64,000 nt of DNA from a virus. The notes under the pieces were generated by a model that did no database searches, was not told the DNA's origin, and saw nothing but the letters and a program-made list of their open reading frames with translations. Positions 1 through 64,000 of the stretch are shown piece by piece. A program made the position numbers and the translations under genes. Numbering within the stretch: position 1 is the stretch's first letter; every line of letters starts with the position of its first letter. The stretch spans positions 107,835 through 171,834 of the IMG/VR virus record IMGVR_UViG_3300025120_000017; one strand, given 5' to 3'.

Positions 1-488
1 GGAGGTGGAGCTCCTGCCACTGCAAGACCATTATATAAAAATGATATAGTTTTTGCATGTCCGCTAAAGACATTAAATAATGCGCTTGTTATATTATCAT
101 AATCAGCGCTTTCTTCAAATAGAGGCAATGTAGGTGGTATTGGAGGTGTTGATATTGTGACTACTCCTGAATCAACTAAAGACATTCCAATTGTAGGAAT
201 AGCAGGTAGTTTAAGACTACCTGTTGCCCATGCAGCAATAAGAGATGCTTCTATTAAAGTAAATTGCATGTATGATCCTGGAATAGATTCAGATAATTTA
301 ATTTGTGCTACTATTGCACTTTTGATGAGTGTATAATTAATTCCACTCCATCTGTTCATATTTGAATCTTTACCATTGCTGACAGCATCTTTATAATTAT
401 CAACAATAAGACCAGCAACATCTACTATGCTGCCAGAATTATTTAAGTTATCTTTAAATGATTGTTCTAAATCAGATTTTAGGCCCAC
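1..488 (-). CDS. Partial hypothetical virion/baseplate-region protein (runs off the window start; not in the ORF track)
   Basis: Manual translation from GTG at 488 (MGLKSDLEQSFKDNLNNSGS...LAVAGAPP) is open to the window edge and lies directly downstream of the 492 ORF. Confidence 0.7.
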   Translation of the reverse strand, partial: MGLKSDLEQSFKDNLNNSGSIVDVAGLIVDNYKDAVSNGKDSNMNRWSGINYTLIKSAIVAQIKLSESIPGSYMQFTLIEASLIAAWATGSLKLPAIPTIGMSLVDSGVVTISTPPIPPTLPLFEESADYDNITSALFNVFSGHAKTISFLYNGLAVAGAPP

Positions 489-491
489 CGT

Positions 492-1475
492 TTATTTAAG
501 TTTAGTTAATAAATCAGACCATAAATCAACTCTTGAAATATCAGGAAAGTTATATCCTGATTTTTTTCCTCTCATATCTTCAACACCGACTTCTTTTTCA
601 AGATGCTTTATAACCATTTTAGTAATATCTTTATCGTTAAAACGTATAATAGGCTTTTCCATTATAGGTGAATAAGGACCTCCATACATATTATATTGAC
701 CTTCTTGAATAGCAAATATTTCTTTACCAAATTTTGTTTTACCTTTTACTTTAAAAGTGTTGCTGCTCCACTCTATATAGCCTTCTAATAGATCCAACTC
801 AGCAGCAATTTGACTAGCTGCATCCTCTTCACTACTGTTATATTCTGCCCAAAGGGATCTATCAATATCATACTCTACGTTAATCTCTGCAGGAATCATT
901 ATTTTATCTCTTAAAACTCCTTCATTAACTGATTCCATTTTACCAGATGATAGGTCTTTAAGATCTTTATTAGCATTATCTATGTTTTTACTTTCTCTTT
1001 TGAATATTCCAATAAATTTCTTAACAACACTTTTTAAACCTTGTATCATTTTAGAAAGAATATTTTCATCGATACTTTCAGATTCATTTGTTCCTATTTC
1101 AAAAGAATGTCCTATATTGGTTATCTTTTTAGAAGCTGCTAAAGATTCTTCTAATATGTTTCTTGTTGCTGAATTAACTTTACCTAAAGCCATTTCAAAC
1201 GCATTCTTATACGAAGCTGAACTTCTCTCATGTGCAAATCTTTTAATCTTTATCAAATAATCATCAGTTTCTGCTAGCTTTTCACCAGTTTCCTGCATTG
1301 AATCCAATAAAGGTGTTATTTGCTTACCATATTCACCAAATTGTTTTTTAGCTTCTTTAAGCTTTGCTGATAGTTGATTAATCTCTTCTTGTAAAAGATA
1401 AAAATCATCCATTGATGCAACAATTGAAGGGTCTTCTATTTTAGATTCTTTTATAAAATTTCGTAAACTTTTCAT
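492..1475 (-). CDS. Putative internal head protein with capsid-targeting-like N-terminus
   Basis: Starts MKSLRNFIKE; internal ESIDE/ESVNE sites; late-promoter-like motif upstream. Confidence 0.55.
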   Translation of the reverse strand: MKSLRNFIKESKIEDPSIVASMDDFYLLQEEINQLSAKLKEAKKQFGEYGKQITPLLDSMQETGEKLAETDDYLIKIKRFAHERSSASYKNAFEMALGKVNSATRNILEESLAASKKITNIGHSFEIGTNESESIDENILSKMIQGLKSVVKKFIGIFKRESKNIDNANKDLKDLSSGKMESVNEGVLRDKIMIPAEINVEYDIDRSLWAEYNSSEEDAASQIAAELDLLEGYIEWSSNTFKVKGKTKFGKEIFAIQEGQYNMYGGPYSPIMEKPIIRFNDKDITKMVIKHLEKEVGVEDMRGKKSGYNFPDISRVDLWSDLLTKLK

Positions 1476-1501
1476 TTTAACTCATTTCTTTTTATATTTA
1501 A

Positions 1502-2245
1502 TCACTCAGGATCAATCGTAACCAATTTACTTTTAAAGTTTACAAAATCTGTTTTAAATTTGCTTGCTAATGCGGCCCAATTAGGCGATGAACCTATTGG
1601 ACCACTAGGTCCTGTGGGTGTTGGTATTGCTGATATCTTAGCCAATTCAGTTATAAATGAATTAAGTAACTCTTCAAGAGTATCTCCTAATACTGCAGGC
1701 TCTGCAGATATATCTTCAGAACCAATGCTAATGCCATTATCGCTAATATGAATAGATTTTTGCGTCTTTCCATTAGATAATAAAATACTTTCATCTTCAT
1801 TTTTAATTTGAATATATGTTAAGTTTTTTCTTATTATCAATCCTTGAGTTTCTGTATAAAAAATTTCAAGAGTCCTTTCTTCTCCTGGGGTACCTTCACC
1901 ATCTTCTCCTAGTTTTTTATCATACATTAATGACCATACTTTAGGATAATCTTCACCGTATTCCGCTAAGAGGTCTTCAGAGTTTTTTATAGTTGTAAAA
2001 TAAAATGGAACATAGTCATCATCATTCTCAAAAAACGTATTAATTATATCACCTACTTTAGGTATTATACAAGTTCCTGTGCTTAGTTGATTATATGGAA
2101 TAGCCCAAGGAATTACGCCCTCTTCAAGCTCATCATATTTAGAAAAGATTTTAATTTTAACTCTACCTAATTGAAGCGGGTCATCTGTTCTAATAACTTC
2201 TCCAATCCAAATAGTACCAACAAGGACATCTTTAAAATACTTCAT
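1502..2245 (-). CDS. Baseplate central spike, T4 gp5/VgrG-like OB-fold protein
   Basis: WIGEVIRTDDPLQLGRVKIKIF...IPWAIP...IPKVGDII signature; C-terminal PTPTGPSGP. Confidence 0.8.
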   Translation of the reverse strand: MKYFKDVLVGTIWIGEVIRTDDPLQLGRVKIKIFSKYDELEEGVIPWAIPYNQLSTGTCIIPKVGDIINTFFENDDDYVPFYFTTIKNSEDLLAEYGEDYPKVWSLMYDKKLGEDGEGTPGEERTLEIFYTETQGLIIRKNLTYIQIKNEDESILLSNGKTQKSIHISDNGISIGSEDISAEPAVLGDTLEELLNSFITELAKISAIPTPTGPSGPIGSSPNWAALASKFKTDFVNFKSKLVTIDPE

Positions 2246-3492
2246 TAATCATTTATATTTTGTATGAATGTAGGAGTTTCACCATCTAGTAAATTATTAC
2301 CTAATTCATCAATCTTACTTCTTACACCAGCAGCACCTGCACTTACTATACTTCCTGCACTAAATCCATATACATTTCCTAAGAACAATGAACTAAGCCC
2401 AGCTGTTACTGCATTTGTTACTGAAGCTAATGCATCTTTTTTAAGGTCTTCTATAAACCCTTCTGTTGCATTTTTAAGTTCATCTGCTGCTTTTGCTTTT
2501 GCTTTTGCTATTTCATCTTTTAAGTTAAATGCATCGCTAGCACCGTCTACATTAGAAGATGTTTGAATTCCACCTCCACCTAATAAGCTTTTATTAAATT
2601 CGCCTAGACCACCTCCGCTTAAATTTGTTATAATGTTATTTACATAATCTTTAACATACCAGAATTTTTTATCATCTGATTTATATAACATGCTAAGTAT
2701 TTTAAATAGATTACTTTCTTCTACTAATTCATAATCAAATATTAAACTTTGTTGAGCTGCTTCATTACCTCCATTATTAATTGAACTAAATAAATCTCCA
2801 CCTGAGCCCATGTTAATTTCAACAAATGAAAAATCAAACATAAATTGGCTATACTCAAATTCACTTTCGCCAAAAAATGTTTTATTTACTTCTTCTGAGT
2901 TTGAATTAGGTTTAGGTTCAACGCCATCAATCTTATCACCTGCAAGAGATTGCATAAATGTTCTATTATCATAAACCATCACGCCCATTTCAAAATGTCT
3001 TAGGTTATCTGTTAGTACTTCTCTCTTATGTACCCAATCATATGTAGCTTTTCTGTATAAATCAACTAGTGCACTCATTCTTAAGTCTAAAGATTCTATG
3101 CATGCTATTGTAATTTGTCCTTTAATTTCAGGTTTTTCTATTTCAGCTCGTCTTTTCCAACATTCATCTAATCCTGTTATTGATTGAAAGTACCACGGAT
3201 ATTCCTTATTAATCTTTTGTAGTAAATTAACAAAAGTATCAAGCATTTTAAACCTAGTAGTGTCTCCTATTTGATTTAAGTAATATCTAGCAGAATTTGA
3301 ATTTGATGCTGCGCCTAATAATCCACCATGATTAGAATCATTAATTCCTCTAAAAAATAACTTAAATCCTAAATATGTAGGGTCTTCAAACTGTGCTAAA
3401 GTATCTTTAGAATTAGTTCGAGTTTTAAACTTACTAAGATCTTCATTCTTTATATAATTAACGCCGTTTGTATTTTTACTCTCAATTCCCAT
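2245..3492 (-). CDS. Putative baseplate/tail tube-associated protein
   Basis: Position in baseplate cluster; ITIACIESLDLRM segment reminiscent of tube-fold proteins. Confidence 0.45.
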   Translation of the reverse strand: MGIESKNTNGVNYIKNEDLSKFKTRTNSKDTLAQFEDPTYLGFKLFFRGINDSNHGGLLGAASNSNSARYYLNQIGDTTRFKMLDTFVNLLQKINKEYPWYFQSITGLDECWKRRAEIEKPEIKGQITIACIESLDLRMSALVDLYRKATYDWVHKREVLTDNLRHFEMGVMVYDNRTFMQSLAGDKIDGVEPKPNSNSEEVNKTFFGESEFEYSQFMFDFSFVEINMGSGGDLFSSINNGGNEAAQQSLIFDYELVEESNLFKILSMLYKSDDKKFWYVKDYVNNIITNLSGGGLGEFNKSLLGGGGIQTSSNVDGASDAFNLKDEIAKAKAKAADELKNATEGFIEDLKKDALASVTNAVTAGLSSLFLGNVYGFSAGSIVSAGAAGVRSKIDELGNNLLDGETPTFIQNIND

Positions 3493-3496
3493 TTAA

Positions 3497-4957
3497 TTAT
3501 TTACTTTGATTTATATTACCTCCTGGATAAGGCATTGGCCATTCTCTTCTTATAAGGTATACAATTTGAGCAAATGAGCCATCTTTTTGCCAAACAATAT
3601 CATAATCTTTAACAACATACCACCCAGATAAGAAATTATCAATTAAGTATCCCTGTGGATCAGTGTATGCTTCTTCAGTTTTTTGCTCTCTCCCTGCTAG
3701 TTCATCACCTGCAGCTCTCCTATCTTTTGCTTGCTGACCTTGCTTAAATATTGATATTGGAATGCTTTTATATTTTAAAATACTACTTGAAATTCCATTA
3801 AGAGCAATAACAAGTCCCATTTTATTTATTTCTGTATTATTTTGATAGTTTTGTATTTTAGCATAGTGATAATTAGGATGTAAACTGCCTTCATTATCTG
3901 TACTATATCTTCTGCCAAAATATTTATATTTTATTTGATTTTCATAACTATTATCACCTGCTTTACCTTTAAGAATTACATTATCCGTTTCAGCACCTTG
4001 TGTTGTTAAAGGATCAACAAAAAAACTCTCAAATTCATTAGTGTCCATATTAAAAGAATCTGCAAATCTTTTATATCCATTTCTCATCCAAATATCTCCT
4101 GCATTGTTAAAAAGTGAATATGACATAATAAAAGATGAACTAGTTTGCATGTTTTTATGATTACTTAACATAAACTTTTCTTGTACTCCTTCAGGCCCAT
4201 CATTATCCTTGTCTTGATTTGAAAAAGTTGCCGCATCATAATCACCGCTTTGTAATGGGCCTTCTGTTTGAAAGCAACTATTTACATTTACAAAATTTAA
4301 GTAATACCATAAATCTACATAAGAAGTAAAAAAAGAATCCTCATCTTTATATGATGCATCAGTGGTCTTTTGTATAAATTCCTGTATTGTATTTTTTGCA
4401 TTAAATCTAGGCATCTGGTCAGCTGTATCAGTTACATTGCTGGCAAACCCTAACTGTAATGAATCACATATATCTAATAAATGATTATATGAGCTCCCAC
4501 TAGGAAACGATATACTAATATCACTTAATAAGTCAGGAATTTTCATTATACCTGACATTTTATAATTAGTCCCTTCTTTTCGTTGATTTGATTTAATGTT
4601 AAGAATATCAAAATCTATTCTTATTTTTTTAAATTTATCATTATTAGGACTTCTCATATATACCTCAATAAGATCACCATCTTTTGGAAAATCTGCATCA
4701 AGCATATCATCTGGATCCAAGAACTGGATCATAAGAGTTGGCCTAAATCCTATAGTACTTAGTTTAAATTTAATGATATTATTATATGTTAACCTATACC
4801 CATTAATTTTCACAAATGGGTTGGCATACCCTATAAGTTTAGAGTCATCAGGAGAGTCTCCACTTTTTTCATTATAGTTTTCCTTTATAGGAGAAGGCTT
4901 TAACTTAGGCTCTTTGACTGTAAGTACATTAGATGTATTATTTCCTAATATTGACAT
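3497..4957 (-). CDS. Putative baseplate hub protein (gp27-like)
   Basis: Lies between the gp53-like and gp5-like genes; C-terminal FLSGWYVVKDYDI motif typical of hub proteins. Confidence 0.5.
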   Translation of the reverse strand: MSILGNNTSNVLTVKEPKLKPSPIKENYNEKSGDSPDDSKLIGYANPFVKINGYRLTYNNIIKFKLSTIGFRPTLMIQFLDPDDMLDADFPKDGDLIEVYMRSPNNDKFKKIRIDFDILNIKSNQRKEGTNYKMSGIMKIPDLLSDISISFPSGSSYNHLLDICDSLQLGFASNVTDTADQMPRFNAKNTIQEFIQKTTDASYKDEDSFFTSYVDLWYYLNFVNVNSCFQTEGPLQSGDYDAATFSNQDKDNDGPEGVQEKFMLSNHKNMQTSSSFIMSYSLFNNAGDIWMRNGYKRFADSFNMDTNEFESFFVDPLTTQGAETDNVILKGKAGDNSYENQIKYKYFGRRYSTDNEGSLHPNYHYAKIQNYQNNTEINKMGLVIALNGISSSILKYKSIPISIFKQGQQAKDRRAAGDELAGREQKTEEAYTDPQGYLIDNFLSGWYVVKDYDIVWQKDGSFAQIVYLIRREWPMPYPGGNINQSK

Positions 4958-4959
4958 AT

Positions 4960-5466
4960 TTATAATTTAATTCCACCATTTTTAATTTCTAAATTACTTT
5001 CTCCTGTTTTTAATGCATTAGGAGCAACATTTTCTTTAGATCCATTTTTAGTACTTTTTGATATTTGTGCAATAGCTTTAAGCCTATTATCATCTTTCTT
5101 TGATTTTTTGCTTGGGTCTATGTACTTACTATTAATTTGTGAATTGATAGCTTCTTTAGATGGATTAACATAAAAGTTTTTTGCAGGTTGTAATGCAGGA
5201 ACTAAAATAAGCATGCCTTCTCTAATAGATAAAGGATCACTTATTTCATTGCATTTAAGTAATATATCAACATAATCATCAGTCCCATATAATGAAAAGC
5301 ATAATAGATCAGGTCTCTTATCATATTCATTAGTGACAATAATTCTTTTAGTTATTACAAAATCTTTAGTGTCATATCCAGGTACATATGTAGGTTCAGC
5401 AAAATCTATCATTTCTACATCATCTTTTATAATTTTAATTTTATTGTCTACTGTGTCTATCTTCAT
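4960..5466 (-). CDS. Baseplate wedge protein, gp53/LysM-like
   Basis: RPDLLCFSLYGTDDYVDILLKCNEISDPLSIREGMLILVP. Confidence 0.75.
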   Translation of the reverse strand: MKIDTVDNKIKIIKDDVEMIDFAEPTYVPGYDTKDFVITKRIIVTNEYDKRPDLLCFSLYGTDDYVDILLKCNEISDPLSIREGMLILVPALQPAKNFYVNPSKEAINSQINSKYIDPSKKSKKDDNRLKAIAQISKSTKNGSKENVAPNALKTGESNLEIKNGGIKL

Positions 5467-5481
5467 TATGTAAATATTTTT

Positions 5482-7089
5482 TTAAGCAGTTTTAATTGCT
5501 GGAAACTTCTCTTGATATACTCCTGCTACGAACTTTGAAGCTGTTTCTGCTGTATCTATTGTATTATTAGCTGTTTGTAAAGGAGTAACCGTTTTACCAC
5601 CGCCACCTGATGCTGATCTATTTCTATAATATGACTTATCAGCAAAATCTACATCAGATCCATAATACCTATGACCACCATAATTAAACATTTTTTGTAT
5701 TGCATATTTATCTCTTGGCATAGCATGTTTAAGCTTACATGATACAATTATTGCACTAGGAACATCATCTATAGTAAAAGGACCTTCAAAACTAATTGAA
5801 GAATCTTCTAGAGCAAGGTTACCGATCATCATGGTTGGGTTAAAGGGATTACCTACTGTTAGATGCCACTCTCCTGTGCTTTGTGCAGTTAAAAGTGAAT
5901 GTAAGCTATGCATTTCAGGTCTTCCTAATTTATCAAGGCCACCTCCTACTAATTTAGCCATTGAATTACCTCCTAAAGTTTTTCCTAAGTTTCCCATGCT
6001 TTCCATAAATCCACCACTGAATGCATTTGTGAATGTACTCTTAAGATCTTTTGCAAATGATTTTAAAAAACCTACGGTATCCCCACTTCGTAATTTACTA
6101 AAATCTCCAATAGGAGTAGCAAATCCCCCACCTCCTGTAAATCTAACAGCTCCTCCCCAAAACGGCGCTTTACTAGAAGTCATGTTTAGTATGTTACCTA
6201 GAATATCTTGAAATGCTGCTCGTGTATTTATGCCATCATATGAACGAATCTTATACTTGAATTTAACATCAAGGTTATGTTCAAATTTTAATCCACGTGA
6301 TCTAGTATAAATAGAATCTATAACATCTATAGGACCCCATGTAAAATTATCTTGATGACTTGTATATGGGTCAAAGTCTGTTGCTGCCTGTCCTTGAAGC
6401 TTTTCTTTAGCATATCTACCATCTGAATTGAATAATCCTGCTATGTTATTTAGTTTTTTGTTACCAAATGCAGTTTTTCCTCTTTCTATTGTTTGGATTT
6501 CAGATTTGAATTCTTTCCAGTTATATCCTACAGAAAAACTAAACATAGATTCCATTGTATTATCTTCACCATCAATATAACTAATTAGCCTACTTACATC
6601 TCTTGAAGGATTTTCTAATTGATTTTTTAAATTATCTCCACATGGGTTACTAAACCTACGAAGAGTTATCATATAATTATTAGGTATTTTACCATATTTA
6701 GCAGGAAAAAGAAAATCACCTTCTTTATATTGCATTGCATGATCTACAAAATTTTCTCCAAATTCTTTTACTATATTACTGCCTGTTGGGTTTTTTAAAC
6801 CAGTAGCAACATTATTATTAAAGTAATCAGTTGGAGTTCCATAAAAATCAGAGTTTGCATTACCTTGATCATTAAATTTATTAAAGTGTATGACAGATAA
6901 GCTATGTAAAAGAGATTCTCTCCCTTTAATAGGAGGCATATTTTGATTTAGCTTTTCTCCTTTTTTACCATATTTCTTTCCTTCAGGTATATCCTTTTCA
7001 GGAGAATCTCTCCATTTCTGTCTTATTAGAGATCCTGATCCACTTTTATTTAATTTATCTAGGCTTGAATATAATACTTTAGTACTCAT
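5482..7089 (-). CDS. Putative baseplate/tail-tube initiator protein
   Basis: First gene of the baseplate block, behind a late promoter; Gly-rich central part. Confidence 0.4.
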   Translation of the reverse strand: MSTKVLYSSLDKLNKSGSGSLIRQKWRDSPEKDIPEGKKYGKKGEKLNQNMPPIKGRESLLHSLSVIHFNKFNDQGNANSDFYGTPTDYFNNNVATGLKNPTGSNIVKEFGENFVDHAMQYKEGDFLFPAKYGKIPNNYMITLRRFSNPCGDNLKNQLENPSRDVSRLISYIDGEDNTMESMFSFSVGYNWKEFKSEIQTIERGKTAFGNKKLNNIAGLFNSDGRYAKEKLQGQAATDFDPYTSHQDNFTWGPIDVIDSIYTRSRGLKFEHNLDVKFKYKIRSYDGINTRAAFQDILGNILNMTSSKAPFWGGAVRFTGGGGFATPIGDFSKLRSGDTVGFLKSFAKDLKSTFTNAFSGGFMESMGNLGKTLGGNSMAKLVGGGLDKLGRPEMHSLHSLLTAQSTGEWHLTVGNPFNPTMMIGNLALEDSSISFEGPFTIDDVPSAIIVSCKLKHAMPRDKYAIQKMFNYGGHRYYGSDVDFADKSYYRNRSASGGGGKTVTPLQTANNTIDTAETASKFVAGVYQEKFPAIKTA

Positions 7090-7132
7090 AGAGAAAAGAT
7101 GTATTTATATTATTTATTATACATCTTTCTCT
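7090..7132 (-). promoter_or_regulatory. Late promoter (ATAAATA/TATAAATA) inside a ~14-bp hairpin abutting the start codon
   Basis: Minus strand AGAGAAAGATGTAT-aataaataatataa-ATACATCTTTTCTCT-ATG. Confidence 0.7.
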
Positions 7133-7920
7133 CGTTTTCTTGTGTTGGTTGATTTCTTTTCAGTAAATGACTTTCTACTTTTAGTGAATTCCATTCTTCG
7201 GTATCTTCTATTTAAAATATAATCATCAAAAAATGTTGATAGTTTATCATTATGTATAAAATGCTCAAAATCAGGACCAAGCTCTTCAAGTAGGGATATT
7301 ATTAAAGGTCTTGCTAATTTAAAAAACTTAGAAGTACTTGGCGTGTATATTTTAGCATTTGACTGCCTTAATGCATCATTACACATTAGGTTATGTAAGT
7401 CTCTTAGCTTATTACATAATGTTATTGTAGACATTTTAGTGCAATATTCAGCACATATGTGTAGCTTATCAAATACAAATGCTTCATTTACTAAAAATGT
7501 AAATTTTTCACTGTGATTTCTAAAAAATGTACTATATTTTGAAAAGTCAAAATATTTATCAGTTTCTTCAACTAATTCATAATCAGTAAAGCTAAATTTT
7601 CTAGTGTACTCGTTTAGGTCTTTAGGATCATTTGAAGTAACTGATTTAAACCAATTATTATGAAAAAAATCTTTTAAGATTTCTCTCTTATCAAATCCTG
7701 TGTGTATTTTTATAGCATATTCAACAGTATAGTCTGTGTTATCTACATGATATAGAACTTCGCCTGAAAACATCTTAAAATTATCAGACTCATTAAACGG
7801 GTATAAAATAAAAAATACTTTATCACCTTTTTTAAATATAGTATCACTTAAGATTTCTTTAGTATAATAATTTTCTCTAAAAGTTTTAAGTTTCTTTGAT
7901 CCTTTAGTTGGTTTAGACAT
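7117..7920 (-). CDS. Hypothetical protein
   Basis: 267-aa ORF in a tight minus-strand run. Confidence 0.7.
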   Translation of the reverse strand: MSKPTKGSKKLKTFRENYYTKEILSDTIFKKGDKVFFILYPFNESDNFKMFSGEVLYHVDNTDYTVEYAIKIHTGFDKREILKDFFHNNWFKSVTSNDPKDLNEYTRKFSFTDYELVEETDKYFDFSKYSTFFRNHSEKFTFLVNEAFVFDKLHICAEYCTKMSTITLCNKLRDLHNLMCNDALRQSNAKIYTPSTSKFFKLARPLIISLLEELGPDFEHFIHNDKLSTFFDDYILNRRYRRMEFTKSRKSFTEKKSTNTRKREKDV

Positions 7921-8303
7921 TCTTGTTCTTTTTTAGTTATTTCTTCAATAGGTAAAAAGCATATTTCAGTATTTATAGAACCTGCCTTATATGCATTTAT
8001 TTTTTTACTTACTTCTGTTATTATGCTTTCAAAAAGATCTTTGTCTATACGAGATACGTAATAATATATAAAAAAACATGGAGTTCTTTTATTGGTAAGC
8101 ATATTCTTGACAGATGTATTTATCTTGGCAAATACATCTGTCTGTAATACTAGGTTACTCTGATCTTCATCAAATATTGTGTATTTTTGATGAGATGCTT
8201 GAATATCTTCATAGCTAATTAAAACACTGTTTTTTGATTTTTTTAAATATGTTTTAAACTGCTTATTGTTTTTAGCATATGTTATTATAAAAAACTTATT
8301 CAT
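7848..8303 (-). CDS. Hypothetical protein
   Basis: 151-aa ORF; its 3' end overlaps the next gene. Confidence 0.6.
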   Translation of the reverse strand: MNKFFIITYAKNNKQFKTYLKKSKNSVLISYEDIQASHQKYTIFDEDQSNLVLQTDVFAKINTSVKNMLTNKRTPCFFIYYYVSRIDKDLFESIITEVSKKINAYKAGSINTEICFLPIEEITKKEQECLNQLKDQRNLKLLEKIIILKKS

Positions 8304-8308
8304 ATTTA

Positions 8309-8530
8309 TTATGTGTCATCTTCTACACTATCATCTGTTTTAAGATCATGTAATTGCTCATCTGTTAGCGTAGAAGATTCTTCTGATTTTCTAAGCTGTT
8401 CAGAAACATGTCTTCTATGCAAATCTTTCCCGATTTTCTTAACCTCTTTCTTTGCTTTATGATATTCAGCAATATTAGTCTTTTTTAACCACTTAAGGTA
8501 CTCTCTTCTCTGTGCTCTGGTTGTTTTCAT
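8309..8530 (-). CDS. Small basic hypothetical protein
   Basis: 73 aa, MKTTRAQRREYLK. Confidence 0.6.
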   Translation of the reverse strand: MKTTRAQRREYLKWLKKTNIAEYHKAKKEVKKIGKDLHRRHVSEQLRKSEESSTLTDEQLHDLKTDDSVEDDT

Positions 8531-9047
8531 CTTCTGTTTTTATTAACTGTTCTATCCATGCATTAATAGTGTTATGTACATTTTCTTTTATATCATCTGA
8601 TATCTTATTTTTTATATACACGTTTAACTCATTTTTTAAATCTTCACCATATGCATCTATAAGTATTTCTAGAGCTGCTTTTTTAGGTAATGATACTGAA
8701 AAATTCATTTTAATATCAACACTTTCATATGATTTTATTTTATCTAATATATCTGTAAATATTGAATCGTTTTTAGGAGATGGGTAATCGCTAGGATTAA
8801 GTGATCCTGTTTTAATTTCTAGTTCCTTTACAAACTTCTCAGTGTCTTCTACGTCAAGTTCACTTATTTCAGCTATAAGAGATAAGTATTCTTTAGTTAA
8901 TGATTGATTTATTCGCCTTCCACTAACAAACTCAACAAATCTCATAGATCCTTGTGTTACTTCAGTGTTTTTAACAATTTCTTCTTGACCAAAGTTTTCG
9001 CCTTTAATCCATTCATATTTATTGCCAACCTTAATTCCTTGTAGCAT
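8493..9047 (-). CDS. Hypothetical protein
   Basis: 184-aa ORF. Confidence 0.65.
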   Translation of the reverse strand: MLQGIKVGNKYEWIKGENFGQEEIVKNTEVTQGSMRFVEFVSGRRINQSLTKEYLSLIAEISELDVEDTEKFVKELEIKTGSLNPSDYPSPKNDSIFTDILDKIKSYESVDIKMNFSVSLPKKAALEILIDAYGEDLKNELNVYIKNKISDDIKENVHNTINAWIEQLIKTEDENNQSTEKRVP

Positions 9048-9090
9048 ATTATTATAGTTTAATGATTATAAAATATATAATAGATAAAAA

Positions 9091-9756
9091 TTAACATATG
9101 ATTATTCTTCTTCTTGAAGAACCTCCACCACTTAGACCTTTTATTTCAACCCTATCTAAAGATACATTACCACTCGTAGATGTTGCTCTTAAACTTATTG
9201 TACCAGCACTATGTCCAGCATCAGCACTAATTGCACCAGTTGCTACTTGTCTGTTTGTATTGTGGGTAGTAAAAGTCCTATTTGTTCCTTGTGGAATTTG
9301 TTGTGTAAGGATTTGATTAATAGAACATGATGTAATCATTATTAGTGAATCCTCTTCAACTGTTAAATTTTGAGTGTTTGGTGTTGCTTGACCACCCGTT
9401 CTTGTGTATGCTCCAATACCACCGCTATCGGTAAAACTTCTTATGTGAACAGATACTGGATTCCACATGTTTTGATTAAAACTTACTACAACATTATGAG
9501 TTCCAGTAGGAGGGTCTACTAAATAAAAGAAAGACATTCTTTGTCCTAATCCACCTCTATTAGTGCTATGTAATTGTGTTAATGAAACTCCATTGTAAGT
9601 ACATGGATTACTGCCTAACCCAACATTATTTGCATGAGTTATTTGAACAACAAGTAATCTATTGTTCCCTGTATTTTGATTATGTGAATAACTTTTAGAA
9701 TATCCCGAAGGCGTAGCATTACTATTTGTTACATTTCCTTTAGTTGGAGCTGCCAT
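9091..9756 (-). CDS. Putative virion/tail-fibre accessory beta-rich protein
   Basis: Thr/Ser/Asn/Gly-rich; last gene of the fibre block. Confidence 0.5.
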   Translation of the reverse strand: MAAPTKGNVTNSNATPSGYSKSYSHNQNTGNNRLLVVQITHANNVGLGSNPCTYNGVSLTQLHSTNRGGLGQRMSFFYLVDPPTGTHNVVVSFNQNMWNPVSVHIRSFTDSGGIGAYTRTGGQATPNTQNLTVEEDSLIMITSCSINQILTQQIPQGTNRTFTTHNTNRQVATGAISADAGHSAGTISLRATSTSGNVSLDRVEIKGLSGGGSSRRRIIIC

Positions 9757-9757
9757 A

Positions 9758-10042
9758 TTATAAATCGTTTATGTCTTTAATTTCAATTAAATTTCTTCCT
9801 TCTAGTGTATTTACTTCCGTTCTTGCCTCATTTACTGAATCAATATCATTAAAAAATGTATTTATTGATACCTCTCCCAGTTCTAACTTGGTTCTGTTTT
9901 CTCCTAAAAAAACTCCTAAAGTACTATCATATTGTTCATTTATTTCATTTGCGATGTTAACATCTTCGGTATATCCGACATCTGTATATTTAAGAGAATC
10001 GGTTCCTTCCAATTCTATTTTGCTGATTATATAGTATTTCAT
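9758..10042 (-). CDS. Hypothetical protein (fibre module)
   Basis: 94-aa acidic ORF. Confidence 0.6.
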   Translation of the reverse strand: MKYYIISKIELEGTDSLKYTDVGYTEDVNIANEINEQYDSTLGVFLGENRTKLELGEVSINTFFNDIDSVNEARTEVNTLEGRNLIEIKDINDL

Positions 10043-10065
10043 TTTGTGTCGATTGTTATTTTAAA

Positions 10066-10461
10066 TTAATCTAAATAAGTTACTTCAACACTACCGACAC
10101 TAGGAAAAAATTCTTCAATGATTTGTTTACCGTAATTGCTCATTGCATAATGAAGAGCACTTAGTCCAGTTTTTCCACCATCAGAATATACATATTTGTC
10201 AGAACCATCTTCGTTTTCCATTTCAAAGTCTTGTCCCATAATATTTTTTTCTGAATCTGCAATTTTTAATTGAACGGTGTTATTAGAATTCCATTCATTA
10301 GCTTCTCCGTAACACCAATTAAAAGGTACATTAAAATTTTGAACAGTTTCTCTTCCTGTTCCTATGTTTCCTGGACAAGAAATTTTTCTTATTCCGGCTG
10401 CGTAAATATTAAGACCTCCGGCCTTAATTTCACAATCCTCTGTTAAAGTTATAGTTATCAT
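10066..10461 (-). CDS. Hypothetical protein, possible fibre assembly factor
   Basis: Small gene directly after the long fibre gene. Confidence 0.5.
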   Translation of the reverse strand: MITITLTEDCEIKAGGLNIYAAGIRKISCPGNIGTGRETVQNFNVPFNWCYGEANEWNSNNTVQLKIADSEKNIMGQDFEMENEDGSDKYVYSDGGKTGLSALHYAMSNYGKQIIEEFFPSVGSVEVTYLD

Positions 10462-10485
10462 ATCTTATTTATTTTTATTTATTTA

Positions 10486-13400
10486 CTAATCTTCTGTATA
10501 TCTTATATCAACACTTAAATAAACACTTGTTCCACTTGCGGCACTTGTTTCTATCCAAACCCAACTATTTGCTGGAATAGTAGCATCACTTAATGATGCA
10601 ATATCTCCGGTTGTTGTACTTGTTGTTGCAGCACTTGTTGTTAATGCATTCCCGGCATCACTTCTAGTAGGATGATGTTTTAATTGATAAGTTGTATCTG
10701 GTGATGTTCCAGTTGAACAAGCAATTACTTCTTGTACTGTTATAGCAACATCAGTTCTAAAAATTGTAATATCATCAGAAGCTGTTGGTTCTTGTAAAGT
10801 AAATGTTTTACTTAAAGAAACTGGGGCACCTGTTCCTGTATCTCCTTTTTCTCCTTTAATACCTGAAGTCTTAGATATTCTCATACCTTGAGTAAAGTTC
10901 CAAGTACCATTTGCTGAGATAGTTGTTGTATTCTGATATGATTGCAATTTAATTTCAACTTCATCACCTACATCTAAATCAAGTGAAATACTACCCGATA
11001 CGCCATCCCAAGTAGAATCATCAACAGCATCCGACGCAGCAAAAGCACCATTTGGTGTTTTTATGCTTCCGTTAATAAATGCTTGTAAATTGTAATATGC
11101 AGAAGTACTATTTGTAGCAAATAAATTAACTTCAAATTGATAAGTTCCAGCACCACTTGTTGAGCTAACAACAAACTTTTTATTTGTATTATCCCAATCA
11201 CCGTTCTTGTCTATCGCTCCTGTTACGGTGTCATCAAAATTAATAGTAGTTGCGTTGTTAGCAACAGTAATAAGTTGGTTGGTACTTCCAAAACCTAAAT
11301 CAACAAGTAATCCACCACCTACGGCTGGCGTTTCTGATAAGTTTTTCCATTTTAATCCTGTTGCTTCCGTACTATCAGCTACTAATGCTTGTCCGTTAGT
11401 TCCAACTGGCAATCTTGCATCGGCAGTATCGTATGTATAAACATCTCCTTTTGTTGTTAATGGACTTGAACTACCAGCTGCTCCCCAAGAAAGAACTCCT
11501 GAACCATCAGTTTTCAAAAATTGTCCGTTAGAACCGGTGTCGTTTGGAAATGTTAAAGTATAACTTGCACCTGCAGAATGCGGTGGTGATTTAAGTTTTA
11601 TACCGTGATTATTATTCCAACAATTTAATTGAATATAACCATCTTGTGATGAACCATCTCCTTTTGCAATAAAAGCTGCAATAGAACTTGTAGAAGTACT
11701 ACTGACATTTCCTGTCATTTCTATTGCATTTGATGAACTAATCGTAAACGGTTCCGTTGAAGTTGTTCCGTTGTATATACGGAAAGTGCTATCGCTTTCG
11801 TTACCTATTGACCATTTAAAATTCCCTTGATTTAAAAATTTTATAAAAACTCCTGTATCAGCAGTCGTGTCTAGTGATATATTTGGGTTTGAGCTGAAAC
11901 TGCTTTTAAAAGTTAAAATATCTTTTACAGTAGAATTAAATGTAGTTGCCTGTCCTAAATGAACATTACCATCATTTCTAAAGTCCCATAACGAAGCATC
12001 ATTAATATCAGTAACTTTGAAACCACTTGTACTTGCTGAATTATCAGAACCTTTAACTAGTGTGTCGTCTTGTAGGCTAATTCCTTCGCTTCCTATGACG
12101 TTTGAACCGTTGGCAATTGTTTTTCCGTTCCTTATTCTAAAGGTTTCTAAATGCGCAAGAGTTCCAAAAATTAAACTCATATCATTTGAACCATGCCATA
12201 CATTTTGCATTCTACTAGAAAAATAACCACTAACATTAAAATCAATTGATGCTTTTTCTCCAGCTACTAAAGAGCCAGTTTTGTTTATTCTTAAAGCCGT
12301 ATGGTTTGCGCTTGTATTTTCTAAAGTTAACCCCGTAAAGGCATCACCTGCTAAACTTGAATGTATTTCTCCTGCTACATCTAAATCATAACTTGGAATT
12401 ATTTGTTTTATTCCTACTTTTCCATTCCTAATTCTAAAAGTTTCTAAATGCGCTAAAGTTCCTAATGTTAAACTAATATCATTTGAACCATGCCATACAT
12501 TTTGCATTCTACTAGAAAAATAACCACTAACATTAAAATCTATAGAAGCTTTTTCACCTGCAACTAATGAACCAGTTTTATTAATTAAAATACCTGTATG
12601 ATCTGTATTTGTGTTTTCTAAAGTTAGAGAAGGAATAGTAGAACTTGCATTTTTAAAAGTTAAATCATTACCATTTAAATCAAGTATTCTATCTCCTGTT
12701 AAAGTTCCATCAGCAGTATAAATAGAACTACCACCAGTTCCGCTAGTTCCTATTCTAACTACTCCGTTTTCATTCCATAAATCGCCAGCTGATAAACCAC
12801 TTGAGCTAGTAGGCATATTAACATTTATAGTGTTAGTTTTAACTGCTACTTTAGTTGTTACCGTTCCACTATCTGCCACCCTTAACTCTAATCTTCCCGT
12901 ATGACTACCTGCTGTATTGCTTTCAATTATTGATACAAATCTTGCATAAGTTGCCTGAGCACTGCTTGAGTTATGTAAATCAATATTGAAACCTGCTCCG
13001 TAGCCAGTTGGATTTGCTGGTCTACAAAATGTAAAAGTAGATGAGGTATTAGAATCACCTATGATATTAACATCTTGGCCTACTAGTATATCTCCGTTAT
13101 TTCTAAAGTCCCATTTAGAATCATCATTTGTATCAACTATTTTAAATCCACTTGTACTTGCTGAATTATCAGAACCTTTAACAAGGGTATTGCCTTGTAA
13201 AGAAATACTTTCACTTCCTACAACAGCATCTTCACCTACTATAAATTTATGTGTTGCTAAAGCACCAGCGGCAGCTAAAAAGTAATGCGGAACATTTGCG
13301 CCTATCTTAGTGTGTGCTCCACTCCATTGGTCAGAAAAGTGCATGTAACTTGTTGTTCCTGATCCTCTTCTTAGTTGTATTGCTTTTTGTGGTCCGATAT

Positions 13401-13851
13401 CTAAACCTAAATAATTAAAGGAAACTCCATTAACATAATTACCAGCGTTATCAATATTTATTGCGTTTTGTCTAGTTCCCCATCTATCATAATATTCTGT
13501 AACTGGAATACCAATAGAACTATTATAATAATGATCTATTCTATCAGTTGTACCTGTTAGTCTACCCTTAAAAGTTAATTTATTACTATCAAGTTCAAGT
13601 TCTCTATCACCCGTTAAAGTACCATCAGCGGTATAAATACTAGAACCCCCACCGCCCCCACCGGCTTCATTCCATACGGCTGCTCCGGCTGTTGCATCAA
13701 CACAATTATATGCTTTATCATTCGTAACATCTATCCATGTTGAACCTACTGAAAATCCAGTAGAAGTATCATCATTTACAGTCGGTGCTGCGGTTGCATC
13801 GAATTTATTTCCTTGTATCTTTAAAAGATTAATATTTGGTGTAGCACTCAT
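10486..13851 (-). CDS. Long tail fibre / receptor-binding protein with internal duplications
   Basis: 1121 aa, G/S/T-rich; fibre motifs [26 protein letters not shown] and [24 protein letters not shown]; duplicated segments. Confidence 0.75.
12179..12540. repeat. Direct repeat inside the fibre gene (~65 nt identical, 297-nt offset)
   Basis: atcatttgaaccatgccatacattttgcattctactagaaaaataaccactaacattaaaatc at 12181 and 12478. Confidence 0.9.
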
Positions 13852-13858
13852 ATATTAT

Positions 13859-14035
13859 TTAATTATTTTCTTCTTGTGATTCTAACCATTCTGTGTATTC
13901 TTTGGGCGGTTCATCACTCCAAAACCAACCATTTTTTTCAATCTTATTATCTTTTGTGATAATCGTTCCGTCTGAAAATCCCACTCTACCTGCTGAATTC
14001 CATTCATCATTTTCTTCGTTGTATATATAGAACAT
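13859..14035 (-). CDS. Small hypothetical protein, 58 aa (not in the ORF track)
   Basis: MFYIYNEENDEWNSAGRVGFSDGTIITKDNKIEKNGWFWSDEPPKEYTEWLESQEENN fills the gap between two fibre genes. Confidence 0.7.
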   Translation of the reverse strand: MFYIYNEENDEWNSAGRVGFSDGTIITKDNKIEKNGWFWSDEPPKEYTEWLESQEENN

Positions 14036-14054
14036 AATTTTAATTTTTATTTTA

Positions 14055-15686
14055 TTATGTAATTGCTACCGTCCATCCTTTTGCTGTTGCTATTGCTATC
14101 TCTGCACTTGTAACTGAAGATGAGCCTGGATTGTCTTGAACATTTATAGTTTGTGTTCCATTAGCTGTACCTAAATTGTTAAAAATAACTACGATTTGTG
14201 CTTGTTCTAAATTACAATATCTATATGAATGTCCTACAGTTAGGTTGGTTATTAATACTTCTTGTAAAGCATAACAGCCTTGAAACCAGTTTCCACAGCT
14301 TGTTATATTTGCACCATCCCATGCGGGTATTTTTACCAAACTCTGACAATTATTGAAGGCAGCACTAAAAGAAGTAGTTGTTGTATTAATTACAATGTTA
14401 GGCAATTCCTCCAAAGAAGTATTGCTTAAAAATACTCTAGTCATTGATGTTGGAGGGGTGCCATTAAAGGTACCCCACTTTTTTATCTGATTAGCATTTT
14501 GAGCAAAATATGGATGTATTCCTGTTCCTAATTGCGCAGGACTTTTTCTAAGACCACTATATATAAACATATACTGCATACTGGTAGATGAACTAAAATC
14601 AAATGCGCTTAAATCATCTATCCTATATGTGTTCCTAAACATAAATTGACTATTAGTTACATTACTGCAATCAAAGACCTTTACTTCTTCTAAATAAATG
14701 CATTGGTCAAACATATAATCTGTCCTAGTTAAGTTGTTTGGGAATGTGGCATTGCAGCTTATTAGATTTGTACAGCCAATAAACATACTTTTGACGTCCG
14801 TTGCACTTGAACAGTCTAAATTAAAGTCTCCACCCCACTTATTTCCTGAAAATACAGCAGTAAAGACTTGAATATTGGAACAACTTGTAATCGGACAAAC
14901 CATTAGTGTACTACAAGCATAAAACATGTTTTGAATGCTAATAAGGTTAGGGGCATCAGCATCTAAACTCCAAGGTTCTATGTATTCTATCTCATAGCAA
15001 TTGTAAAACATTTCCGTAACTCCTGTAGCACTAGATAAATCTAATTTTGGAACTTCTAATAATAATACACATTGACGAAAACACCTATAAAAATTAGTAA
15101 CATTAGAAGTATCTATTCCAACTACCTTTTGTAATCTGTAACTTAAATAAAATGCTTGCGACATGTTTGTAACATTACAAGTTCCCACAAATTCAAATTG
15201 CTCTAATCCCGAATTATTGTAAAAACTACTTGCTAATGATGTGATATTAACACTTGCCATTTTGCAATCAATGATATTATTATTTGCTGAACCTGCACTA
15301 GCATCATTAGGATTTAATAAATTACCCATAACAAAGGAAGTAAGGTTTTGCCCAGATTGAGGTGTTAATGTAACTATTGCCTGTCTGTATCCTTCAGTAG
15401 TTTGTGTTGTTGCTGAAATATGTGTAAAGTCAATAGAATAGTCTGCAAATGCTCCCGAAGAATAATTTACTGAACCCTGCCCATCACCCCAATCAACAGT
15501 ATAATCACCTGCCGCTTGTAATCTTATGTGATTGCCAAACTTTTCATATATCTTAACTAGTAGATAAACTTTTTGGTCACCATCAGATAATACAGGTAAA
15601 TCTAAATATTCAGGATTCCGAATATACTTTCTGAAAGATTTTTGCCCTCCTAATAATCTGCCGTTATTTATTATTATATTTGCCAT
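14055..15686 (-). CDS. BspA/DUF285-type leucine-rich-repeat virion adhesin
   Basis: Repeated xDxSxxTxMxxMFxxCxxL units; N-terminal YTVDWGDG; C-terminal IAIATAKGWTV. Confidence 0.75.
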   Translation of the reverse strand: MANIIINNGRLLGGQKSFRKYIRNPEYLDLPVLSDGDQKVYLLVKIYEKFGNHIRLQAAGDYTVDWGDGQGSVNYSSGAFADYSIDFTHISATTQTTEGYRQAIVTLTPQSGQNLTSFVMGNLLNPNDASAGSANNNIIDCKMASVNITSLASSFYNNSGLEQFEFVGTCNVTNMSQAFYLSYRLQKVVGIDTSNVTNFYRCFRQCVLLLEVPKLDLSSATGVTEMFYNCYEIEYIEPWSLDADAPNLISIQNMFYACSTLMVCPITSCSNIQVFTAVFSGNKWGGDFNLDCSSATDVKSMFIGCTNLISCNATFPNNLTRTDYMFDQCIYLEEVKVFDCSNVTNSQFMFRNTYRIDDLSAFDFSSSTSMQYMFIYSGLRKSPAQLGTGIHPYFAQNANQIKKWGTFNGTPPTSMTRVFLSNTSLEELPNIVINTTTTSFSAAFNNCQSLVKIPAWDGANITSCGNWFQGCYALQEVLITNLTVGHSYRYCNLEQAQIVVIFNNLGTANGTQTINVQDNPGSSSVTSAEIAIATAKGWTVAIT

Positions 15687-15701
15687 AATTTATGTTATTT
15701 A

Positions 15702-18700
15702 TCATCCTCTAATTAATCTAATCCAAGTATTATCTGCAACTGCAGTAAACCAATAGTTTCCATTGTAATGTGATTGTCCTTGATAGGTTCCTGTTATTGT
15801 ACTTCCTGTATAATTACCATTAACATCCCAATTAGATGTTGTTTCTAATAATGTTGCTACTGCTCCTGCTGATAGATAGGCTTCAATTATTGGAATTTCT
15901 GAAACTTGTCCAACTCCAGCACTAGTTTTACCTAACATACAGGGCTGAGTAACATCTTGCATTTTATCGTAAGTAACTTTATCAGCTCCAATGGTAACCA
16001 CTCCAGTATTACTTATTGTAGTGTCTCCACTCATTGCTACCGAAGTTGCAGCGTTTGAAGAGTTACCTACAAATATTTGTCCATTATTTAAAGTTGGTGT
16101 TCCACCTCCACCAGCTTCAGATACACCATAACATTCCCATTTACTTGTGTCGGTGCTATATCTAAATCTCGCAGCTACTACATCACCAACTATAGTTGTG
16201 TTTGGAAGGGTTATACCATTAATTCCAGTGTAAATAGCATTCCAAGTAATTGCTCTAGCAGTGCCATCATCATCTAATCGAAACTCAAGTCTTTGTCCAT
16301 TTCTAGGAGTTCCTGTTGGAGCATTTATACCTACTGCACCACCTAGTGCCTGATAATCAACAAAGTCTGTGAAGTCTCCATCCCAACTTGCCGATGTGCC
16401 TGTATTTTCAAAAGTCCTTACAATCTTAGTATAATCTCTAAGATTGTCCATTTCTACCTTTTTCTTATTATTAGAATCAAATATATCCTCAATAAGCATT
16501 ACTTCCCCGCCAACAAGAACTGTCTTCTGTGTGATAGGAGTAATTTCTGAAGCTTTATTGCTATGTATTGCAGTATCAAATTCAGTATAAAAATTTAAGT
16601 ACTTAATAGCACCTTGATTTGCATCATCTCTTATCATTACTTGTGCTGCTGTACTTCCGCTATATAAAGGAAGAGTTTGGGTAAGTGACCATGCTGGGGA
16701 ATCTAATACTACACTAGATTCATTAATTGTAATGCTTGATGTATCACCGCCAGTGCCTCCATAATGTTCAAGTTTTATAGATGCATCTTGTAAACTAATT
16801 TTTCTATGAGATGCATCAGATATTTTAGTTTGTTTCCAAAACGCTGAACCTGTCCCAAAAATATTTGATTGGTCCCATTCTACAGTATGAAATTGGCTAT
16901 TATTTTTAATATTACTTTTATATGCATCAAAATAGTAGTCTTGAGCATATAAGTTTCTTGTAGATGTTCCTTTATTTAATGCATATGGTACTGCAGTTGG
17001 TCCGTTTATCCAACCTGAAAATAATTTAGATCCACTTACAGTAATGCCTGGTGTTCCTGGGTTTGTTGCTCCTGGAGTACCACTATATATTTCTAAGTAT
17101 ACTGGCTTTCCTGTAGATGTAGCGCCTATCTGGTCAGTCTTTGCTCTTGCGCTTGAATCCGTTGCACCTGAGTAACTATCATTAACAACACTTTGCCAAT
17201 CTTGCACAGATCCTGAAGGGCCTGTTGGTCCTGGTACAGTGCTTTGTGCACCTGTATTACCTTGAACTCCTTGAACTCCTTGAATTCCTTGAGATCCTTG
17301 TGGTCCTGTAACTCCTATTAGTCCTGTAGGACCAACTACCGTACTTGCGGCTCCTGTTGGGCCAGCAACACCTTGGGCTCCTGTTGGTCCTATTGGCCCT
17401 TGAGCTCCAGTAGTTCCTATTGTACCTACAGGTCCCTGTGGCCCAGTAGCTCCAATAGCTCCAGGCGTTCCGGCCGATCCTGTCGGTCCTTGTGCACCTG
17501 TTACCCCAGTTCCCAATACGCCAGTTGGCACAATCGTCCAATCAGAATTTGTACCTCCTAAAGAAGATACATAAAAAGGTGTATCTAATGTTATATCCCC
17601 GCTTCCTGGACTATATCCAATAACTTTACAATCTGCAAATTGATTAGGAATGTTGTCATTTATAATTCTAGCAAACTGACCTGGTGCAAATGCTTGACCT
17701 GATGGAAATGAAGTAATAGTAAGAGGGTTAATATCAATTAATCCAAATGATTGTGTACTTCTTATTATTGCGCCTGCGCCTGTTAGCCCTTGTGCACCGT
17801 TAAGACCATTAAATCCAGTTACTCCTGTCGCTCCTTGACTTCCTTGGAGTCCTGAGATTCCTTGAGCTCCTGTAGGTCCAGCAGGACCTACAGGACCACC
17901 GCTTGGTCCTGTTGGGCCAATTGCAGTAGCACCTGTGGCACCTATTGGCCCAGTTACTCCTTGAGGCCCTGTTGGTCCTGGTAAACCAGTACCTGTAATT
18001 ACCCAGCTATTTGATGGGTTGGTATCAGCACCTGGATTTATATAAAAAGGTGCATCAAATTGTAATGCGCCAGTATTGTTATTAAATGAAGATACTCTAC
18101 TTACTTGAAAATCACTAGGTGATAAAGTTTTTGAAATCTGTACATATGAGCCTACCACGAATGCAGTACCATATGAATTGGTTCCAATATTAGGTACTAC
18201 ATTAAGTTGAGATGTACTTCCGTTATTCAATGAAAATAGAGTTGCAGATGTTGCATATAATCCAGGGCCACTAGCACCAGCTGCACCTGTTACTCCTATT
18301 CCTGTAGGTCCTGCTGGTCCTGCTACTGTACTATTTGCACCTGTTGCTCCTGTTACTCCAGTACCTGTAGCTCCTATCGGTCCTGTAGGTCCTATTGGTC
18401 CTGGAACAGTAGATTGAGCTCCTTGAGTTCCTTGAATTCCTTGAATTCCTTGAGCTCCTGTAGGTCCTGCCACTGTACTATTTGCACCTGTTGGTCCTGT
18501 TACTCCAATTCCTGTTGCTCCAACAGGTCCAATATTACCTTGACTACCTGTAGCTCCAGTAGGTCCTGTAACACCAGGAACGCCACTACCACCTACGCCT
18601 ATTTTTGTCCAATCTAATGGATCAAATGTTGCTTTCTGTGTATCGAATTTTGCTATGTAATTGTAGGGTCCTAGTCCATCATCATAAAGAACTACCATAT

Positions 18701-18815
18701 CTTTTTTATATGGATAGTTAGCTGACCACTGTTCTTTATACCTAAAGTTATTATCTAACTCTGTATGAGTTAGTGGCCTATTTTTGTTACCTCTATAATT
18801 AATTTTATCTGCCAT
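15702..18815 (-). CDS. Collagen-like (Gly-X-Y) fibre protein
   Basis: Several GPTGAT/GIQ tracts; N-terminal RPLTHTELDNNF motif of T4-like structural proteins. Confidence 0.85.
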   Translation of the reverse strand: MADKINYRGNKNRPLTHTELDNNFRYKEQWSANYPYKKDMVVLYDDGLGPYNYIAKFDTQKATFDPLDWTKIGVGGSGVPGVTGPTGATGSQGNIGPVGATGIGVTGPTGANSTVAGPTGAQGIQGIQGTQGAQSTVPGPIGPTGPIGATGTGVTGATGANSTVAGPAGPTGIGVTGAAGASGPGLYATSATLFSLNNGSTSQLNVVPNIGTNSYGTAFVVGSYVQISKTLSPSDFQVSRVSSFNNNTGALQFDAPFYINPGADTNPSNSWVITGTGLPGPTGPQGVTGPIGATGATAIGPTGPSGGPVGPAGPTGAQGISGLQGSQGATGVTGFNGLNGAQGLTGAGAIIRSTQSFGLIDINPLTITSFPSGQAFAPGQFARIINDNIPNQFADCKVIGYSPGSGDITLDTPFYVSSLGGTNSDWTIVPTGVLGTGVTGAQGPTGSAGTPGAIGATGPQGPVGTIGTTGAQGPIGPTGAQGVAGPTGAASTVVGPTGLIGVTGPQGSQGIQGVQGVQGNTGAQSTVPGPTGPSGSVQDWQSVVNDSYSGATDSSARAKTDQIGATSTGKPVYLEIYSGTPGATNPGTPGITVSGSKLFSGWINGPTAVPYALNKGTSTRNLYAQDYYFDAYKSNIKNNSQFHTVEWDQSNIFGTGSAFWKQTKISDASHRKISLQDASIKLEHYGGTGGDTSSITINESSVVLDSPAWSLTQTLPLYSGSTAAQVMIRDDANQGAIKYLNFYTEFDTAIHSNKASEITPITQKTVLVGGEVMLIEDIFDSNNKKKVEMDNLRDYTKIVRTFENTGTSASWDGDFTDFVDYQALGGAVGINAPTGTPRNGQRLEFRLDDDGTARAITWNAIYTGINGITLPNTTIVGDVVAARFRYSTDTSKWECYGVSEAGGGGTPTLNNGQIFVGNSSNAATSVAMSGDTTISNTGVVTIGADKVTYDKMQDVTQPCMLGKTSAGVGQVSEIPIIEAYLSAGAVATLLETTSNWDVNGNYTGSTITGTYQGQSHYNGNYWFTAVADNTWIRLIRG

Positions 18816-18831
18816 TTAAGCAATTTTATTT

Positions 18832-19374
18832 TTATTCTAATCCGCTGTTATCAGTAGCAGGGTCATTAGGATTATATCCTAATACTCCAACATATCCTGG
18901 GTCTACATAACATACATCAACAGATGCATCTTCTCTAGTTGTCTTAAGAAGAGTATTTTTATTAAAGTATGTAATTAAAGAATCTTTTAAATATGCAACA
19001 CTTTTATTAGTGCCTGCAATTAATGAAGCATTCTTATAATTATTATATTCTGTATCTGTTTTTGACTTTGGATTCCCATCTGCTATATTATAAAAACTTA
19101 TATTACTTTTATACGAAACTGTGTTATTAATAAACCTAATGTTCTCTAAAAATATAAAATCACCTACTATACAATATTTATTAGGCTTTGTATCGTTTAT
19201 TAGGCTTGAATATCTAGCAAGAAAATCTGCTAAATCATTATAACTTATATAAGTTTTTTTACCAGATAATTTAGAAATAATCTTAAATGATAAATCATAA
19301 GAAATAAACCCTTGAGTTTCTAAGTCTTTTAGAAATAGATATGTATATTCAAGAGTAGTAATATCAAGTTCCAA
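18832..19374 (-). CDS. Hypothetical late/structural protein (TTG start)
   Basis: First gene of the fibre block, behind a late promoter. Confidence 0.6.
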   Translation of the reverse strand: MELDITTLEYTYLFLKDLETQGFISYDLSFKIISKLSGKKTYISYNDLADFLARYSSLINDTKPNKYCIVGDFIFLENIRFINNTVSYKSNISFYNIADGNPKSKTDTEYNNYKNASLIAGTNKSVAYLKDSLITYFNKNTLLKTTREDASVDVCYVDPGYVGVLGYNPNDPATDNSGLE

Positions 19375-19421
19375 CAGTACATATATTATTTTTATTATTT
19401 AATAGAGTACTATTGGAACTT
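19366..19421 (-). promoter_or_regulatory. 15-bp hairpin covering the TTG start, with ATTAAATA late promoter in the loop
   Basis: Minus strand AAGTTCCAATAGTAC-loop-GTACTGTTGGAACTT; the single U-G pair works on the minus-strand RNA. Confidence 0.75.
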
Positions 19422-19432
19422 ATAATCAAAAA

Positions 19433-20677
19433 TTAGAATAATGATTTTGTTTTTATAATGTTTAGCTTCTGTTCTGTTGATTTGTTAGAAACTATTTCTA
19501 TATTCTTAGAGAGTGCTTTAAATAGGCTTGATGCATATTGACCGTTAAAATATACATCATCAAGATACTTCTTATATAAATGAACTCTAAGCTGTTTGTA
19601 TTTTTCTGGATTTTGCTCCAATGCTTTTATTTTAGTGTGTAGCTCTTTAGAGTTTTTAACTCTTAAAAAGTCATGTAAATCTAGGTTATTCTGTGTATCA
19701 TAAGTTTCATGAACAAACGGTATCATACCATGATAAACAACTTCTCTAAATTTTGTAGTTACTGGACCTTTTGTGTTTCCTACAACAAGAGTATACTTAA
19801 ATTTTTGAGCCAATGGATCTAATTCATGAAATTTAACCACTCCTTTGATTTGAGAATGTGCATTAAGAACTTCTTCTTTCCAATTTCCATAAATATGAGC
19901 TTCTTGATTAACATCATAATCTAATACATATTCTTGTAAGATTTTTAATCTATCTTGAGATGATGCATTCCCTTGATTAAGAATTAGCCCTATCTTTATT
20001 GGTTTTTCAATGGATAACCATGAATCAAGATCTAGTTTATTCTTATCATATAATATTGTAGCATCTAATTTAGAGTAAATTTCTTTAACTTTATCAACCT
20101 TTTTAGTATTATCACCTTTTGCAATTATACTCTTTATTTCATGCTCTTGTTCCCAAACACTGATGCATCTTCTAGGTGGATTAATTAAATCAACTGATGC
20201 ATATGGAAAGTAGTTTTTATCTACACATAGCATATCAAAAGTTATCTTACTTTCATTAAGATAAGAAAACATTGGACCTACATAATTCTTTAACATATCA
20301 AGAGGTGTACCCATTTTATTAGAATCACTCTCAAGAGGCGTATGATTAGGAATATTTGTTCTTCCTACAGGACCTGTGTATATTAATCCATAATCTATTG
20401 TAATATTCATTCTTTTAAAGAACTCATATGGAAATCTCCACATATCACAATGATAGTCTTCAGTGTTATAGAATTGCCAAATATCAATTAAATTATCTGC
20501 TATATTTAACTTTTTTCTTGTTAAGTCATTTTTACCTATACAATAAAAAGTAATATTTGGATTAGCTTTAATTATTGGGTAATATATGTTATATGCATCA
20601 CAATCACCACCTTTTCCATTCCATGATTTAGTATCAAATGATAAAGATTTACCTATTTTACCTATTACTACGTTCAT
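19433..20677 (-). CDS. T4 beta-glucosyltransferase-like (GT-B) DNA-modifying enzyme
   Basis: C-terminal TTKFREVVYHGMIPFVHETYD...FLRVKNSKELHTKIKALEQNPE resembles the C-terminus of T4 BGT; adjacent to a DNA methyltransferase. Confidence 0.6.
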   Translation of the reverse strand: MNVVIGKIGKSLSFDTKSWNGKGGDCDAYNIYYPIIKANPNITFYCIGKNDLTRKKLNIADNLIDIWQFYNTEDYHCDMWRFPYEFFKRMNITIDYGLIYTGPVGRTNIPNHTPLESDSNKMGTPLDMLKNYVGPMFSYLNESKITFDMLCVDKNYFPYASVDLINPPRRCISVWEQEHEIKSIIAKGDNTKKVDKVKEIYSKLDATILYDKNKLDLDSWLSIEKPIKIGLILNQGNASSQDRLKILQEYVLDYDVNQEAHIYGNWKEEVLNAHSQIKGVVKFHELDPLAQKFKYTLVVGNTKGPVTTKFREVVYHGMIPFVHETYDTQNNLDLHDFLRVKNSKELHTKIKALEQNPEKYKQLRVHLYKKYLDDVYFNGQYASSLFKALSKNIEIVSNKSTEQKLNIIKTKSLF

Positions 20678-20678
20678 T

Positions 20679-21959
20679 CTAAAATAACTTTTTGCTTTTT
20701 ATAGCAGGTTCAACATCGCCTAAAACAATTTTTTGAGCACAATTATCTTGCATTAAATATCGGGTATTACTTAATGGTAATTCACCGTTTAAAAATTTAA
20801 CAACCTCATGAGTCCAATCAGCTGCAGTATTTACTGGGACATTTTGAGTAATTGCATGAATTTCAGATTTACCTTTAATTTCAAAATCATGAGGAAATCC
20901 CATTAAGTGTAGCATTTCTCTAACATTTAGATACCTATTTTCATTTGGATTAATAAAACTTGCTACAGATTTTGAAATTAACGCATTCATACAATCTCCA
21001 TTAAACTGTGGAGATTCATCCCAATATCCACCTGCTTGTCTAACTTTTACTTTATCCCAAATTCTATCAATCTTTGCTTTGATTCTACGTTTTCTATCTT
21101 TTTCATCTAATGTATCATATCCTTTCTTTGAAAACCATTGACAGAATTCATCATATAATTCTTCTTCTAATATAGTTTCAACAGTAGAGAATTTTTTACC
21201 ACCAGTTTTCTTTAAGAAGTCTGTATAGCTTAACCCACTCCTTTCAATAAGAAACTCAAATGTAGGAAATGCATCAGTTGGTGATAACTCGTTTGAATAT
21301 AAATCTCTAAGAGATGCAGTATCAGGAATATCATTTAAGTATTCTATTAAGGATTTTCTTTCTCTATCATAATAACCTAATATTGGAGATGCATCAGATT
21401 TCCAGAAAAAATAAAAACTTCTTGTTCTATTTTGTGGTATTCCATGTAACTTTGTACTTGTTTTAATAACACTATAACTATAATTATGCTTTTCAGCAAT
21501 AAGTCTTAGTCTTTCACGAACACCTGCACCTAGTTTTGTAAAAAACCCTGGAGCATTTTCTCCAAACATTACTTTAGGTTTTACTGTACCTAAAACAAAC
21601 TCAGTACTTTTATACATCCATTCGTTTTGAGCAGCATCTGATCCTCTACTACTTGCACTTTTGCCATTTGATGCATTAAGCATTGATAAACCTGCACATG
21701 GACAAGTACTACTTACAATATCAACATCAGTAAGTCTTTCCCCATTATTTGCATCTATTAATTCATTAGTTTCTGCATCGATAGTAATATATGGAATATC
21801 AAGTCCTTTATTTTCATAATGTCTTAATAATAAACCATCATTAAAACCAAATGCAGGATAAGATAAGATATATTCAGGAGGAGTTCCTAATTCTTTCTCA
21901 ACTCCTATAGGTAATCCTCCTATAAGTGGAATAATTGCAGCATGCTTGTATTTTTTCAT
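20679..21959 (-). CDS. DNA cytosine-C5 methyltransferase-fold enzyme with atypical motif I
   Basis: CPCAGLS (IV), ENAPG (VI), PQNRTR (VIII), RYLNVREMLHLMGFP (IX), QNVPV (X); motif I reads IIPLIGG instead of FxGxGG. Confidence 0.85.
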   Translation of the reverse strand: MKKYKHAAIIPLIGGLPIGVEKELGTPPEYILSYPAFGFNDGLLLRHYENKGLDIPYITIDAETNELIDANNGERLTDVDIVSSTCPCAGLSMLNASNGKSASSRGSDAAQNEWMYKSTEFVLGTVKPKVMFGENAPGFFTKLGAGVRERLRLIAEKHNYSYSVIKTSTKLHGIPQNRTRSFYFFWKSDASPILGYYDRERKSLIEYLNDIPDTASLRDLYSNELSPTDAFPTFEFLIERSGLSYTDFLKKTGGKKFSTVETILEEELYDEFCQWFSKKGYDTLDEKDRKRRIKAKIDRIWDKVKVRQAGGYWDESPQFNGDCMNALISKSVASFINPNENRYLNVREMLHLMGFPHDFEIKGKSEIHAITQNVPVNTAADWTHEVVKFLNGELPLSNTRYLMQDNCAQKIVLGDVEPAIKSKKLF

Positions 21960-23311
21960 AACTTTAATTTTTTCAGAATGTATTTTTTAATGCTATCTTT
22001 ATTGTTTAAATCATTAAATCCCATGTATTGTTTTATTTCATCAATAATTTCTTGAGCTTCTTCAGGATTTTGATTAAAATATTTTATCTTTTGATTAATT
22101 TCACTAGAATTTTTTACTCTTAAAATATCATTAAATTTAGATGGCAACTGTTTATTTAACGGGTCATAATCGTGAGCAACAAGAGGTAAATTATTTAGAG
22201 ATACTGCCTGTGCAATTCTTCTATGATAACTATTATTAATTATAGGAGATGGAACAAAAGAATACTTATGTCTAATAAATTGTTTTGTACATTCATCATA
22301 TGTTACTTCAATTCCTTTATGAAACTTGTTGTTTAATATATGTTCATAAGTACTTGGTGCTTTTAGTTCATTACCTTTAATCTTTTTATAATATAAAGAA
22401 TGTGGCCCATCAGCTATATTCATAATATAGTCTTCATACATTTTTATCCTAGATTCGTTTCTTTCACTTGATACGGTGCCACAAAAAAGTAAATCCATTT
22501 TCTTATCCTTAAATTTTAATAGTGGATTATTAAATAAGCCTGTGCTTAAATGGCTTTGTGTAACATACCCATGTTTAATAACATCAACTTTAAAATCTTC
22601 AGTAATTGGATAATACATATCATCAGCTGCAAATGTATAAAGGTTTTCTCTGTATAGTTTACTATACCTAGGATCAGGTGAAAATATATGCACAGATTTA
22701 CCTAACCTATTAAGAATATACATTGTACATCTATATAAATTCATAGATAGTCCAATATATCCACCTAAATTAAAACCAGGCTCGTGACTATTCCATAACT
22801 CTAAGAAATCTTTTGCGCCTCTGGCATTTCTTTTAATTCTAACACCTCCTTTAAATTGTTCAATTCCTTTTACATTATTATATGCAACATAAGATTGTGC
22901 AAATGTAAATGTTGACCTACAACTAAAATCAACTACTAATGTAATGTTAAGAGGGTTAATAACGTTTTCTATAATATTGAAAATGCTTTCACGATGTTCA
23001 GCGAATTCTTCTTTAAGAATTAAACTATCACCTTCAAGCTTAATTAAGATAATTCCATTTCCATGATTTTTTAATTTATCACTATTGTATGTAGTGATAG
23101 ATCCTGTTATAAAGATAATATTATAATCATCTTTTATAAAAGGTAAAATACAATCAGTAAAGTCTTCATGATGCTCAGATTCTAAATCTAATTGTTGATA
23201 TACTTTACTATATCCTAAAGGAAATAATAGAGTTTTCTTACTATTAAGAGAGTTAAGTTCTTTATATTCAACAATTAATCTGTCTAATGGGTTTTTAATT
23301 ATCGTTTTCAT
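21956..23311 (-). CDS. Second BGT-like (GT-B) glycosyltransferase
   Basis: DLLFCGT; RRIAQAVSLNNLPLVAHDYDP...LRVKNSSEINQKIKYFNQNPE parallels the C-terminus of the 19433 gene. Confidence 0.55.
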   Translation of the reverse strand: MKTIIKNPLDRLIVEYKELNSLNSKKTLLFPLGYSKVYQQLDLESEHHEDFTDCILPFIKDDYNIIFITGSITTYNSDKLKNHGNGIILIKLEGDSLILKEEFAEHRESIFNIIENVINPLNITLVVDFSCRSTFTFAQSYVAYNNVKGIEQFKGGVRIKRNARGAKDFLELWNSHEPGFNLGGYIGLSMNLYRCTMYILNRLGKSVHIFSPDPRYSKLYRENLYTFAADDMYYPITEDFKVDVIKHGYVTQSHLSTGLFNNPLLKFKDKKMDLLFCGTVSSERNESRIKMYEDYIMNIADGPHSLYYKKIKGNELKAPSTYEHILNNKFHKGIEVTYDECTKQFIRHKYSFVPSPIINNSYHRRIAQAVSLNNLPLVAHDYDPLNKQLPSKFNDILRVKNSSEINQKIKYFNQNPEEAQEIIDEIKQYMGFNDLNNKDSIKKYILKKLKL

Positions 23312-23804
23312 TAATGTATCCTACATTCAGGTTTTTGTTATTTTCTTCTAATTGACATCGCTTTCTTAAATCAGATGAACTGTATGGATGTCTTCTAGTA
23401 TTGTATTTTATTTCAATTTCATTGATATACTTACCTGTGAAATCTTTATCTCTATATTCTTCTCCAACTAATCTGATTTTAGGTAATAGAGTAAGTAATG
23501 CATTTTCTAAATCTTTCTCTGAATCAAGCGGAATTACCTCATCTATATATTCTACTGAGTTTAATTGTCCCCACCTTTCAAATAAGCTCTGTACTGGTTT
23601 ATTCTTTGTTTCTGGTCTATCAATCGTTGCATCATTAATTAAACCAACAACAAGATAGTCTCCAAGAGACCTTGCTTTATAATAAAGATCAATATGTCCT
23701 ATATGGTTTAATTCACCGCAAGTGCTAGTAAAAATAATATCAAGTTCATTAACATTCTTTCCTAGCTCTTTAGCACGCTTTTGTAATAATTTAAAGTTTA
23801 GCAT
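23295..23804 (-). CDS. Cytidylyltransferase (TagD/glycerol-3-phosphate CT-like)
   Basis: HIGH motif; GDYLVVGL; KPVQSLFER; RRHPYSSSDLR. Confidence 0.85.
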   Translation of the reverse strand: MLNFKLLQKRAKELGKNVNELDIIFTSTCGELNHIGHIDLYYKARSLGDYLVVGLINDATIDRPETKNKPVQSLFERWGQLNSVEYIDEVIPLDSEKDLENALLTLLPKIRLVGEEYRDKDFTGKYINEIEIKYNTRRHPYSSSDLRKRCQLEENNKNLNVGYINENDN

Positions 23805-24879
23805 TAATAAGATCTTTAGTTATATTTAAGTATTTTTTAAAATTAGGATCATTTGTATGATATTTTAAGATTCTAACCCATTGAGTTGTTTCAAGAATTT
23901 TTAGTACTTTATTCAATAGAGATTTATCAAGATCATCGGTATATCGCTTCATTACATACCTACAGTATGATTGTAATCCGCTATTATTATGTTTTCTTCC
24001 ACTATGTGATAGTTTCGCAATATCAAGATATACTGATGAATACAGGTCTTTTATATAGATAGGATCAATTAAAACAAGACCTTTAGTTTTATTAAAGATC
24101 ATATTTTCTATTGAGAAATCACCATGCATAAAAGATTTGTGCATATTCATAAAAGGAGTAATTCTATGCATATTTTCTAATAATAACATTCTTTCATCAT
24201 TTAATAAATGCCCAGACTCAACATTGATCTTTAGATGTGAATCTATTCTATCTATATATGTAATAAAATCAGATCCTAGTGATGGAGTTGATGCAATACA
24301 GTTTAGTTCATTGCCTATTGCATGGAAATTAAGAATATCATCATGTTTAATGTATTCCATTCTTAAGGTATTTCCTACAAGACTTTTAATTTCCGGAATA
24401 CTTAATCCTGCTGACTCTGCTTTAATGTACCATTTACTAGCTTCTCTGCTATCTGTATGTGTTTTGTAAATTTCATTGCCATGTTTTTCAACTATTGCAC
24501 CACTCTTACCTCTTTTAATAGGAGTTATATCAATGTTTAAAAACTCTTCAGGAAGAATTCCTTTATCATCAATGTAATATGCAGCAAGTGGCTTATTGAA
24601 ACTTAACTCATTATAAATAAGACCATGAAAGTTTAAGAATTGTTCTATGTTCTTTCTATATTTTTTATCAGCTTCTTTTCGACTATCGCATGAAATAGAC
24701 CCTCTTGCTGTTAAAACAAGAATATACCAACCATTCTTTTGTAATTCATTCAGTCTTTTAATAAGTTCTTTATTAACATCAGCGCTTTCCCAGTTTCGGG
24801 TTTTAGTAAAGCTAAGAGTATCATCAAAATCAACACATATGATTTTACTCATGTCTTGTGGTCTTTCTTTATAAAACAT
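23791..24879 (-). CDS. HAD phosphatase fused to an APH/choline-kinase-like domain
   Basis: DFDDTL, LTARG, KP..YYIDDK (HAD); HGDFSIENM and LIDP (kinase). Confidence 0.8.
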   Translation of the reverse strand: MFYKERPQDMSKIICVDFDDTLSFTKTRNWESADVNKELIKRLNELQKNGWYILVLTARGSISCDSRKEADKKYRKNIEQFLNFHGLIYNELSFNKPLAAYYIDDKGILPEEFLNIDITPIKRGKSGAIVEKHGNEIYKTHTDSREASKWYIKAESAGLSIPEIKSLVGNTLRMEYIKHDDILNFHAIGNELNCIASTPSLGSDFITYIDRIDSHLKINVESGHLLNDERMLLLENMHRITPFMNMHKSFMHGDFSIENMIFNKTKGLVLIDPIYIKDLYSSVYLDIAKLSHSGRKHNNSGLQSYCRYVMKRYTDDLDKSLLNKVLKILETTQWVRILKYHTNDPNFKKYLNITKDLINAKL

Positions 24880-25408
24880 TATAAGAATTCATTAAGTTAA
24901 GAATGTGTATTTGTTTTAAGATTGATGCAATTCTTTTTGCCATATGATTTTTAGATATAGCAATACGTTCTTCGGTCATTTCAAGACCTAAATATATTTT
25001 ATAAATATCATCACCTTTTAAATTAAGCTGGGTTAAGCTATTTATAATATCTACATCAAAAGAGTTTTCATACTTAATACTTCCTGTTGTTTCTATATAT
25101 GCTTTATTAAACTCTTCAATAGTAAAAGATGCATATCCATTATCTTCTAAGATTGCATTAATTTCAGAAATCCTATAAGCAATTGCATCTAATAAATTGT
25201 CTTCTTTATGGTTATATTTTTGCCTACTTAGTTTTAATCCATATAAATATCTAAAGCTATTTAATTGAGATTCTTTATCGCATTCAATATTTAAGAATTC
25301 TGAAATATTAGTAGCTGCTTTCATTCCTTCTATCATAGGACCATATTGCCTAGTTTTCTCTTCAGATCTAGAATTAATGATCTGATTTGCTTTTTCTACT
25401 AATGACAT
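24869..25408 (-). CDS. DUF6378-like nucleotide-modification-associated protein
   Basis: ANQIINSRSEEKTRQYG...LKLSRQKYNHKEDNLLDAIAY. Confidence 0.6.
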   Translation of the reverse strand: MSLVEKANQIINSRSEEKTRQYGPMIEGMKAATNISEFLNIECDKESQLNSFRYLYGLKLSRQKYNHKEDNLLDAIAYRISEINAILEDNGYASFTIEEFNKAYIETTGSIKYENSFDVDIINSLTQLNLKGDDIYKIYLGLEMTEERIAISKNHMAKRIASILKQIHILNLMNSYNVL

Positions 25409-25435
25409 ATTTTTTATTATTAAATATGATGTATG

Positions 25436-25699
25436 TTAATATTGTTTAATTAATGCGATTAAAAATCCAGATTTTCTAATTAACCTATGATAATTTTCTT
25501 TAAATACAAAGCATTTAATTCCTATTGATAATTTTTTAGGAAGCTCATTATCATATTGAAATAGCCATTTGCCAAAAGGAAAGAAAAAAATTTCACGATG
25601 TTCATTATCTCTATGCCATTGATAGAGCATTTCATCTTTTTTGTAGAATATTCTAATTACATATCCACATATGTTTAGTTGCTTAAATGGATTTACCAC
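25436..25699 (-). CDS. Small cupin-like conserved phage protein
   Basis: WHRDNEHR...WLFQYDNELP...YHRLI. Confidence 0.6.
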   Translation of the reverse strand: MVNPFKQLNICGYVIRIFYKKDEMLYQWHRDNEHREIFFFPFGKWLFQYDNELPKKLSIGIKCFVFKENYHRLIRKSGFLIALIKQY

Positions 25700-26202
25700 G
25701 GATAGTCACTTTTTAGTCCAAGATGCTTTGCAAATAAATGAATATTACAACTCCAAAAGCCTGCTTTATTAACATCTGTTTTACTATCACATCTATGCCT
25801 TGCTTGAAAACTATCAGCAGCCTTTTTATCATGATTTTTTATTGATAGATTAGGATCACCAAATCTTATTATATTTGCTATAGGTAATCCACTATCTTTA
25901 TCTTTTTTACCGCTATCTAAATAAACTCTAAGTTTTTTAGTTTCAGTTTTAGCATAATCAGGTAAATGTAACTTAATCTTCTTTCCTTTATAAATACCAG
26001 GCTCTCCAGTTTTTAAAGATGCGATTGCTTTATCTCTACCTTCAAGAAGCAGTTTACCATTATTGTAAAGTTCTCTAACTTCAATAATTAGATCACAAAA
26101 CTTTTCAGACCCGTACATAAATACGCATTCAGAAATTCCAATACCATTATTCAAATGATATTCTAGTTCTTGTGACATTTTAAATGATGATAGCGGTTTC
26201 AT
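25693..26202 (-). CDS. Conserved T4-like phage protein (DUF6321-like)
   Basis: RFGDPNLSIK...SFQARHRCD...AGFWSC; late-promoter motif upstream. Confidence 0.6.
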   Translation of the reverse strand: MKPLSSFKMSQELEYHLNNGIGISECVFMYGSEKFCDLIIEVRELYNNGKLLLEGRDKAIASLKTGEPGIYKGKKIKLHLPDYAKTETKKLRVYLDSGKKDKDSGLPIANIIRFGDPNLSIKNHDKKAADSFQARHRCDSKTDVNKAGFWSCNIHLFAKHLGLKSDYPW

Positions 26203-26225
26203 ATAATGTAAATTCTTTATATTAT

Positions 26226-26432
26226 TTATTCCATTATTTGCATAAAGAAATCTTCAAGATCTTGAATAGTGCTATTATTTTCTATAAGTGATGCTTCCCC
26301 ATTAACAGATTCATACCAAATTATTTCATCAGGTATTTTAATATCTGCAAATTTTGAAAATTGTCTTATGTATGTAGACTCTTTATGTTGTATTGTGTAT
26401 ATTGCATTATATTGGGCTGTTATGATTTTCAT
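26226..26432 (-). CDS. Hypothetical protein
   Basis: 68 aa, coupled to the GT2 gene. Confidence 0.55.
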   Translation of the reverse strand: MKIITAQYNAIYTIQHKESTYIRQFSKFADIKIPDEIIWYESVNGEASLIENNSTIQDLEDFFMQIME

Positions 26433-27127
26433 TTAAAAACTCCTATTATTTTTTTTATTTTGTAATTTTTATGACCAGGTAATCTGCTACTATTAACAAA
26501 CAATTCCTCTTTATGATATGATGTTGATACGTTAGTATCATGAAGAAAGTATACATATAACTCAGGATCTTGATATGAAACTGCCTTATGTTTAGTAAAT
26601 AGCTCTTTAAGTACAGGAGTATCTTCATATCTCTGCATGTTTGAATATAATGGCATAATATCTCTTCTACACATTAATGATCCTTCCCAACCTTCAAGAC
26701 GGTCAAAGCTTAACCTAACTTCATCTTTAGCTGATGAAAATAATAAAAGACTTCTTAATGTACATCCATCTAATCCATCTTCAAGTATTTTATTAAGTTG
26801 TGATTCAATACGGATAGGTGAATAGTAATCATCATCGTCCCATATTATAACATAATCACCACTTGCCTTACTTATCAAGTGATTTCTTAATGATCCTAGG
26901 TAGATTCCATCTTGTGGTATATGCTTAAATATTCTGATATTATTTTTATTTCTCCAAAACTTATCTAAGCTGTTTAAATATTTCATGGTTTCACTATCAT
27001 TACTGTAATACATTATTAACATTTCTTTGTTAATATGAGTTTGATTAAGATAATGATTTATAGATGTTTTAAGAAATTCACACCTATTTTTTGTTACTGT
27101 TATTGTACTTACTTTAATGCTTTTCAT
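26429..27127 (-). CDS. Family 2 glycosyltransferase
   Basis: VSTITVTKNR; GSLRN; WDDDD; ED motif. Confidence 0.85.
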   Translation of the reverse strand: MKSIKVSTITVTKNRCEFLKTSINHYLNQTHINKEMLIMYYSNDSETMKYLNSLDKFWRNKNNIRIFKHIPQDGIYLGSLRNHLISKASGDYVIIWDDDDYYSPIRIESQLNKILEDGLDGCTLRSLLLFSSAKDEVRLSFDRLEGWEGSLMCRRDIMPLYSNMQRYEDTPVLKELFTKHKAVSYQDPELYVYFLHDTNVSTSYHKEELFVNSSRLPGHKNYKIKKIIGVFK

Positions 27128-27804
27128 ATCTTAGGTCTATGTATTCCAATTAAATTACGTCTTGGAATTGTTGCTGGGTCTACATTTAGAGGAAACAAGT
27201 GCACTACATCAGATTCAATAAACTTAAGTTTATTACTATTGCTGCTTATAGTGCCATTCCATTCATTTGTTAAAATACAGTCTTCATATACAATAGGTAA
27301 AATTCTAAAAAGTACCTCATTATCCCCCCAACAGTTAAGAAATAACTCACGTTCTGTCCATTCATTATAATCAGGATTAGCTTCTTTAAATAATTTCATG
27401 ACATTATGATATGAAGAGCATTCTTTAATATATGCTTTAACGCCTTTATTTTTTTTAACTGAACCCATAAAGCCATTTTGTAACCACCATGTATCAGTCC
27501 TACTCACAAAAAAATCACAATTAAGAAGGTCTTCATTCATTCTTTTGTATGGCTTAATATCAACATCAATGTATATTCCACCTTCTTGATATAAAATATT
27601 AGCCCTAACCCAGTCACACACAAACCTATATTCATTAAGTTCTATCGCAGCTTTAACAAACGCATTTTCGCCAAAGTCGTTTTCTCGCCATAATTTATAT
27701 TCAAAATCTGGATACTTTTCTTTCCATTGATTAGCCCATTCTAGACATTGAGCAGGCGGCTCTTTATCTCCTAACCAAACTTGATGAATCTTTTTTGGTA
27801 TCAT
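27124..27804 (-). CDS. DXD glycosyltransferase (GT32/Och1-like)
   Basis: MIPKKIHQVWLG; DWVR..ILYQEGGIYIDVD. Confidence 0.85.
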   Translation of the reverse strand: MIPKKIHQVWLGDKEPPAQCLEWANQWKEKYPDFEYKLWRENDFGENAFVKAAIELNEYRFVCDWVRANILYQEGGIYIDVDIKPYKRMNEDLLNCDFFVSRTDTWWLQNGFMGSVKKNKGVKAYIKECSSYHNVMKLFKEANPDYNEWTERELFLNCWGDNEVLFRILPIVYEDCILTNEWNGTISSNSNKLKFIESDVVHLFPLNVDPATIPRRNLIGIHRPKI

Positions 27805-28715
27805 GCATGTATAGAATTATAGTCGTTTAGATATTTAATTAGAGCCAATTCTTTAGCTTTTGCTTCTAATACAACATCAAATTCATATATGTCAGTATAT
27901 GGAATATGGTCATAAAGATAATCTGCATGTGCAACAACTTTTACATTACCATCTTCGTAATTTTTACGAGAGCTGCTATAATGGGTCATTGGTTTTATGC
28001 CTTTTGGCCATGTATGTATCGCATATCGTAATGCTTGTTCTTTTGATAAATTACCTGGATGGCAATCATGGTGATGAAAATCAAATACTATAGGAACTCC
28101 TGTCGATTCTGATACATATAATAAGTCTTCAACTGCGTACATGCTTGGCTTATCATCGTTTTCTATAGTAAGTCGCTTCTTTGTGGATTCTGAAAGTCGT
28201 TTGAAATTAGTAATCCACCTATCCATAGCAGAAGACTTGTCGCCATATGCACCGCCTATATGAATATTTATCTTATGTGTATTATTAATAGGTAATCCCA
28301 TACAATCAAGAATGAATGCATGCTGTCCTAATTCTTTGATAGTATTTTCTACAACATCTTCTCTAGGAGAACATAAAATATTAAAAGGCCCTGGGTGAAA
28401 TGATAGTCGCATATTACTTTGCATTGCTAGGGTACCAGCATTAAGTAACATATTACTAATTTCTTGCCAATCAGGCAAATCAGAAATAGTATATTCAGAC
28501 ATCCACGGAAATAGATCTGATGACATCCTAAATACTTTTATGTTGTTTTTAGTATTCCATTCAATTATAGTATGGAGATCTTGTACATTCTTTAGTGCAA
28601 GCTCAGATGCATATAATAAACCACGTTCTTGAAATGTTTTTTTAATCATTCCTCGGTTGGTAGTTATCTTATTTTGTTTTAGTGTATTATTGATACATGC
28701 GTAGCCTAAATCCAT
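27801..28715 (-). CDS. uvsE: UV DNA damage endonuclease
   Basis: LGYACIN; FRMSSDLFP; RLSFHPG; IENDD; VFDFHHH; HYSS; LEAKAKE. ATG start chosen over the upstream TTG. Confidence 0.92.
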   Translation of the reverse strand: MDLGYACINNTLKQNKITTNRGMIKKTFQERGLLYASELALKNVQDLHTIIEWNTKNNIKVFRMSSDLFPWMSEYTISDLPDWQEISNMLLNAGTLAMQSNMRLSFHPGPFNILCSPREDVVENTIKELGQHAFILDCMGLPINNTHKINIHIGGAYGDKSSAMDRWITNFKRLSESTKKRLTIENDDKPSMYAVEDLLYVSESTGVPIVFDFHHHDCHPGNLSKEQALRYAIHTWPKGIKPMTHYSSSRKNYEDGNVKVVAHADYLYDHIPYTDIYEFDVVLEAKAKELALIKYLNDYNSIHA

Positions 28716-28766
28716 ATTCAAATATATATAAAATATACATAAAATAATTAATTCTGTACATAAAAA

Positions 28767-28801
28767 TTAATAGAGAAGGGCTTTTAATCCTTCTCTATTA
28801 A
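28767..28801 (-). terminator. Intrinsic terminator after nrdA
   Basis: 13-bp inverted repeat ttaatagagaagg/ccttctctattaa followed by a U-tract on the minus strand. Confidence 0.75.
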
Positions 28802-28805
28802 ATGA

Positions 28806-30512
28806 TCATCCATCACAACTAGAACACTCCATTAAATTACGTTTAAATTCTTGTGCTGCATTAACGTTATTTTGATAATATAGTGACTTAACACCCATGT
28901 CTGCAGCTTCTAAATATAATGCATTTACATCTTTTGTTGGAGTTCGTGGGTCAATTGTTAAATTTAAACTCTGGCCTTGACAGATATATCTTTGTCTTTG
29001 AGCAGCTTGTTGAATTATTGTTAGTTGACTGATTTCTCTAAATGTTTTAAAAACATTCTTTTCATGTTCAGATAGAAATTTTAAATGCTGTACAGATCCA
29101 TCCTTTTCAAGTATTGATAGCCATGTTTTTCTATCATTTTTATTATTTAACTTAAGTACTTTTTCTAAATAAGGATTTTTAAAAGTTGTCTTTATTTTAG
29201 CAAGATCTTTTACATAAATATTACTTGTAAAAGGTTCTATACCTAAAGATGCTTGACCCATTATAAAGGCGCTTGATTTAGTTGGAGCTATTGCAAGTAG
29301 TGTAGTATTTCTTCTACCATATCCTTCTAATACATCAGGCTCACCATATATCTCTGCTAATTTTTCTGAAGCAGTATATGCGGTTTCTTTTAAATTTGAA
29401 AATATTTGATTATTTAACTGCATTGCATCAAAGCTTTCAAATGCTAAGTTTTTACTTTGTAATAATGAATGCCATCCTATAACACCCATTCCTAGTGCCC
29501 TATGCCGCTTTGCAAAATTATAAGTTCTTTGCATAAAATACCACACATGCTGATCCTCTCTGCTGCTGCTAGATTTATAGGCTTCAAGCTTTTCAATAAA
29601 CTCTGACATAACAGCATCTAAAAAGAAAGTCATAACCTCCACAGCATCAGTGTCTTTCCACTCATCATAATAAACTAGGTTTAATGAACTTAAACAACAA
29701 ACAAAACTTTCTTCAGAATTACTAGGCAGCATAATTTCACTGCAAAGATTAGAAGCATATATCTTCATATCTTTATCCTTATAAACATCTACAGTGTTTT
29801 CATTTGCATTATCTTTAAATAAGATATATGGAGCACCAATTTCACCTCTCACAGTTAACAGCTTTGCCCATACCTTTCTTTTAGCTTTATCACCTGCTTT
29901 CATTTCTTCAAGCCATTGTTTCCCTACACAAACTCCATAAAACATTAATTGAATTGGGTTACCTTCAAGCTGTATCTCTAACCATTCATTAATGTCATCA
30001 TGTTCAATGTCTATATAACCAGCAAACTGGCCTCTACGTGTAGTTCCTTGGCTAATAACATCTATTGATGTATCAAATTTCCTAGCAAATGGAAATGATC
30101 CATTACTTTCTCCATTACCTGAAATAGATTTTCCTCTACCTCGAATGTGTCCAAAATATCCTGATGCACCGCCGCCCATTTTTGACATCATATCAACTTC
30201 GCTATTTGCATAACTAATACCACCTACACTATCTTCAATATAACTACCAAAACAGCTAATAGGTAAACCACGCTTATTTCCAAAGTTTGACCATATCGGA
30301 GAGCTTAAAGAAAACCATCCTTTACTCATATAATCTTTAAACTTATCAGCATAATTATAATCTTTTAATTGTAAGATCTTTTCTGCATGTATTGCTATTT
30401 CATTAAGCCTATCTTCAGGTGTTTGATTACTACCTAAATACCCACCATTTAAGAATGTTCTACTATGCTCGTTTAACCATTGATATGGTTCTCTATCTTT
30501 AGAATAAGTCAT
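28806..30512 (-). CDS. nrdA: Class I ribonucleotide reductase alpha subunit (no ATP cone)
   Basis: PISCF; SNLCSEI; VCCLSSLN; APTKSS; KSLYY; C-terminal CSSC. Confidence 0.95.
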   Translation of the reverse strand: MTYSKDREPYQWLNEHSRTFLNGGYLGSNQTPEDRLNEIAIHAEKILQLKDYNYADKFKDYMSKGWFSLSSPIWSNFGNKRGLPISCFGSYIEDSVGGISYANSEVDMMSKMGGGASGYFGHIRGRGKSISGNGESNGSFPFARKFDTSIDVISQGTTRRGQFAGYIDIEHDDINEWLEIQLEGNPIQLMFYGVCVGKQWLEEMKAGDKAKRKVWAKLLTVRGEIGAPYILFKDNANENTVDVYKDKDMKIYASNLCSEIMLPSNSEESFVCCLSSLNLVYYDEWKDTDAVEVMTFFLDAVMSEFIEKLEAYKSSSSREDQHVWYFMQRTYNFAKRHRALGMGVIGWHSLLQSKNLAFESFDAMQLNNQIFSNLKETAYTASEKLAEIYGEPDVLEGYGRRNTTLLAIAPTKSSAFIMGQASLGIEPFTSNIYVKDLAKIKTTFKNPYLEKVLKLNNKNDRKTWLSILEKDGSVQHLKFLSEHEKNVFKTFREISQLTIIQQAAQRQRYICQGQSLNLTIDPRTPTKDVNALYLEAADMGVKSLYYQNNVNAAQEFKRNLMECSSCDG

Positions 30513-31473
30513 CTTCTGTTATACTTTTTGTTTTTTTACTGTATGCAGTGCTTCTTTTAACAAAGAAATCATTTTCTTTGGTTCCTATCATTTCTTCATC
30601 AAACCAAACAGTTTCATTTAGTAGTTCTTCACTAACTTCAAAAATTGGTTCAATGTCTAATGATGCTAATGCGTTATTAAACCTGTTTTTAATAAAGTTT
30701 TTTACTATGTCTTTTGACATAAACTCTAGTTCGCCTTTTTCAAATATCCAATCTAATATTTTACATTCAGCCTTTTCTGCTTTTTTACAAGCTTTAACTA
30801 TATCATCAGTAAGATCTCCATCAAACCAATCAGGAAATTCATTTTTGATTATCTTAACAATTTCAACACCAAATTGACCATGAATCTCCTCTTCTTTACT
30901 AGTTGCTTCAACTATATTAGAAAGTCCACTAAACATTTTCTTATGCTTATTAAAACTCATCATAATTAAGAACTGTGAAAACAAGGAAACATGCTCTATA
31001 AAAACTGCAAATAGCAATACTGATAGCGCATACTTTTTGTTATCTCTACTTCTAGAACCACTTAAATACTTAGTTAAATAATCAACACGGTCTTTAATTG
31101 CTGGAACTTCCATAATAGATCTAAACTCATCATTTAGACCAAGTCTTTCTAATAAAAAAGCATATGCATCAGCATGTCTTACTTCACTTTCAGCAAACGT
31201 CATTCCAACTGCGCCTATTTCTGGCTTTGGCATTCTCTTGTATATATCAGCCCAAAAAGTTTTTACTGAAATTTCAATTTGTGAAATAGCAAGCATTGCT
31301 CTCTTTATTGCCTCTCTTTCACTATTACTTATGTTCACTAAAAAATTTTGTACATCTGATTCTACATTAAATTCTGTATGTAACCAATATGAATGCCGTA
31401 TAGCATCTTTAAATCTTAATAATTCAGGATATTCATTTGGTTTATATGCAACTCTCTTATCAAAAATTCCCAT
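30499..31473 (-). CDS. nrdB: Class I ribonucleotide reductase beta subunit
   Basis: ESEVRHADAY; EHVSLFSQF; EEEIH; DFFVKRSTAY. Confidence 0.95.
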   Translation of the reverse strand: MGIFDKRVAYKPNEYPELLRFKDAIRHSYWLHTEFNVESDVQNFLVNISNSEREAIKRAMLAISQIEISVKTFWADIYKRMPKPEIGAVGMTFAESEVRHADAYAFLLERLGLNDEFRSIMEVPAIKDRVDYLTKYLSGSRSRDNKKYALSVLLFAVFIEHVSLFSQFLIMMSFNKHKKMFSGLSNIVEATSKEEEIHGQFGVEIVKIIKNEFPDWFDGDLTDDIVKACKKAEKAECKILDWIFEKGELEFMSKDIVKNFIKNRFNNALASLDIEPIFEVSEELLNETVWFDEEMIGTKENDFFVKRSTAYSKKTKSITEDDLF

Positions 31474-31487
31474 TCTGTTTTTTATTT

Positions 31488-31739
31488 TTATTTTAAGCTT
31501 TTTAAGATTTCATTAATCACAATAGATTCATCTACATTTTCTCTTTTTGATATTTTAGTAACAAATAATTGCTCCGCTTCTCTAATATCACGTAACTCTT
31601 TAGCACTTTCATCTAATTCTTTACTAAGCTTTAGTATTTCATCTTGCTTTATTTTCAAAATACGTCTAGCTTCACTATATGAATTTATAAGACTATGTAA
31701 TTCATGCTGATCTTTTTCAGTTATTTTCATAATATTCAA
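31488..31739 (-). CDS. Small coiled-coil hypothetical protein
   Basis: 83 aa. Confidence 0.6.
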   Translation of the reverse strand: MNIMKITEKDQHELHSLINSYSEARRILKIKQDEILKLSKELDESAKELRDIREAEQLFVTKISKRENVDESIVINEILKSLK

Positions 31740-32568
31740 ATATTGCGTTTACTTCTTTATCTACATTTGCACATTCGATATACACATCTTCGCTTCTACC
31801 ATATTCAAGATTCTTTGTGCTTATTATCCAACATTCACCTGGTTTAAGACCACTTAACCTACAGGCTAATTTTTGGTATATCCTTAATTGTATGCTATAA
31901 TGCATAAAACTGCAATCAGGAAGATGCCCTAAAAAATGTTTAAGTCTTTGGTCATTGAATGCAGTCCTATCAATTTTTTTATTTGTTTTAAAATCGTGTA
32001 TATGAATATACCCTTTATCAAAAAGTGGCAAATCTGCAAGTCCTCCTAATTTCATGCCATGATCCCATAACAATATCTCGGGTATAGCACATATGTCATT
32101 TTTATCTACTTGCAGTATGTTCTTATTTGAGCTTGGATAGTATTTATTATCCCAAGTGAATCCGTTTTTGATGATTTCTGCTTCTCTTTTGCCATGTTCT
32201 ATAGATCCTGCAAGCGCAGCATCATTTCCACTCTTAGCCCAATCATTTAAAAATTGTTTCTGTCTTTGCTCTAGAGAATTCTTAAGCTTATCACTATGAT
32301 TTAATAGAGAATCCCAATAATTTTTTACTTTATCCCAGCCGCCTGCCTTACGCTTAAGCTTATTAAAAGAATCGGGAGATAAGACTTCCTTAATTGATTT
32401 ATATCTACTCATGCCTTTACTATCAAATGAATTCTTAAATTCACCTATAATTCCAGTAGATGATTTATATATTTCACCATTTGCATTTGAGTATATATGA
32501 TTTTCCTCATCAAACTTAACACCTCCTATGTCAGTAAGATCATAGCTCCTGTTTTGTAATTCAGACAT
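31717..32568 (-). CDS. PD-(D/E)XK exonuclease
   Basis: GSIEH; GLADL...IHDFKTNK; YSIQLRIY. Confidence 0.8.
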   Translation of the reverse strand: MSELQNRSYDLTDIGGVKFDEENHIYSNANGEIYKSSTGIIGEFKNSFDSKGMSRYKSIKEVLSPDSFNKLKRKAGGWDKVKNYWDSLLNHSDKLKNSLEQRQKQFLNDWAKSGNDAALAGSIEHGKREAEIIKNGFTWDNKYYPSSNKNILQVDKNDICAIPEILLWDHGMKLGGLADLPLFDKGYIHIHDFKTNKKIDRTAFNDQRLKHFLGHLPDCSFMHYSIQLRIYQKLACRLSGLKPGECWIISTKNLEYGRSEDVYIECANVDKEVNAIFEYYENN

Positions 32569-32839
32569 TCAGTTCTTTCTTTATGTCATTAATATCTTTA
32601 TCTATATCAATAACAACAGATTGACCTAAAGACTGTTTATGGTTTACAAAACCTGTATATAAATCCTTAATAAATGTATCTAAATTTTCTGGTGATACTT
32701 GATGAACTACGCCTTCACCGTGAGCAGATAAGAAGGTATAAACATAATGAGACCCACTCCTTTCAATATAATGTACTTCAGATTCATCGCTTTCTTTTAA
32801 AATTTGAATCTTCTTTACATCATTTCTTACTTCTATCAT
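32561..32839 (-). CDS. Hypothetical protein
   Basis: 92 aa. Confidence 0.6.
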   Translation of the reverse strand: MIEVRNDVKKIQILKESDESEVHYIERSGSHYVYTFLSAHGEGVVHQVSPENLDTFIKDLYTGFVNHKQSLGQSVVIDIDKDINDIKKELNV

Positions 32840-32891
32840 ATTTTTATTTATTGAATTATGACAATGCTTATTTAGTTTAAAAAATAATAGA

Positions 32892-33119
32892 TTATTTAGT
32901 TAATCTATCAGAATATACTTTAATAGCTTTATGAAAAAACTTCATAGAATAATTAAATGACATGCTTTCATATGCTTTTTTATTATTGATATTTTTAGCA
33001 TCATCTGTTATAATAACACTATACAAATTATTTTTTCTGTATATCTTAACACTAAATATATCCGTACCATTGCTTTCAAATGACATCAATTCTTTTATTT
33101 CTGTTTTAGAGTTTTTCAT
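32892..33119 (-). CDS. Hypothetical protein
   Basis: 75 aa, coupled start/stop. Confidence 0.55.
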   Translation of the reverse strand: MKNSKTEIKELMSFESNGTDIFSVKIYRKNNLYSVIITDDAKNINNKKAYESMSFNYSMKFFHKAIKVYSDRLTK

Positions 33120-33442
33120 TTTTTTAAAAAAGTTTCAGGATCATTGATTACTTTTCTTAAATCAGTAGTATATTTTTTAAAAGATTCTTGCAAGTCATCA
33201 ACCATTACAATATTATTATCTGTTAATAGTTTTTCCATTAATATTACAGATGCTTCTAATTGAGATGTCATTATAATACTTAAGACATCTGGAACATTAA
33301 CAACCTCAGCTTCATCAGATTTACCCATTTCATCTACTGTATGTATCGTATATTTACTGCGCTCTAGTAAATCATATGGAGTTGTTGATTTAACTATAGG
33401 TGATATATATGTTGTTATGTTTTTATCTGTCTTGTCTGACAT
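33116..33442 (-). CDS. Hypothetical protein
   Basis: 108 aa. Confidence 0.6.
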   Translation of the reverse strand: MSDKTDKNITTYISPIVKSTTPYDLLERSKYTIHTVDEMGKSDEAEVVNVPDVLSIIMTSQLEASVILMEKLLTDNNIVMVDDLQESFKKYTTDLRKVINDPETFLKK

Positions 33443-33624
33443 ATTGTTTAATTTGTTTTATTGTTTAATCGCTATATTATTTAATTTGTTTAAATATTAA
33501 AATAAACTTCCATATGTTAAACAAATCTCTGGATTGTGTATTTAATATATTGTAAAAACTTTAAGGAAGTTGAGACTCTGATTCTTTTAGAGAACACTAG
33601 AGTAATTAAAAATAATATACTAGT

Positions 33625-35526
33625 TTGGCTAAAAAAGGAGAAAGTAGATTCTTTGATGATAAGCTAATTACATTTGCTAACCAGTTCTCAGATATAAATG
33701 AACCAGATTTTGATTCTACTATATGGACAACTGAATTAGTTGAAGATCTTCGTGATAAAGTACAAAACGCAGGACTAAGTCTTAGCGATGTGCGTCACCC
33801 ATTCTTTATGAATGATATTTCAATTAGGCGAGGGAACACATCGTTTCAATACACTGAAGAAGAGATTAATGAATTTAAAAAATGTAAAAAAGATATAATA
33901 TATTTTGCAAACACTTATGTAAAAGTTATGCAAGAACATGGTATTGATCATATTACTTTATATCCATACCAAGAAACGATGTTATTAAACTATAAAAAAG
34001 ATAGATATAATATAGTTGTAGGATCAAGACAGATTGGTAAAACTGTTGTTGCTGGTGTATTTCTTGTATGGTATATGATGTTTCATTTTGATAAGAACAT
34101 AATGCTTGCAGGTAATAAAGGAGTAACGGCTAAAGAAATTCTTGATAAAGCAAAAATGGTAATACAGAACTTGCCATTCTTTTTAAAACCTGCAATGACT
34201 GTATGGAATCAATTCAGTATTAGTTCAGATGCAAATAGTAGAATATTAGCCACAACTACCACTGATAAAGCAGCTATTGGTTTTACAATTCACTTATTAT
34301 TCTTAGATGAATTTGCCCATGTTAGAAACAATATTCAGCATGACTTTTATAATAATATATATCCTGTAGTTTCCGCAGGTGAAAATACTAAAATAATTGT
34401 AACAAGTACTCCTAATGGATATGATTTATTTCAAGATATTTTTGATAAATCAATGAAAGGAAAGAATGAATATAAATCTCTTGAAGTTCCTTGGTGGAAA
34501 GTGCCAGGAAGAGATGATGATTGGGCTAAGAAGCAAATTTCTAACATGGGAGATGAAGCTTTTAATGAACAATTTAATTGTAGTTTCTTGAGAAGTGATA
34601 CGTTATTACTTAGCGGTGAACAGTTGAGAATTGTTGAAAGCAGTAAAAAGAAATACACTCAAAGAATAATACCATTACTTGATGATTATATGCTAGACCA
34701 TGATGGCTTGGTATGGGATAATGAGTTTGACCTAGAAACTATTCAAAATGATTCTGCATATTTCTTTTTAAGTATAGATTTAGCAGAAGGAGTAGGAAGA
34801 GATCATACAGTAATGCAAATCTTTCAAATAGTTGCTAAAAACGAAGATGGTATTAAAGAATTAAGTAATGAAAGATTTGAGCTCTATAAATTCTTTAAGT
34901 TTAAACAAGTTGGTATGTTCAGAAGAAACGATATGCCTATTGATGAGTTTTGTAAAATATGTTACTTATTATTTTATTCTGATAAATTTTTTAATATTGA
35001 TAGGCTAAAAGTAGTTCTTGAGTGGAATACATATGGCAGCTTTTATATTGAAAAGATTAAAAATTTATTTGGAGGTGGTGATTATGATGAATCAATATTT
35101 GTTAGAAGCTATCATAGAAAAGGTGCAAGATCAAGAAGAATAGGTATAAGACAAGATAAAGAAAGTAAACCAAGAAATTGTGTAGAGCTTAAATCACGAA
35201 TATCAAAAAGAGATATTGAAATATCGGAGGAATGGACTGCTAAGGAATTAGGGTTCTTTAGTCGTAATAAAAAAGGCAGCTATGAAGCAGTTACAGGACA
35301 TGATGACACTGTTATGGCTTGTGTAAACCTTATGGAAAGTTATAGAGGAATTGAATATCAAGATACTATAGCAGAAGCATTTGATAAGCTGCCTGCAGAA
35401 ACTCAAAATATGATTCTTGAGACTATGGGAAGAGGGTCAATTTCTGATGAAAGTACTGATTTTCTAGCAGATGGCTTTAATGAAATTTTTAATAGAGAAA
35501 CTGATGATCCATTATCATTTATGTAA
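33625..35526 (+). CDS. terL: Terminase large subunit (T4 gp17-like)
   Basis: LYPYQ; Walker A SRQIGKT; Walker B LFLDEFAH; TSTPNG; DLAEG; GHDDTVMA. Confidence 0.95.
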   Translation: MAKKGESRFFDDKLITFANQFSDINEPDFDSTIWTTELVEDLRDKVQNAGLSLSDVRHPFFMNDISIRRGNTSFQYTEEEINEFKKCKKDIIYFANTYVKVMQEHGIDHITLYPYQETMLLNYKKDRYNIVVGSRQIGKTVVAGVFLVWYMMFHFDKNIMLAGNKGVTAKEILDKAKMVIQNLPFFLKPAMTVWNQFSISSDANSRILATTTTDKAAIGFTIHLLFLDEFAHVRNNIQHDFYNNIYPVVSAGENTKIIVTSTPNGYDLFQDIFDKSMKGKNEYKSLEVPWWKVPGRDDDWAKKQISNMGDEAFNEQFNCSFLRSDTLLLSGEQLRIVESSKKKYTQRIIPLLDDYMLDHDGLVWDNEFDLETIQNDSAYFFLSIDLAEGVGRDHTVMQIFQIVAKNEDGIKELSNERFELYKFFKFKQVGMFRRNDMPIDEFCKICYLLFYSDKFFNIDRLKVVLEWNTYGSFYIEKIKNLFGGGDYDESIFVRSYHRKGARSRRIGIRQDKESKPRNCVELKSRISKRDIEISEEWTAKELGFFSRNKKGSYEAVTGHDDTVMACVNLMESYRGIEYQDTIAEAFDKLPAETQNMILETMGRGSISDESTDFLADGFNEIFNRETDDPLSFM

Positions 35527-35537
35527 TTCTTAAAGTG

Positions 35538-35999
35538 TTATTTAAAATATCCTACAGTAGAAAAGATTTCTTCTAAATCACAGTATCTTAAATCAATAAC
35601 TTTATTTGATTTATTTAGTTCTATTTGATAAAGATCTATTAATTTTTTAAGACAAGCTAATTGCGCTTCTTCGTAAGTATCACACCAAATAGTAAAATCT
35701 GAATTTTGAATGTAACCATAATGTTTACTATGTTTAAATTCAATAGCATGGTACAACTTATGTTTTTCTCTAAACCACTTAAATGCTTGTTGGTAAAGTG
35801 CAGCTGAGCAATATTCATCTGATGTGTAATTCTTAAGCTGTTGATTAGTGCAAGTACTAAACTGATTATCATTATGTGTATTGCATGCACTTAAGATGCT
35901 ATAATTACTTCTATTACTATAAAATGATAAACAAGGTTCATTAAATCCTAATTCTTTAAGTGATATTGATTCTGAGTGCGGTACAAATTGAGTTTCCAT
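35538..35999 (-). CDS. Hypothetical phage protein, related to 56701..56982
   Basis: LKELGFNEPC; YQQAFKWFREKH; TYEEAQLACLKKLI. Confidence 0.7.
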   Translation of the reverse strand: METQFVPHSESISLKELGFNEPCLSFYSNRSNYSILSACNTHNDNQFSTCTNQQLKNYTSDEYCSAALYQQAFKWFREKHKLYHAIEFKHSKHYGYIQNSDFTIWCDTYEEAQLACLKKLIDLYQIELNKSNKVIDLRYCDLEEIFSTVGYFK

Positions 36000-36006
36000 A
36001 CTTTAT

Positions 36007-36552
36007 TTATTTTGAGTTCAGAAACTTAATTATTTTCATTATAAAATTTATTGTAGACTCAGTAGGTATCTTACCTATTTTAGATTCTCTAGGACCTGCG
36101 ACATTTAATATTTTAATTTTATGGTTCTTTATCCATTCAACTGTTTCATATAATGCAAGAGGATCTTCTATATTATCTATCACAAAGTAATGTGCTCTGT
36201 TTTTAATACATAGTGATTTTGTTAATGCAGTTCCAGGTGATTTTAAACCCCATGAAATTATTAATGTACCATCAGCCGCATCAATATTACTTTCTGTTCT
36301 TATTTGATATGTGCTGGTATCATATCGGTCTGCTATTAAATTGTATTTTTTTAATAAACCTTCTCTTGGACCATCTTCAGTCATCCAATTATAAGGTGCC
36401 CAACCTCCTGTAGGTACTTTCATTAGCGTAGATGCTTTTAACGCTGCTTGGTCAACTCCTGATTGCCCTCCTGATATAATTCTTTTAATCATCTCTTTGT
36501 TTTTAAACACTAGTATAGTAACAAATATAACTAGAAAAAATACATAATGCAA
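36007..36552 (-). CDS. SLOG-family (cpYpsA / putative MoCo-carrier-like) protein
   Basis: IISGGQSGVDQAAL; RTESNIDAADGTL; LNVAGPRES. Confidence 0.85.
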   Translation of the reverse strand: MHYVFFLVIFVTILVFKNKEMIKRIISGGQSGVDQAALKASTLMKVPTGGWAPYNWMTEDGPREGLLKKYNLIADRYDTSTYQIRTESNIDAADGTLIISWGLKSPGTALTKSLCIKNRAHYFVIDNIEDPLALYETVEWIKNHKIKILNVAGPRESKIGKIPTESTINFIMKIIKFLNSK

Positions 36553-36565
36553 ATTATTTTTTTAT

Positions 36566-37690
36566 TTAATTTACTTTTATATAGATACTTGAGCTTTGTA
36601 TTCTTGATGATGCATGGTTAAAAACCTTTTCAAAGATCTCATCAGATGTTTCTCCTTTATGTGTTTCGAGAATGTCTATAATTAATAGATTATAGTATTG
36701 CGAAAATAATCTATAAGGATCCTTATTTATTTTTGAATAGAACTTATCATATGACCAAGTCTTTTTACAATATTTTATAAAAATATCATAAATCATATTA
36801 ATAAGTTTGTCTATATCAGTTTTCGCTATGCTTGAAATTTCTTTATATCCAGGTAACCCACTTCTATTAGTAAATTCTTCAATAAATGATCTGATTATTG
36901 TCCATCCTACTTTACCGCCTGCTGCGGAACTTCCCATTACTTCTAATGCATATGCAGTAAATTTAGTACTCTCAAAAGTACGTCCTTGCATTTTAACTGG
37001 AGCTTTTTCTTTACCAAACAAATACATATGCTTATTTCCAAAAAATGCATCATCATGGTCTACTTTACCTTCTTTGTATGAAAATCCTGTATAATACATA
37101 GGTGTAATAAAATCATCTACATTAAAAAGTTGTAGCCTAGGTGATTTTATTGATTTAGGTTTCTTTAAACTTATTCCTATAAGCTCTTTACTTTCAAATT
37201 TATCTTTAATCCACTTATTATAACTTTCTATTGAATCAACCGGAACATGCTTAAGGTTTAATGTAGGTGAACTAACCCAAATATCGCCTGGATTCCACTT
37301 ATCATCATTAAGTGCACCCATTCCACTATTTTTTGCGGCTATTCTAGCTTTCATATAAATCGCTTGCATGAACTTATCATTTCTATGATATATTCCATTA
37401 GGTATAGAATATCCTTCATTTAGTAACTTGTTTGCTATTGAAACAATGATGTTTTTCCAATCATCTGAAAGAGATGTAATTATAGGCTTTCTATTTTGTG
37501 ATTTAACAAACATTTTAGCTTGTTTAATCATATCATCATTTATATCACTTACCGTTATTTTAGATTTTTTTATGTTTGATGCAATGGCACATGCATAACA
37601 TTGAGCAAGCTCTGCTATTGTAGCAACATCTTTTCCTCCTCTTACGCTCTTTTTTTCTAATAATTGATAGAATTCAGATAGACTTCTCAC
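36566..37690 (-). CDS. Restriction-endonuclease-like (PD-(D/E)XK) protein with capsid-targeting-like N-terminus
   Basis: MRSLSEFYQLLE; DDKWNPGDIW...GISLKK; late promoter upstream. Confidence 0.55.
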   Translation of the reverse strand: MRSLSEFYQLLEKKSVRGGKDVATIAELAQCYACAIASNIKKSKITVSDINDDMIKQAKMFVKSQNRKPIITSLSDDWKNIIVSIANKLLNEGYSIPNGIYHRNDKFMQAIYMKARIAAKNSGMGALNDDKWNPGDIWVSSPTLNLKHVPVDSIESYNKWIKDKFESKELIGISLKKPKSIKSPRLQLFNVDDFITPMYYTGFSYKEGKVDHDDAFFGNKHMYLFGKEKAPVKMQGRTFESTKFTAYALEVMGSSAAGGKVGWTIIRSFIEEFTNRSGLPGYKEISSIAKTDIDKLINMIYDIFIKYCKKTWSYDKFYSKINKDPYRLFSQYYNLLIIDILETHKGETSDEIFEKVFNHASSRIQSSSIYIKVN

Positions 37691-37768
37691 GATATAAATA
37701 ATTTAATATATTTAATCAATTCTTAAACAAAATCTATAAAAACCTAATTAAATTAAAAAGATCTGAAT

Positions 37769-38917
37769 ATGGCAAGTAAATATGATTACTTAAGGCCAGA
37801 AATAGATGTAATGGCAAAACAAGGCAAAAATGCTAATGCTATTGCGGTAAAATTATCATCTATACATGGACTTAACAAAAATAGCTTATATGATTGGATC
37901 AGAAGAAAGGCTTTAGTAAAGCTAAATACTTTTGAAAATCATCTTGAAGATAACAACTTTACACCTCCTGAAAACTGGGCATATGGGTGGTTAAAAACAG
38001 AAAAAGGATCTATCTTTATTAAAAATCAACAAAGCCTAATTTCTTATGATGAAATAAGAGATGAAATCATAGAAGAAATGAAAGTCCATTCACCTTCATA
38101 TGATAAAATTGAAAGGAAAGATACAAACGCTGAAAAACATTCATTAACTATTGATATTGCTGACTTGCATATAGGAAAGCTTGCAGTTAAATCAGAAACA
38201 GGTGAATCATATAATATCAAGAAAGCTATTAAGAGAGCACTTGAAGGAGTATCTGGTATTTTAGAAAAATCAAGTGGCTATCATATTGATAAGATATTTT
38301 TTATTATTGGAAATGATATTCTACATATTGATAAAACTAATAGGACAACAACCGCAAACACTCCACAAGATACTGACGGCATGTGGTATCAATCATTTAC
38401 AGCAGCAAGAAAGCTATATGTAGATATTTTAGAAAATTTATCTCAAATAGCAGATGTACATGTTATACATTGCCCAAGCAATCATGACTTTATGAGTGGA
38501 TATATGTTAGCAGATTCCATTGCAAGTTGGTTTAACAAAAATCCTAATATTAGTTTTGATGTTTCAAATAATCATCGAAAGTACATTAAGTATGGGAAAT
38601 CATTATTAGGATTTTCTCACGGTGATGGTGCAAAGATGGCAGATATGCCACTGTTAATGGCAAATGAAAGTAAATCATTATGGGCTGAAACTGATCATAG
38701 ATATATTTACCTACATCACGTGCATCATAAAGATGTTAGAATATTTCAAAGCGGTAAAGATTATCAAGGAGCTACTGTTGAATATTTAAGAAGCCCATCT
38801 GCAACAGATTCATGGCATCACAGAAATGGATATAGTGGAAACACTAAGGCAATTGAAGGTTTTATACATTCAAAGAAACATGGGCAAGTTGCAAAACTTA
38901 CTCATATCTTTAAATAG
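37769..38917 (+). CDS. Calcineurin-like metallophosphoesterase with N-terminal HTH-like region
   Basis: DLHIG; GNDILH; SNHD; HGD; HHVHH. Confidence 0.85.
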   Translation: MASKYDYLRPEIDVMAKQGKNANAIAVKLSSIHGLNKNSLYDWIRRKALVKLNTFENHLEDNNFTPPENWAYGWLKTEKGSIFIKNQQSLISYDEIRDEIIEEMKVHSPSYDKIERKDTNAEKHSLTIDIADLHIGKLAVKSETGESYNIKKAIKRALEGVSGILEKSSGYHIDKIFFIIGNDILHIDKTNRTTTANTPQDTDGMWYQSFTAARKLYVDILENLSQIADVHVIHCPSNHDFMSGYMLADSIASWFNKNPNISFDVSNNHRKYIKYGKSLLGFSHGDGAKMADMPLLMANESKSLWAETDHRYIYLHHVHHKDVRIFQSGKDYQGATVEYLRSPSATDSWHHRNGYSGNTKAIEGFIHSKKHGQVAKLTHIFK

Positions 38918-38924
38918 TAAATAA

Positions 38925-39665
38925 ATGAAAATAAAAATAGCGTGTATATCTGATACCCATTCTTTACATGACAAATGGCATGATAAATTAAAATATGATG
39001 AATTTGGATATGAAACATATTCAAAATGGAAAGATGCTGATATTATATTACATGCAGGCGATTGTACATCATCTGGGTATATGCATGAAGTTAAAGCATT
39101 CCTAGATTGGTTTAATACATTGCCAGCACCTTCTAAAATTTTCATTGCAGGAAATCATGACTTCTTTTTTGATACTGGATATAAATACCAAAGACCTATT
39201 CCATGTACTGATGCTGAAGAAGTTAATGAGCTCCTTAAGCCATACCAAAACCTTACTTACTTAAATGAAAATACTACAAATTCATTCGGGTTAAATATAT
39301 ACGGTACTCCTATTCAACCATGGTTTAATAATTGGGCATTTAACAAAATGAGAGGAGATGAAATTCAATTACATTGGGATAAGATACCTAGCAATACTGA
39401 TATACTTATAGTTCATGGTCCACCGTATGGCATTCTTGATTTAATAGATCATAAGTTTAGAAAGTATAATGAAAGCCCTAACGTAGGTTGTGAATTGCTG
39501 CTTAAAAAAATACAAGAAGTAAAGCCTAAAGTTGTTGTGTTTGGTCATATACATGAACAGTATGGAGTTATTGAAAAAGATGGCATTACATTTATTAATG
39601 CAAGTTGCTTAAATGAAAATTATAAACCTATTAATGCGCCGCAATTTATAGAAATAGAAATATGA
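38925..39665 (+). CDS. Metallophosphoesterase (MPPED-like)
   Basis: ISDTH; HAGD; AGNHD; HGPP; FGHIHE. Confidence 0.9.
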   Translation: MKIKIACISDTHSLHDKWHDKLKYDEFGYETYSKWKDADIILHAGDCTSSGYMHEVKAFLDWFNTLPAPSKIFIAGNHDFFFDTGYKYQRPIPCTDAEEVNELLKPYQNLTYLNENTTNSFGLNIYGTPIQPWFNNWAFNKMRGDEIQLHWDKIPSNTDILIVHGPPYGILDLIDHKFRKYNESPNVGCELLLKKIQEVKPKVVVFGHIHEQYGVIEKDGITFINASCLNENYKPINAPQFIEIEI

Positions 39666-39859
39666 ATGTTAAAGATTTACAGCATCCTACTGAATTATCT
39701 ACTTATAAAGCAAGTGACATATTAGCAATGGATATTCATCAAATACATATGTTAACTTCAGTATTTAGAACAAAATGGGCATTAAAATTTATACGTGAAA
39801 ATACAAAAATAAGTGCAGCTCAAATTTATATTGATAACATTTTAACAGACAAAATATAA
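39662..39859 (+). CDS. Hypothetical protein
   Basis: Coupled ORF in the plus-strand operon. Confidence 0.55.
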   Translation: MNVKDLQHPTELSTYKASDILAMDIHQIHMLTSVFRTKWALKFIRENTKISAAQIYIDNILTDKI

Positions 39860-40131
39860 TGGAAATATTTTTAGATGTAATACAAGAACATGTACATGAA
39901 GATTTTTATAAATACTCTAATCCGTTTACAGGAAAATCTGAATATGCCTTAGGTAAAAAGAAAGATCTTCTTTTAAATGAAGAATTTCCTATAATTACAT
40001 TTAACCCTATAAGCACTGAGGCCAGCTATGGATTTGGCAGTATTAATAAAAAATGTAAAGGGCCTGATGATCTAAAATGCTTTATTGAGGCTATAGATTT
40101 TTTGTTCAACACAGGATTAATAAAATTATGA
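39859..40131 (+). CDS. Hypothetical protein
   Basis: Coupled ORF. Confidence 0.6.
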   Translation: MEIFLDVIQEHVHEDFYKYSNPFTGKSEYALGKKKDLLLNEEFPIITFNPISTEASYGFGSINKKCKGPDDLKCFIEAIDFLFNTGLIKL

Positions 40132-40337
40132 AAGCAAAACTAGAATTCGATTTAGAGGATTTAGATGACGTAATGGCTCATTTAAGATGTGTTAAATCAT
40201 TAGATATGGCAAAGACATTGTTTAAAATACAAGGTATAATAAAAGATAAGTGGGAATACAATGCAGTTGAAATACAAAGTAAAATAAGAGATGTATTTGA
40301 AGAGTATGATATTAACTTGGAAGATTTAATACAATGA
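40128..40337 (+). CDS. Small conserved-type phage protein
   Basis: MKAKLEFDL..D...AHLRCVKSLDMA. Confidence 0.65.
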   Translation: MKAKLEFDLEDLDDVMAHLRCVKSLDMAKTLFKIQGIIKDKWEYNAVEIQSKIRDVFEEYDINLEDLIQ

Positions 40338-40372
40338 TTAATTAAAAATAAATACACATTAAATAATAAATT

Positions 40373-41053
40373 ATGATACAAGAAGAAATCAAAGACACTT
40401 TTAACGAATCTGTTGAGTTAAGAGAAAGAATACAAAATGAACTAAGAGAGGATCAAAAAAATCTTAAGAAGTTAGTAGAAATCATCAGTAATGATAGCAT
40501 TTCAGGTAATGAATTCAACAATGTAGTAAATATGTATCACTATAGAGAAGGCGGGTACCCAAGTCCTAATAGTAAACCAAGACACGTTGAATTTGTTAAG
40601 AAATTTGTTAGCTTATATAAAATACTTAATTTTCTTGAATTAGATGACTTCTTATGCATGGAATTATATGGAGCCAGTGTTGTAATTCATGAACCTATTG
40701 AAGATTTTACAATAAGCGGAGATAGTCTTGAAACAATTAAGGAAAGAGGATATACTGCTACTACGTTTAAAGAATTTTTAACAGAAGCACTTCTTAGAGG
40801 AGATCATATACTAACATCTGTATGTAATTGTGCTGATATTATTAAGGAAAAGGCAAAAGAAATTGAAGAAACTGCAAATATTAAAAAGAAACATTATGGA
40901 TCTGCTGTAATGACAGAAGTAAAAAGACGAAATGCAGGAGCAGAAGGAAATGTAAAAAGAGCTAATAAAATTGAGGAATCTATTAATGAAGATTATGAAA
41001 GTTATGTACAATCATTAGGATTACTTGAAATAGATCAAGAAAATGGAAAATAG
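40373..41053 (+). CDS. Hypothetical helical protein
   Basis: 226 aa. Confidence 0.65.
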   Translation: MIQEEIKDTFNESVELRERIQNELREDQKNLKKLVEIISNDSISGNEFNNVVNMYHYREGGYPSPNSKPRHVEFVKKFVSLYKILNFLELDDFLCMELYGASVVIHEPIEDFTISGDSLETIKERGYTATTFKEFLTEALLRGDHILTSVCNCADIIKEKAKEIEETANIKKKHYGSAVMTEVKRRNAGAEGNVKRANKIEESINEDYESYVQSLGLLEIDQENGK

Positions 41054-41402
41054 AATAAAAATAGGAGATGTCTGGTATGTCAAAGAAGCTAAAGATGATA
41101 TATCTATTAAAAAAGATTTTGCATATAGCCGAAGCATAACATATGAATGTGATAATTTTATGATTGAGGCACATGTACTAGAAGATAACGAAAAATTCAC
41201 TATGCCAACTTTAAAATATGTGGATAAAAAATATCCTGAATGCTCTTGGGTTGCAAGCAACCCAGCATATCTTATAGGAGTTGCAGAGCGAAATCCTAAA
41301 TGGATGACTATTATAAATGCTGAGAGCCCTGAATTAATATCAGCAGTTAAAGAAATAATAGATGAAATGAAAGATTCTGGGTGGCTATCAAATAATACTT
41401 AA
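41043..41402 (+). CDS. Hypothetical protein
   Basis: 119 aa, RIKIGDVWYVKE. Confidence 0.65.
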   Translation: MENRIKIGDVWYVKEAKDDISIKKDFAYSRSITYECDNFMIEAHVLEDNEKFTMPTLKYVDKKYPECSWVASNPAYLIGVAERNPKWMTIINAESPELISAVKEIIDEMKDSGWLSNNT

Positions 41403-41629
41403 TTCTTACTCCCAAAGTTTTTAGGATATGGTCCACCGCCTTCAATGATGTCTAGCATATTAGATTCTTTATCTGAAATGTGGACCATTTTTTTATTACC
41501 TCCGCGAGCAATCCAAGTATTTACAAATTTCTTTGCGGACTTATTACTTATATTTTTAAGAAGACCTTTAAGATACTGAACAGATACATTTCTTTCTGAT
41601 TCATTTAAAAACTCTTTATAGCTTTTCAT
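41399..41629 (-). CDS. Putative small internal head protein
   Basis: MKSYKEFLNE, very close to the T4 capsid-targeting sequence MKTYQEFIAE. Confidence 0.65.
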   Translation of the reverse strand: MKSYKEFLNESERNVSVQYLKGLLKNISNKSAKKFVNTWIARGGNKKMVHISDKESNMLDIIEGGGPYPKNFGSKN

Positions 41630-41918
41630 CTTTTATTTCTTTTTTTGATTTGATTTTATTGACAACATCTATAAATTTACCGCCAAACGTATATCCACAA
41701 AATAATAGCATAGCGCTATATAAACCTTGAGATATTAATCTAAGTATCTCTACATTTACATCATATGATTTTGGGCTATATGCTTCAAGAGCCATAAGTA
41801 CGTGAACTGTAAAATAAAAAAACACAGAGCAAAATGTATATACTCTTGCTTGTGAATATTTTTTACTACCATCTTTTTTAGTTTCTTTAAGTATATCACT
41901 TAACATTGTAATTTTCAT
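41616..41918 (-). CDS. Two-TM membrane protein, holin-like
   Basis: SQARVYTFCSVFFYF TM1, second TM segment, basic C-terminus. Confidence 0.45.
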   Translation of the reverse strand: MKITMLSDILKETKKDGSKKYSQARVYTFCSVFFYFTVHVLMALEAYSPKSYDVNVEILRLISQGLYSAMLLFCGYTFGGKFIDVVNKIKSKKEIKDEKL

Positions 41919-41933
41919 CTATATTTACTTATT

Positions 41934-42266
41934 TTATTCTTCGCTATCATAATCAGAATCTTCATCTTCTTCACTATCAGTGCCTTTATCAATATCTTTA
42001 TTTATACGCTCTTTATCAGCATTTGCATCTTTTTTAATAATATCTTCAACATCACCTTCTTCTTCTGATGCTTTTGTATCTAATGCACTTCGTAAGCCAC
42101 TCTTTTCATCCCAAGAGCAATCTATAAATCTCCTACCAAATTTGGATTTAGCCATTTTATCTAATTCTGCTTTTTCTTTAGGATCCATATCACTATATAC
42201 TGATTTGCTGGTTGAAGCATTATAATACATAGAACCTGTCTTGTAATATTCTTTTAATGATTTCAT
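41934..42266 (-). CDS. Acidic putative internal head protein
   Basis: MKSLKEYYK start; acidic tail. Confidence 0.55.
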   Translation of the reverse strand: MKSLKEYYKTGSMYYNASTSKSVYSDMDPKEKAELDKMAKSKFGRRFIDCSWDEKSGLRSALDTKASEEEGDVEDIIKKDANADKERINKDIDKGTDSEEDEDSDYDSEE

Positions 42267-42273
42267 TTAAGAT

Positions 42274-42801
42274 TTAAGCTTTTTTTAATTTTTTATCCTC
42301 ACCTCTCTTAATAACTTCTCTTGCCATATCAGCATCTGCCTTACCCCATGTACCATCACCTTTAGTTAAAAATGCGTTAACTCTGGCTAATGCCCATTGT
42401 TCTTGACCTGCACCTTTTCTATGGCTTGAGTTCCATGCTGCTAATCCTCGCCTTGCAACTGCTCTTAATATACCAATATATACACCAGTTTCATCTGACT
42501 TATTTTTAAGAGCTTTTTCCATCTTTTGGCTTTTAAGAGGTCCTTCTGAAATCTGCTCTTTATTATTCTTATCAGATTCTTTTTCTGCTTCATCAACATT
42601 ATCACCATATAAATCATGGTAATTTTTTGTATGTTTACTCTTTTTTACCTTTCCTGATTTTCTAGCAGCTTCATCGCCTGGAGCATCTTTATATGCATCA
42701 GGATTACTATCTGATAATTCATCATTCTTTTTAAAAAAATCAGCTCTCTTTTTACTTACTGATTTTTTCTTTTCATTTAAAAATTCGTTAAGGCTTTTCA
42801 T
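42274..42801 (-). CDS. Putative internal head protein (DUF5824-like)
   Basis: Start re-set to MKSLNEFLNE; RRGLAAWNSSHRKGAGQEQWALARVNAFL. Confidence 0.6.
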   Translation of the reverse strand: MKSLNEFLNEKKKSVSKKRADFFKKNDELSDSNPDAYKDAPGDEAARKSGKVKKSKHTKNYHDLYGDNVDEAEKESDKNNKEQISEGPLKSQKMEKALKNKSDETGVYIGILRAVARRGLAAWNSSHRKGAGQEQWALARVNAFLTKGDGTWGKADADMAREVIKRGEDKKLKKA

Positions 42802-43441
42802 CTTCTTTATCATTTATTTCATAAAAGTATCCTTCGTCAGCAGCCCACTTATGGCCATTTTCACAAAAGAACTCGTGTGTACTAACTTTAAAGTCAGGTT
42901 TTCTTAATTTATTAGGTGTAAGAGATTGGTCATAAAATAAAACTCTGTTATTAGGCTGAGCAGCAAATTGACCATTATCCATTTTTAGTATATTAAATGA
43001 CTTATGCTCATTAGGTGTTTGTGATAAACTAACATTGAGTTCATTTGGATCTGAATGACAACTATCAATAGTAAAAAGATAATATCCTTTATGCCACTCT
43101 TTATCTTTCATATACACTTGGCAATCTATATTTTTTAATATAGTTTTTTCTATAACCGTTATGTTATAACTAAAACAATCCCAGATTTGTAGAAAATCTA
43201 AAGGTAAAAAATCATTTTGATTAACGTCTTTATCCCAAACAAATGCAGATAAAGGTAACTTATCATATAGAGCACCATACTCAGTTAAATATGCTTCTAT
43301 GTATAATGCTTTACCTAATATTGATTTGGCGCTTACCCAATAGCATGGTTCATATTCACCATGACCTTTTTCAAAATCATAAAGATATTCTTTACGTACA
43401 TAACATTGTATTTGTGGTAAATTAGTTACTAAATAGCTCAT
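42788..43441 (-). CDS. Conserved hypothetical phage protein
   Basis: YVRKEYLYD..GHGE; LQIWDCFSY; GQFAAQPNNR. Confidence 0.75.
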   Translation of the reverse strand: MSYLVTNLPQIQCYVRKEYLYDFEKGHGEYEPCYWVSAKSILGKALYIEAYLTEYGALYDKLPLSAFVWDKDVNQNDFLPLDFLQIWDCFSYNITVIEKTILKNIDCQVYMKDKEWHKGYYLFTIDSCHSDPNELNVSLSQTPNEHKSFNILKMDNGQFAAQPNNRVLFYDQSLTPNKLRKPDFKVSTHEFFCENGHKWAADEGYFYEINDKEDEKP

Positions 43442-43465
43442 ATTAATTTATTGATTAAGGTTCTT

Positions 43466-44416
43466 TTATATTTTACTACCAACATCTGCATTATCATAAT
43501 CTTTTAAAGTGATTTTCCAATTTCTAACTTGGCCTACAGGAACTCCAAGCTCTTTTGCCTTTTGTCTAACCTCCATCTTAAAGAGCTTAAATATTTTTTT
43601 AACCTGTGCTTCATATTTTCCATCAGGTCCAAATAATTCTTTTGTAGTAGCAGAGACAACTTTATTACTATTTTTCATTCTTTTAGTTTGTCTTATACGT
43701 CTTTCAAAAAGAATTCCTTCATCTAGGTCAACAAACGCATGAACTGTATTATCATCAGGATCATCAGTTACTTTAACTTTAAATCCTCCAATAATAACTT
43801 CTTCACCATTAGAAAGCTTTTCAACATCTCCTAATGTTATTAACATTAGTGGCCAAAAAGTATCACCAAGTTCTTTATGTTCATTAGTTGCCTCTTTCTT
43901 TATTAATTCTAAAAAATAATCTAATGCTCCTTTTCTTCTTTTATCTCTAATCTTTTTATATAAATCTTTAGCAAGCTTTATAGGATTTGCTGCCTTTATT
44001 AACATATCATGTAAATCTGCATGTACTGCCCAAAAGTATTGTTCATCTCTTGTAATGTTTTCAACGATAGATGAATTGCTTCCTAGTGATTTTTTTATAT
44101 TCGATAATGCTCTTTCTTTAATGTATTTTTGATTATCGTTTAATAAACTCTCAATAAGCTTTTCACATGCCTGCCTGAATTGCTCCATATGTTTCTTAGC
44201 TGCATTAATGTCATCTTCCTCAATTGCATCAATTGCCATCATAAGGTGCTCTGCTTCTTTATGATAATTAACATCTACGAAGCTATTATATAATTTCTTA
44301 AGATCTTTATCTCCCATTGATATATCAGAGTTAGTTGCAATTTTAAGCATACCATCATAATCAAAGTTGCTTTTATACTTATCTCCTAATTTGTAAAATT
44401 CATATAATGATTTCAT
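43466..44416 (-). CDS. Putative internal head protein
   Basis: Start re-set to MKSLYEFYKL at 44416, which removes the overlap with the upstream gene. Confidence 0.6.
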   Translation of the reverse strand: MKSLYEFYKLGDKYKSNFDYDGMLKIATNSDISMGDKDLKKLYNSFVDVNYHKEAEHLMMAIDAIEEDDINAAKKHMEQFRQACEKLIESLLNDNQKYIKERALSNIKKSLGSNSSIVENITRDEQYFWAVHADLHDMLIKAANPIKLAKDLYKKIRDKRRKGALDYFLELIKKEATNEHKELGDTFWPLMLITLGDVEKLSNGEEVIIGGFKVKVTDDPDDNTVHAFVDLDEGILFERRIRQTKRMKNSNKVVSATTKELFGPDGKYEAQVKKIFKLFKMEVRQKAKELGVPVGQVRNWKITLKDYDNADVGSKI

Positions 44417-44417
44417 A

Positions 44418-44789
44418 TTATGCGTCTTTATATTTGAATGTTCTAGGGTAAAAGCTTTTAGCTTGATATTCTTTAAACTCACCTTCTTTATTAAAGACAG
44501 CATAACCGTCATTTGTAGCAACTAATACAGTTGGCTCAGTATGTAAATTAGAGAAAGCAAGATATTGTTCTGCTTTGGCTGCTGGTGCAAACATTTTTCG
44601 GTTAGCATCCATATATTTCTGTATTTTTTTAACATCAATATAGTCTTTAAGAAGTTTAGCATTCTTTGCTTTCATCTTTTTAACTTTAGCAGATGTGTTT
44701 GGTATTTCGATGATTTCCCACCCTTTAATGTCAACAGCATCTGGTGTAAACTTTTCATCTAATTTATAAAATTTATATAATGATTTCAT
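44418..44789 (-). CDS. Putative internal head protein
   Basis: MKSLYKFYKLDE. Confidence 0.6.
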   Translation of the reverse strand: MKSLYKFYKLDEKFTPDAVDIKGWEIIEIPNTSAKVKKMKAKNAKLLKDYIDVKKIQKYMDANRKMFAPAAKAEQYLAFSNLHTEPTVLVATNDGYAVFNKEGEFKEYQAKSFYPRTFKYKDA

Positions 44790-45649
44790 TATCTTGATAT
44801 TTTTTTAATTTTAGAAGAAACTTGTTTAAAATGCTTATCAAATAATTTCTTATATTCTCTGATATAATTAGTTTTATCTAATTTAGCTTCAAGGGATTCG
44901 ATTGAAGTAATTATAGTTGTACCTTCTTCATCATCTTCAATCTCTTCTTCATCAGGATCAAAATCAGTTTCAGTTAAAGATTCTTCACGTCTTTTAGATT
45001 TTTCAGATTTATATTCGTTTTGCCTTTCTTTAGCAATATCTAAATCTTCTTTTATATCATCAAGAATTCTACTCTCAGCTGAAAATAATGATTCAATTGC
45101 AGTTTCAACTATAGTTCTTTTATTTTCTTTTGTATTATCTAAAACATCTCTTATTACTTCATGATTATAATTCTTATCCCAATCATCAAAAGATTCTTCA
45201 TTAATTTTAGATTTAATCGCTTCAATAATATAATCATTTATGGTAGATGTCATTACTTCATCATGGTCATCAAAATACGACTCAATCTCCAACTCCAAGT
45301 TATCAATAACATCTTCAAGCGCTTCAGGGTAATTTTCCTCTTCAACCGTTTCTTTAATCTTTGGCGGCTTTGCATACTTCTTTCCTTCATTTATAGATTC
45401 ATTTACATTCCAAGAAGCTGGTAATAAGTTAACCTTTCCCATTTCTTTAGCTCTTTTGATAACCCATGCTTTTGCACGATCTTTATCTTTAGCTCTTCCG
45501 TAAGCTCTTATTGCATTTTTAAGATCTTCCTTATTTTCAATAGGAAATGAACCATCAGGTAATGCCATTCCTTTATCAGCTAACTCTCTTCGCTGTGCTG
45601 TAGAAAACTTTCGCTCTATTATTTTATAATACTCAAAAAGAGATTTCAT
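44789..45649 (-). CDS. Putative internal head protein; N-terminal DUF6582-like module plus acidic module
   Basis: MKSLFEYYKIIE; ALPDGSFPIENKEDLKNAIRAYGRA; linker NVNESINE-GKKY. Confidence 0.6.
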   Translation of the reverse strand: MKSLFEYYKIIERKFSTAQRRELADKGMALPDGSFPIENKEDLKNAIRAYGRAKDKDRAKAWVIKRAKEMGKVNLLPASWNVNESINEGKKYAKPPKIKETVEEENYPEALEDVIDNLELEIESYFDDHDEVMTSTINDYIIEAIKSKINEESFDDWDKNYNHEVIRDVLDNTKENKRTIVETAIESLFSAESRILDDIKEDLDIAKERQNEYKSEKSKRREESLTETDFDPDEEEIEDDEEGTTIITSIESLEAKLDKTNYIREYKKLFDKHFKQVSSKIKKISR

Positions 45650-45681
45650 AATTACATATATTTTTTCATATCAGCCATCTG

Positions 45682-46884
45682 CTAATTAGATTTATTAACT
45701 GGTTTCATACCTGTTCGGCGTTTAACATATTCCATTATTTCAGTATAAGAAACAGATTCAGGATATTCAGGTTTTCCAGTAGTAGTTAAAGATTTCTTTT
45801 TGAAATCTGCAGTTATTGTAAAGCTTCCTGATGCCGGTGTAATTTTTAAAATATCACCGCTTACTGATGCAGTAAATCTTTTAGGCTTTAAAAATGAACT
45901 AAAATGTTTAGATTCTTTATTTAAGAAATCTCCAAGAGCTGATGGAGATTTATCATGTTTAGATTCATTAACCATTGATTCTTTTAATTTATCATAAAAT
46001 CCAGAATATTCATCAGCGATGTCTTCACCATAATATTTATCCCATAGTTCAGCTATTTCACTTTTAGTAATACCTGCTTTATAATTTTTGCTGATGTCAT
46101 CTATAAAAGATCCATACTCATTAGACATGTCTTCAGCATAAACTTCATCCCACACATTGAAGAGTTCTTTTATTTTATATTTCTTACCTTCATTAACCTT
46201 TGATTCATATGCACTGGTTCTTTTAAGTTTAACATTTTTAAAATATATAGGCAATAAATTATCATAGTCCCATACATCATAATCAATAATTTCACGCTTC
46301 TTTTTATTAATAACTAAGAATGCATTCTTTGTATCATCTCCGTAATCTTCATATCCTGAAACTAAAATATGTTTAGGAGTTTCAGCCATTGGATTTTCTA
46401 TTTGGCTATTATATGCATAAACAAATGTTCCTTTACGTTCATTTCCCCAGTATCTCTGTATTCCAGTGTCATATTCATCTCCGTCACCAAATTCTCTATT
46501 TAAGCCTTTTATATTATTATATCTTTTTTTGGCTTCATTAACATTTGATTCTTTGACTTTAGCATTTTTAAAATATATAGGCAATAATTTATCATAGCCC
46601 CAATGTTGATAATCAATGATATTACCTTTCTTTTTGTTAATGACTATATATACGTTCATTTCATCATCCCCGCCTTGGTCAAATCCTGAAACTAAAATAT
46701 GTTTAGGAGTTTCTGCTATAGGCTCTTCTATTGACCACTTAGACGCATAGATTCCACTATTACCTAGCCGTAATTTACCTGTGTATTCATCTTCATAGTC
46801 AACTTTTATGGTTTTGAGGCCTTCTATATCACTATATCTTTTTTTGGCTTCATTAATTAGTTTATGCTCGTCTAAACTTCTCAT
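45682..46884 (-). CDS. Modular putative internal head polyprotein with two paralogous domains
   Basis: Modules separated by INE/VNE; AETPKHILVSG...WxYDxLLPIYFKN duplicated. Confidence 0.65.
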   Translation of the reverse strand: MRSLDEHKLINEAKKRYSDIEGLKTIKVDYEDEYTGKLRLGNSGIYASKWSIEEPIAETPKHILVSGFDQGGDDEMNVYIVINKKKGNIIDYQHWGYDKLLPIYFKNAKVKESNVNEAKKRYNNIKGLNREFGDGDEYDTGIQRYWGNERKGTFVYAYNSQIENPMAETPKHILVSGYEDYGDDTKNAFLVINKKKREIIDYDVWDYDNLLPIYFKNVKLKRTSAYESKVNEGKKYKIKELFNVWDEVYAEDMSNEYGSFIDDISKNYKAGITKSEIAELWDKYYGEDIADEYSGFYDKLKESMVNESKHDKSPSALGDFLNKESKHFSSFLKPKRFTASVSGDILKITPASGSFTITADFKKKSLTTTGKPEYPESVSYTEIMEYVKRRTGMKPVNKSN

Positions 46885-46905
46885 TTTATTTGTTTTGTTT
46901 TGTTT

Positions 46906-47355
46906 TTAATATCTACCACGGTTAGGTCTAAATTTACCAACTTTTCTATCACCTTCTAAGTGTGCAATTAATTCAGCCTCAGTTTCAAAATCAGTATATC
47001 CTAAAGGACTGGAATGATGTAAGATTGTGTATTGACCATTATCATCTATTCTTGCAAACCAATGTTCGTCACCAGCATTTATTGTTAATGTATCTCCTAT
47101 TCTATCTTTATGTTTAGAGACCCGCTTACCTTTAGTTGCTTTACTATTTAAAATATTCTTCATATCCTTAGATTCTAATACCTTAATGTTTCCATTAATA
47201 TATTGTCTAATATCATCTAATTTAGCAATAATTTCAAAAGATTTTGATTTATCTAATCCTGACTTTCTTAATACTTTCTCTACATTATCTATAGATTCAT
47301 GCAAATCAAAGAATTTAGATTCATTAATTTCTTTATGTTCATTTAATGACTTCAT
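46906..47355 (-). CDS. Putative internal head protein
   Basis: MKSLNEHKEINE. Confidence 0.6.
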   Translation of the reverse strand: MKSLNEHKEINESKFFDLHESIDNVEKVLRKSGLDKSKSFEIIAKLDDIRQYINGNIKVLESKDMKNILNSKATKGKRVSKHKDRIGDTLTINAGDEHWFARIDDNGQYTILHHSSPLGYTDFETEAELIAHLEGDRKVGKFRPNRGRY

Positions 47356-47378
47356 TTTCTTTATCTATTTTTTTGTAT

Positions 47379-47966
47379 TTAATCAATTTCTTCACTATCT
47401 GTAATATCATCATCTAAATCCTTTAACATATTTTTAGCATTAAGATATGTATTAGGTTTTACTTGATTAACTTCGACATTTTGCGATTGCTGTTCAGAAA
47501 GTGGTAATTCTTGCTTAACTCTTTTAAAATCTTCTTGCATTGAAATTATATGTAGCTGAGTGTTCTTTAATAGTTCTATTATCGTGTTTTGGACACTGGT
47601 TGCAACTTCAAACATTCTTGGCTGCATATTTCCATTATCCATTTCATTAATGAGTTTGTTCATCATATGTTCACTCATTTTCAATTGCTGAAAAAGTGTC
47701 ATTATGTTACTTGTTGCTACTGCGCTCTTTGCTTGTAAGAATTCATTCTTATTAATCATCTTTTCATCAAAATATAGCTTAAGACAACTAATAACTGTTT
47801 TTTGTGCTTTCTTTCTTGCTTTATCTGTAATATCTCCAAGATTTAATGGTGCAACTGTAGTTACTTCAATATCAGGCAACTCATTATCATTACTTGCAAG
47901 ACTTTGGTTTACTAAATCGTCTAAACTATCTTTAAGTTCTTTACCTAAGTCGTTTTTATTACTCAT
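47379..47966 (-). CDS. terS: Terminase small subunit (T4 gp16-like)
   Basis: QPRMFEVATSVQNTIIELLK matches the gp16 PRxxEV motif; late promoter upstream. Confidence 0.65.
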   Translation of the reverse strand: MSNKNDLGKELKDSLDDLVNQSLASNDNELPDIEVTTVAPLNLGDITDKARKKAQKTVISCLKLYFDEKMINKNEFLQAKSAVATSNIMTLFQQLKMSEHMMNKLINEMDNGNMQPRMFEVATSVQNTIIELLKNTQLHIISMQEDFKRVKQELPLSEQQSQNVEVNQVKPNTYLNAKNMLKDLDDDITDSEEID

Positions 47967-48042
47967 AATTTAATATTTGTATATTTAATTTAATTCATAT
48001 CTAGAGATATATTAGATATGTATTAAAGTACTTTTATTCATG

Positions 48043-48594
48043 TTATAATAATTCTATCAATCCTAGCTTAAACGCCTCATTAACAAGCTTTTCTTGATTA
48101 TCTCTAATATCTTTAATATCAGCAGCTGTGATAATTCCGCCTTTCATTGCACTATCGCTTTCATTATAATTAGATTCAGCAGTTCTAAAGAAACTTCCTG
48201 TAAAACTAAGTTCTTCAATATTAGCGGTTTTAAATAATCGCCAAACTTTTTTTGTATTTTTACCTAATGACTTACTATTTCCTTTTAAATGAAATGCTCT
48301 TAGTAGGTTTTCATCATCTGCGTTTTTACCAAGAACCATAGGTTGAATAGTTCTTTTGGTTTTTACACCATCTTTTTCATAAGTCATTTCAAGAATCATT
48401 CCCCATTGTATTGCATCATATAATATCTGTTGATTATATCCAAAGTTTTTACCTACAGGCCAATCTTTAAAAACTCTATGATTAGTGTTTTTTGGTTTAA
48501 ATCTAGGTACAAGTATTTTATCACCTTCATTAGTTTCATATACCTCAAACGCTTCAAGTAATAAATACTCTTTATATTCTTTTAAGCTTTTCAT
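48043..48594 (-). CDS. WYL-like domain protein with capsid-targeting-like N-terminus
   Basis: MKSLKEYKEYLLLE; LEMTY...RTIQPMVLG...LLRAF...WRLFKTANI. Confidence 0.6.
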   Translation of the reverse strand: MKSLKEYKEYLLLEAFEVYETNEGDKILVPRFKPKNTNHRVFKDWPVGKNFGYNQQILYDAIQWGMILEMTYEKDGVKTKRTIQPMVLGKNADDENLLRAFHLKGNSKSLGKNTKKVWRLFKTANIEELSFTGSFFRTAESNYNESDSAMKGGIITAADIKDIRDNQEKLVNEAFKLGLIELL

Positions 48595-48842
48595 TTATTC
48601 TTTTTTGATTTGATAAGATAGCATATTCCATTTATAATTGCTCTTATAAACCAATACACTGCAAATAAAACTAAATATATAACTCCTATATAATAAATAA
48701 CATCCCAAAAGTTTACCATTGATTCTATTTCTAAAACTCCATCAGTTCCTAACACTGCTCCAATTATAAACATAAAGGAAAATACCTGAAGTCTAATAAA
48801 ATGATTTATCCAAAATGCTTTAAAAATGTTTTTAATTTTCAT
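48591..48842 (-). CDS. Two-TM membrane protein
   Basis: Two hydrophobic segments; start re-set to MKIKNIF to avoid overlap. Confidence 0.6.
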   Translation of the reverse strand: MKIKNIFKAFWINHFIRLQVFSFMFIIGAVLGTDGVLEIESMVNFWDVIYYIGVIYLVLFAVYWFIRAIINGICYLIKSKKNK

Positions 48843-48849
48843 AATACTC

Positions 48850-50589
48850 TTATTTATTTGATAAATATCCAAGATAGCTTAGCGGATAGCAATCATCAAT
48901 AATGTATCCTTTACTATCTTCTCTGAATATTAATTTATTAAATGATGTTGGTTGATTTTCAACTGTCATCACGTCTTTTAAAAATCTTATACTTGCAATT
49001 TCATCGTTACTTGCATATAAGCCTACATCCCATTTAGGTCCAAATGCTGTAGGCTTAATAGTTGATTCATATACTATAGACATTTTTGTGGTTTTATTTA
49101 CAAGATCTTGTCTTTTCCAAATTCTTAAAGTAAGTTCATCATATGTTACATTATTACCTATATATATGCCATACCATTCATTATTAGGTAAGTTAAATGA
49201 CCATGTGTTACTGCCAATCTCTAATCCTGTAAATGCTGTTTCTGTTCCTATTACATTAACAAGAGTTTGGCCACCAAATAACTTAACAGTAGCAGAAGGT
49301 TGATATAATGTCCCAGTAACTCTAGGTTTCATATAATACCAAAACATTAAACAAAAATTACTGCTAGTATCTATAGAATTTTGATAAGTTATTAAAGGAT
49401 CACTTACAGTAGATGCAGTTGCACCTGCCATGCCTGTTGCTCCTATTCCACTACTTTCATTAACACCTTTACTCAGTGATGATTTAGGAAATGATAAATC
49501 ATATTGAAATTTACTAAATACTGTATAATAATTATTTAGGTTTCTTTCTATAACACCTACTTTTTCCCAATCTGTGTTAATAGTTTCCCTGCAATTATCA
49601 CTATCACCAATTCTTCTAACCGTGTATTGTTGTGGCTTAACTATATCTATTTCTTCAGCTGCTTTAATTGTATCAAATCCAACATCTTCAAAGTTTAATG
49701 TAAGATCATCAATTGCTTTTTGTGTATCACTATCTTTTACTATGCTATCAGACTCAGTCCATTTTATTAAGCTTGCTTTCCACCACTGTACTTGTCTCAT
49801 AAATCCTTTGTGAGATTGTACTGAATTTAATCTATACATTCTACGCTCTAATGGAAAATACAGAAAATCTTTTTCAGCAGGCTGTTCACCTGCTCCAAAT
49901 GATGCCCAAAAACTTTCCTTATGTATTTGGATTTCTAACTCATCCGCAAAGTCTACATCAAACTCGGTAAATTGAAATTCACCAGACCCGAAATCATTAT
50001 CAGGCACAATTACTTTAATTTTTTTACAGTCTCTAACTTTTAATAGTGACCATTCTTTAAAAATAACATCTCGACTTTCTTCTATTTCATCAGCTTTAAA
50101 ATATAATACAGGCCATCCCATATTATTAAACACTGAGCATGTTAAATTTTCAAACCAAGGTAATCCACTTAATGCTGTGCTATATAGTGCAGATGTATTA
50201 CAATTAGCAAGAAATGAATTATCTCCACTATTTGTTCCACATGCAGTTATAGTACAAGCGCATGATCCATTTTCACCTAATTTACCTCCTTCCCATTCAA
50301 TTTTTAAAGAAGTTACGGTTATATCAACATCAGATTTAACCCTAAATCCAAGCCAAGTAAATTCATTAGTAAATGCAGGAGAGTTAGGTGCAGGCCATGA
50401 TTTCCATTCTGTCCATGTATCACCATCTTTACTAAACCTATATTCAGTGGTTAAAGTAGATGATGTAGGAGTAACAGCAAATCCTATATTAAAAAGCGAT
50501 GTTAAATTTTGAATTGCTTCGGTTAGTTCAATAACAAGCCATTCATTAGCTTTAATCGCTTTGCTTATATCAATTATATATGAATTCAT
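48850..50589 (-). CDS. Neck/head-closure protein (T4 gp14-like core) with extra domains
   Basis: RDVIFKE; QPAEKDFLYFPLERRMYRLNSV resembles gp14 PxEGDLIYFP. Confidence 0.7.
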   Translation of the reverse strand: MNSYIIDISKAIKANEWLVIELTEAIQNLTSLFNIGFAVTPTSSTLTTEYRFSKDGDTWTEWKSWPAPNSPAFTNEFTWLGFRVKSDVDITVTSLKIEWEGGKLGENGSCACTITACGTNSGDNSFLANCNTSALYSTALSGLPWFENLTCSVFNNMGWPVLYFKADEIEESRDVIFKEWSLLKVRDCKKIKVIVPDNDFGSGEFQFTEFDVDFADELEIQIHKESFWASFGAGEQPAEKDFLYFPLERRMYRLNSVQSHKGFMRQVQWWKASLIKWTESDSIVKDSDTQKAIDDLTLNFEDVGFDTIKAAEEIDIVKPQQYTVRRIGDSDNCRETINTDWEKVGVIERNLNNYYTVFSKFQYDLSFPKSSLSKGVNESSGIGATGMAGATASTVSDPLITYQNSIDTSSNFCLMFWYYMKPRVTGTLYQPSATVKLFGGQTLVNVIGTETAFTGLEIGSNTWSFNLPNNEWYGIYIGNNVTYDELTLRIWKRQDLVNKTTKMSIVYESTIKPTAFGPKWDVGLYASNDEIASIRFLKDVMTVENQPTSFNKLIFREDSKGYIIDDCYPLSYLGYLSNK

Positions 50590-50592
50590 TTA

Positions 50593-50625
50593 AGGGCTAT
50601 TCTTTTATTATTTAATAAGTGCCCT
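50593..50625 (-). promoter_or_regulatory. Late promoter ATTAAATA inside an AGGGC/GCCCT stem
   Basis: Motif at 50609-50616, 20 nt from the start codon. Confidence 0.55.
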
Positions 50626-50635
50626 AGAAAAAGGA

Positions 50636-51178
50636 TTATATTTTTTTTGCTCTATTAAGTTTATTCTTCTCAATAAATTGTTTAGCAATATCAGGCTCAG
50701 TATGTGGAATTTTTAAAAATTCCTTGTGTGAAGTAAATAGGCTATACATATAACATTCTTCATTGGATATTACATGATGATTAACATCTTTAGGTATTAT
50801 ATAAATATCTCCTTTATTTAAGGTAACTTTTGATATTCTATCATATGCTTGACCTTCAAGAATCTTAATTACTTCCCATTCTTTTGAATGTACGTGTGGT
50901 GCAATATATGAATTTTTTGAATAATATGTTAACACAGATCGGTATTCATCAGATAAATGTAATCCCATAGTAGATACGCCTCTTGATACATTTAACGGCA
51001 AATCTGTCCATCTATTTTTTACTATATTAAAATCTAATGAAGTTACGTCTTGAAAATTTGCATTAATATTTTGAATTGCATTTTCTATCCTAAGACATGA
51101 TGCAACTGCCTCTGCATATGTAGCATTACATTGCTTTCCTGTTAAAATATTCCAAATGTTTTTTGCAAATATTCCCAT
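50636..51178 (-). CDS. Cupin-domain protein
   Basis: PHVHSKEWE..ILEG; GDIYIIPKDVNH. Confidence 0.75.
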   Translation of the reverse strand: MGIFAKNIWNILTGKQCNATYAEAVASCLRIENAIQNINANFQDVTSLDFNIVKNRWTDLPLNVSRGVSTMGLHLSDEYRSVLTYYSKNSYIAPHVHSKEWEVIKILEGQAYDRISKVTLNKGDIYIIPKDVNHHVISNEECYMYSLFTSHKEFLKIPHTEPDIAKQFIEKNKLNRAKKI

Positions 51179-51182
51179 TTTA

Positions 51183-51443
51183 TTATTTATTTCCTAGCTT
51201 TATCTTAATCTCGTTAAGTAATGCTAATGCCTCTTTTCTAAACTGTTTTTCTTCATCACTCTCATTGCCTAATTCATTTGCTTTTGATTCCCAAAGAGTT
51301 GTTAGCTTTATAACTGCATTAGATAAAGCAGTTTTATCTTCCTCTGATTTAATAAGACGCTTTTGTAACCACCATATCACTATTCCCATTATTACAATAA
51401 CAGGCGCTTGATCTAATAACCACCCTAGTATGCCTTCATTCAT
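51183..51443 (-). CDS. Single-TM coiled-coil protein (holin-like)
   Basis: N-terminal TM segment followed by coiled coil; late promoter upstream. Confidence 0.45.
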   Translation of the reverse strand: MNEGILGWLLDQAPVIVIMGIVIWWLQKRLIKSEEDKTALSNAVIKLTTLWESKANELGNESDEEKQFRKEALALLNEIKIKLGNK

Positions 51444-51480
51444 CTGTTAAAAGATTTTTAATATTTAATAAAGAACTGTA

Positions 51481-51669
51481 TCATGAAAATATCTCTATTA
51501 AACAAAGTGCACCCATGATTGATATAAATGCGCCTATCCCATTAGCAATAAATGTAGCCATAGGAGAATCATCTGCATCTTCTTGGTATCTTGATACGTT
51601 ATAACCTAAGTATATACATATTATAAAAAAAATAAATTTAAAAGCATTGAAAATAATTAAACTAGTCAT
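51481..51669 (-). CDS. Small membrane protein
   Basis: Two hydrophobic segments. Confidence 0.5.
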   Translation of the reverse strand: MTSLIIFNAFKFIFFIICIYLGYNVSRYQEDADDSPMATFIANGIGAFISIMGALCLIEIFS

Positions 51670-51956
51670 ATTAATTCTTTTTTAAGGTTTCTGAAGCTTT
51701 TTAATAACCAAATCCTAAAGCCTTGACTAAAAATAGGTTCATATATTTGAAGTGCATCATAAAAATCTACGCTTTGCTTATCAAATATTTCAATTAATTC
51801 ATGGTGAGGTAAGCCTTTACTATTTTCTATAAGTTCTTTAGTTTTAATTACATATAGACATATCTTCATTATAAATGCGCTTGATACTACCTCAGTTTCT
51901 TCTAATAAATTTAATACTTTATCAAAAGATGTCCCTGTTTTATGCTTAAACTCCAT
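51666..51956 (-). CDS. Hypothetical protein
   Basis: 96 aa. Confidence 0.55.
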   Translation of the reverse strand: MEFKHKTGTSFDKVLNLLEETEVVSSAFIMKICLYVIKTKELIENSKGLPHHELIEIFDKQSVDFYDALQIYEPIFSQGFRIWLLKSFRNLKKELI

Positions 51957-51972
51957 ATATTATTTATTACAC

Positions 51973-52006
51973 TGAAAACTCTGCCTATTTTTAGACAGAG
52001 TTTTCA
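51973..52006 (-). terminator. Intrinsic terminator
   Basis: Minus strand CTCTGTCTA-AAAA-TAGGCAGAG-TTTT. Confidence 0.7.
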
Positions 52007-52024
52007 ATATAATAAATATTTTAA

Positions 52025-52831
52025 TTAGTGTGCTTTAAGACTAGATTCTTTATTAGCCTGTAATAGCTTACCTTTTAATGTTAATGCAACTAATTTAGTA
52101 TGAGAGCTCATAGAATCAGCTTTTTCACCAATCCAAGATAAATATCCTATAACATCATTATGTGATATATTCTTTAACAATTGACCATTATATTTACCTT
52201 TTGCAAATGCTAGGCCAGTAGGTAATAGTTGAAAAAATCCATCAACATCAACTTTAGTAGACTTAACTGGAGTTATTTCATCATCTACTTTAAAAAGCTC
52301 TTCAAGAATTCTACTTGTTGCATATATATCTGACTGTGCCTCGTGAGCATTTGACATAGATTCACCTGTAGTTCGTTCAAATACTGATGTAAGATCATTA
52401 GCATTTATTCTACGATATTCAATTAATACATCAATAGTTTCTCTCTTAAGTAATGATGCTGCTGATTTTATTCCGCTTCTTAATAAATTTTCTATCAGTA
52501 TAGGTATATCAAACCTAACATGATTATATCCACATATAACTGAATCGCCTTTAAAAAACTTAAATACTTCAGTAGATCTTTCTTTAAAATATGGCTTATC
52601 TTCAATATCACTTTTAGATATACCATGCTTTTCTTGAGCACCTGGTGCAATTAGTCTATCAGTGTTAAAATATTCATTTATTTCTGATAGTCCATTATTA
52701 TCATATGTGGCTATGTATATTTGAATAATATCATCTTTTGATATTTCTAATCCTGTAGTTTCACAATCAAAAAATGTAACTGGTTTTTTTACTTTTTCAA
52801 AAACCTTTTTAAGAGTACTTTCTATATTCAT
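52025..52831 (-). CDS. DEDDh 3'-5' exonuclease (DnaQ/ExoX-like)
   Basis: FFDCETTG; GYNHVRFD; AHEAQSD; FAKGKYNG. Confidence 0.9.
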   Translation of the reverse strand: MNIESTLKKVFEKVKKPVTFFDCETTGLEISKDDIIQIYIATYDNNGLSEINEYFNTDRLIAPGAQEKHGISKSDIEDKPYFKERSTEVFKFFKGDSVICGYNHVRFDIPILIENLLRSGIKSAASLLKRETIDVLIEYRRINANDLTSVFERTTGESMSNAHEAQSDIYATSRILEELFKVDDEITPVKSTKVDVDGFFQLLPTGLAFAKGKYNGQLLKNISHNDVIGYLSWIGEKADSMSSHTKLVALTLKGKLLQANKESSLKAH

Positions 52832-52876
52832 GTCTTTTTTTAATTAAATAAATGAATCTTGAAAATTGTTTTAATA

Positions 52877-53074
52877 TTAAGTCTTTTTATCTGCAGAATA
52901 AACCATTATCTTTATTAAGTTTCTATCCCACATATGCGCTATTCCTCTAACTAACCAAGGACCTTTCTCCATTATAATAATTTCTCCAATAGATGGTAAA
53001 AAAGGTATTTTAGACGCATCATCAATCTTAAATACTAATTTATTTGTGTCAATTTCAATTACTTGAAGTTTCAT
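52877..53074 (-). CDS. Hypothetical protein
   Basis: 65 aa. Confidence 0.55.
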   Translation of the reverse strand: MKLQVIEIDTNKLVFKIDDASKIPFLPSIGEIIIMEKGPWLVRGIAHMWDRNLIKIMVYSADKKT

Positions 53075-53240
53075 GAATTCCGCTTTTTACATCATTAATC
53101 ATTGAGCGCATTTTATCTAAGATACACTCTTCTTCTTTTAAATAATCACTTGATACATAATCTCTCATTGAATTTAATGTATCTAGCCTTTTATTATATT
53201 CAATATCCCATTTTTTTATAATAATTCTTATGTTCTCCAT
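53055..53240 (-). CDS. Hypothetical protein
   Basis: 61 aa. Confidence 0.5.
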   Translation of the reverse strand: MENIRIIIKKWDIEYNKRLDTLNSMRDYVSSDYLKEEECILDKMRSMINDVKSGIHETSSN

Positions 53241-53246
53241 GATTTC

Positions 53247-53636
53247 TTAAGGGTATAATCCCCAAATTTTTAGTTCTCTTATTGCATGTTCAGGTGATTC
53301 ACTTGCATGAATCGTATTATATGTAGTATTAATCATGTTAAGAAGCTTATAAGAATCACAAGCTTTTTTTATATGAGCAATAGGTTCATTACTATGAAAT
53401 GATGTTAGTGCCATTACAATTATTGGACCAGCTTTCATATGATTAAGTAATTTAGGATACCAATCATTTTCTAGATGATCTTCATAGTGTGAATTTATTT
53501 TAAGAGTGCTAGGATTTTTGATGTATTCATACTCATCAACTTCAATGTCTTCACTCTTAATAAAATCACAAAAATCTCCAAATAGATCTCTATGTAATGC
53601 ATCAGGTTTTAATATTACTAGGCTTCGGTTATTCAT
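53247..53636 (-). CDS. ndk: Nucleoside diphosphate kinase
   Basis: RSLVILKPDA; HY..H; GPIIVMAL; NTIHASES...RELKIW. Confidence 0.85.
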   Translation of the reverse strand: MNNRSLVILKPDALHRDLFGDFCDFIKSEDIEVDEYEYIKNPSTLKINSHYEDHLENDWYPKLLNHMKAGPIIVMALTSFHSNEPIAHIKKACDSYKLLNMINTTYNTIHASESPEHAIRELKIWGLYP

Positions 53637-53641
53637 TACAT

Positions 53642-53827
53642 TTATCTTGACATTCGTTTTACTACTTTATCTGGGCTTTTTGCTATTCTTCTATGTACTA
53701 CATCATTTGTATGATATGATGATAAATGCCATTTTCCATTACTGTCAATATACATAGGGGCTTCTTTATTATCTCTAATACATAAATACCACCCTTCGGT
53801 TACTTTAATTTCTATTTCGTTTTTCAT
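53642..53827 (-). CDS. Hypothetical protein
   Basis: 61 aa. Confidence 0.5.
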   Translation of the reverse strand: MKNEIEIKVTEGWYLCIRDNKEAPMYIDSNGKWHLSSYHTNDVVHRRIAKSPDKVVKRMSR

Positions 53828-53843
53828 TATTATGTTATTTAAT

Positions 53844-53881
53844 AAAACTCCTAGATCTTTTTCATCAATCTAGAGAGTTTT
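53844..53881 (-). terminator. Hairpin/terminator downstream of the porin gene
   Basis: Minus strand AAAACTCTCTAGAT...ATCTAGGAGTTTT. Confidence 0.6.
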
Positions 53882-53884
53882 TTT

Positions 53885-53986
53885 AATTGGTTTATCAAAG
53901 GGAGCGCTAAATGATAATTATGTCCGTAATAGTCTTACCTATCCATCCCTTTACAGGCTACAAATCCCTCGTATTGAACACCAATT
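53885..53986 (-). ncRNA. Candidate ~100-nt structured RNA
   Basis: Terminal AATTGGT/ACCAATT; AAAGGGA/TCCCTTT; GC content above the surroundings; no ORF. Confidence 0.35.
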
Positions 53987-53990
53987 TTAA

Positions 53991-54995
53991 TTAATTAAAT
54001 GAATATATTGCAGCCACAACAATGCTGCTTAAATTATCCTTTTGTTCAAATACATTTTCACTTGTTTTATCAAATCTATATTCTACTTTTAGGTTTAAGT
54101 TATCATCAACTGTATAATCTAAAGTAGTTGTTAAATTAATAACATCTGCGTCTGTTCCAATAGCACCTACACCAGCACCAGTTTCTGCAAAATATTCTGC
54201 TCTAACACCAGCACTTAATTTACCAAAATCATATTGAGGATATAAAGCAACTCCGTAAAACCCACTTCCTTCAGTATCATTATATGTAGAGTTAACACCT
54301 AAATAAAACTTTTCTGATAAATCATAACCTGCTGTTAAGTCAATTTGAAAAGTATGCGTTAAACTAGGATCTTGTTTTCCATATAACACATTTAAATAGG
54401 TATTTTTATATCCTAACTGAGCCCCTAACGTGTTTAAATTAGATGGATTATATTCTGTAACATCAGTAGCATTTAAGATTGCTAACATACCTGTAAAGTT
54501 TTTAGACAATTTAAAATCAGCTTTTAAACCACTGTGAGAAAACGGCCCATAACTAAACATGTAAGAAGTTGAATAGTTAAAGTTTCCTGTTGGGCTAATA
54601 ACCTCATAACCTAAAAATGTATTGAAATTACCCATAGTTAAAGTAATGTTATCACTAACATCCCAATAAGCATAAAGTTGGTTTATAATATTGGAACTAC
54701 CATTTGATAAGAATACTGCATCTTCACCTCTTGGTCCGAAAACCAGGTCAGCTACAAATCCAGTATTATCAGTATCATAAGAACTGATTAGGTTAAACAT
54801 TCCTAAACTAAATCCGTTGCCATTTGCAAATGAAGTAGTAGGCGCTATATCTGTATTTGATGTACTTAAGTTATTTCTAAAGTAGATGTCTGCACTACCT
54901 TCTAATGATAGTTTTGATTTTTCTGTAGCTAGGCTATCCTGGCTATAAATAAATGTTGTACTTAGTACAAATAAAAGTGTAAATATACTTTTCAT
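53991..54995 (-). CDS. Outer-membrane beta-barrel porin (BBP2/DUF1597-like)
   Basis: Signal peptide; GNFNTFLGYEVISP..NFNYSTSYMF; C-terminal AIYSF. Confidence 0.85.
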   Translation of the reverse strand: MKSIFTLLFVLSTTFIYSQDSLATEKSKLSLEGSADIYFRNNLSTSNTDIAPTTSFANGNGFSLGMFNLISSYDTDNTGFVADLVFGPRGEDAVFLSNGSSNIINQLYAYWDVSDNITLTMGNFNTFLGYEVISPTGNFNYSTSYMFSYGPFSHSGLKADFKLSKNFTGMLAILNATDVTEYNPSNLNTLGAQLGYKNTYLNVLYGKQDPSLTHTFQIDLTAGYDLSEKFYLGVNSTYNDTEGSGFYGVALYPQYDFGKLSAGVRAEYFAETGAGVGAIGTDADVINLTTTLDYTVDDNLNLKVEYRFDKTSENVFEQKDNLSSIVVAAIYSFN

Positions 54996-55020
54996 AATTA
55001 AATTCTTTTTTTAGTGTAAA

Positions 55021-55045
55021 ATAAAAGGGCACAAGGCCCTTCTAT
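55021..55045 (-). terminator. Hairpin between amtB and the porin gene
   Basis: Minus strand AAGGGC-CTTGT-GCCCTT followed by TTATTTT. Confidence 0.55.
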
Positions 55046-55097
55046 TTAAAATTTAAAACCCATGATACTTTAAATATCGTGGATAGTTTATTAATGC

Positions 55098-56315
55098 TTA
55101 TTTAGTTTTAGGATATGCATCCATACCATGCTCAGCATTATCTAGTCCATTTACCTCTTCTTCTCGTGAAACTCTAAGTCCTATAATTTTCTTGATGGTA
55201 AATAATATCAAGAAAGATGTGATTAAGCAGAATCCTGCTATTGTCACAACTCCAAAGAATTGTTTAATAAATTGACTAACTCCTGCCATGTTGCCAAAGA
55301 TACCTACTGCTAAGGTACCCCATACTCCACAGCCTAAATGTACTGCTATTGCACCTACTGGATCATCTAATTTAAGCTTATCCAATAATGTAACAATGTA
55401 CACAACAACTACTCCGCCAATAAGTCCAATTATAACAGATTCATTTGGACTCATTTGATCTGCTCCTGCTGTGATAGAAACCAAACCTCCCAATATTCCA
55501 TTTAAGAACATTGTTAAATCAAAGTTTTTATCTTTAAGAAGCGTAGTAAATGCAGATGCAACTCCTCCTGCCGCAGCAGCAAGACAAGTTGTTACTAAGG
55601 TTAATGATGTTAATGCAGGATCTGCGCTTAATACAGAGCCACCATTAAACCCAAACCACCCAAGCCATAATATCAATACTCCTGCCGTAGCAAAAGGGAT
55701 ATTATGTCCTAAAATAGGAATGGATTTACCATTTTTAAATTTACCGATCCTAGCTCCAAGTAACCATACAGCTACAAGAGCAGCCCAACCTCCGACAGAG
55801 TGTACTAAGGTTGATCCAGCAAAGTCATAGAATCCTAGATTGTCTAAGAATCCCCCTCCCCACTTCCAGCTACCTACAATCGGATAAACTAATCCAACAT
55901 AGATTAAACTAAAAATCATAAAACTTGTTAACTTCATTCTTTCAGCCACTGCACCTGATACAATAGTTGCTGCGGTAGCTGCAAACATACCTTGAAACAG
56001 AAAATCTGTCCACCAAGTATATCCTCCTGAAGCATATTCAGCAGTCATTCCATTTACAGGAGCATCAATTCCAAATCCTGCAAATTTAATAACTCCCAAA
56101 CCACCTTCTTCAAAGCCAGGGTACATAAGGTTGAATCCACCTATGTAGTAAATAAGCAATCCCATGCAAATGATGAAGATATTTTTGAATAGGATGTTAA
56201 TGGTATTTTTTTGTCTTGTTAGTCCTATTTCTAACAAACTAAATCCGAGGTGCATAAAAAACACCAAACCTGTACAAACCATCATCCACAGGTTATTAAC
56301 TGTCAACATTTCCAT
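55098..56315 (-). CDS. amtB: Ammonium transporter
   Basis: FQGMFA; SGAVAER; DFAGSTLVH; GWFGFNGGS; DDPVGAIAVH (both pore His residues present). Confidence 0.97.
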   Translation of the reverse strand: MEMLTVNNLWMMVCTGLVFFMHLGFSLLEIGLTRQKNTINILFKNIFIICMGLLIYYIGGFNLMYPGFEEGGLGVIKFAGFGIDAPVNGMTAEYASGGYTWWTDFLFQGMFAATAATIVSGAVAERMKLTSFMIFSLIYVGLVYPIVGSWKWGGGFLDNLGFYDFAGSTLVHSVGGWAALVAVWLLGARIGKFKNGKSIPILGHNIPFATAGVLILWLGWFGFNGGSVLSADPALTSLTLVTTCLAAAAGGVASAFTTLLKDKNFDLTMFLNGILGGLVSITAGADQMSPNESVIIGLIGGVVVVYIVTLLDKLKLDDPVGAIAVHLGCGVWGTLAVGIFGNMAGVSQFIKQFFGVVTIAGFCLITSFLILFTIKKIIGLRVSREEEVNGLDNAEHGMDAYPKTK

Positions 56316-56323
56316 CTCTCTTT

Positions 56324-56662
56324 TTAATTTAAAGTTTGATTTCCACGATCCGACGTTCGGATACGGTATGCTTCTTCGATATTACTAACGAAGATTTTAC
56401 CATCACCTACTTTGCCTGTTTTACCAGACTCCAAGATGGCTTTAATTGTTCTATCCAAGAATTCGTCTGAAACGACTATGGATAAGTACCTACGTTGAAT
56501 ATCGTTAGTACTGTGTTCTACCCCTCGATAGCTTATACCGAGTTTCTCATTGCCGTGCCCAGTGCAGTCCCAATAACTAAAAAAAGTTACCTTAACATTC
56601 ATGAGTGCGGCTTTCACATCATCAAACTGAGATTTTCTGATAATGGCTTCCACTTTTTTCAT
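56324..56662 (-). CDS. glnK: P-II nitrogen regulatory protein
   Basis: MKKVEAIIR; TGKVGDGKIFV; RIRT; directly upstream of amtB. Confidence 0.93.
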   Translation of the reverse strand: MKKVEAIIRKSQFDDVKAALMNVKVTFFSYWDCTGHGNEKLGISYRGVEHSTNDIQRRYLSIVVSDEFLDRTIKAILESGKTGKVGDGKIFVSNIEEAYRIRTSDRGNQTLN

Positions 56663-56700
56663 AGTGTTTATTTAAGTTAAAAATTAATATACTGTATTTA

Positions 56701-56982
56701 TTAGTCTTTAATTTCTTCTAATATTGTTATCAATTCATCAAGAAGGTTTTTTTGGGCTTCTTTATAAGTTTTACAATGTGGCCAATGATTTATAGGATGC
56801 TTTGGTCTACGATATACACCGTTAGAGTATATTTTATAAATAAATTTATTACCGCATTTTTCTATCCATGTAAAATATCCTTTTTCTGTTCTAGACCATT
56901 TAAAAATTTTATATGGAGTTGGGATGTTATAATATCCTAATTTTATAATTCTTAAAATAAGATTAAACGGTATTAAATCCAC
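56701..56982 (-). CDS. Hypothetical protein, related to 35538..35999
   Basis: IFKWSRTEKGY; KTYKEAQKNLLDELI. Confidence 0.55.
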   Translation of the reverse strand: MDLIPFNLILRIIKLGYYNIPTPYKIFKWSRTEKGYFTWIEKCGNKFIYKIYSNGVYRRPKHPINHWPHCKTYKEAQKNLLDELITILEEIKD

Positions 56983-57044
56983 TTTAGATAGTGTTTAATT
57001 TATATAACGTCTAATATGCTAAAATTTTTAATTTGCGAATTAAA

Positions 57045-57136
57045 AACAAACACTTAGGTTCATGGTGCTCTTCTGACTAAAGGTTTCCTTTAGTTAAACA
57101 GTGAATTAACACAACCCGTATTACCATATGTTTGTT
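57045..57136 (-). ncRNA. Candidate ~90-nt structured RNA
   Basis: AACAAACA/TGTTTGTT closing stem; ATGGT/ACCAT; ACTAAAGG-AAA-CCTTTAGT hairpin. Confidence 0.4.
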
Positions 57137-57143
57137 AAATTTA

Positions 57144-57327
57144 AAAACTCTCCAAGTCCTCCAAGTAGGAATAACGAATTGTCATGTTGCGAACATCTAC
57201 AATACAAATTATCTTCTGTCAAAGCTAACACTTCTTGGTAGTGTTGTGATACCTGAGTTGTTTCCTCCTGAGACAGCCTAGCACTGTAAGCGTATTCACT
57301 TGCTCATCCATTAGCTTGGAGAGTCTT
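57144..57327 (-). ncRNA. Candidate ~180-nt multibranched structured RNA
   Basis: Perfect 10-bp terminal inverted repeat ACTCTCCAAG/CTTGGAGAGT plus nested stems; G-U pairs favour the minus strand. Confidence 0.55.
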
Positions 57328-57333
57328 ATCTTT

Positions 57334-57666
57334 TCATTTTGATTTTAATTCCTTAACAAATTCACTTAATTTAGATTCCCATTTCTTAGGAAACTTTTGG
57401 CCTCCATTAACGGCTTTTAGCAATGATGTTTCAGGCAGCCCAGCAGCCTTTTCAATTCCAGCAATACTCAAGAGTTCTTTATTGTCTCTAATCCAAACAA
57501 TATCTTTATTTCTTTCAGAGTTTTTAAAGTTTTCTATAGCTTTAAGTAAATACAAATTGCTAATACTTTGTCTGGCTCCAAGTGAAATGTTTTCTTTCAC
57601 AAAATCCATAACCATTTCATCTGTCCACTTAAATGTGTGAACTGACTTTCTTCTTTTCTTTTCCAT
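57334..57666 (-). CDS. Putative Cro-like HTH DNA-binding protein
   Basis: LSIAGIEKAAGLPETSLLKAVNG. Confidence 0.55.
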   Translation of the reverse strand: MEKKRRKSVHTFKWTDEMVMDFVKENISLGARQSISNLYLLKAIENFKNSERNKDIVWIRDNKELLSIAGIEKAAGLPETSLLKAVNGGQKFPKKWESKLSEFVKELKSK

Positions 57667-57668
57667 AA

Positions 57669-58037
57669 CTAAAATAAAGAATATTGAATAGGTTCTTGGT
57701 TAAATCTTGCTTTATACAATTGCATAAATGGAATGTCTGAAATTAATCTAGGTTTCCATATTACATTATCGCTAATTGGAGATAATTGTAACACATCTTT
57801 GTATAAGTCAATGTATTTTACAATGTACTTTACTGTAGATCCTTCACCTAATGTAATAACATCATTTACTTCAACGTTAAGCCAATTAGGATTTCTTAAT
57901 TCAATCCAATACTTCATAAATACTGATACATCAGAAAATTCATCAACTTTCTTATATGTTAATGTTTCTGGGTGCTTTTTATATGTTTCAAATATAGCAC
58001 GATCATTTTTTGTCTCTGGTACTTTCATAATTTTCAT
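57669..58037 (-). CDS. Hypothetical protein
   Basis: 122 aa. Confidence 0.6.
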   Translation of the reverse strand: MKIMKVPETKNDRAIFETYKKHPETLTYKKVDEFSDVSVFMKYWIELRNPNWLNVEVNDVITLGEGSTVKYIVKYIDLYKDVLQLSPISDNVIWKPRLISDIPFMQLYKARFNQEPIQYSLF

Positions 58038-58040
58038 AAT

Positions 58041-58280
58041 TTAAAATGGTAAATCCTCCTCAGGCATAAATATTGTTTTACTGTATTTTTCTAATGTCTT
58101 TAATTTATCATCAGCATCTGTTAACTTTTGTAAAGCCTCTTCTGCGTTTTTATAAAAATCTTCAGTTGAATGATCTCCGATTCCAGCAGGATGATTACAT
58201 AATAGAGATAGAGTTGTTTTAGCCTCTTCCTTCTCAGCCTCAGCTTTACTTTTCAATAGTTTAAATAGTCGAATGTGCAT
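58041..58280 (-). CDS. Conserved small phage helical-hairpin protein
   Basis: HPAGIGDHS motif between two helices. Confidence 0.65.
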   Translation of the reverse strand: MHIRLFKLLKSKAEAEKEEAKTTLSLLCNHPAGIGDHSTEDFYKNAEEALQKLTDADDKLKTLEKYSKTIFMPEEDLPF

Positions 58281-58683
58281 AAATGTAAGAATTATATATT
58301 TTTTTAATGTTTTTTAATTTTTTTGCTAATTCATCATCACCAGAATCAACTAAATTAGTTAATTGCTTATAGCCGTTAATTGCTGTTGCATGATCTCTGT
58401 TTACTTTTTTTGCTATCAATGTATATGGCGCATCAGTAAACAGTCTTGCTAAATAGTAATAGACTGCTCTAGCATCAACTACCTGTCTTCCTCTATAATT
58501 TGTCTTAAATGAATTCTTACTTATATTAAAGTCATTTGATACTGCTTTAATAATCATATCAAGCTTTTCAACATCGCTTGTTTTACTATTTTGGTTTTTG
58601 AAATATAAGATAGTGTCTTCATAATCAAAACCTTCTCTGAATAGTAAAAATGCTTTTTTTAAATCTTCTTTACTGAATGTCAT
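58261..58683 (-). CDS. Stand-alone DnaA C-terminal (domain IV) HTH protein
   Basis: RGRQVVDARAVYYYLAR...IAKKVNRDHATAINGYK. Confidence 0.8.
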   Translation of the reverse strand: MTFSKEDLKKAFLLFREGFDYEDTILYFKNQNSKTSDVEKLDMIIKAVSNDFNISKNSFKTNYRGRQVVDARAVYYYLARLFTDAPYTLIAKKVNRDHATAINGYKQLTNLVDSGDDELAKKLKNIKKIYNSYIYAHSTI

Positions 58684-58703
58684 GTTTTATGTTTAGTACG
58701 TTT

Positions 58704-58711
58704 CAAATATA
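58704..58711 (-). promoter_or_regulatory. Bacteroidota-type sigma-A -7 element (TAxxTTTG)
   Basis: TATATTTG 21 nt upstream of the DnaA-C gene, in an intergenic gap. Confidence 0.5.
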
Positions 58712-58774
58712 AAAAAAGAAACTTTAATATTAAACTAATTTAGGTTTTTTAATTAAATATTTTCACATATGAGA

Positions 58775-59023
58775 TTAATTAAAAACAGAACGTAAAATAC
58801 CTATCTTAGGATGTTCTAATTCATAATATCGGCAAACCTTTGAATAGTTTCCATTTTCAAATCTAACCAAGTAAACCCATAAACCAATACTCTCCAAAGA
58901 TTTTATACTATCTAATCCCCAAATTTGCTTAGATTTTGGGTTAGGTTCCTTAAATACCACAGTCCCCTTAACACCATCAACTATTACTGAATCGCCTATT
59001 TGATATAATATTTCACCATTCAT
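58775..59023 (-). CDS. Hypothetical SH3-like small protein
   Basis: YQIGDSVIVDGVKGTV. Confidence 0.55.
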   Translation of the reverse strand: MNGEILYQIGDSVIVDGVKGTVVFKEPNPKSKQIWGLDSIKSLESIGLWVYLVRFENGNYSKVCRYYELEHPKIGILRSVFN

Positions 59024-59030
59024 TAAGATG

Positions 59031-59117
59031 CTACTTTTTTCTAATAAACTCTATGATAATAAGAACTAAACCTATGATAAGAATTGTTCCTGTTATAGTA
59101 AACACATGGTCATGCAT
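59031..59117 (-). CDS. Single-TM microprotein (28 aa)
   Basis: MHDHVFTITGTILIIGLVLIIIEFIRKK (manual translation). Confidence 0.45.
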   Translation of the reverse strand: MHDHVFTITGTILIIGLVLIIIEFIRKK

Positions 59118-59241
59118 TCTCATGCCTACTTCTTATTTTTTTAATAATAATCTGAAAACTTGTTACAACTAATCCACATATTGAAAAGCCAACAGCAGTC
59201 ATTATAATAATTGGGATTATCCATGCTAATACTCCACTCAT
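59110..59241 (-). CDS. Single-TM microprotein (43 aa)
   Basis: MSGVLAWIIPIIIMTAVGFSICGLVVTSFQIIIKKIRSRHENA. Confidence 0.5.
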   Translation of the reverse strand: MSGVLAWIIPIIIMTAVGFSICGLVVTSFQIIIKKIRSRHENA

Positions 59242-59248
59242 ATATTAT

Positions 59249-59326
59249 TTACTTAATTTTACTAGTTATTATTAATGTAGCTGTTAATGCAAGCCACCAT
59301 ACTCCTATTCCAATTGCAGGTACCAT
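59249..59326 (-). CDS. Single-TM microprotein (25 aa)
   Basis: MVPAIGIGVWWLALTATLIITSKIK. Confidence 0.45.
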   Translation of the reverse strand: MVPAIGIGVWWLALTATLIITSKIK

Positions 59327-59329
59327 ATT

Positions 59330-59623
59330 TTATTTAATAAATTTAGACATATGTTTAATTTGAAATCCCATAGAGAGAAAGTTTGCTTCAATTCTCTTCT
59401 TACCTTTAAATTTTAAAACAAAAAACTCTAAAAAACTTTCAATTTTTGAGTTATCATAAAACGGGTCTAATAACTGATTATTAATATCTGACATTAATTT
59501 ATTTGATGAATGATAAACTTCATATAGTTGATTTGAAAGTGCTTGCCCAGTTCTTAACTCAGGATGCTTATCTAGCATGGCTGATGAATCAACAATTAAT
59601 TTCTTAAACTTTTTAATATCCAT
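59330..59623 (-). CDS. Hypothetical protein
   Basis: HPELRTGQAL..DPFY motif. Confidence 0.65.
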   Translation of the reverse strand: MDIKKFKKLIVDSSAMLDKHPELRTGQALSNQLYEVYHSSNKLMSDINNQLLDPFYDNSKIESFLEFFVLKFKGKKRIEANFLSMGFQIKHMSKFIK

Positions 59624-59830
59624 AATTTACTTTTATAGCTGTTGATTGATATTTGCCTTCTTCTCCAAAGTCTTCCATTACATTTATTGCAACATCAGTA
59701 TCTAATTGGCATATTATAGAAGATATATCTGATAAAAAAGATTCTTTATCAACTATACTATGTTCTGATAATAAGTTTCTTAAATCAGACTTAATGGAAT
59801 TTGCCTTTCCTTGTCTTTCTTTATCTAATT

Positions 59831-60106
59831 TCATATAGATTCTCTTAACATTTCTAACCAAGATTCTCTTTTCATCATGCTATGTAGAGTATGCATGTTT
59901 TTAATTAGGTCATCATAGTCTTTCCCAGTAATTAACTGGCTTTCTGGGTTAGGAATATTTGAATATGCATCTAGGCCTTGCATCACTGTTCCATATTGCC
60001 TGCTCTCCATTACTTCAATTCCTTTATCTGTTAAATGACAAAGATATAAAATGCTTCTTGCTTTTATATGTACATCTACTCCATCTGCGGTTTTTAATTC
60101 TAACAT
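59831..60106 (-). CDS. Hypothetical protein
   Basis: 91 aa. Confidence 0.55.
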   Translation of the reverse strand: MLELKTADGVDVHIKARSILYLCHLTDKGIEVMESRQYGTVMQGLDAYSNIPNPESQLITGKDYDDLIKNMHTLHSMMKRESWLEMLRESI

Positions 60107-60231
60107 ATTTCTTTAATTGTTTTAACGGTTTTACATGCTATTTTTATTGATACTAATAGGATAAAAAATAATCCTATTATACTAAGTATTAAACCACCTA
60201 GTAATGATAATATTATTAGTAATATGCTCAT
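60100..60231 (-). CDS. Single-TM microprotein (43 aa)
   Basis: MSILLIILSLLGGLILSIIGLFFILLVSIKIACKTVKTIKEIC; overlaps both neighbouring genes by a few nt. Confidence 0.5.
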   Translation of the reverse strand: MSILLIILSLLGGLILSIIGLFFILLVSIKIACKTVKTIKEIC

Positions 60232-60554
60232 TTTCGTTTTGTATAATAAGGTTCCCATCCAATTTCTTTAACATAGTCATCTTTAAATATACCATTAGCA
60301 CCTTCAATATAAACAGCATAAGGTACTTCTTTATCTTTATTCATAGCTTCTCTATAATCAATCTGACAGCCGTTCCATGTATTTATAAAATAATCAGCAT
60401 CTTCTTGATTGTGAAATCCAAGAGTCTTATTCATTTCTTCCCAAACAGTAGTATGATTGTTAAGACTCTCAAATGCGCTTTTTCTAATTCTTGCAGTATT
60501 CTTATGTACTATTACTTTTATCATATCTTTATTATTTAGTAATCTAATCCACAA
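60228..60554 (-). CDS. Hypothetical protein
   Basis: 108 aa. Confidence 0.55.
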   Translation of the reverse strand: MWIRLLNNKDMIKVIVHKNTARIRKSAFESLNNHTTVWEEMNKTLGFHNQEDADYFINTWNGCQIDYREAMNKDKEVPYAVYIEGANGIFKDDYVKEIGWEPYYTKRK

Positions 60555-60739
60555 TATTCTAAAATCTGTGATACTTGTATATTATCAATTCCTAGTTTTT
60601 TTGCAATTACATTAATTGAATCTTCATTTAGATAATATTGAACTACCTTTTCATTTAATGTTAATTCTTTAGACTTTTTAATCTTTACTTTACTTGATCT
60701 TATACTATCTCTAAGATCTTCAAAATCTTCTTTACGCAC
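60536..60739 (-). CDS. Small HTH-like protein
   Basis: SINVIAKKLGIDNIQVSQIL. Confidence 0.5.
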   Translation of the reverse strand: MRKEDFEDLRDSIRSSKVKIKKSKELTLNEKVVQYYLNEDSINVIAKKLGIDNIQVSQILEYCGLDY

Positions 60740-61175
60740 GTTCCATATAGTTTAATAGTTCTTTTGCTAATTCTCTGCATTTATTAATTAAGAAAGTAGT
60801 TTCCTCAGTGTGATGTTTTTCCAATTTATTATATAGGTCCATTGGGCTATTTACATCTGTTAAATCCTTAGGATCAAATCTATCTATTTTAATCCATTTA
60901 TACGAATTTAATATCTGTTTTAATTCATCTTTTTTGGATTTATTAATTTCTTTTAATTTAATTGAATATGATGCAAAGTTTGGAACATTTTTTCTTACAT
61001 AATCATCAAATAATTTATCCCACTTTTCATAATCAATCGAGTGAATATCCTTAGTAACATAAATATCTAATGTAACATCATTATAAACATTATTACCTAC
61101 GTATGCTCGACATTCGATTGTTACTAAATAATATGCTTGATCTTTTTCAATTCTATAGTCTTCTAATTTACTCAT
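60732..61175 (-). CDS. Hypothetical cassette-array ORF
   Basis: MSK start behind the junction motif. Confidence 0.65.
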   Translation of the reverse strand: MSKLEDYRIEKDQAYYLVTIECRAYVGNNVYNDVTLDIYVTKDIHSIDYEKWDKLFDDYVRKNVPNFASYSIKLKEINKSKKDELKQILNSYKWIKIDRFDPKDLTDVNSPMDLYNKLEKHHTEETTFLINKCRELAKELLNYMERA

Positions 61176-61187
61176 CTTCTTTTTGGT

Positions 61188-61490
61188 TTAAACCCATTTA
61201 ATAAAATTATTATCTGACTCAATATCTTTTATTTTTTCTTCGTTTGGTCTAATTACAACAGCCAATGATTGAACCTTATTATCTTGTTTGAAGTCTTTCA
61301 TTAAGTTTTCCCATCTTTCAATTTCTTTTGCTCTCCATTGGTTTAATGTTGTATCTTCATCAAACACTAGAAAGTATCCTTTGTGTAAATCTGTTCCAAC
61401 ACCAGTTTCCCATGTAAATTCTCCATGTGTTTCTTTTGGGTGTCGTGGTTCATTATATCCCCACTTTAAATAAAATCTTTCTTTGCTCAT
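61188..61490 (-). CDS. Hypothetical cassette-array ORF
   Basis: 100 aa, MSKERF. Confidence 0.6.
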   Translation of the reverse strand: MSKERFYLKWGYNEPRHPKETHGEFTWETGVGTDLHKGYFLVFDEDTTLNQWRAKEIERWENLMKDFKQDNKVQSLAVVIRPNEEKIKDIESDNNFIKWV

Positions 61491-61729
61491 CTTTTTTCCT
61501 TTTTATGTTGTACTAAATAACTTGCTGTTAATATTTTATATGTATGCTCAAAGCAAATCTCATGCTCCCATATGTTATCAGAAACGTTGTATTCAGAAAT
61601 AACCTCTCCTACTACATTCAATATACCAGCTTCTACACATTTAATACAATCTTTTCTATTCATTAAAGATGTATCTATCTTAACTTTATCACCGATATTA
61701 AATTTATAATCCGCTATTAATTTACTCAT
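61487..61729 (-). CDS. Hypothetical cassette-array ORF (SH3-like KFNIGDKV)
   Basis: 80 aa. Confidence 0.6.
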   Translation of the reverse strand: MSKLIADYKFNIGDKVKIDTSLMNRKDCIKCVEAGILNVVGEVISEYNVSDNIWEHEICFEHTYKILTASYLVQHKKEKR

Positions 61730-61741
61730 CTTTGTTTTGGT

Positions 61742-61927
61742 TTAATAGTTCTTTATAATCCAATGAACCATTTCCTTATAATTAATTGTAGTCTGCTCCA
61801 AATTACCTTTACTATCTCTTGTAAATAATTGGTCTTCGTTGTACCACTCAGGTTTTATCTCCACAAACTCTTTAGCTTCTTTACCTTTACTTTGTGCCCA
61901 TTCTCTAAATAATCTTCTTCCGTTCAT
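61742..61927 (-). CDS. Hypothetical cassette-array ORF
   Basis: 61 aa. Confidence 0.55.
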   Translation of the reverse strand: MNGRRLFREWAQSKGKEAKEFVEIKPEWYNEDQLFTRDSKGNLEQTTINYKEMVHWIIKNY

Positions 61928-62102
61928 CTTTGTTTTGATTTAATGGTTCTCTCGTATCTACAAAATCATGTGGGTCTCCATCTAGATTATTTTCTTGTAT
62001 CCAGGTGTTGAGATTTTTATAAAGACTGTTTCTTAAAGGGCCTTTTAGTTCTTTTAATTCATACATAAACTGGTCTAGTTTGTATAGTACTTCTTTACTC
62101 AT
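61905..62102 (-). CDS. Hypothetical cassette-array ORF
   Basis: Reads through the junction as LNQNKDE. Confidence 0.55.
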   Translation of the reverse strand: MSKEVLYKLDQFMYELKELKGPLRNSLYKNLNTWIQENNLDGDPHDFVDTREPLNQNKDERKKII

Positions 62103-62337
62103 CTTTGTTTAAATTATCTTGAATATATTCTATTATCATTTTAGGTGTTATATTACAACCACCATGTTCAATTTCATATTCACCGAATCCAAGTTCACTA
62201 AATTCTACTCTCTTTATAATTTGTTTAGTTCTGGGATTATATATTCTCACCTCTGCTTTTCTATCCATATCATGCTCTATGATATATTTCCATTCTACCC
62301 CTTTTACATTTATATTTCTGAGTTTTCCTTTACTCAT
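62095..62337 (-). CDS. Hypothetical cassette-array ORF
   Basis: Ends LNKDE*. Confidence 0.6.
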   Translation of the reverse strand: MSKGKLRNINVKGVEWKYIIEHDMDRKAEVRIYNPRTKQIIKRVEFSELGFGEYEIEHGGCNITPKMIIEYIQDNLNKDE

Positions 62338-62338
62338 C

Positions 62339-62515
62339 TTATTTTTGGTTTAATTCTTTAATCTCAAATACTTTACAATCTTCAACATCTACACAATTTG
62401 ACATTTCTTTTTTCCATTTTAACATTTTCTTTATGTTAGTTGAAATGTTATACCCTATTGTAAAGTCATCATTTCTCTCATCATGAATTAACCCTATGTA
62501 TCTTTTTTTACTCAT
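62339..62515 (-). CDS. Hypothetical cassette-array ORF, 58 aa (not in track)
   Basis: MSKKRYIGLIHDERNDDF...ELNQK. Confidence 0.55.
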   Translation of the reverse strand: MSKKRYIGLIHDERNDDFTIGYNISTNIKKMLKWKKEMSNCVDVEDCKVFEIKELNQK

Positions 62516-62526
62516 CTTAGTTTTGA

Positions 62527-62802
62527 TTAGTATTCGTGTATAATAGTTTCTTTCAATTCTTCAGGTGTTCGTTGTTTAATATCCATTTCTATACATTTTC
62601 TTGCTTCAGATAGAGATATATAAACATCTCTTTTCAGGGCACCTTTTTCATTCCAACTCTGAAAATATTGATACTCTGATTTAATAGTATTACCATTTTC
62701 ATGTTGACCTAAAGTATAATAAACTACACTTTCATCTTTATATTGTGGGTAGAAATAACTTACATGTTCGTACTTTTCTTCTATGATTCTATATTTTCTC
62801 AT
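62527..62802 (-). CDS. Hypothetical cassette-array ORF
   Basis: MRKYRIIEE..FYPQYK. Confidence 0.6.
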   Translation of the reverse strand: MRKYRIIEEKYEHVSYFYPQYKDESVVYYTLGQHENGNTIKSEYQYFQSWNEKGALKRDVYISLSEARKCIEMDIKQRTPEELKETIIHEY

Positions 62803-62963
62803 CTTCTTTTTGGTTTAATACTAATAATAAGTTCTTTTAACCAAACATTAAAAACTTGTCTTGGTTTTTTTCTTTTACCTACTTCTTCTTGCACCATCAT
62901 ACCTCTCATGTAAGATTGGGTGGCTATTTTTTCTACTTCTTCTGTTGTATATGTTTTACTCAT
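62799..62963 (-). CDS. Hypothetical cassette-array ORF, 54 aa (not in track)
   Basis: MSKTYTTEEVEKIATQSY... Confidence 0.55.
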   Translation of the reverse strand: MSKTYTTEEVEKIATQSYMRGMMVQEEVGKRKKPRQVFNVWLKELIISIKPKRR

Positions 62964-62986
62964 CTTTGTTTTGGTTTTTTAACTAT

Positions 62987-63262
62987 TTATATACATGCTA
63001 AATATTCAAAATTTGATAGAGTGAACTCTTCTGTTCTTCCAGGTGTAGAATGGAGATATTCAACAATAACTTTATCGTTTTTTATATCTTTAACAATTAC
63101 AGATACAGGGGATGATGAACCTAAATCTAAATTAAATTGTTTTCCTATTATATCTTCTTTACTCATCTTAGTTCCTGTTGTAACAAATTCTGCTATTGGA
63201 ATAGTTTTAGGAAATACTCTTTTAAGTATTGGTAATGATGGTCCTTTCTTTTCCTTACTCAT
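62987..63262 (-). CDS. Cassette-array ORF with an in-frame internal second MSK start
   Basis: AAGATGAGTAAAG again at 63166. Confidence 0.55.
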   Translation of the reverse strand: MSKEKKGPSLPILKRVFPKTIPIAEFVTTGTKMSKEDIIGKQFNLDLGSSSPVSVIVKDIKNDKVIVEYLHSTPGRTEEFTLSNFEYLACI

Positions 63263-63275
63263 CTTTGTTTTGATT

Positions 63276-63386
63276 TTAATCTCTTGTTACTATACAACCC
63301 ATATTTTCAAGTTGTTCTAATATTGCCTCAAACTCTTCTTTACTAAAATCATCTAATAAGGAAGTATCTATTATTATATTACTCAT
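63276..63386 (-). CDS. Cassette-array microprotein, 36 aa (not in track)
   Basis: MSNIIIDTSLLDDFSKEEFEAILEQLENMGCIVTRD. Confidence 0.5.
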   Translation of the reverse strand: MSNIIIDTSLLDDFSKEEFEAILEQLENMGCIVTRD

Positions 63387-63392
63387 CTTTGT

Positions 63393-63674
63393 TTAGTTCT
63401 TTTTTACACTATCAACAAACCACTTTTGTTTAAAATCTTCATCAATAGTACATTTATTAATAAATTCTTCTTTTGATAAATGCCATTCATTATTTTTTCT
63501 ACTTTTCCAATAATTGAAGTATCTATTATACGCTACTTCTTGTTTATAAAATGAACTGCTATTTGAATCATCTATTTGTTTTTGTAATAACAAATTGTTT
63601 TTTTTAATTAAAATGTAAGACTGTCGCATTACATGTAAAGAAATTATTATTATTATAAGTAAAAATATTGTCAT
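63393..63674 (-). CDS. Hypothetical membrane-anchored ORF
   Basis: Hydrophobic N-terminus. Confidence 0.55.
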   Translation of the reverse strand: MTIFLLIIIIISLHVMRQSYILIKKNNLLLQKQIDDSNSSSFYKQEVAYNRYFNYWKSRKNNEWHLSKEEFINKCTIDEDFKQKWFVDSVKKN

Positions 63675-63877
63675 TGGTTTAGTTCTTTTAATAATTTTAC
63701 ATCAATAGATAAAACATTAGCTACATCATTTTTAGTATAAGACTTTGAGTATATTCGCAGTTCTTCTGTTAGGGTATTACCATAAGCAAATTTACCTAAA
63801 TATCTTTCTACCCATTCAGTTTCACTTATAGGTATTCTTAGTAAACCTATGCTTGATATTTCTATTCTATTGTTCAT
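63671..63877 (-). CDS. Hypothetical cassette-array ORF
   Basis: Ends ELNQ*. Confidence 0.55.
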   Translation of the reverse strand: MNNRIEISSIGLLRIPISETEWVERYLGKFAYGNTLTEELRIYSKSYTKNDVANVLSIDVKLLKELNQ

Positions 63878-64000
63878 CTTCTTTTCCTTTTAATTCTTTT
63901 TCAATTATCTTTACCATTTCATCAAATGTAACTCCTTCTTCGTCTGCTCGTTGTTGTATGAATTTTGCTGGTAGATGTATATAATTTGCTTGACCTAATC
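63867..64000 (-). CDS. Partial cassette-array ORF (3' end only)
   Basis: ...VKIIEKELKGKEDEQ* reads through the junction. Confidence 0.5.
   Translation of the reverse strand, partial: LGQANYIHLPAKFIQQRADEEGVTFDEMVKIIEKELKGKEDEQ

Follow-up and report, generated by a model that had tools for sequence, protein, structure and literature searches.

Hypermodification of DNA is a main means by which phages escape restriction and CRISPR, and epigenome sequencing draws enzymes from it. The 5hmC handle is known to arise in two ways: from thymidylate-synthase homologs acting on nucleotides, and from a methyltransferase together with TET acting on DNA. The 5hmC pathway of T4 comprises gp42, the gp56 dCTPase, and alpha- and beta-glucosyltransferases. 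Clusters that combine a C5-methyltransferase, TET/5mYOX, and glycosyltransferases or kinases have been described in metagenomic phages (Burke et al. 2021, PMC8256090; Pyle et al. 2023, bioRxiv). A further phage enzyme, CmoX, is a DNA cytosine C5-carboxymethyltransferase (PDB 8YF3), in which an Arg at the position of M.HhaI Asn304 contacts the Cx-SAM carboxyl and selects carboxy-SAM (Yang et al. 2025, PMC12783734). The transferable group in M.HhaI lies between Gln82 and Asn304, and the Q82A change cuts methylation about 16-fold (PMC3526304). In vitro, M.HhaI can add hydroxymethyl groups at GCGC sites, and an engineered M.SssI joins thiols to 5hmC (PMC7176277). On thymidine, hypermodification involves 5-HMUDK and an amino-acid:DNA transferase (Lee et al. 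2021, PMC8989533).

Here, we discuss P0001, a C5-methyltransferase homolog encoded in a 64,000-nucleotide stretch of a viral record (the window; Table 1). Like the bacterial enzymes M.HhaI, M.HaeIII, and Dcm (PF00145), P0001 combines a predicted two-domain fold with the Cys (PC), the Glu (ENx), the Arg pair (QxRxR), and a large target-recognition domain between motifs VIII and IX, but the bacterial enzymes have FxGxGG, Gln after PC, and Asn in motif X, where the P0001 type has IPLIGG, Ala/Ser/Gly, and Gln. The genome resembles T4 in its gp42-like, dCMP deaminase, and BGT-like genes and has a candidate dCTPase-like gene by a weak match, whereas T4 lacks the C5-methyltransferase homolog that a P0001-type module always has. 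With the metagenomic TET/5mYOX clusters, it shares a C5-methyltransferase homolog grouped with glycosyltransferase or kinase and sugar-nucleotide genes, but the P0001 family differs in its non-canonical cofactor motifs, in an Asp-type thymidylate-synthase homolog, and in the lack of detectable TET/JBP across 44 records. CmoX is similar in being a phage C5-methyltransferase homolog with an altered motif X residue; in CmoX, this change accompanies a non-methyl group, and the product serves as a hypermodification handle. However, CmoX needs a neighboring CmoA (the Cx-SAM synthase) and has different partners, whereas P0001 has Gln372 in place of the Arg and its family is accompanied by glycosyltransferases or a kinase and a dCMP hydroxymethylase. 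A search for CmoA (TIGR00740) gave no match in the 172-kb record (67% completeness), and no such gene is among the conserved neighbors of the family.

Table 1. P0001 and neighboring genes in the window; the bounds of the P0001 ORF are exact.
Feature	Position	Strand	Evidence
P0001, C5-methyltransferase-fold enzyme (predicted), non-canonical cofactor motifs, 426 aa	20679..21959	(-)	PF00145, AlphaFold2, VIA-align, invariant motifs
P0002, BGT-like GT-B glycosyltransferase, 414 aa	19433..20677	(-)	AlphaFold2 pLDDT 79.4; Foldseek to T4 beta-glucosyltransferase
P0003, second, diverged BGT-like transferase, 451 aa	21956..23311	(-)	BLASTP to P0002; weak Glyco_trans_1_2 match
Sugar-phosphate adenylyl/cytidylyltransferase-like enzyme, 169 aa	23295..23804	(-)	Pfam CTP_transf_like E 4.9e-9
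HAD phosphatase (N-terminal) and APH/Bud32-like kinase (C-terminal) fusion, 362 aa	23791..24879	(-)	NCBIfam and PHROG matches
DUF6378-like small protein	24869..25408	(-)	weak Pfam DUF6378 match, E 0.005
GT-A glycosyltransferase (family 2)	26429..27127	(-)	Pfam Glycos_transf_2 E 2.1e-14
GT-A glycosyltransferase, DXD sugar-binding region	27124..27804	(-)	Pfam TcdA_TcdB catalytic GT domain E 1e-9; Gly_transf_sug E 7.5e-8

P0001 is predicted to have the full two-domain form of the C5-methyltransferase fold, a fold that the first-pass annotation of this DNA had already named. Its AlphaFold2 model was confident (pLDDT 86.9, pTM 0.87), and in VIA-align it superposed over its full length on CmoX 8yf3, the best structural match (Z 24.1), and on M.HhaI (Z 23.8, model residues 1-393); Foldseek matched it to M.HaeIII with an E-value of 1e-12. 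Against bacterial C5-methyltransferases, the rmsd was 3.2 A over about 290 residues, at 13-19% identity. At the sequence level, the family profile matched CmoX only marginally (E 2e-4).

The same annotation had described the PC, ENxxG, and QxRxR motifs as intact and motifs I and X as rewired, and both descriptions held. PC occupies residues 87-88, within STCPCAGLS, followed by GENAPG (133-138) and PQNRTR (175-180); the motif I-type stretch IIPLIGG spans residues 9-15, and TQNVP, in the motif X region, residues 371-375. PF00145 matched P0001 above its cut-off of 22 bits (56.7 bits, E 3.4e-15) but only across residues 69-378, so the N-terminal 68 residues, which include the cofactor part, were unmatched; the NCBIfam dcm model (TIGR00675) scored 49 bits, below its cut-off of 100.65. 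In the Pfam alignment coordinates of family members, profile positions 7-12 (F-x-G-x-G-G) fall on I-P-L-I-G-G, with Ile or Val in place of the Phe and Leu (Leu12) in place of the first Gly. In an ungapped HMMER alignment to M.HaeIII, IGNAVPV versus IAQNVPV, the Gln of the family coincides with the motif X Asn (HhaI Asn304). Directly following its catalytic Cys, P0001 has Ala, where canonical enzymes have Gln (HhaI Gln82). Neither the Ala/Ser/Gly at this position nor the gp42-type dCMP hydroxymethylase described below had been listed in the first-pass annotation.

The SAM-ribose region was more difficult to place. By the secondary-structure register of the AlphaFold2 model, the position of HhaI Glu40 (the end of beta-2, contacting the SAM ribose) would fall on Tyr34, which is Tyr, Trp, or Phe in 99% of members; an invariant N40-E/D41, seven residues past Tyr34, resembles the canonical motif II 'NE'. 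Alignment of the family to E. coli Dcm with hhalign covered motifs IV-VIII only (probability 20%), and single-sequence phmmer searches against the PDB with P0001 and one homolog left the N-terminus unaligned. Only the family-profile search reached HhaI residue 42, in a register that conflicts with the AlphaFold2 strand register, and motif II is therefore not mappable by sequence.

These features were not peculiar to P0001. In 157 distinct homologs (36-88% identity), P11, L12, G14, G15, P87, C88, E134, R178, R180, Q372, N373, V374, and P375 were each 100% conserved, with 99-100% conservation across P87-C88, E134-N135, and Q176/R178/R180, and the same motifs were kept in 145 representatives with mutual identity of at most 50%. 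PC was followed by Ala in 99% of members and by Ala, Ser, or Gly in all representatives, never by the canonical Gln. The family is common in marine viromes: it forms about 450 clusters when grouped at 50% identity and was counted at 438 IMG/VR loci. Conservation of the motif pattern is far beyond chance, and the invariance of the cofactor-side changes across some 450 clusters indicates selection rather than drift. As read from these motifs, P0001 keeps every residue for cytosine flipping, C6 attack (Cys88), and N3 protonation (Glu134), and the residues that hold SAM and flank the transferred methyl in Dcm-type enzymes appear to be invariantly replaced in the family; we infer a loss of SAM binding from the motifs and the predicted secondary-structure register only.

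Databases label family members 'site-specific DNA-cytosine methylase', and a full-text literature search found no paper describing the clade, which is a phage-borne, uncharacterized C5-methyltransferase-fold group. Some long members carry C-terminal CXXC or C2H2 zinc fingers by Pfam, which detected no informative enzyme fusion among the longer members. Two cultured phages have the module: Pseudoalteromonas phage vB_Psh_XG4 (PP712099.1) and cyanophage S-TIM5/S-TIM54.

P0001 lies between two BGT-like genes: the ATG of P0002 is 1 nt past the P0001 stop codon, and the stop of P0003 overlaps the P0001 start codon (ATGA). The first-pass annotation's view of the flanking genes as BGT-like was borne out for P0002, whose model retrieved T4 beta-glucosyltransferase at Foldseek ranks 1-4 in the PDB (E 7.5e-8), and which belongs to neighbor cluster 2 (52 of 81 loci) as a homolog of the family's conserved partner. 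P0003 matched P0002 in its C-terminal domain (BLASTP E 3e-8) and was joined by BLAST to a 470-aa cluster (cluster 30). A predicted complex of P0001 and P0002 from separate alignments gave an ipSAE of 0.00, which carries no weight either way. Farther upstream, the nucleotidyltransferase-like enzyme also matched a PHROG heptose-1-P adenylyltransferase (E 4e-28) and, under the cut-off, NCBIfam rfaE_dom_II (E 2e-16). The adjoining fusion protein, with an NCBIfam capsule biosynthesis phosphatase match at residues 12-122 (E 7.8e-11) and weak APH/Bud32 matches at residues 235-327, likely has a role in sugar activation. The DUF6378-like protein belongs to neighbor cluster 28 (11 loci) and adjoins the Asp-type thymidylate-synthase gene in related phages.

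The expected co-occurrence of PLIGG-type homologs with BGT-like genes was found: a T4 BGT-like gene lay within six genes of the family member in 50 of the 62 informative loci, and a 5-hydroxymethylpyrimidine (5-hmdU) DNA kinase (HMUDK)-like gene did so in 8 further loci (58 of 62 combined), although these counts are not independent, as about five synteny groups account for the 80 loci. In one lineage (L078-L087), the immediate upstream neighbor has a match to the helical domain of the 5-hmdU DNA kinase. There, the logic of thymidine hypermodification, namely 5-CH2-OH activation and an exocyclic methylene, would apply by analogy, but the base would be cytosine, and the following enzyme would have a methyltransferase fold instead of the helix-hairpin-helix aGPT-Pplase fold. 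Family members sit inside sugar-nucleotide synthesis gene clusters, whose pathways vary (amino sugars, Kdo-type, inositol, heptose-like). The pocket motifs nevertheless remained unchanged across these pathways and across glycosyltransferase and kinase partners, which points to a universal co-substrate or none. The P0001 clade is a fixed part of clusters that are predicted to make 5hmC and then glycosylate it, or phosphorylate it in one lineage.

The first-pass annotation had further proposed that P0001 may directly create the hydroxyl handle, and this was not supported as stated. P0123, encoded at G000:C1:10858-11529, contains RSNDLVFGFCND; T4 dCMP hydroxymethylase 1B49 ranked first among its PDB matches. 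Its signature, RSND....GFCND, has an Asp three residues before the catalytic Cys and an Asp at the E. coli Asn177 position, with Asp169 kept, which is the criterion for a dCMP-specific thymidylate-synthase homolog (PMC13326640). The diagnostic Asp169-to-Asn change of a 5-hydroxycytosine synthase is absent, and this identity was rejected. An Asp-type homolog was found in 13 of the 14 related records that were at least 40% complete and in phages XG4 and S-TIM54, and the Asp-type signature was present in all divergent thymidylate-synthase-homolog copies of related records. A gp42-type dCMP hydroxymethylase thus occurs in nearly all sufficiently complete genomes, and the hydroxyl handle need not come from P0001; most simply, it is supplied before replication. 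The genome that encodes P0001 also encodes a dCMP deaminase. A weak dUTPase_2/dCTPase-like match (E 2e-4; 22.1 bits against a cut-off of 22.9) came from an ORF of 159 aa that precedes the DNA polymerase gene. A TET-like oxidase, which the first-pass annotation had set against its own reading, was not detected: TET/JBP (PF12851) gave no match above the cut-off in the 172-kb record, nor in a set of 43 related records that includes a complete 293-kb genome. A second canonical C5-methyltransferase was likewise not found in the 43 records. Profile searches of the record found neither 2OG-FeII_Oxy_3 nor PhyH, the latter being uninformative as its profile also matched no control genome.

With catalytic residues kept, the cofactor pocket rebuilt, and relatives located in clusters that place sugars on hmC, P0001 probably performs chemistry other than ordinary methylation. 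There is nearly an even chance that it uses Cys-C6 covalent chemistry on cytosine or the 5hmC handle instead of Dcm-type methyl transfer, with the adduct acting on a one-carbon handle at C5. In one variant, a universal one-carbon donor would provide the hydroxymethyl group for cytosines missed by pre-replicative replacement, yielding a substrate for the neighboring transferases. This variant is rather doubtful, and if 5hmC fully replaces C, little substrate would be left for it. In the other, 5hmC would be activated via an exocyclic-methylene intermediate, and its hydroxyl, or an ester thereof, would be exchanged; this is slightly more doubtful, and the lack of a candidate nucleophile counts against it. 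Both would be 'atypical' reactions, which ordinary C5-methyltransferases show in vitro only without SAM.

The preferred reading has to be weighed against the possibility that P0001 is an ordinary SAM-dependent 5mC methyltransferase of a divergent phage clade, acting on leftover unmodified C or other C-containing DNA, its position in the cluster merely reflecting a DNA-modification island. The PF00145 score, the complete fold and catalytic residues, and the database names are all consistent with an ordinary methylase, and three features speak at once for it and against the preferred reading: the Gln82-to-Ala and Asn304-to-Gln changes could be a compensatory swap that offsets each and keeps a methyl-sized pocket, the invariant N40-E/D41 resembles motif II and may still bind an adenosyl cofactor, and zinc fingers of the CXXC/C2H2 type on some long members also occur in ordinary eukaryotic DNA methyltransferases. 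Phages with 5hmC for C would give a C5-methylase no substrate, but the weak dCTPase match in this genome makes partial replacement of C possible. However, Leu takes the place of the first motif I Gly in 100% of members, Ile or Val replaces the stacking Phe, the Gln after the catalytic Cys, important for methyl transfer by M.HhaI, is never present, and the ribose-binding Glu would fall on Tyr or Trp by the secondary-structure register. Furthermore, translation of the gene is coupled to that of BGT-like genes, and the gene belongs to hmC modules in five or more divergent synteny groups. We consider ordinary methylation rather unlikely but a real rival.

Transfer of a larger-than-methyl group to C5 of unmodified C, with a modified SAM or a nucleotide-sugar as donor (C-glycosylation or alkylation), has precedents in CmoX, where a single substitution at the position of Asn304 brings about a change of donor (PMC12783734), and in engineered Q82A/N304A M.HhaI, which moves extended groups (PMC3526304); in addition, a nucleotidyltransferase, a kinase, and a phosphatase are always close by. 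Nonetheless, it appears quite improbable: the Asn304 position holds Gln, not Arg or Lys, the record yielded no CmoA, and, apart from sugar-activation enzymes, no conserved cofactor-making gene was found among the neighbor clusters. A cluster-specific donor is also disfavored by pocket motifs that stay constant across sugar pathways and the kinase-for-glycosyltransferase swap, and a nucleotide-sugar donor was down-weighted for this invariance. Finally, the tight coupling to BGT-like genes and the altered cofactor pocket could indicate a non-catalytic or base-flipping accessory that presents 5hmC to the neighboring transferases. This is highly improbable, as 100% conservation of the catalytic Cys, the Glu, and both Arg across a family of about 450 clusters would be unexpected had catalysis been lost, and T4 BGT flips its own substrate base.

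Taken as a whole, the preferred reading, which we hold tentatively and at somewhat less than an even chance, is that the family has abandoned methyl transfer and that its Cys-C6 adduct would serve either for post-replicative hydroxymethylation of stray cytosines in DNA or for conversion of 5hmC (or of the phosphate ester of 5hmC), via an exocyclic methylene, to another 5-substituted cytosine, as an integral step of phage DNA glycosylation or phosphorylation. The P0001 family joins a methyltransferase homolog to the nucleotide route without TET, a combination outside any known scheme. Should P0001 turn out to be an ordinary methylase, SAM-dependent methylation could do without the textbook FxGxGG and PCQ motifs, and some 'hmC' phages would carry mixed cytosine modifications. 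If methyl transfer has instead been lost from the family, this would be the first such case known in nature for the C5-methyltransferase fold, and hydroxymethyl installation or exchange on DNA would represent new natural chemistry and a sequence-directed tool for DNA derivatization without SAM analogs.

We examined P0001, the C5-methyltransferase-fold protein, in whose translated open reading frame all motif strings given by the first-pass annotation are present as written. Pfam matched PF00145 with an E value of 3.4e-15, starting only at residue 69, and the NCBIfam dcm model, with a score of 49 bits, fell short of its 100.65-bit cut-off. The AlphaFold2 model (39 homologues in the alignment; pLDDT 86.9, pTM 0.87) resembles C5-methyltransferases along its entire length: the top Foldseek matches were M.HaeIII, MET1, DIM2, and M.HhaI, and VIA-align gave Z values of 24.1 to the phage C5-carboxymethyltransferase CmoX (8YF3) and 23.8 to M.HhaI (rmsd 3.2 Å, ~290 residues, 15–16% identity).

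Features of the modification cluster, the rest of the record and related loci (G000:C1, coordinates on the whole record)
Feature	Location	Strand	Remarks
P0001, C5-methyltransferase homologue	window 20679-21959	-	426 aa ORF
P0001 motifs	residues of P0001		IIPLIGG 9-15; STCPCAGLS (Cys88); GENAPG (Glu134); PQNRTR 175-180; TQNVP 371-375
Collagen triple-helix repeat protein (1,037 aa) and DUF285 protein (543 aa)	window 14055-18815	-	next to the modification cluster, on its downstream side
Ribonucleotide reductase large and small subunits, terminase large subunit, SbcD-like DNA repair exonuclease, metallophosphoesterase	window 28806-31473, 33625-35526, 37769-39665	-, +, +	flanking the modification cluster
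One thymidylate-synthase-fold gene	G000:C1:10858-11529	-	best PDB match T4 dCMP hydroxymethylase
dCMP deaminase; stand-alone glycine-cleavage H protein (GcvH); weak dUTPase_2/dCTPase-like gene	G000:C1 5901-6308; 7558-7929; 58008-58487	all -	last gene lies before DNA polymerase
Second glycan-type operon: Methyltransf_24 enzyme, two GT2 enzymes, weak sulfotransferase match	G000:C1:58523-61511	+	diverges from the dCTPase-like/polymerase unit
Phage XG4 operon	L002 100-6580		Asp-type thymidylate-synthase homologue, HAD-like, nucleotidyltransferase fused to APH-like kinase, BGT-like, second GT-B-like, PLIGG-type methyltransferase homologue
Kinase lineage, jumbo-phage contigs	L078-L087, e.g. L083:8054-9499		PF18723-matching gene directly upstream of methyltransferase homologue

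In Pfam alignment coordinates, with family members matched up to the N-terminus, I-P-L-I-G-G falls on profile positions 7–12, that is, on F-x-G-x-G-G, and an ungapped HMMER alignment (M.HaeIII IGNAVPV vs. IAQNVPV) pairs Gln372 with the motif X Asn, equivalent to HhaI Asn304. This mapping points to a canonical target-base side combined with three rewritten positions around the cofactor's transferable group, at which Gly20, Gln82, and Asn304 of M.HhaI become Leu, Ala, and Gln, respectively; the stacking Phe18 becomes Ile/Val in the family. In M.HhaI, Gln82 and Asn304 lie beside the group being transferred, and methylation by the Q82A variant is ~16-fold lower (PMC3526304); CmoX selects carboxy-SAM by means of an Arg in place of Asn304 (PMC12783734). 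The register of the predicted secondary structure (strand 31–33, helix 35–50) would place the ribose-binding Glu40 of HhaI on Tyr34, a position that is Tyr/Trp/Phe in 99% of family members, with an invariant N40-E/D41 seven residues beyond it. P0001 agrees with the Dcm/M.HhaI family in fold and catalytic features but departs from it in three sequence features: motif I, the Gln after PC, and the motif X Asn. The Arg of CmoX and the Cx-SAM synthase CmoA are both missing here, as is the TET of the Burke/Pyle systems.

A word-indexed search returned 1,834 homologues, profile searching across 1.84 billion cluster representatives gave 450 at E <1e-30, and 438 IMG/VR loci encode it. Among 157 distinct sequences (36–88% identity), P11, L12, G14, G15, P87, C88, E134, R178, R180, Q372, N373, V374, and P375 were each 100% conserved, and Ala directly followed the catalytic Cys in 99%; xPLxGG, C-(A/S/G)-G-L-S, ENAP, PQ, and Q(N)VP were also kept in 145 representatives with mutual identity ≤50%. 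The catalytic motifs (P87, C88, E134, R178, R180) are thus as intact as first proposed, and the proposed alteration of motifs I and X extends to the family as conserved, non-canonical residues (Leu at the Gly20 position, Gln at that of Asn304). The alignments show conservation of the catalytic machinery that would covalently activate a flipped cytosine and of a cofactor side that is conserved yet non-canonical, whose odd motifs are under selection. Some contigs (L055, L059, L060) carry two tandem methyltransferase homologues, one beside the other. Long members from metagenomes and EukProt (P0060, P0068, P0163, P0205, P0091; ~570–710 aa) retain PLIGG; P0163 has a CXXC zinc finger, the C-terminal extensions of P0060, P0068, and P0205 gave weak, sub-cut-off Pfam matches to C2H2 zinc fingers, and that of P0091, from a eukaryotic transcriptome collection, gave no zinc-finger match. 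Two further representatives (768 and 1,462 aa) have large extensions without annotation.

Translational coupling links the P0001 gene to both of its neighbours, with the stop codon of the upstream gene overlapping its start (ATGA) and the ATG of the downstream gene 1 base past its stop. The expected flanking glycosyltransferases were borne out, as the downstream protein P0002 has a GT-B model (pLDDT 79.4) for which T4 beta-glucosyltransferase fills the first four PDB ranks, and the upstream protein P0003 is its diverged paralogue. Beyond P0003 lie a cytidylyl/adenylyltransferase-like enzyme, a HAD-phosphatase/kinase fusion, a DUF6378-like protein, and two GT-A transferases. A tail fibre or surface function is probable for the collagen-repeat and DUF285 proteins.

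We clustered the neighbours in 80 IMG/VR loci and counted proximity in the 62 flanked by three or more genes both upstream and downstream; because the loci form about five synteny groups, these co-occurrence counts are not independent. A BGT-like gene (HMM of the P0002/P0003 family) lay no more than six genes from the methyltransferase homologue in 50 of the 62 loci, and in another eight the protein directly upstream matched the 5-hmdU DNA kinase helical domain (PF18723, E 3e-7). PLIGG-type homologues do accompany such genes. Recurrent neighbours in the 80 loci included nucleotidyltransferases, HAD phosphatases, APH-like kinases, epimerases, aminotransferases, acetyltransferases, more glycosyltransferases, and inositol-1-phosphate synthase, as well as thymidine kinase, dUTPase/DCD, a dNMP-kinase-like protein, and a thymidylate-synthase homologue. 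In the kinase lineage, the PF18723-matching gene adjoins inositol-1-phosphate synthase, an FkbM methyltransferase, and thymidine kinase, and this arrangement may be a cytosine counterpart of the thymidine hypermodification pathway. Group A contigs L005/L006 hold a PhyH-family 2-oxoglutarate oxygenase (12585-13361) and an Hc1 histone-like protein (3354-3530) inside the sugar cluster; for neither was a counterpart found in the record studied here. In 43 related records of at least 40 kb, neither TET/JBP (at cut-off) nor a second, canonical C5-methyltransferase gene was found; a thymidylate-synthase-fold gene occurred in 26 of them, including 13 of the 14 with a completeness of 40% or more. All divergent copies bear the RSND....G...D signature, and extra high-scoring copies are ordinary ThyA. 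The association of the family with modification clusters spans deep divergence, and P0001-type genes are obligate members of hmC-type hypermodification clusters without TET.

The record, whose last 64 kb form the window, has 171,834 bp, ~30% G+C, and an estimated completeness of 67%. It gave no match to Tet_JBP, CmoA, or 2OG-FeII_Oxy_3; the TET-like oxidase that would have spoken against the first-pass proposal was thus not encountered. Its thymidylate-synthase homologue carries RSNDLVFGFCND; an Asp occupies the site of E. coli Asn177, Asp169 is kept, and the catalytic Cys lies within D-x-x-C-T-N, like gp42 (T4 dCMP hydroxymethylase). Judged as Lee et al. 2026 (PMC13326640) propose, these residues predict dCMP specificity, and the retained Asp169 rules out a 5-hydroxycytosine synthase. 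Together with the dCMP deaminase, GcvH, and the dUTPase_2/dCTPase-like gene, this homologue looks like a T4-like cytosine-replacement toolkit, and the most parsimonious origin of the hydroxyl handle is therefore 5hmC made before replication, as T4 does. The suggestion that P0001 directly makes this handle is therefore unsupported as stated.

Ordinary methyl transfer seems unlikely for P0001, because Leu occupies the SAM loop where Gly is otherwise needed, the Gln promoting methyl transfer is missing, and 5hmC DNA gives a C5-methylase no substrate. The main rival is a SAM-dependent methylase with unusual motifs working on residual cytosine. In its favour, the Gln82-to-Ala and Asn304-to-Gln changes are possibly a compensatory swap, the N-E/D pair resembles motif II, and long members carry zinc-finger fusions (CXXC or C2H2); we regard it as a real but less probable reading. 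A special donor supplying a group larger than methyl is more doubtful still: the pocket motifs are nearly identical in the glycosyltransferase-partnered and kinase-partnered lineages and the same across very different sugar pathways, which suggests a universal co-substrate or none and argues against a cluster-specific nucleotide-sugar donor. A non-catalytic role would be the least expected of all.

We tentatively favor a reaction in which P0001 may act on the C5 one-carbon handle via a Cys–C6 adduct, since C5-methyltransferases without SAM hydroxymethylate cytosine and substitute the 5hmC hydroxyl in vitro (PMC7176277), and thymidine hypermodification proceeds through a phosphorylated 5-CH2-OH and an exocyclic methylene (PMC8989533). 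By such a reaction the enzyme might hydroxymethylate, after replication, the cytosines left unreplaced, or it might carry out an exchange at 5hmC.

We found no description of the P0001 clade in the searchable literature; databases label its homologues site-specific cytosine methylase, and Pyle et al. go no further than mentioning methyltransferases near some GT-containing contigs. Among named phages, Pseudoalteromonas phage vB_Psh_XG4 (PP712099.1, a record without annotation) has a compact six-gene operon, and cyanophage S-TIM54 encodes an IIPLVGG homologue two genes away from an Asp-type thymidylate-synthase homologue. The distant, 26%-identical homologue gp301 of Bacillus phage G (L115), which has FIFGG as motif I and AQGVP as motif X, is four genes away from the annotated alpha-glucosyltransferase gp306 and near gp309, an annotated glucose-1-phosphate thymidylyltransferase (L115 1835-7128). 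The observation is solid and the clade large, and its function can be tested directly, as two cultured phages carry the module.

Follow-up and report, generated by a model that had tools for sequence, protein, structure and literature searches.

Previous studies of T4-type phages have described promoter-early stem-loops (PeSLs; Arbiol et al. 2010, PMC2839356; Comeau et al. 2014, PMC4122927), in which the gap between two genes holds a sigma-70-like promoter with an AT-rich region ahead of it, a terminator in the form of a G/C stem-loop, and a Shine-Dalgarno (SD) sequence (PMC2839356). The junction described here resembles them in being a short conserved motif between small non-essential ORFan genes in the hyperplastic region of a T4-related phage, in that indel and replacement breakpoints between relatives fall in the motif, and in that it is thought to work by homologous recombination without a dedicated recombinase. 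The criteria for PeSLs also include mini-circles arising from recombination between nearby motifs. In cluster K mycobacteriophages, start-associated sequences (SAS; Pope et al. 2011, PMC3203893), which have been proposed, but not proven, to take part in translation initiation (PMC3203893), are likewise asymmetric short repeats just before the ATG of many non-structural genes that are unrelated and face the same way, with the upstream stop sometimes within the repeat and the repeat missing from host genomes. A further likeness is to integrons and to integrase-less attC clusters (CALINs), namely unidirectional arrays of apparently promoter-less, unrelated small cassettes whose contents vary among close relatives and come from a common pool. 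At the level of translation, overlapping or closely spaced genes can be coupled by termination-reinitiation (Huber et al. 2019, PMC6728339; 2023, PMC10666635), which fails beyond a stop-start distance of about 20 nt (PMC10666635), and initiation in Bacteroidia is Kozak-like and A-rich (Baez et al. 2019, PMC6847099), being favoured in Flavobacterium johnsoniae by A at -3, -6, -12 and -13 (PMC6847099).

In the window (the whole 64,000-nt stretch of viral DNA analysed here), 13 small genes, all on the minus strand, are linked between 61167 and 64000 by the junction T-TAA-ACC-AAA-ACA-AAG-ATG-AGT-AAA (degenerate form TTAAAyCAAAAnnAAG-ATG-AGT-AAA), with eight strong copies and five weaker ones. The sequence-only reading had placed the array at 61167-63895 and listed 13 junction sites. 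The array and all 13 sites stand, but the array actually extends to the contig end at 64000, and is therefore incomplete here, and the list lacked an additional degenerate junction at 63165, inside the ORF 63262-62987. This copy (63157-63181, ACTAAG ATG AGT AAA) lies in frame within cassette 4, which looks like two cassettes fused once stops were lost.

Table 1. Features of the cassette array (window coordinates).
Feature	Position	Strand	Remarks
Cassette array as held in the contig	61167..64000	-	Cut by contig end
Gene X, C-terminal 43 codons, left anchor of variable block	63867..64000	-	Conserved
Variant junction (TTAAAAGGAAAAGAAG ATG AAC), left switch point versus L169	63869..63893	-	14.5 bits
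Cassette 1, 68 aa (MNNRIEIS...)	63671..63877	-	L084 homolog, 83% aa
Cassette 2, 93 aa, hydrophobic N-terminus	63393..63674	-	Weak junction at start (AACTAAACCA ATGA)
Cassette 3, 36 aa	63276..63386	-	Shortened junction 63378-63402, 12.8 bits
Cassette 4, 91 aa	62987..63262	-	After full junction 63254-63278
Cassette 5, 54 aa	62799..62963	-	After junction 62955-62979
Cassette 6, 91 aa	62527..62802	-	After junction 62794-62818
Cassette 7, 58 aa	62339..62515	-	After junction 62507-62531; L086 homolog, 75% aa
Cassette 8, 80 aa (MSKGKLRNINVKG...)	62095..62337	-	After junction 62329-62353
Cassette 9, 65 aa	61905..62102	-	After variant junction 62094-62118, 16 bits
Cassette 10, 61 aa	61742..61927	-	After junction 61919-61943
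Cassette 11, 80 aa	61487..61729	-	After junction 61721-61745
Cassette 12, 100 aa	61188..61490	-	After weak junction 61482-61506
Last full junction, right switch point versus L169	61167..61191	-	PWM and L169 comparison
147-aa gene, right anchor of variable block, last junction-led gene	60732..61175	-	L169 comparison

It had also been claimed that near-full and variant copies stand at most ORF starts of the array and are lacking from other genes, that the same DNA encodes the tail of one gene and the start of the next, and that the sequences between junctions are unrelated; all of this is borne out. A PWM trained on the eight near-full copies (ATG at 61175, 61729, 61927, 62337, 62515, 62802, 62963 and 63262; 30-40 bits each) gave 11 matches of at least 12 bits in the whole 171,834-bp contig, all on the minus strand and all at window positions 61175-63877, and no further copies elsewhere in the contig; the junction is absent from the genes downstream of the 147-aa gene. 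The copies at 62102, 63877 and 63386 are recognisable variants by PWM (scores in Table 1), and those at 61490 and 63674 are weak, retaining the A-rich run plus ATGA alone. With up to three mismatches, a 24-nt junction pattern matched seven times in the window, where shuffles predict 0.03 matches, and a shorter pattern matched eight times on the reverse strand of the contig, never on the forward strand and never as a backwards control. BLASTP detected no mutual similarity among the cassette proteins of the window, and searches of the cassettes against Pfam, PHROG and folds gave no match.

The tails of the upstream genes overlap the junction and read the block in all three frames: ...LNKDE*, ...ELNQK*, ...KGKEDEQ* (gene X, within junction 63877) and ...IKPKRR*, with which cassette 5 terminates after reading through the next junction (ATGA overlap). 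A stop is present in each frame (TAA at -15, TGA at +1, TAA at +5), and 10 of the 13 upstream stops in the window fall within -16 to +8 of the next ATG. Among 243 unique instances from IMG/VR, conservation begins sharply at -16 and stops at about +8, and 179 upstream ORFs (74%) end at +5 (79), +1 (56) or -15 (44). The spacing to the ATG is fixed, with 293 instances at one spacing versus 18 at another, and the serine at codon 2 is AGT in 71 of 73 instances (ascertainment-corrected), whereas within the rest of those genes AGT accounts for 30%. Judged by its sequence, the junction is a nucleotide-level signal rather than a protein constraint. In IMG/VR, 114 stretches contain the junction in its exact form, with as many as 19 copies in one array, and the 296 junction-led genes form 189 protein clusters; the exact form was found in no cultured phage and only three times in 596 Gb of prokaryote genomes, each time in a MAG contig.

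Could the motif simply be the way in which genes begin throughout this genome? The remaining 195 gene starts of the contig are merely A-rich, with C at -11, -10 and -5 and G at -1 in only 7-10%, so this alternative fails. SD-like motifs precede eight of these 195 starts, and adenine peaks at -14 to -11. The junction consensus contains no SD core (AGGAG-like run) and has A at -3, -6, -12 and -13, as in the SD-less, Kozak-like initiation of Bacteroidia; the host is probably of the SD-less type and a member of the Flavobacteriia. Predicted accessibility is 0.58 at junctions, 0.56 at other gene starts and 0.44 at random positions. Stop and start lie at most 15 nt apart, as ATGA or ATGAGTAA overlaps or with a 12-nt gap, and all three distances are below the reinitiation limit of about 20 nt; the geometry suggests that the junction may couple translation of successive genes. 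Coupled genes and A-rich starts are, however, general features with no fixed sequence, whereas the junction is one exact 25-nt word at every boundary and across phages. The initiation rules leave the strict C-11, C-10, C-5 and G-1 unexplained. Something else must hold the exact sequence, be it pressure to preserve homology, gene conversion or a factor that binds the site specifically. SAS differ in being 13 bp long with an SD core able to pair with the 16S rRNA 3' end, in their distance from the start, which varies from 3 to 7 bp, and in being scattered over half the genome; they were not reported as recombination switch points (PMC3203893).

Comparison with relatives showed what happens between junctions. 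Outside the array, metagenome contig L169 matches the window at 100% identity on either side (127/127 nt of gene X, at L169 6404-6530, and 124/124 nt covering the last junction and the start of the 147-aa gene, window 61190-61067 versus L169 7977-8100), and between these anchors it carries six unrelated cassettes (1.43 kb) versus the 12 (2.66 kb) of the window. Identity stops at the ATGA of junction 63877 and resumes at the TAAACC of junction 61175. Upstream, L169 has about three more junction-led genes, the entire gene X among them; gene X is also 93-95% identical to its counterparts in contigs G001 and G005. In G001 the homolog of cassette 11 comes directly after gene X, and cassette 12 is 91% identical in amino acids to its G001 homolog and 51% to those of L017, L025 and L044. 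Similarly, L089 and L105 are 98-99% identical over flanks of 1.2 kb and 4 kb, and between two junctions one carries a single cassette and the other two different ones. In 43 junction pairs with the same downstream and different upstream cassettes, the mismatch rate is 0.62-0.72 (random level) up to -17 and 0.03 inside the junction, and 43 pairs with only the upstream cassette in common give the mirror image; BLAST alignment ends cluster at -17 to -14 and +3 to +15. Some exchange points lie outside the junction: in G002, homology to cassette 8 starts, at its 5' end, 12 nt into the gene, and no canonical junction precedes that copy. Cassette order thus differs among relatives, contrary to the alternative of a fixed order, and the indels proposed earlier do occur: in these alignments the breakpoints fall at the junction.

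Cassette 8 was traced through seven contexts, where it has seven different upstream and six different downstream neighbours. G000 and G002 have 25 proteins in common at a mean identity of 31% and no other DNA similarity, and their cassette 8 copies are 95.7% identical in DNA (dS 0.20). The dN/dS of cassette 8 is 0.2-0.55, and its fold is predicted with confidence (pLDDT 84), with no match in the PDB. The terminase TerL is 30-42% identical among junction-sharing phages. Taken together, the sequences indicate that cassettes are transferred horizontally between distantly related large phages.

We infer that exchange proceeds by homologous recombination at the junction. A RecA/UvsX-family gene lies at G000:53454-54233, but 25 nt is near the lower limit of homology for RecA-type recombination. 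Breakpoints at gene borders could in principle reflect selection acting on random illegitimate joins. The array had been called integrase-free, which holds for the five array-bearing contigs searched (29-89% complete; G002 89%): tyrosine recombinase PF00589 is absent from G000, G001, G002, G003 and G005, with all control genomes positive. The comparison to an integron holds for the outcome and not for the machinery, since neither an integrase of the IntI type nor an attC-like imperfect palindrome accompanies the junction in these contigs. The junction moreover falls within coding and initiation sequence and not in a gap between genes. Relative to PeSLs, the junction lacks a sigma-70-like early promoter (-35/-10) with its AT-rich upstream stretch, an SD sequence and a stable stem-loop, is 25 nt long, overlaps both genes with stops in three frames at a fixed distance from the ATG, and is common to phages about 31% identical in protein, whereas PeSLs are common to close pairs. 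It is best read as PeSL-like in outcome and as a different kind of element.

We consider it probable that the junction acts as a stop-restart adaptor, portable and 25 nt long, and in addition as a homology patch for cassette exchange. On the mRNA, it would terminate any incoming upstream gene, because it holds a stop in each frame, and would let the ribosome restart at most 15 nt from that stop, at an unstructured A-rich initiation site followed by ATG-AGT-AAA. Such a site suits a host whose ribosomes ignore SD sequences, so that a string of small genes with neither promoters nor terminators could be translated serially. On the DNA, the junction is the only sequence common to otherwise unrelated cassettes, within a genome and between phages, and cassettes are exchanged there. 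The mechanism may be recombination that depends on homology, or template switching, carried out during co-infection by a UvsX/RecA-type system of the phage itself. One or many cassettes would then be replaced, inserted or deleted with every gene left intact and expressed, and the outcome would be a hypervariable accessory-gene array fed by the cassette pool of very distantly related large phages.

An unlikely explanation, compatible with this reading, is that a phage-encoded factor binds the junction, hence its conservation, and that recombination is a side effect. Such a factor might act on early mRNA, repressing its translation or cutting it as T4 RegA and RegB do, or might be a DNA-binding silencer like mycobacteriophage 'stoperators'. 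It would account for the strict retention of C-11, C-10, C-5, G-1 and the AGT of codon 2, which initiation rules do not require, and for the restriction of the motif to one gene block, with only the three MAG contigs in prokaryote genomes; SAS have been discussed in the same way (PMC3203893). However, no RegA-family protein was detected in the five array-bearing contigs, the sole match (13 bits) being below the cut-off, and given the low TerL identity among the sharers a common factor must be very conserved or mobile; no such factor was found.

It is very unlikely that every junction is a promoter of a phage-specific transcription system, with each cassette its own transcription unit in a PeSL-like layout. 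The block is about as long as a promoter of a single-subunit RNA polymerase, and the shuffling motif of T4-type phages is a promoter (PMC2839356), but its distance to the ATG is constant to the nucleotide, and by taking in the first three codons as well as the upstream stop the block fits a unit of translation. Promoter-like sites are not in excess in the array (38 versus 51.4 in shuffles) and none coincides with a junction; the full Bacteroidota motif (-33/-7; TTTG...TAnnTTTG) is missing from the gene strand of the array, and terminator-like sites number 0 in window 56000-64000 against 1.9 expected. Genes for T7-like or multisubunit RNA polymerases were not detected in the five contigs, a weak negative. 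The cassettes are all in one orientation, and in G002 a candidate Bacteroidota-type promoter lies ahead of the array head.

That the junction is a true attC/attI-like target of a site-specific recombinase, encoded off the assembled contigs or of a new family, seems highly improbable: although the cassettes are unidirectional, apparently promoter-less and bounded by a repeated site, the tyrosine type is missing from all five contigs, and of these G005 alone has a serine recombinase, which lies about 20 kb from the array. The junction, rich in A and C, is asymmetric and, unlike attC, contains no inverted repeat, complementary arm or foldable structure, and exchange points are spread across the block and its edges rather than at one fixed phosphate. 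Decayed tandem duplication, with the junction a relic of one ancestral gene boundary and the cassettes over-diverged paralogs, is barely credible; paralog families do exist in these phages (e.g., seven MNRFNKK...HG genes at L135 145-1396), but the window's cassettes vary in length (36-100 aa) and show no mutual similarity, the junction is much better conserved than any coding sequence, identical cassettes stand beside different neighbours in unrelated phages, and identical flanks surround wholly different cassette sets. We give equally little credence to an artefact in which metagenome assemblers fused different phages across the 25-nt repeat: the arrays lie at the contig end in G000, G001 and G002, and about 45% of loci in contigs of at least 20 kb touch a contig end (by eye), so assemblers do struggle in these regions, but the repeat is shorter than the k-mers of final metagenome assemblies, independent samples yield the same arrangements (L045, L085 and L096 versus L028; L159, L160 and L161), and many arrays lie deep within long contigs (e.g., 47-69 kb of a 210-kb contig).

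The reading of the junction as a stop-restart adaptor may be extended, more tentatively, to a universal adaptor of a 'cassette commons' among T4-related phages at about 31% protein identity, probably with Flavobacteriia as hosts, that would be kept by selection for exchangeability and not only for expression. Any member's small gene would enter any array by homology alone, which would explain why the exact 25-nt word is kept, and would be translated at once because the word stops three frames and restarts the ribosome. If true, this would be an integron-like platform for gene capture and expression without recombinase or promoter.

The junction offers a sequence-level handle on the turnover of accessory ORFans in large phages, with the unit and point of exchange defined to the base, and since the same word marks more than 100 uncultured phage contigs, their cassette pools can be mined by junction search. 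It also provides a natural system for studying how ribosomes move from gene to gene when they disregard SD sequences, and a compact module of three-frame stop and restart might serve polycistronic expression in Bacteroidota. If the cassettes are genes for host takeover or counter-defence, this phage group would carry its variable arsenal in the arrays.

On the gene strand, the boundary between successive genes of the array reads TTAAAyCAAAAnnAAG-ATG-AGT-AAA. Every gene of this stretch lies on the minus strand, the genes tile without gaps, and the array extends into the contig end. A PWM built from the eight near-full copies and run over the whole contig found 11 sites of at least 12 bits, all 11 on the minus strand between window positions 61175 and 63877, and a search with a 24-nt pattern, allowing up to 3 mismatches, gave seven matches against 0.03 expected. 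Scan and count thus bear out the sequence-only reading, which had placed a repeated junction at nearly every ORF start of this stretch and nowhere else in the window. Of the five variant copies it had listed, those at 62102, 63386 and 63877 are recognisable, whereas those at 61490 and 63674 are weak. It had also held that the same DNA codes for the tail of the upstream gene, and indeed the block is read by the upstream gene in any of the three frames, so the conservation sits in DNA or RNA and not in a peptide. The sequences between junctions are unrelated, as it had stated, with no BLASTP similarity among the cassette proteins. In addition, the cassettes matched nothing in Pfam and PHROGs except one PHROG of unknown function (E 0.009), and cassette 8 as modelled by AlphaFold (pLDDT 84) has no PDB match at E <=0.001. 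Within the ORF at 63262-62987 (91 aa) lies an in-frame degenerate junction, ACTAAG-ATG-AGT-AAA-GAA, which looks like the trace of two cassettes fused after loss of stops, or like an internal start.

IMG/VR contains the exact pattern in 114 stretches, where about one or fewer would be expected by chance on a rough estimate. Arrays are present in many of these stretches; one 242-kb contig, for instance, has 19 copies within 6.5 kb. The consensus of 243 unique instances is T-TAA-ACC-AAA-ACA-AAG-ATG-AGT-AAA, with an information content that climbs sharply at -16 and has faded by +9 (positions relative to the downstream ATG). The junction carries one stop per frame, TAA at -15, TGA at +1 and TAA at +5, and the upstream ORF ends at these in 44, 56 and 79 instances, respectively (74% of the 243). 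When one ascertaining instance per locus is left out, AGT encodes 71 of the 73 serines at codon 2, against 30% of the serines within the bodies of these genes. The junction is an element of the nucleotide sequence, and it is specific to these phage arrays. A collection of 296 junction-led genes resolves into 189 protein clusters (median 64 aa, range 30-471 aa).

The window forms the final 64 kb of a 171,834-bp linear IMG/VR contig (GC ~30%; 67% complete by CheckV), which carries terminase and neck genes of the T4 type. Among cultured phages, Tenacibaculum phage PTm1 is its nearest relative by TerL (35% identity). Of 195 gene starts that lie outside the array, no more than 8 show an SD-like motif, and adenine is at its maximum at -14 to -11. 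The same SD-poor, adenine-rich pattern has been described for gene starts of Bacteroidia (PMC6847099), which makes a host of the Flavobacteriia type likely as judged from sequence. Adenines at -3, -6, -12 and -13 are positive determinants measured in F. johnsoniae (PMC6847099), and the junction has A at all four. Its predicted accessibility (0.58) equals that of other starts in the genome (0.56; random positions, 0.44), and the idea of an unusually accessible start was rejected on this ground. The possibility that the junction is merely the genome-wide start context was likewise tested and rejected, since other starts seldom have C at -11, -10 and -5 or G at -1 (7-10%). Therefore, the junction is compatible with the general start context, yet distinct from it, and the strict conservation at some of its positions is unexplained by general initiation rules.

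The window also holds a nitrogen-uptake module of three genes (53994-56662, minus strand). Its P-II and Amt genes are found in G001, another array-bearing contig, with 85-87% protein identity, and the rest of the two contigs shares almost nothing. A 140-aa protein with a DnaA-type helix-turn-helix is a candidate for binding DnaA boxes and might disturb the initiation of host replication.

Coordinates of the array, its anchors and other features (window positions unless a locus or contig is named)
Feature	Location	Strand	Remarks
Junction array	61167-64000	minus	
OmpL-like beta-barrel porin	53994-54995	minus	PF07642
Ammonium transporter Amt	55098-56315	minus	PF00909, E 7e-115
P-II/GlnK-like protein	56327-56662	minus	PF00543
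140-aa protein, DnaA C-terminal helix-turn-helix domain without the ATPase part	58264-58683	minus	PF08299, E 4e-16
147-aa gene	60732-61175		right anchor of variable block
Cassette 12	61188-61490	minus	
Cassette 11	61487-61729	minus	
Cassette 8	62095-62337	minus	80 aa
Degenerate internal junction	63157-63181		
Gene X	63867-64000; L169 6334-6531; L135 14748-14942		~65 aa, ...LGQANYIHLPAKFIQQRADEEGVTFDEMVKIIEKEL...; flanks variable block
Small genes with another repeated word	L169 1597-4224		upstream of junction array
Tandem paralogs	L135 145-1396 (G001 88144-89395)		
Head of G002 array	L136 6160-6290	minus	divergent intergenic region
MAG match L154	JAZGEW010000157.1		
MAG match L155	WVXN01000057.1		
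MAG match L156	CAKZOX010000091.1		

The relatives compared are metagenome assemblies throughout. A close one, contig Ga0209535_1000685 (locus L169), was found via the 147-aa gene that closes the array. It matches the window base for base along the final 127 nt of gene X, and again along a 124-nt stretch made up of the last junction plus the beginning of the 147-aa gene. The interval flanked by these anchors contains 12 cassettes (2.66 kb) in the window and 6 (1.43 kb) in L169, none of these 6 being similar to any of the 12. The identity ends at the ATGA of junction 63877 and returns at the TAAACC of junction 61175. Cassette order is not fixed among relatives, and the switches lie inside junctions. 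L169 also contains the beginning of the array, with two junction-led cassettes upstream of gene X. Gene X is kept at 93-100% DNA identity across several arrays; its by-eye resemblance to ribbon-helix-helix proteins has no Pfam support and was discarded. Several small genes upstream of the L169 array have a different repeated word, TTGTACCAA(T/A), 12-20 nt ahead of the ATG. The window has no copy of this word, which may represent a second junction or a promoter family.

Homology between relatives switches on and off at the junction in other phages as well. G001 (103 kb) has four cassette-sized blocks in common with the array at 93-97% DNA identity and in a different order (X, 8, 11, 12 in the window; 8, 12, X, 11 in G001). 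Two further short blocks (86-98%) lie just beyond the array, and the remaining notable similarity is confined to the ammonium-transporter region (75.5%). Loci L089 and L105 have flanks of 1.2 kb and 4 kb at 98-99% identity, and between two junctions one cassette stands against two unrelated ones. Junction-pair mismatch was computed across all loci. In 43 pairs with only the downstream cassette in common, it is at the random level (0.62-0.72) up to -17 and 0.03 within the junction; 43 other pairs with only the upstream cassette in common show the mirror pattern, reaching the random level by ~+12. Alignment ends concentrate at -17 to -14 and +3 to +15.

Cassettes also move between very distant phages. 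TerL identity between array-bearing contigs is 30-42%, and the window's contig and contig G002 have 25 proteins in common with a mean identity of 31%. Their only DNA similarity is cassette 8 (MSKGKLRNI...), which is 95.7% identical. Between the two contigs its dS is 0.20, and over six copies its dN/dS lies at 0.2-0.55, which marks cassette 8 as a genuine gene that is under purifying selection and has moved recently. Across seven contexts it is preceded by seven different neighbours and followed by six different ones, and it is junction-flanked in nearly all of these contexts. G001 additionally bears an array of another kind, a true paralog family of seven tandem genes (~55 aa each, MNRFNKK...HG), each preceded by TAGAGT-ACAAAC/GTAAAG-AGATTA-(G/A)-(G/T)AT.

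Among 50,697 phage records, cultured or from GenBank, blastn gave no match to the array, a 31-nt junction query against 50,697 deposited phage records gave chance-level matches only (E >=0.2), and tblastn with two cassettes returned nothing. The exact junction has three matches in 596 Gb of prokaryote genomes, a frequency at which a host-genome motif was rejected. The three contigs, from two archaeal MAGs and one Campylobacteraceae MAG, are AT-rich, with 2-3 tandem junctions in two and one junction in the third, and are probably misbinned phage DNA. In each of the three large contigs examined (the window's own, G001 and G002), the array sits at an end, and by eye ~45% of loci on contigs of at least 20 kb reach a contig end. 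This suggests that assemblies break within the hypervariable junction repeats; as a consequence, databases probably under-represent arrays and contain them in truncated form.

Terminator-like hairpins are lacking in the array (0 against 1.9 expected), promoter-like sites show no excess, and the Bacteroidota -33/-7 motif was not found on the gene strand. No inverted repeats were detected at the junction, and no Rfam families in window 58000-64000. Tyrosine recombinases are missing from all five array-bearing contigs, one of them 89% complete, in line with the description of the array as integrase-free; a serine recombinase occurs in one of the five, far from its array. Homologs of RegA, T7-like RNA polymerase and multisubunit RNA polymerase were not detected, which are weak negatives because the contigs are incomplete. 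The head of the G002 array is a divergent region with a Bacteroidota-like promoter candidate (TTTG, ~20 nt, TATATTTA), after which the first junction-like start comes; this arrangement fits a single promoter feeding the whole array.

From its geometry and base composition, we infer that the junction is a stop-restart translation adaptor for an SD-less host: it would stop the upstream gene and restart translation on the next one. Termination-reinitiation requires a stop-start distance below ~20 nt (PMC10666635). Cassette exchange at the junctions would depend on homology and use the recombination system of the phage itself; its contig has a gene of the RecA/UvsX family. The main rival, which is compatible with the adaptor reading, is that a specific factor binds the junction. 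In its favour, some strictly conserved positions go beyond general initiation rules, and this leaves room for such a factor, and equally for selection on homology itself or for gene conversion as what keeps these positions strict.

Among described systems, the PeSL of T4-type phages (PMC2839356, PMC4122927) comes closest: there, too, a repeated motif lies between ORFan genes, and it is at this motif that relatives differ by indels and swaps. However, PeSL is a promoter-terminator cassette, and both parts were sought in the junction array and neither was found. Cluster K mycobacteriophages have start-associated sequences that are placed like the junction and share its asymmetry, but these sequences have an SD core inside and are not known as exchange points (PMC3203893). 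The array had also been called functionally like an integron, a likeness that holds for the outcome and stops there. On this comparison, we file the array under modular shuffling at conserved inter-cassette motifs, an already known kind. What is distinctive of the junction is its translational architecture, its three-frame stops and its very wide phylogenetic spread.
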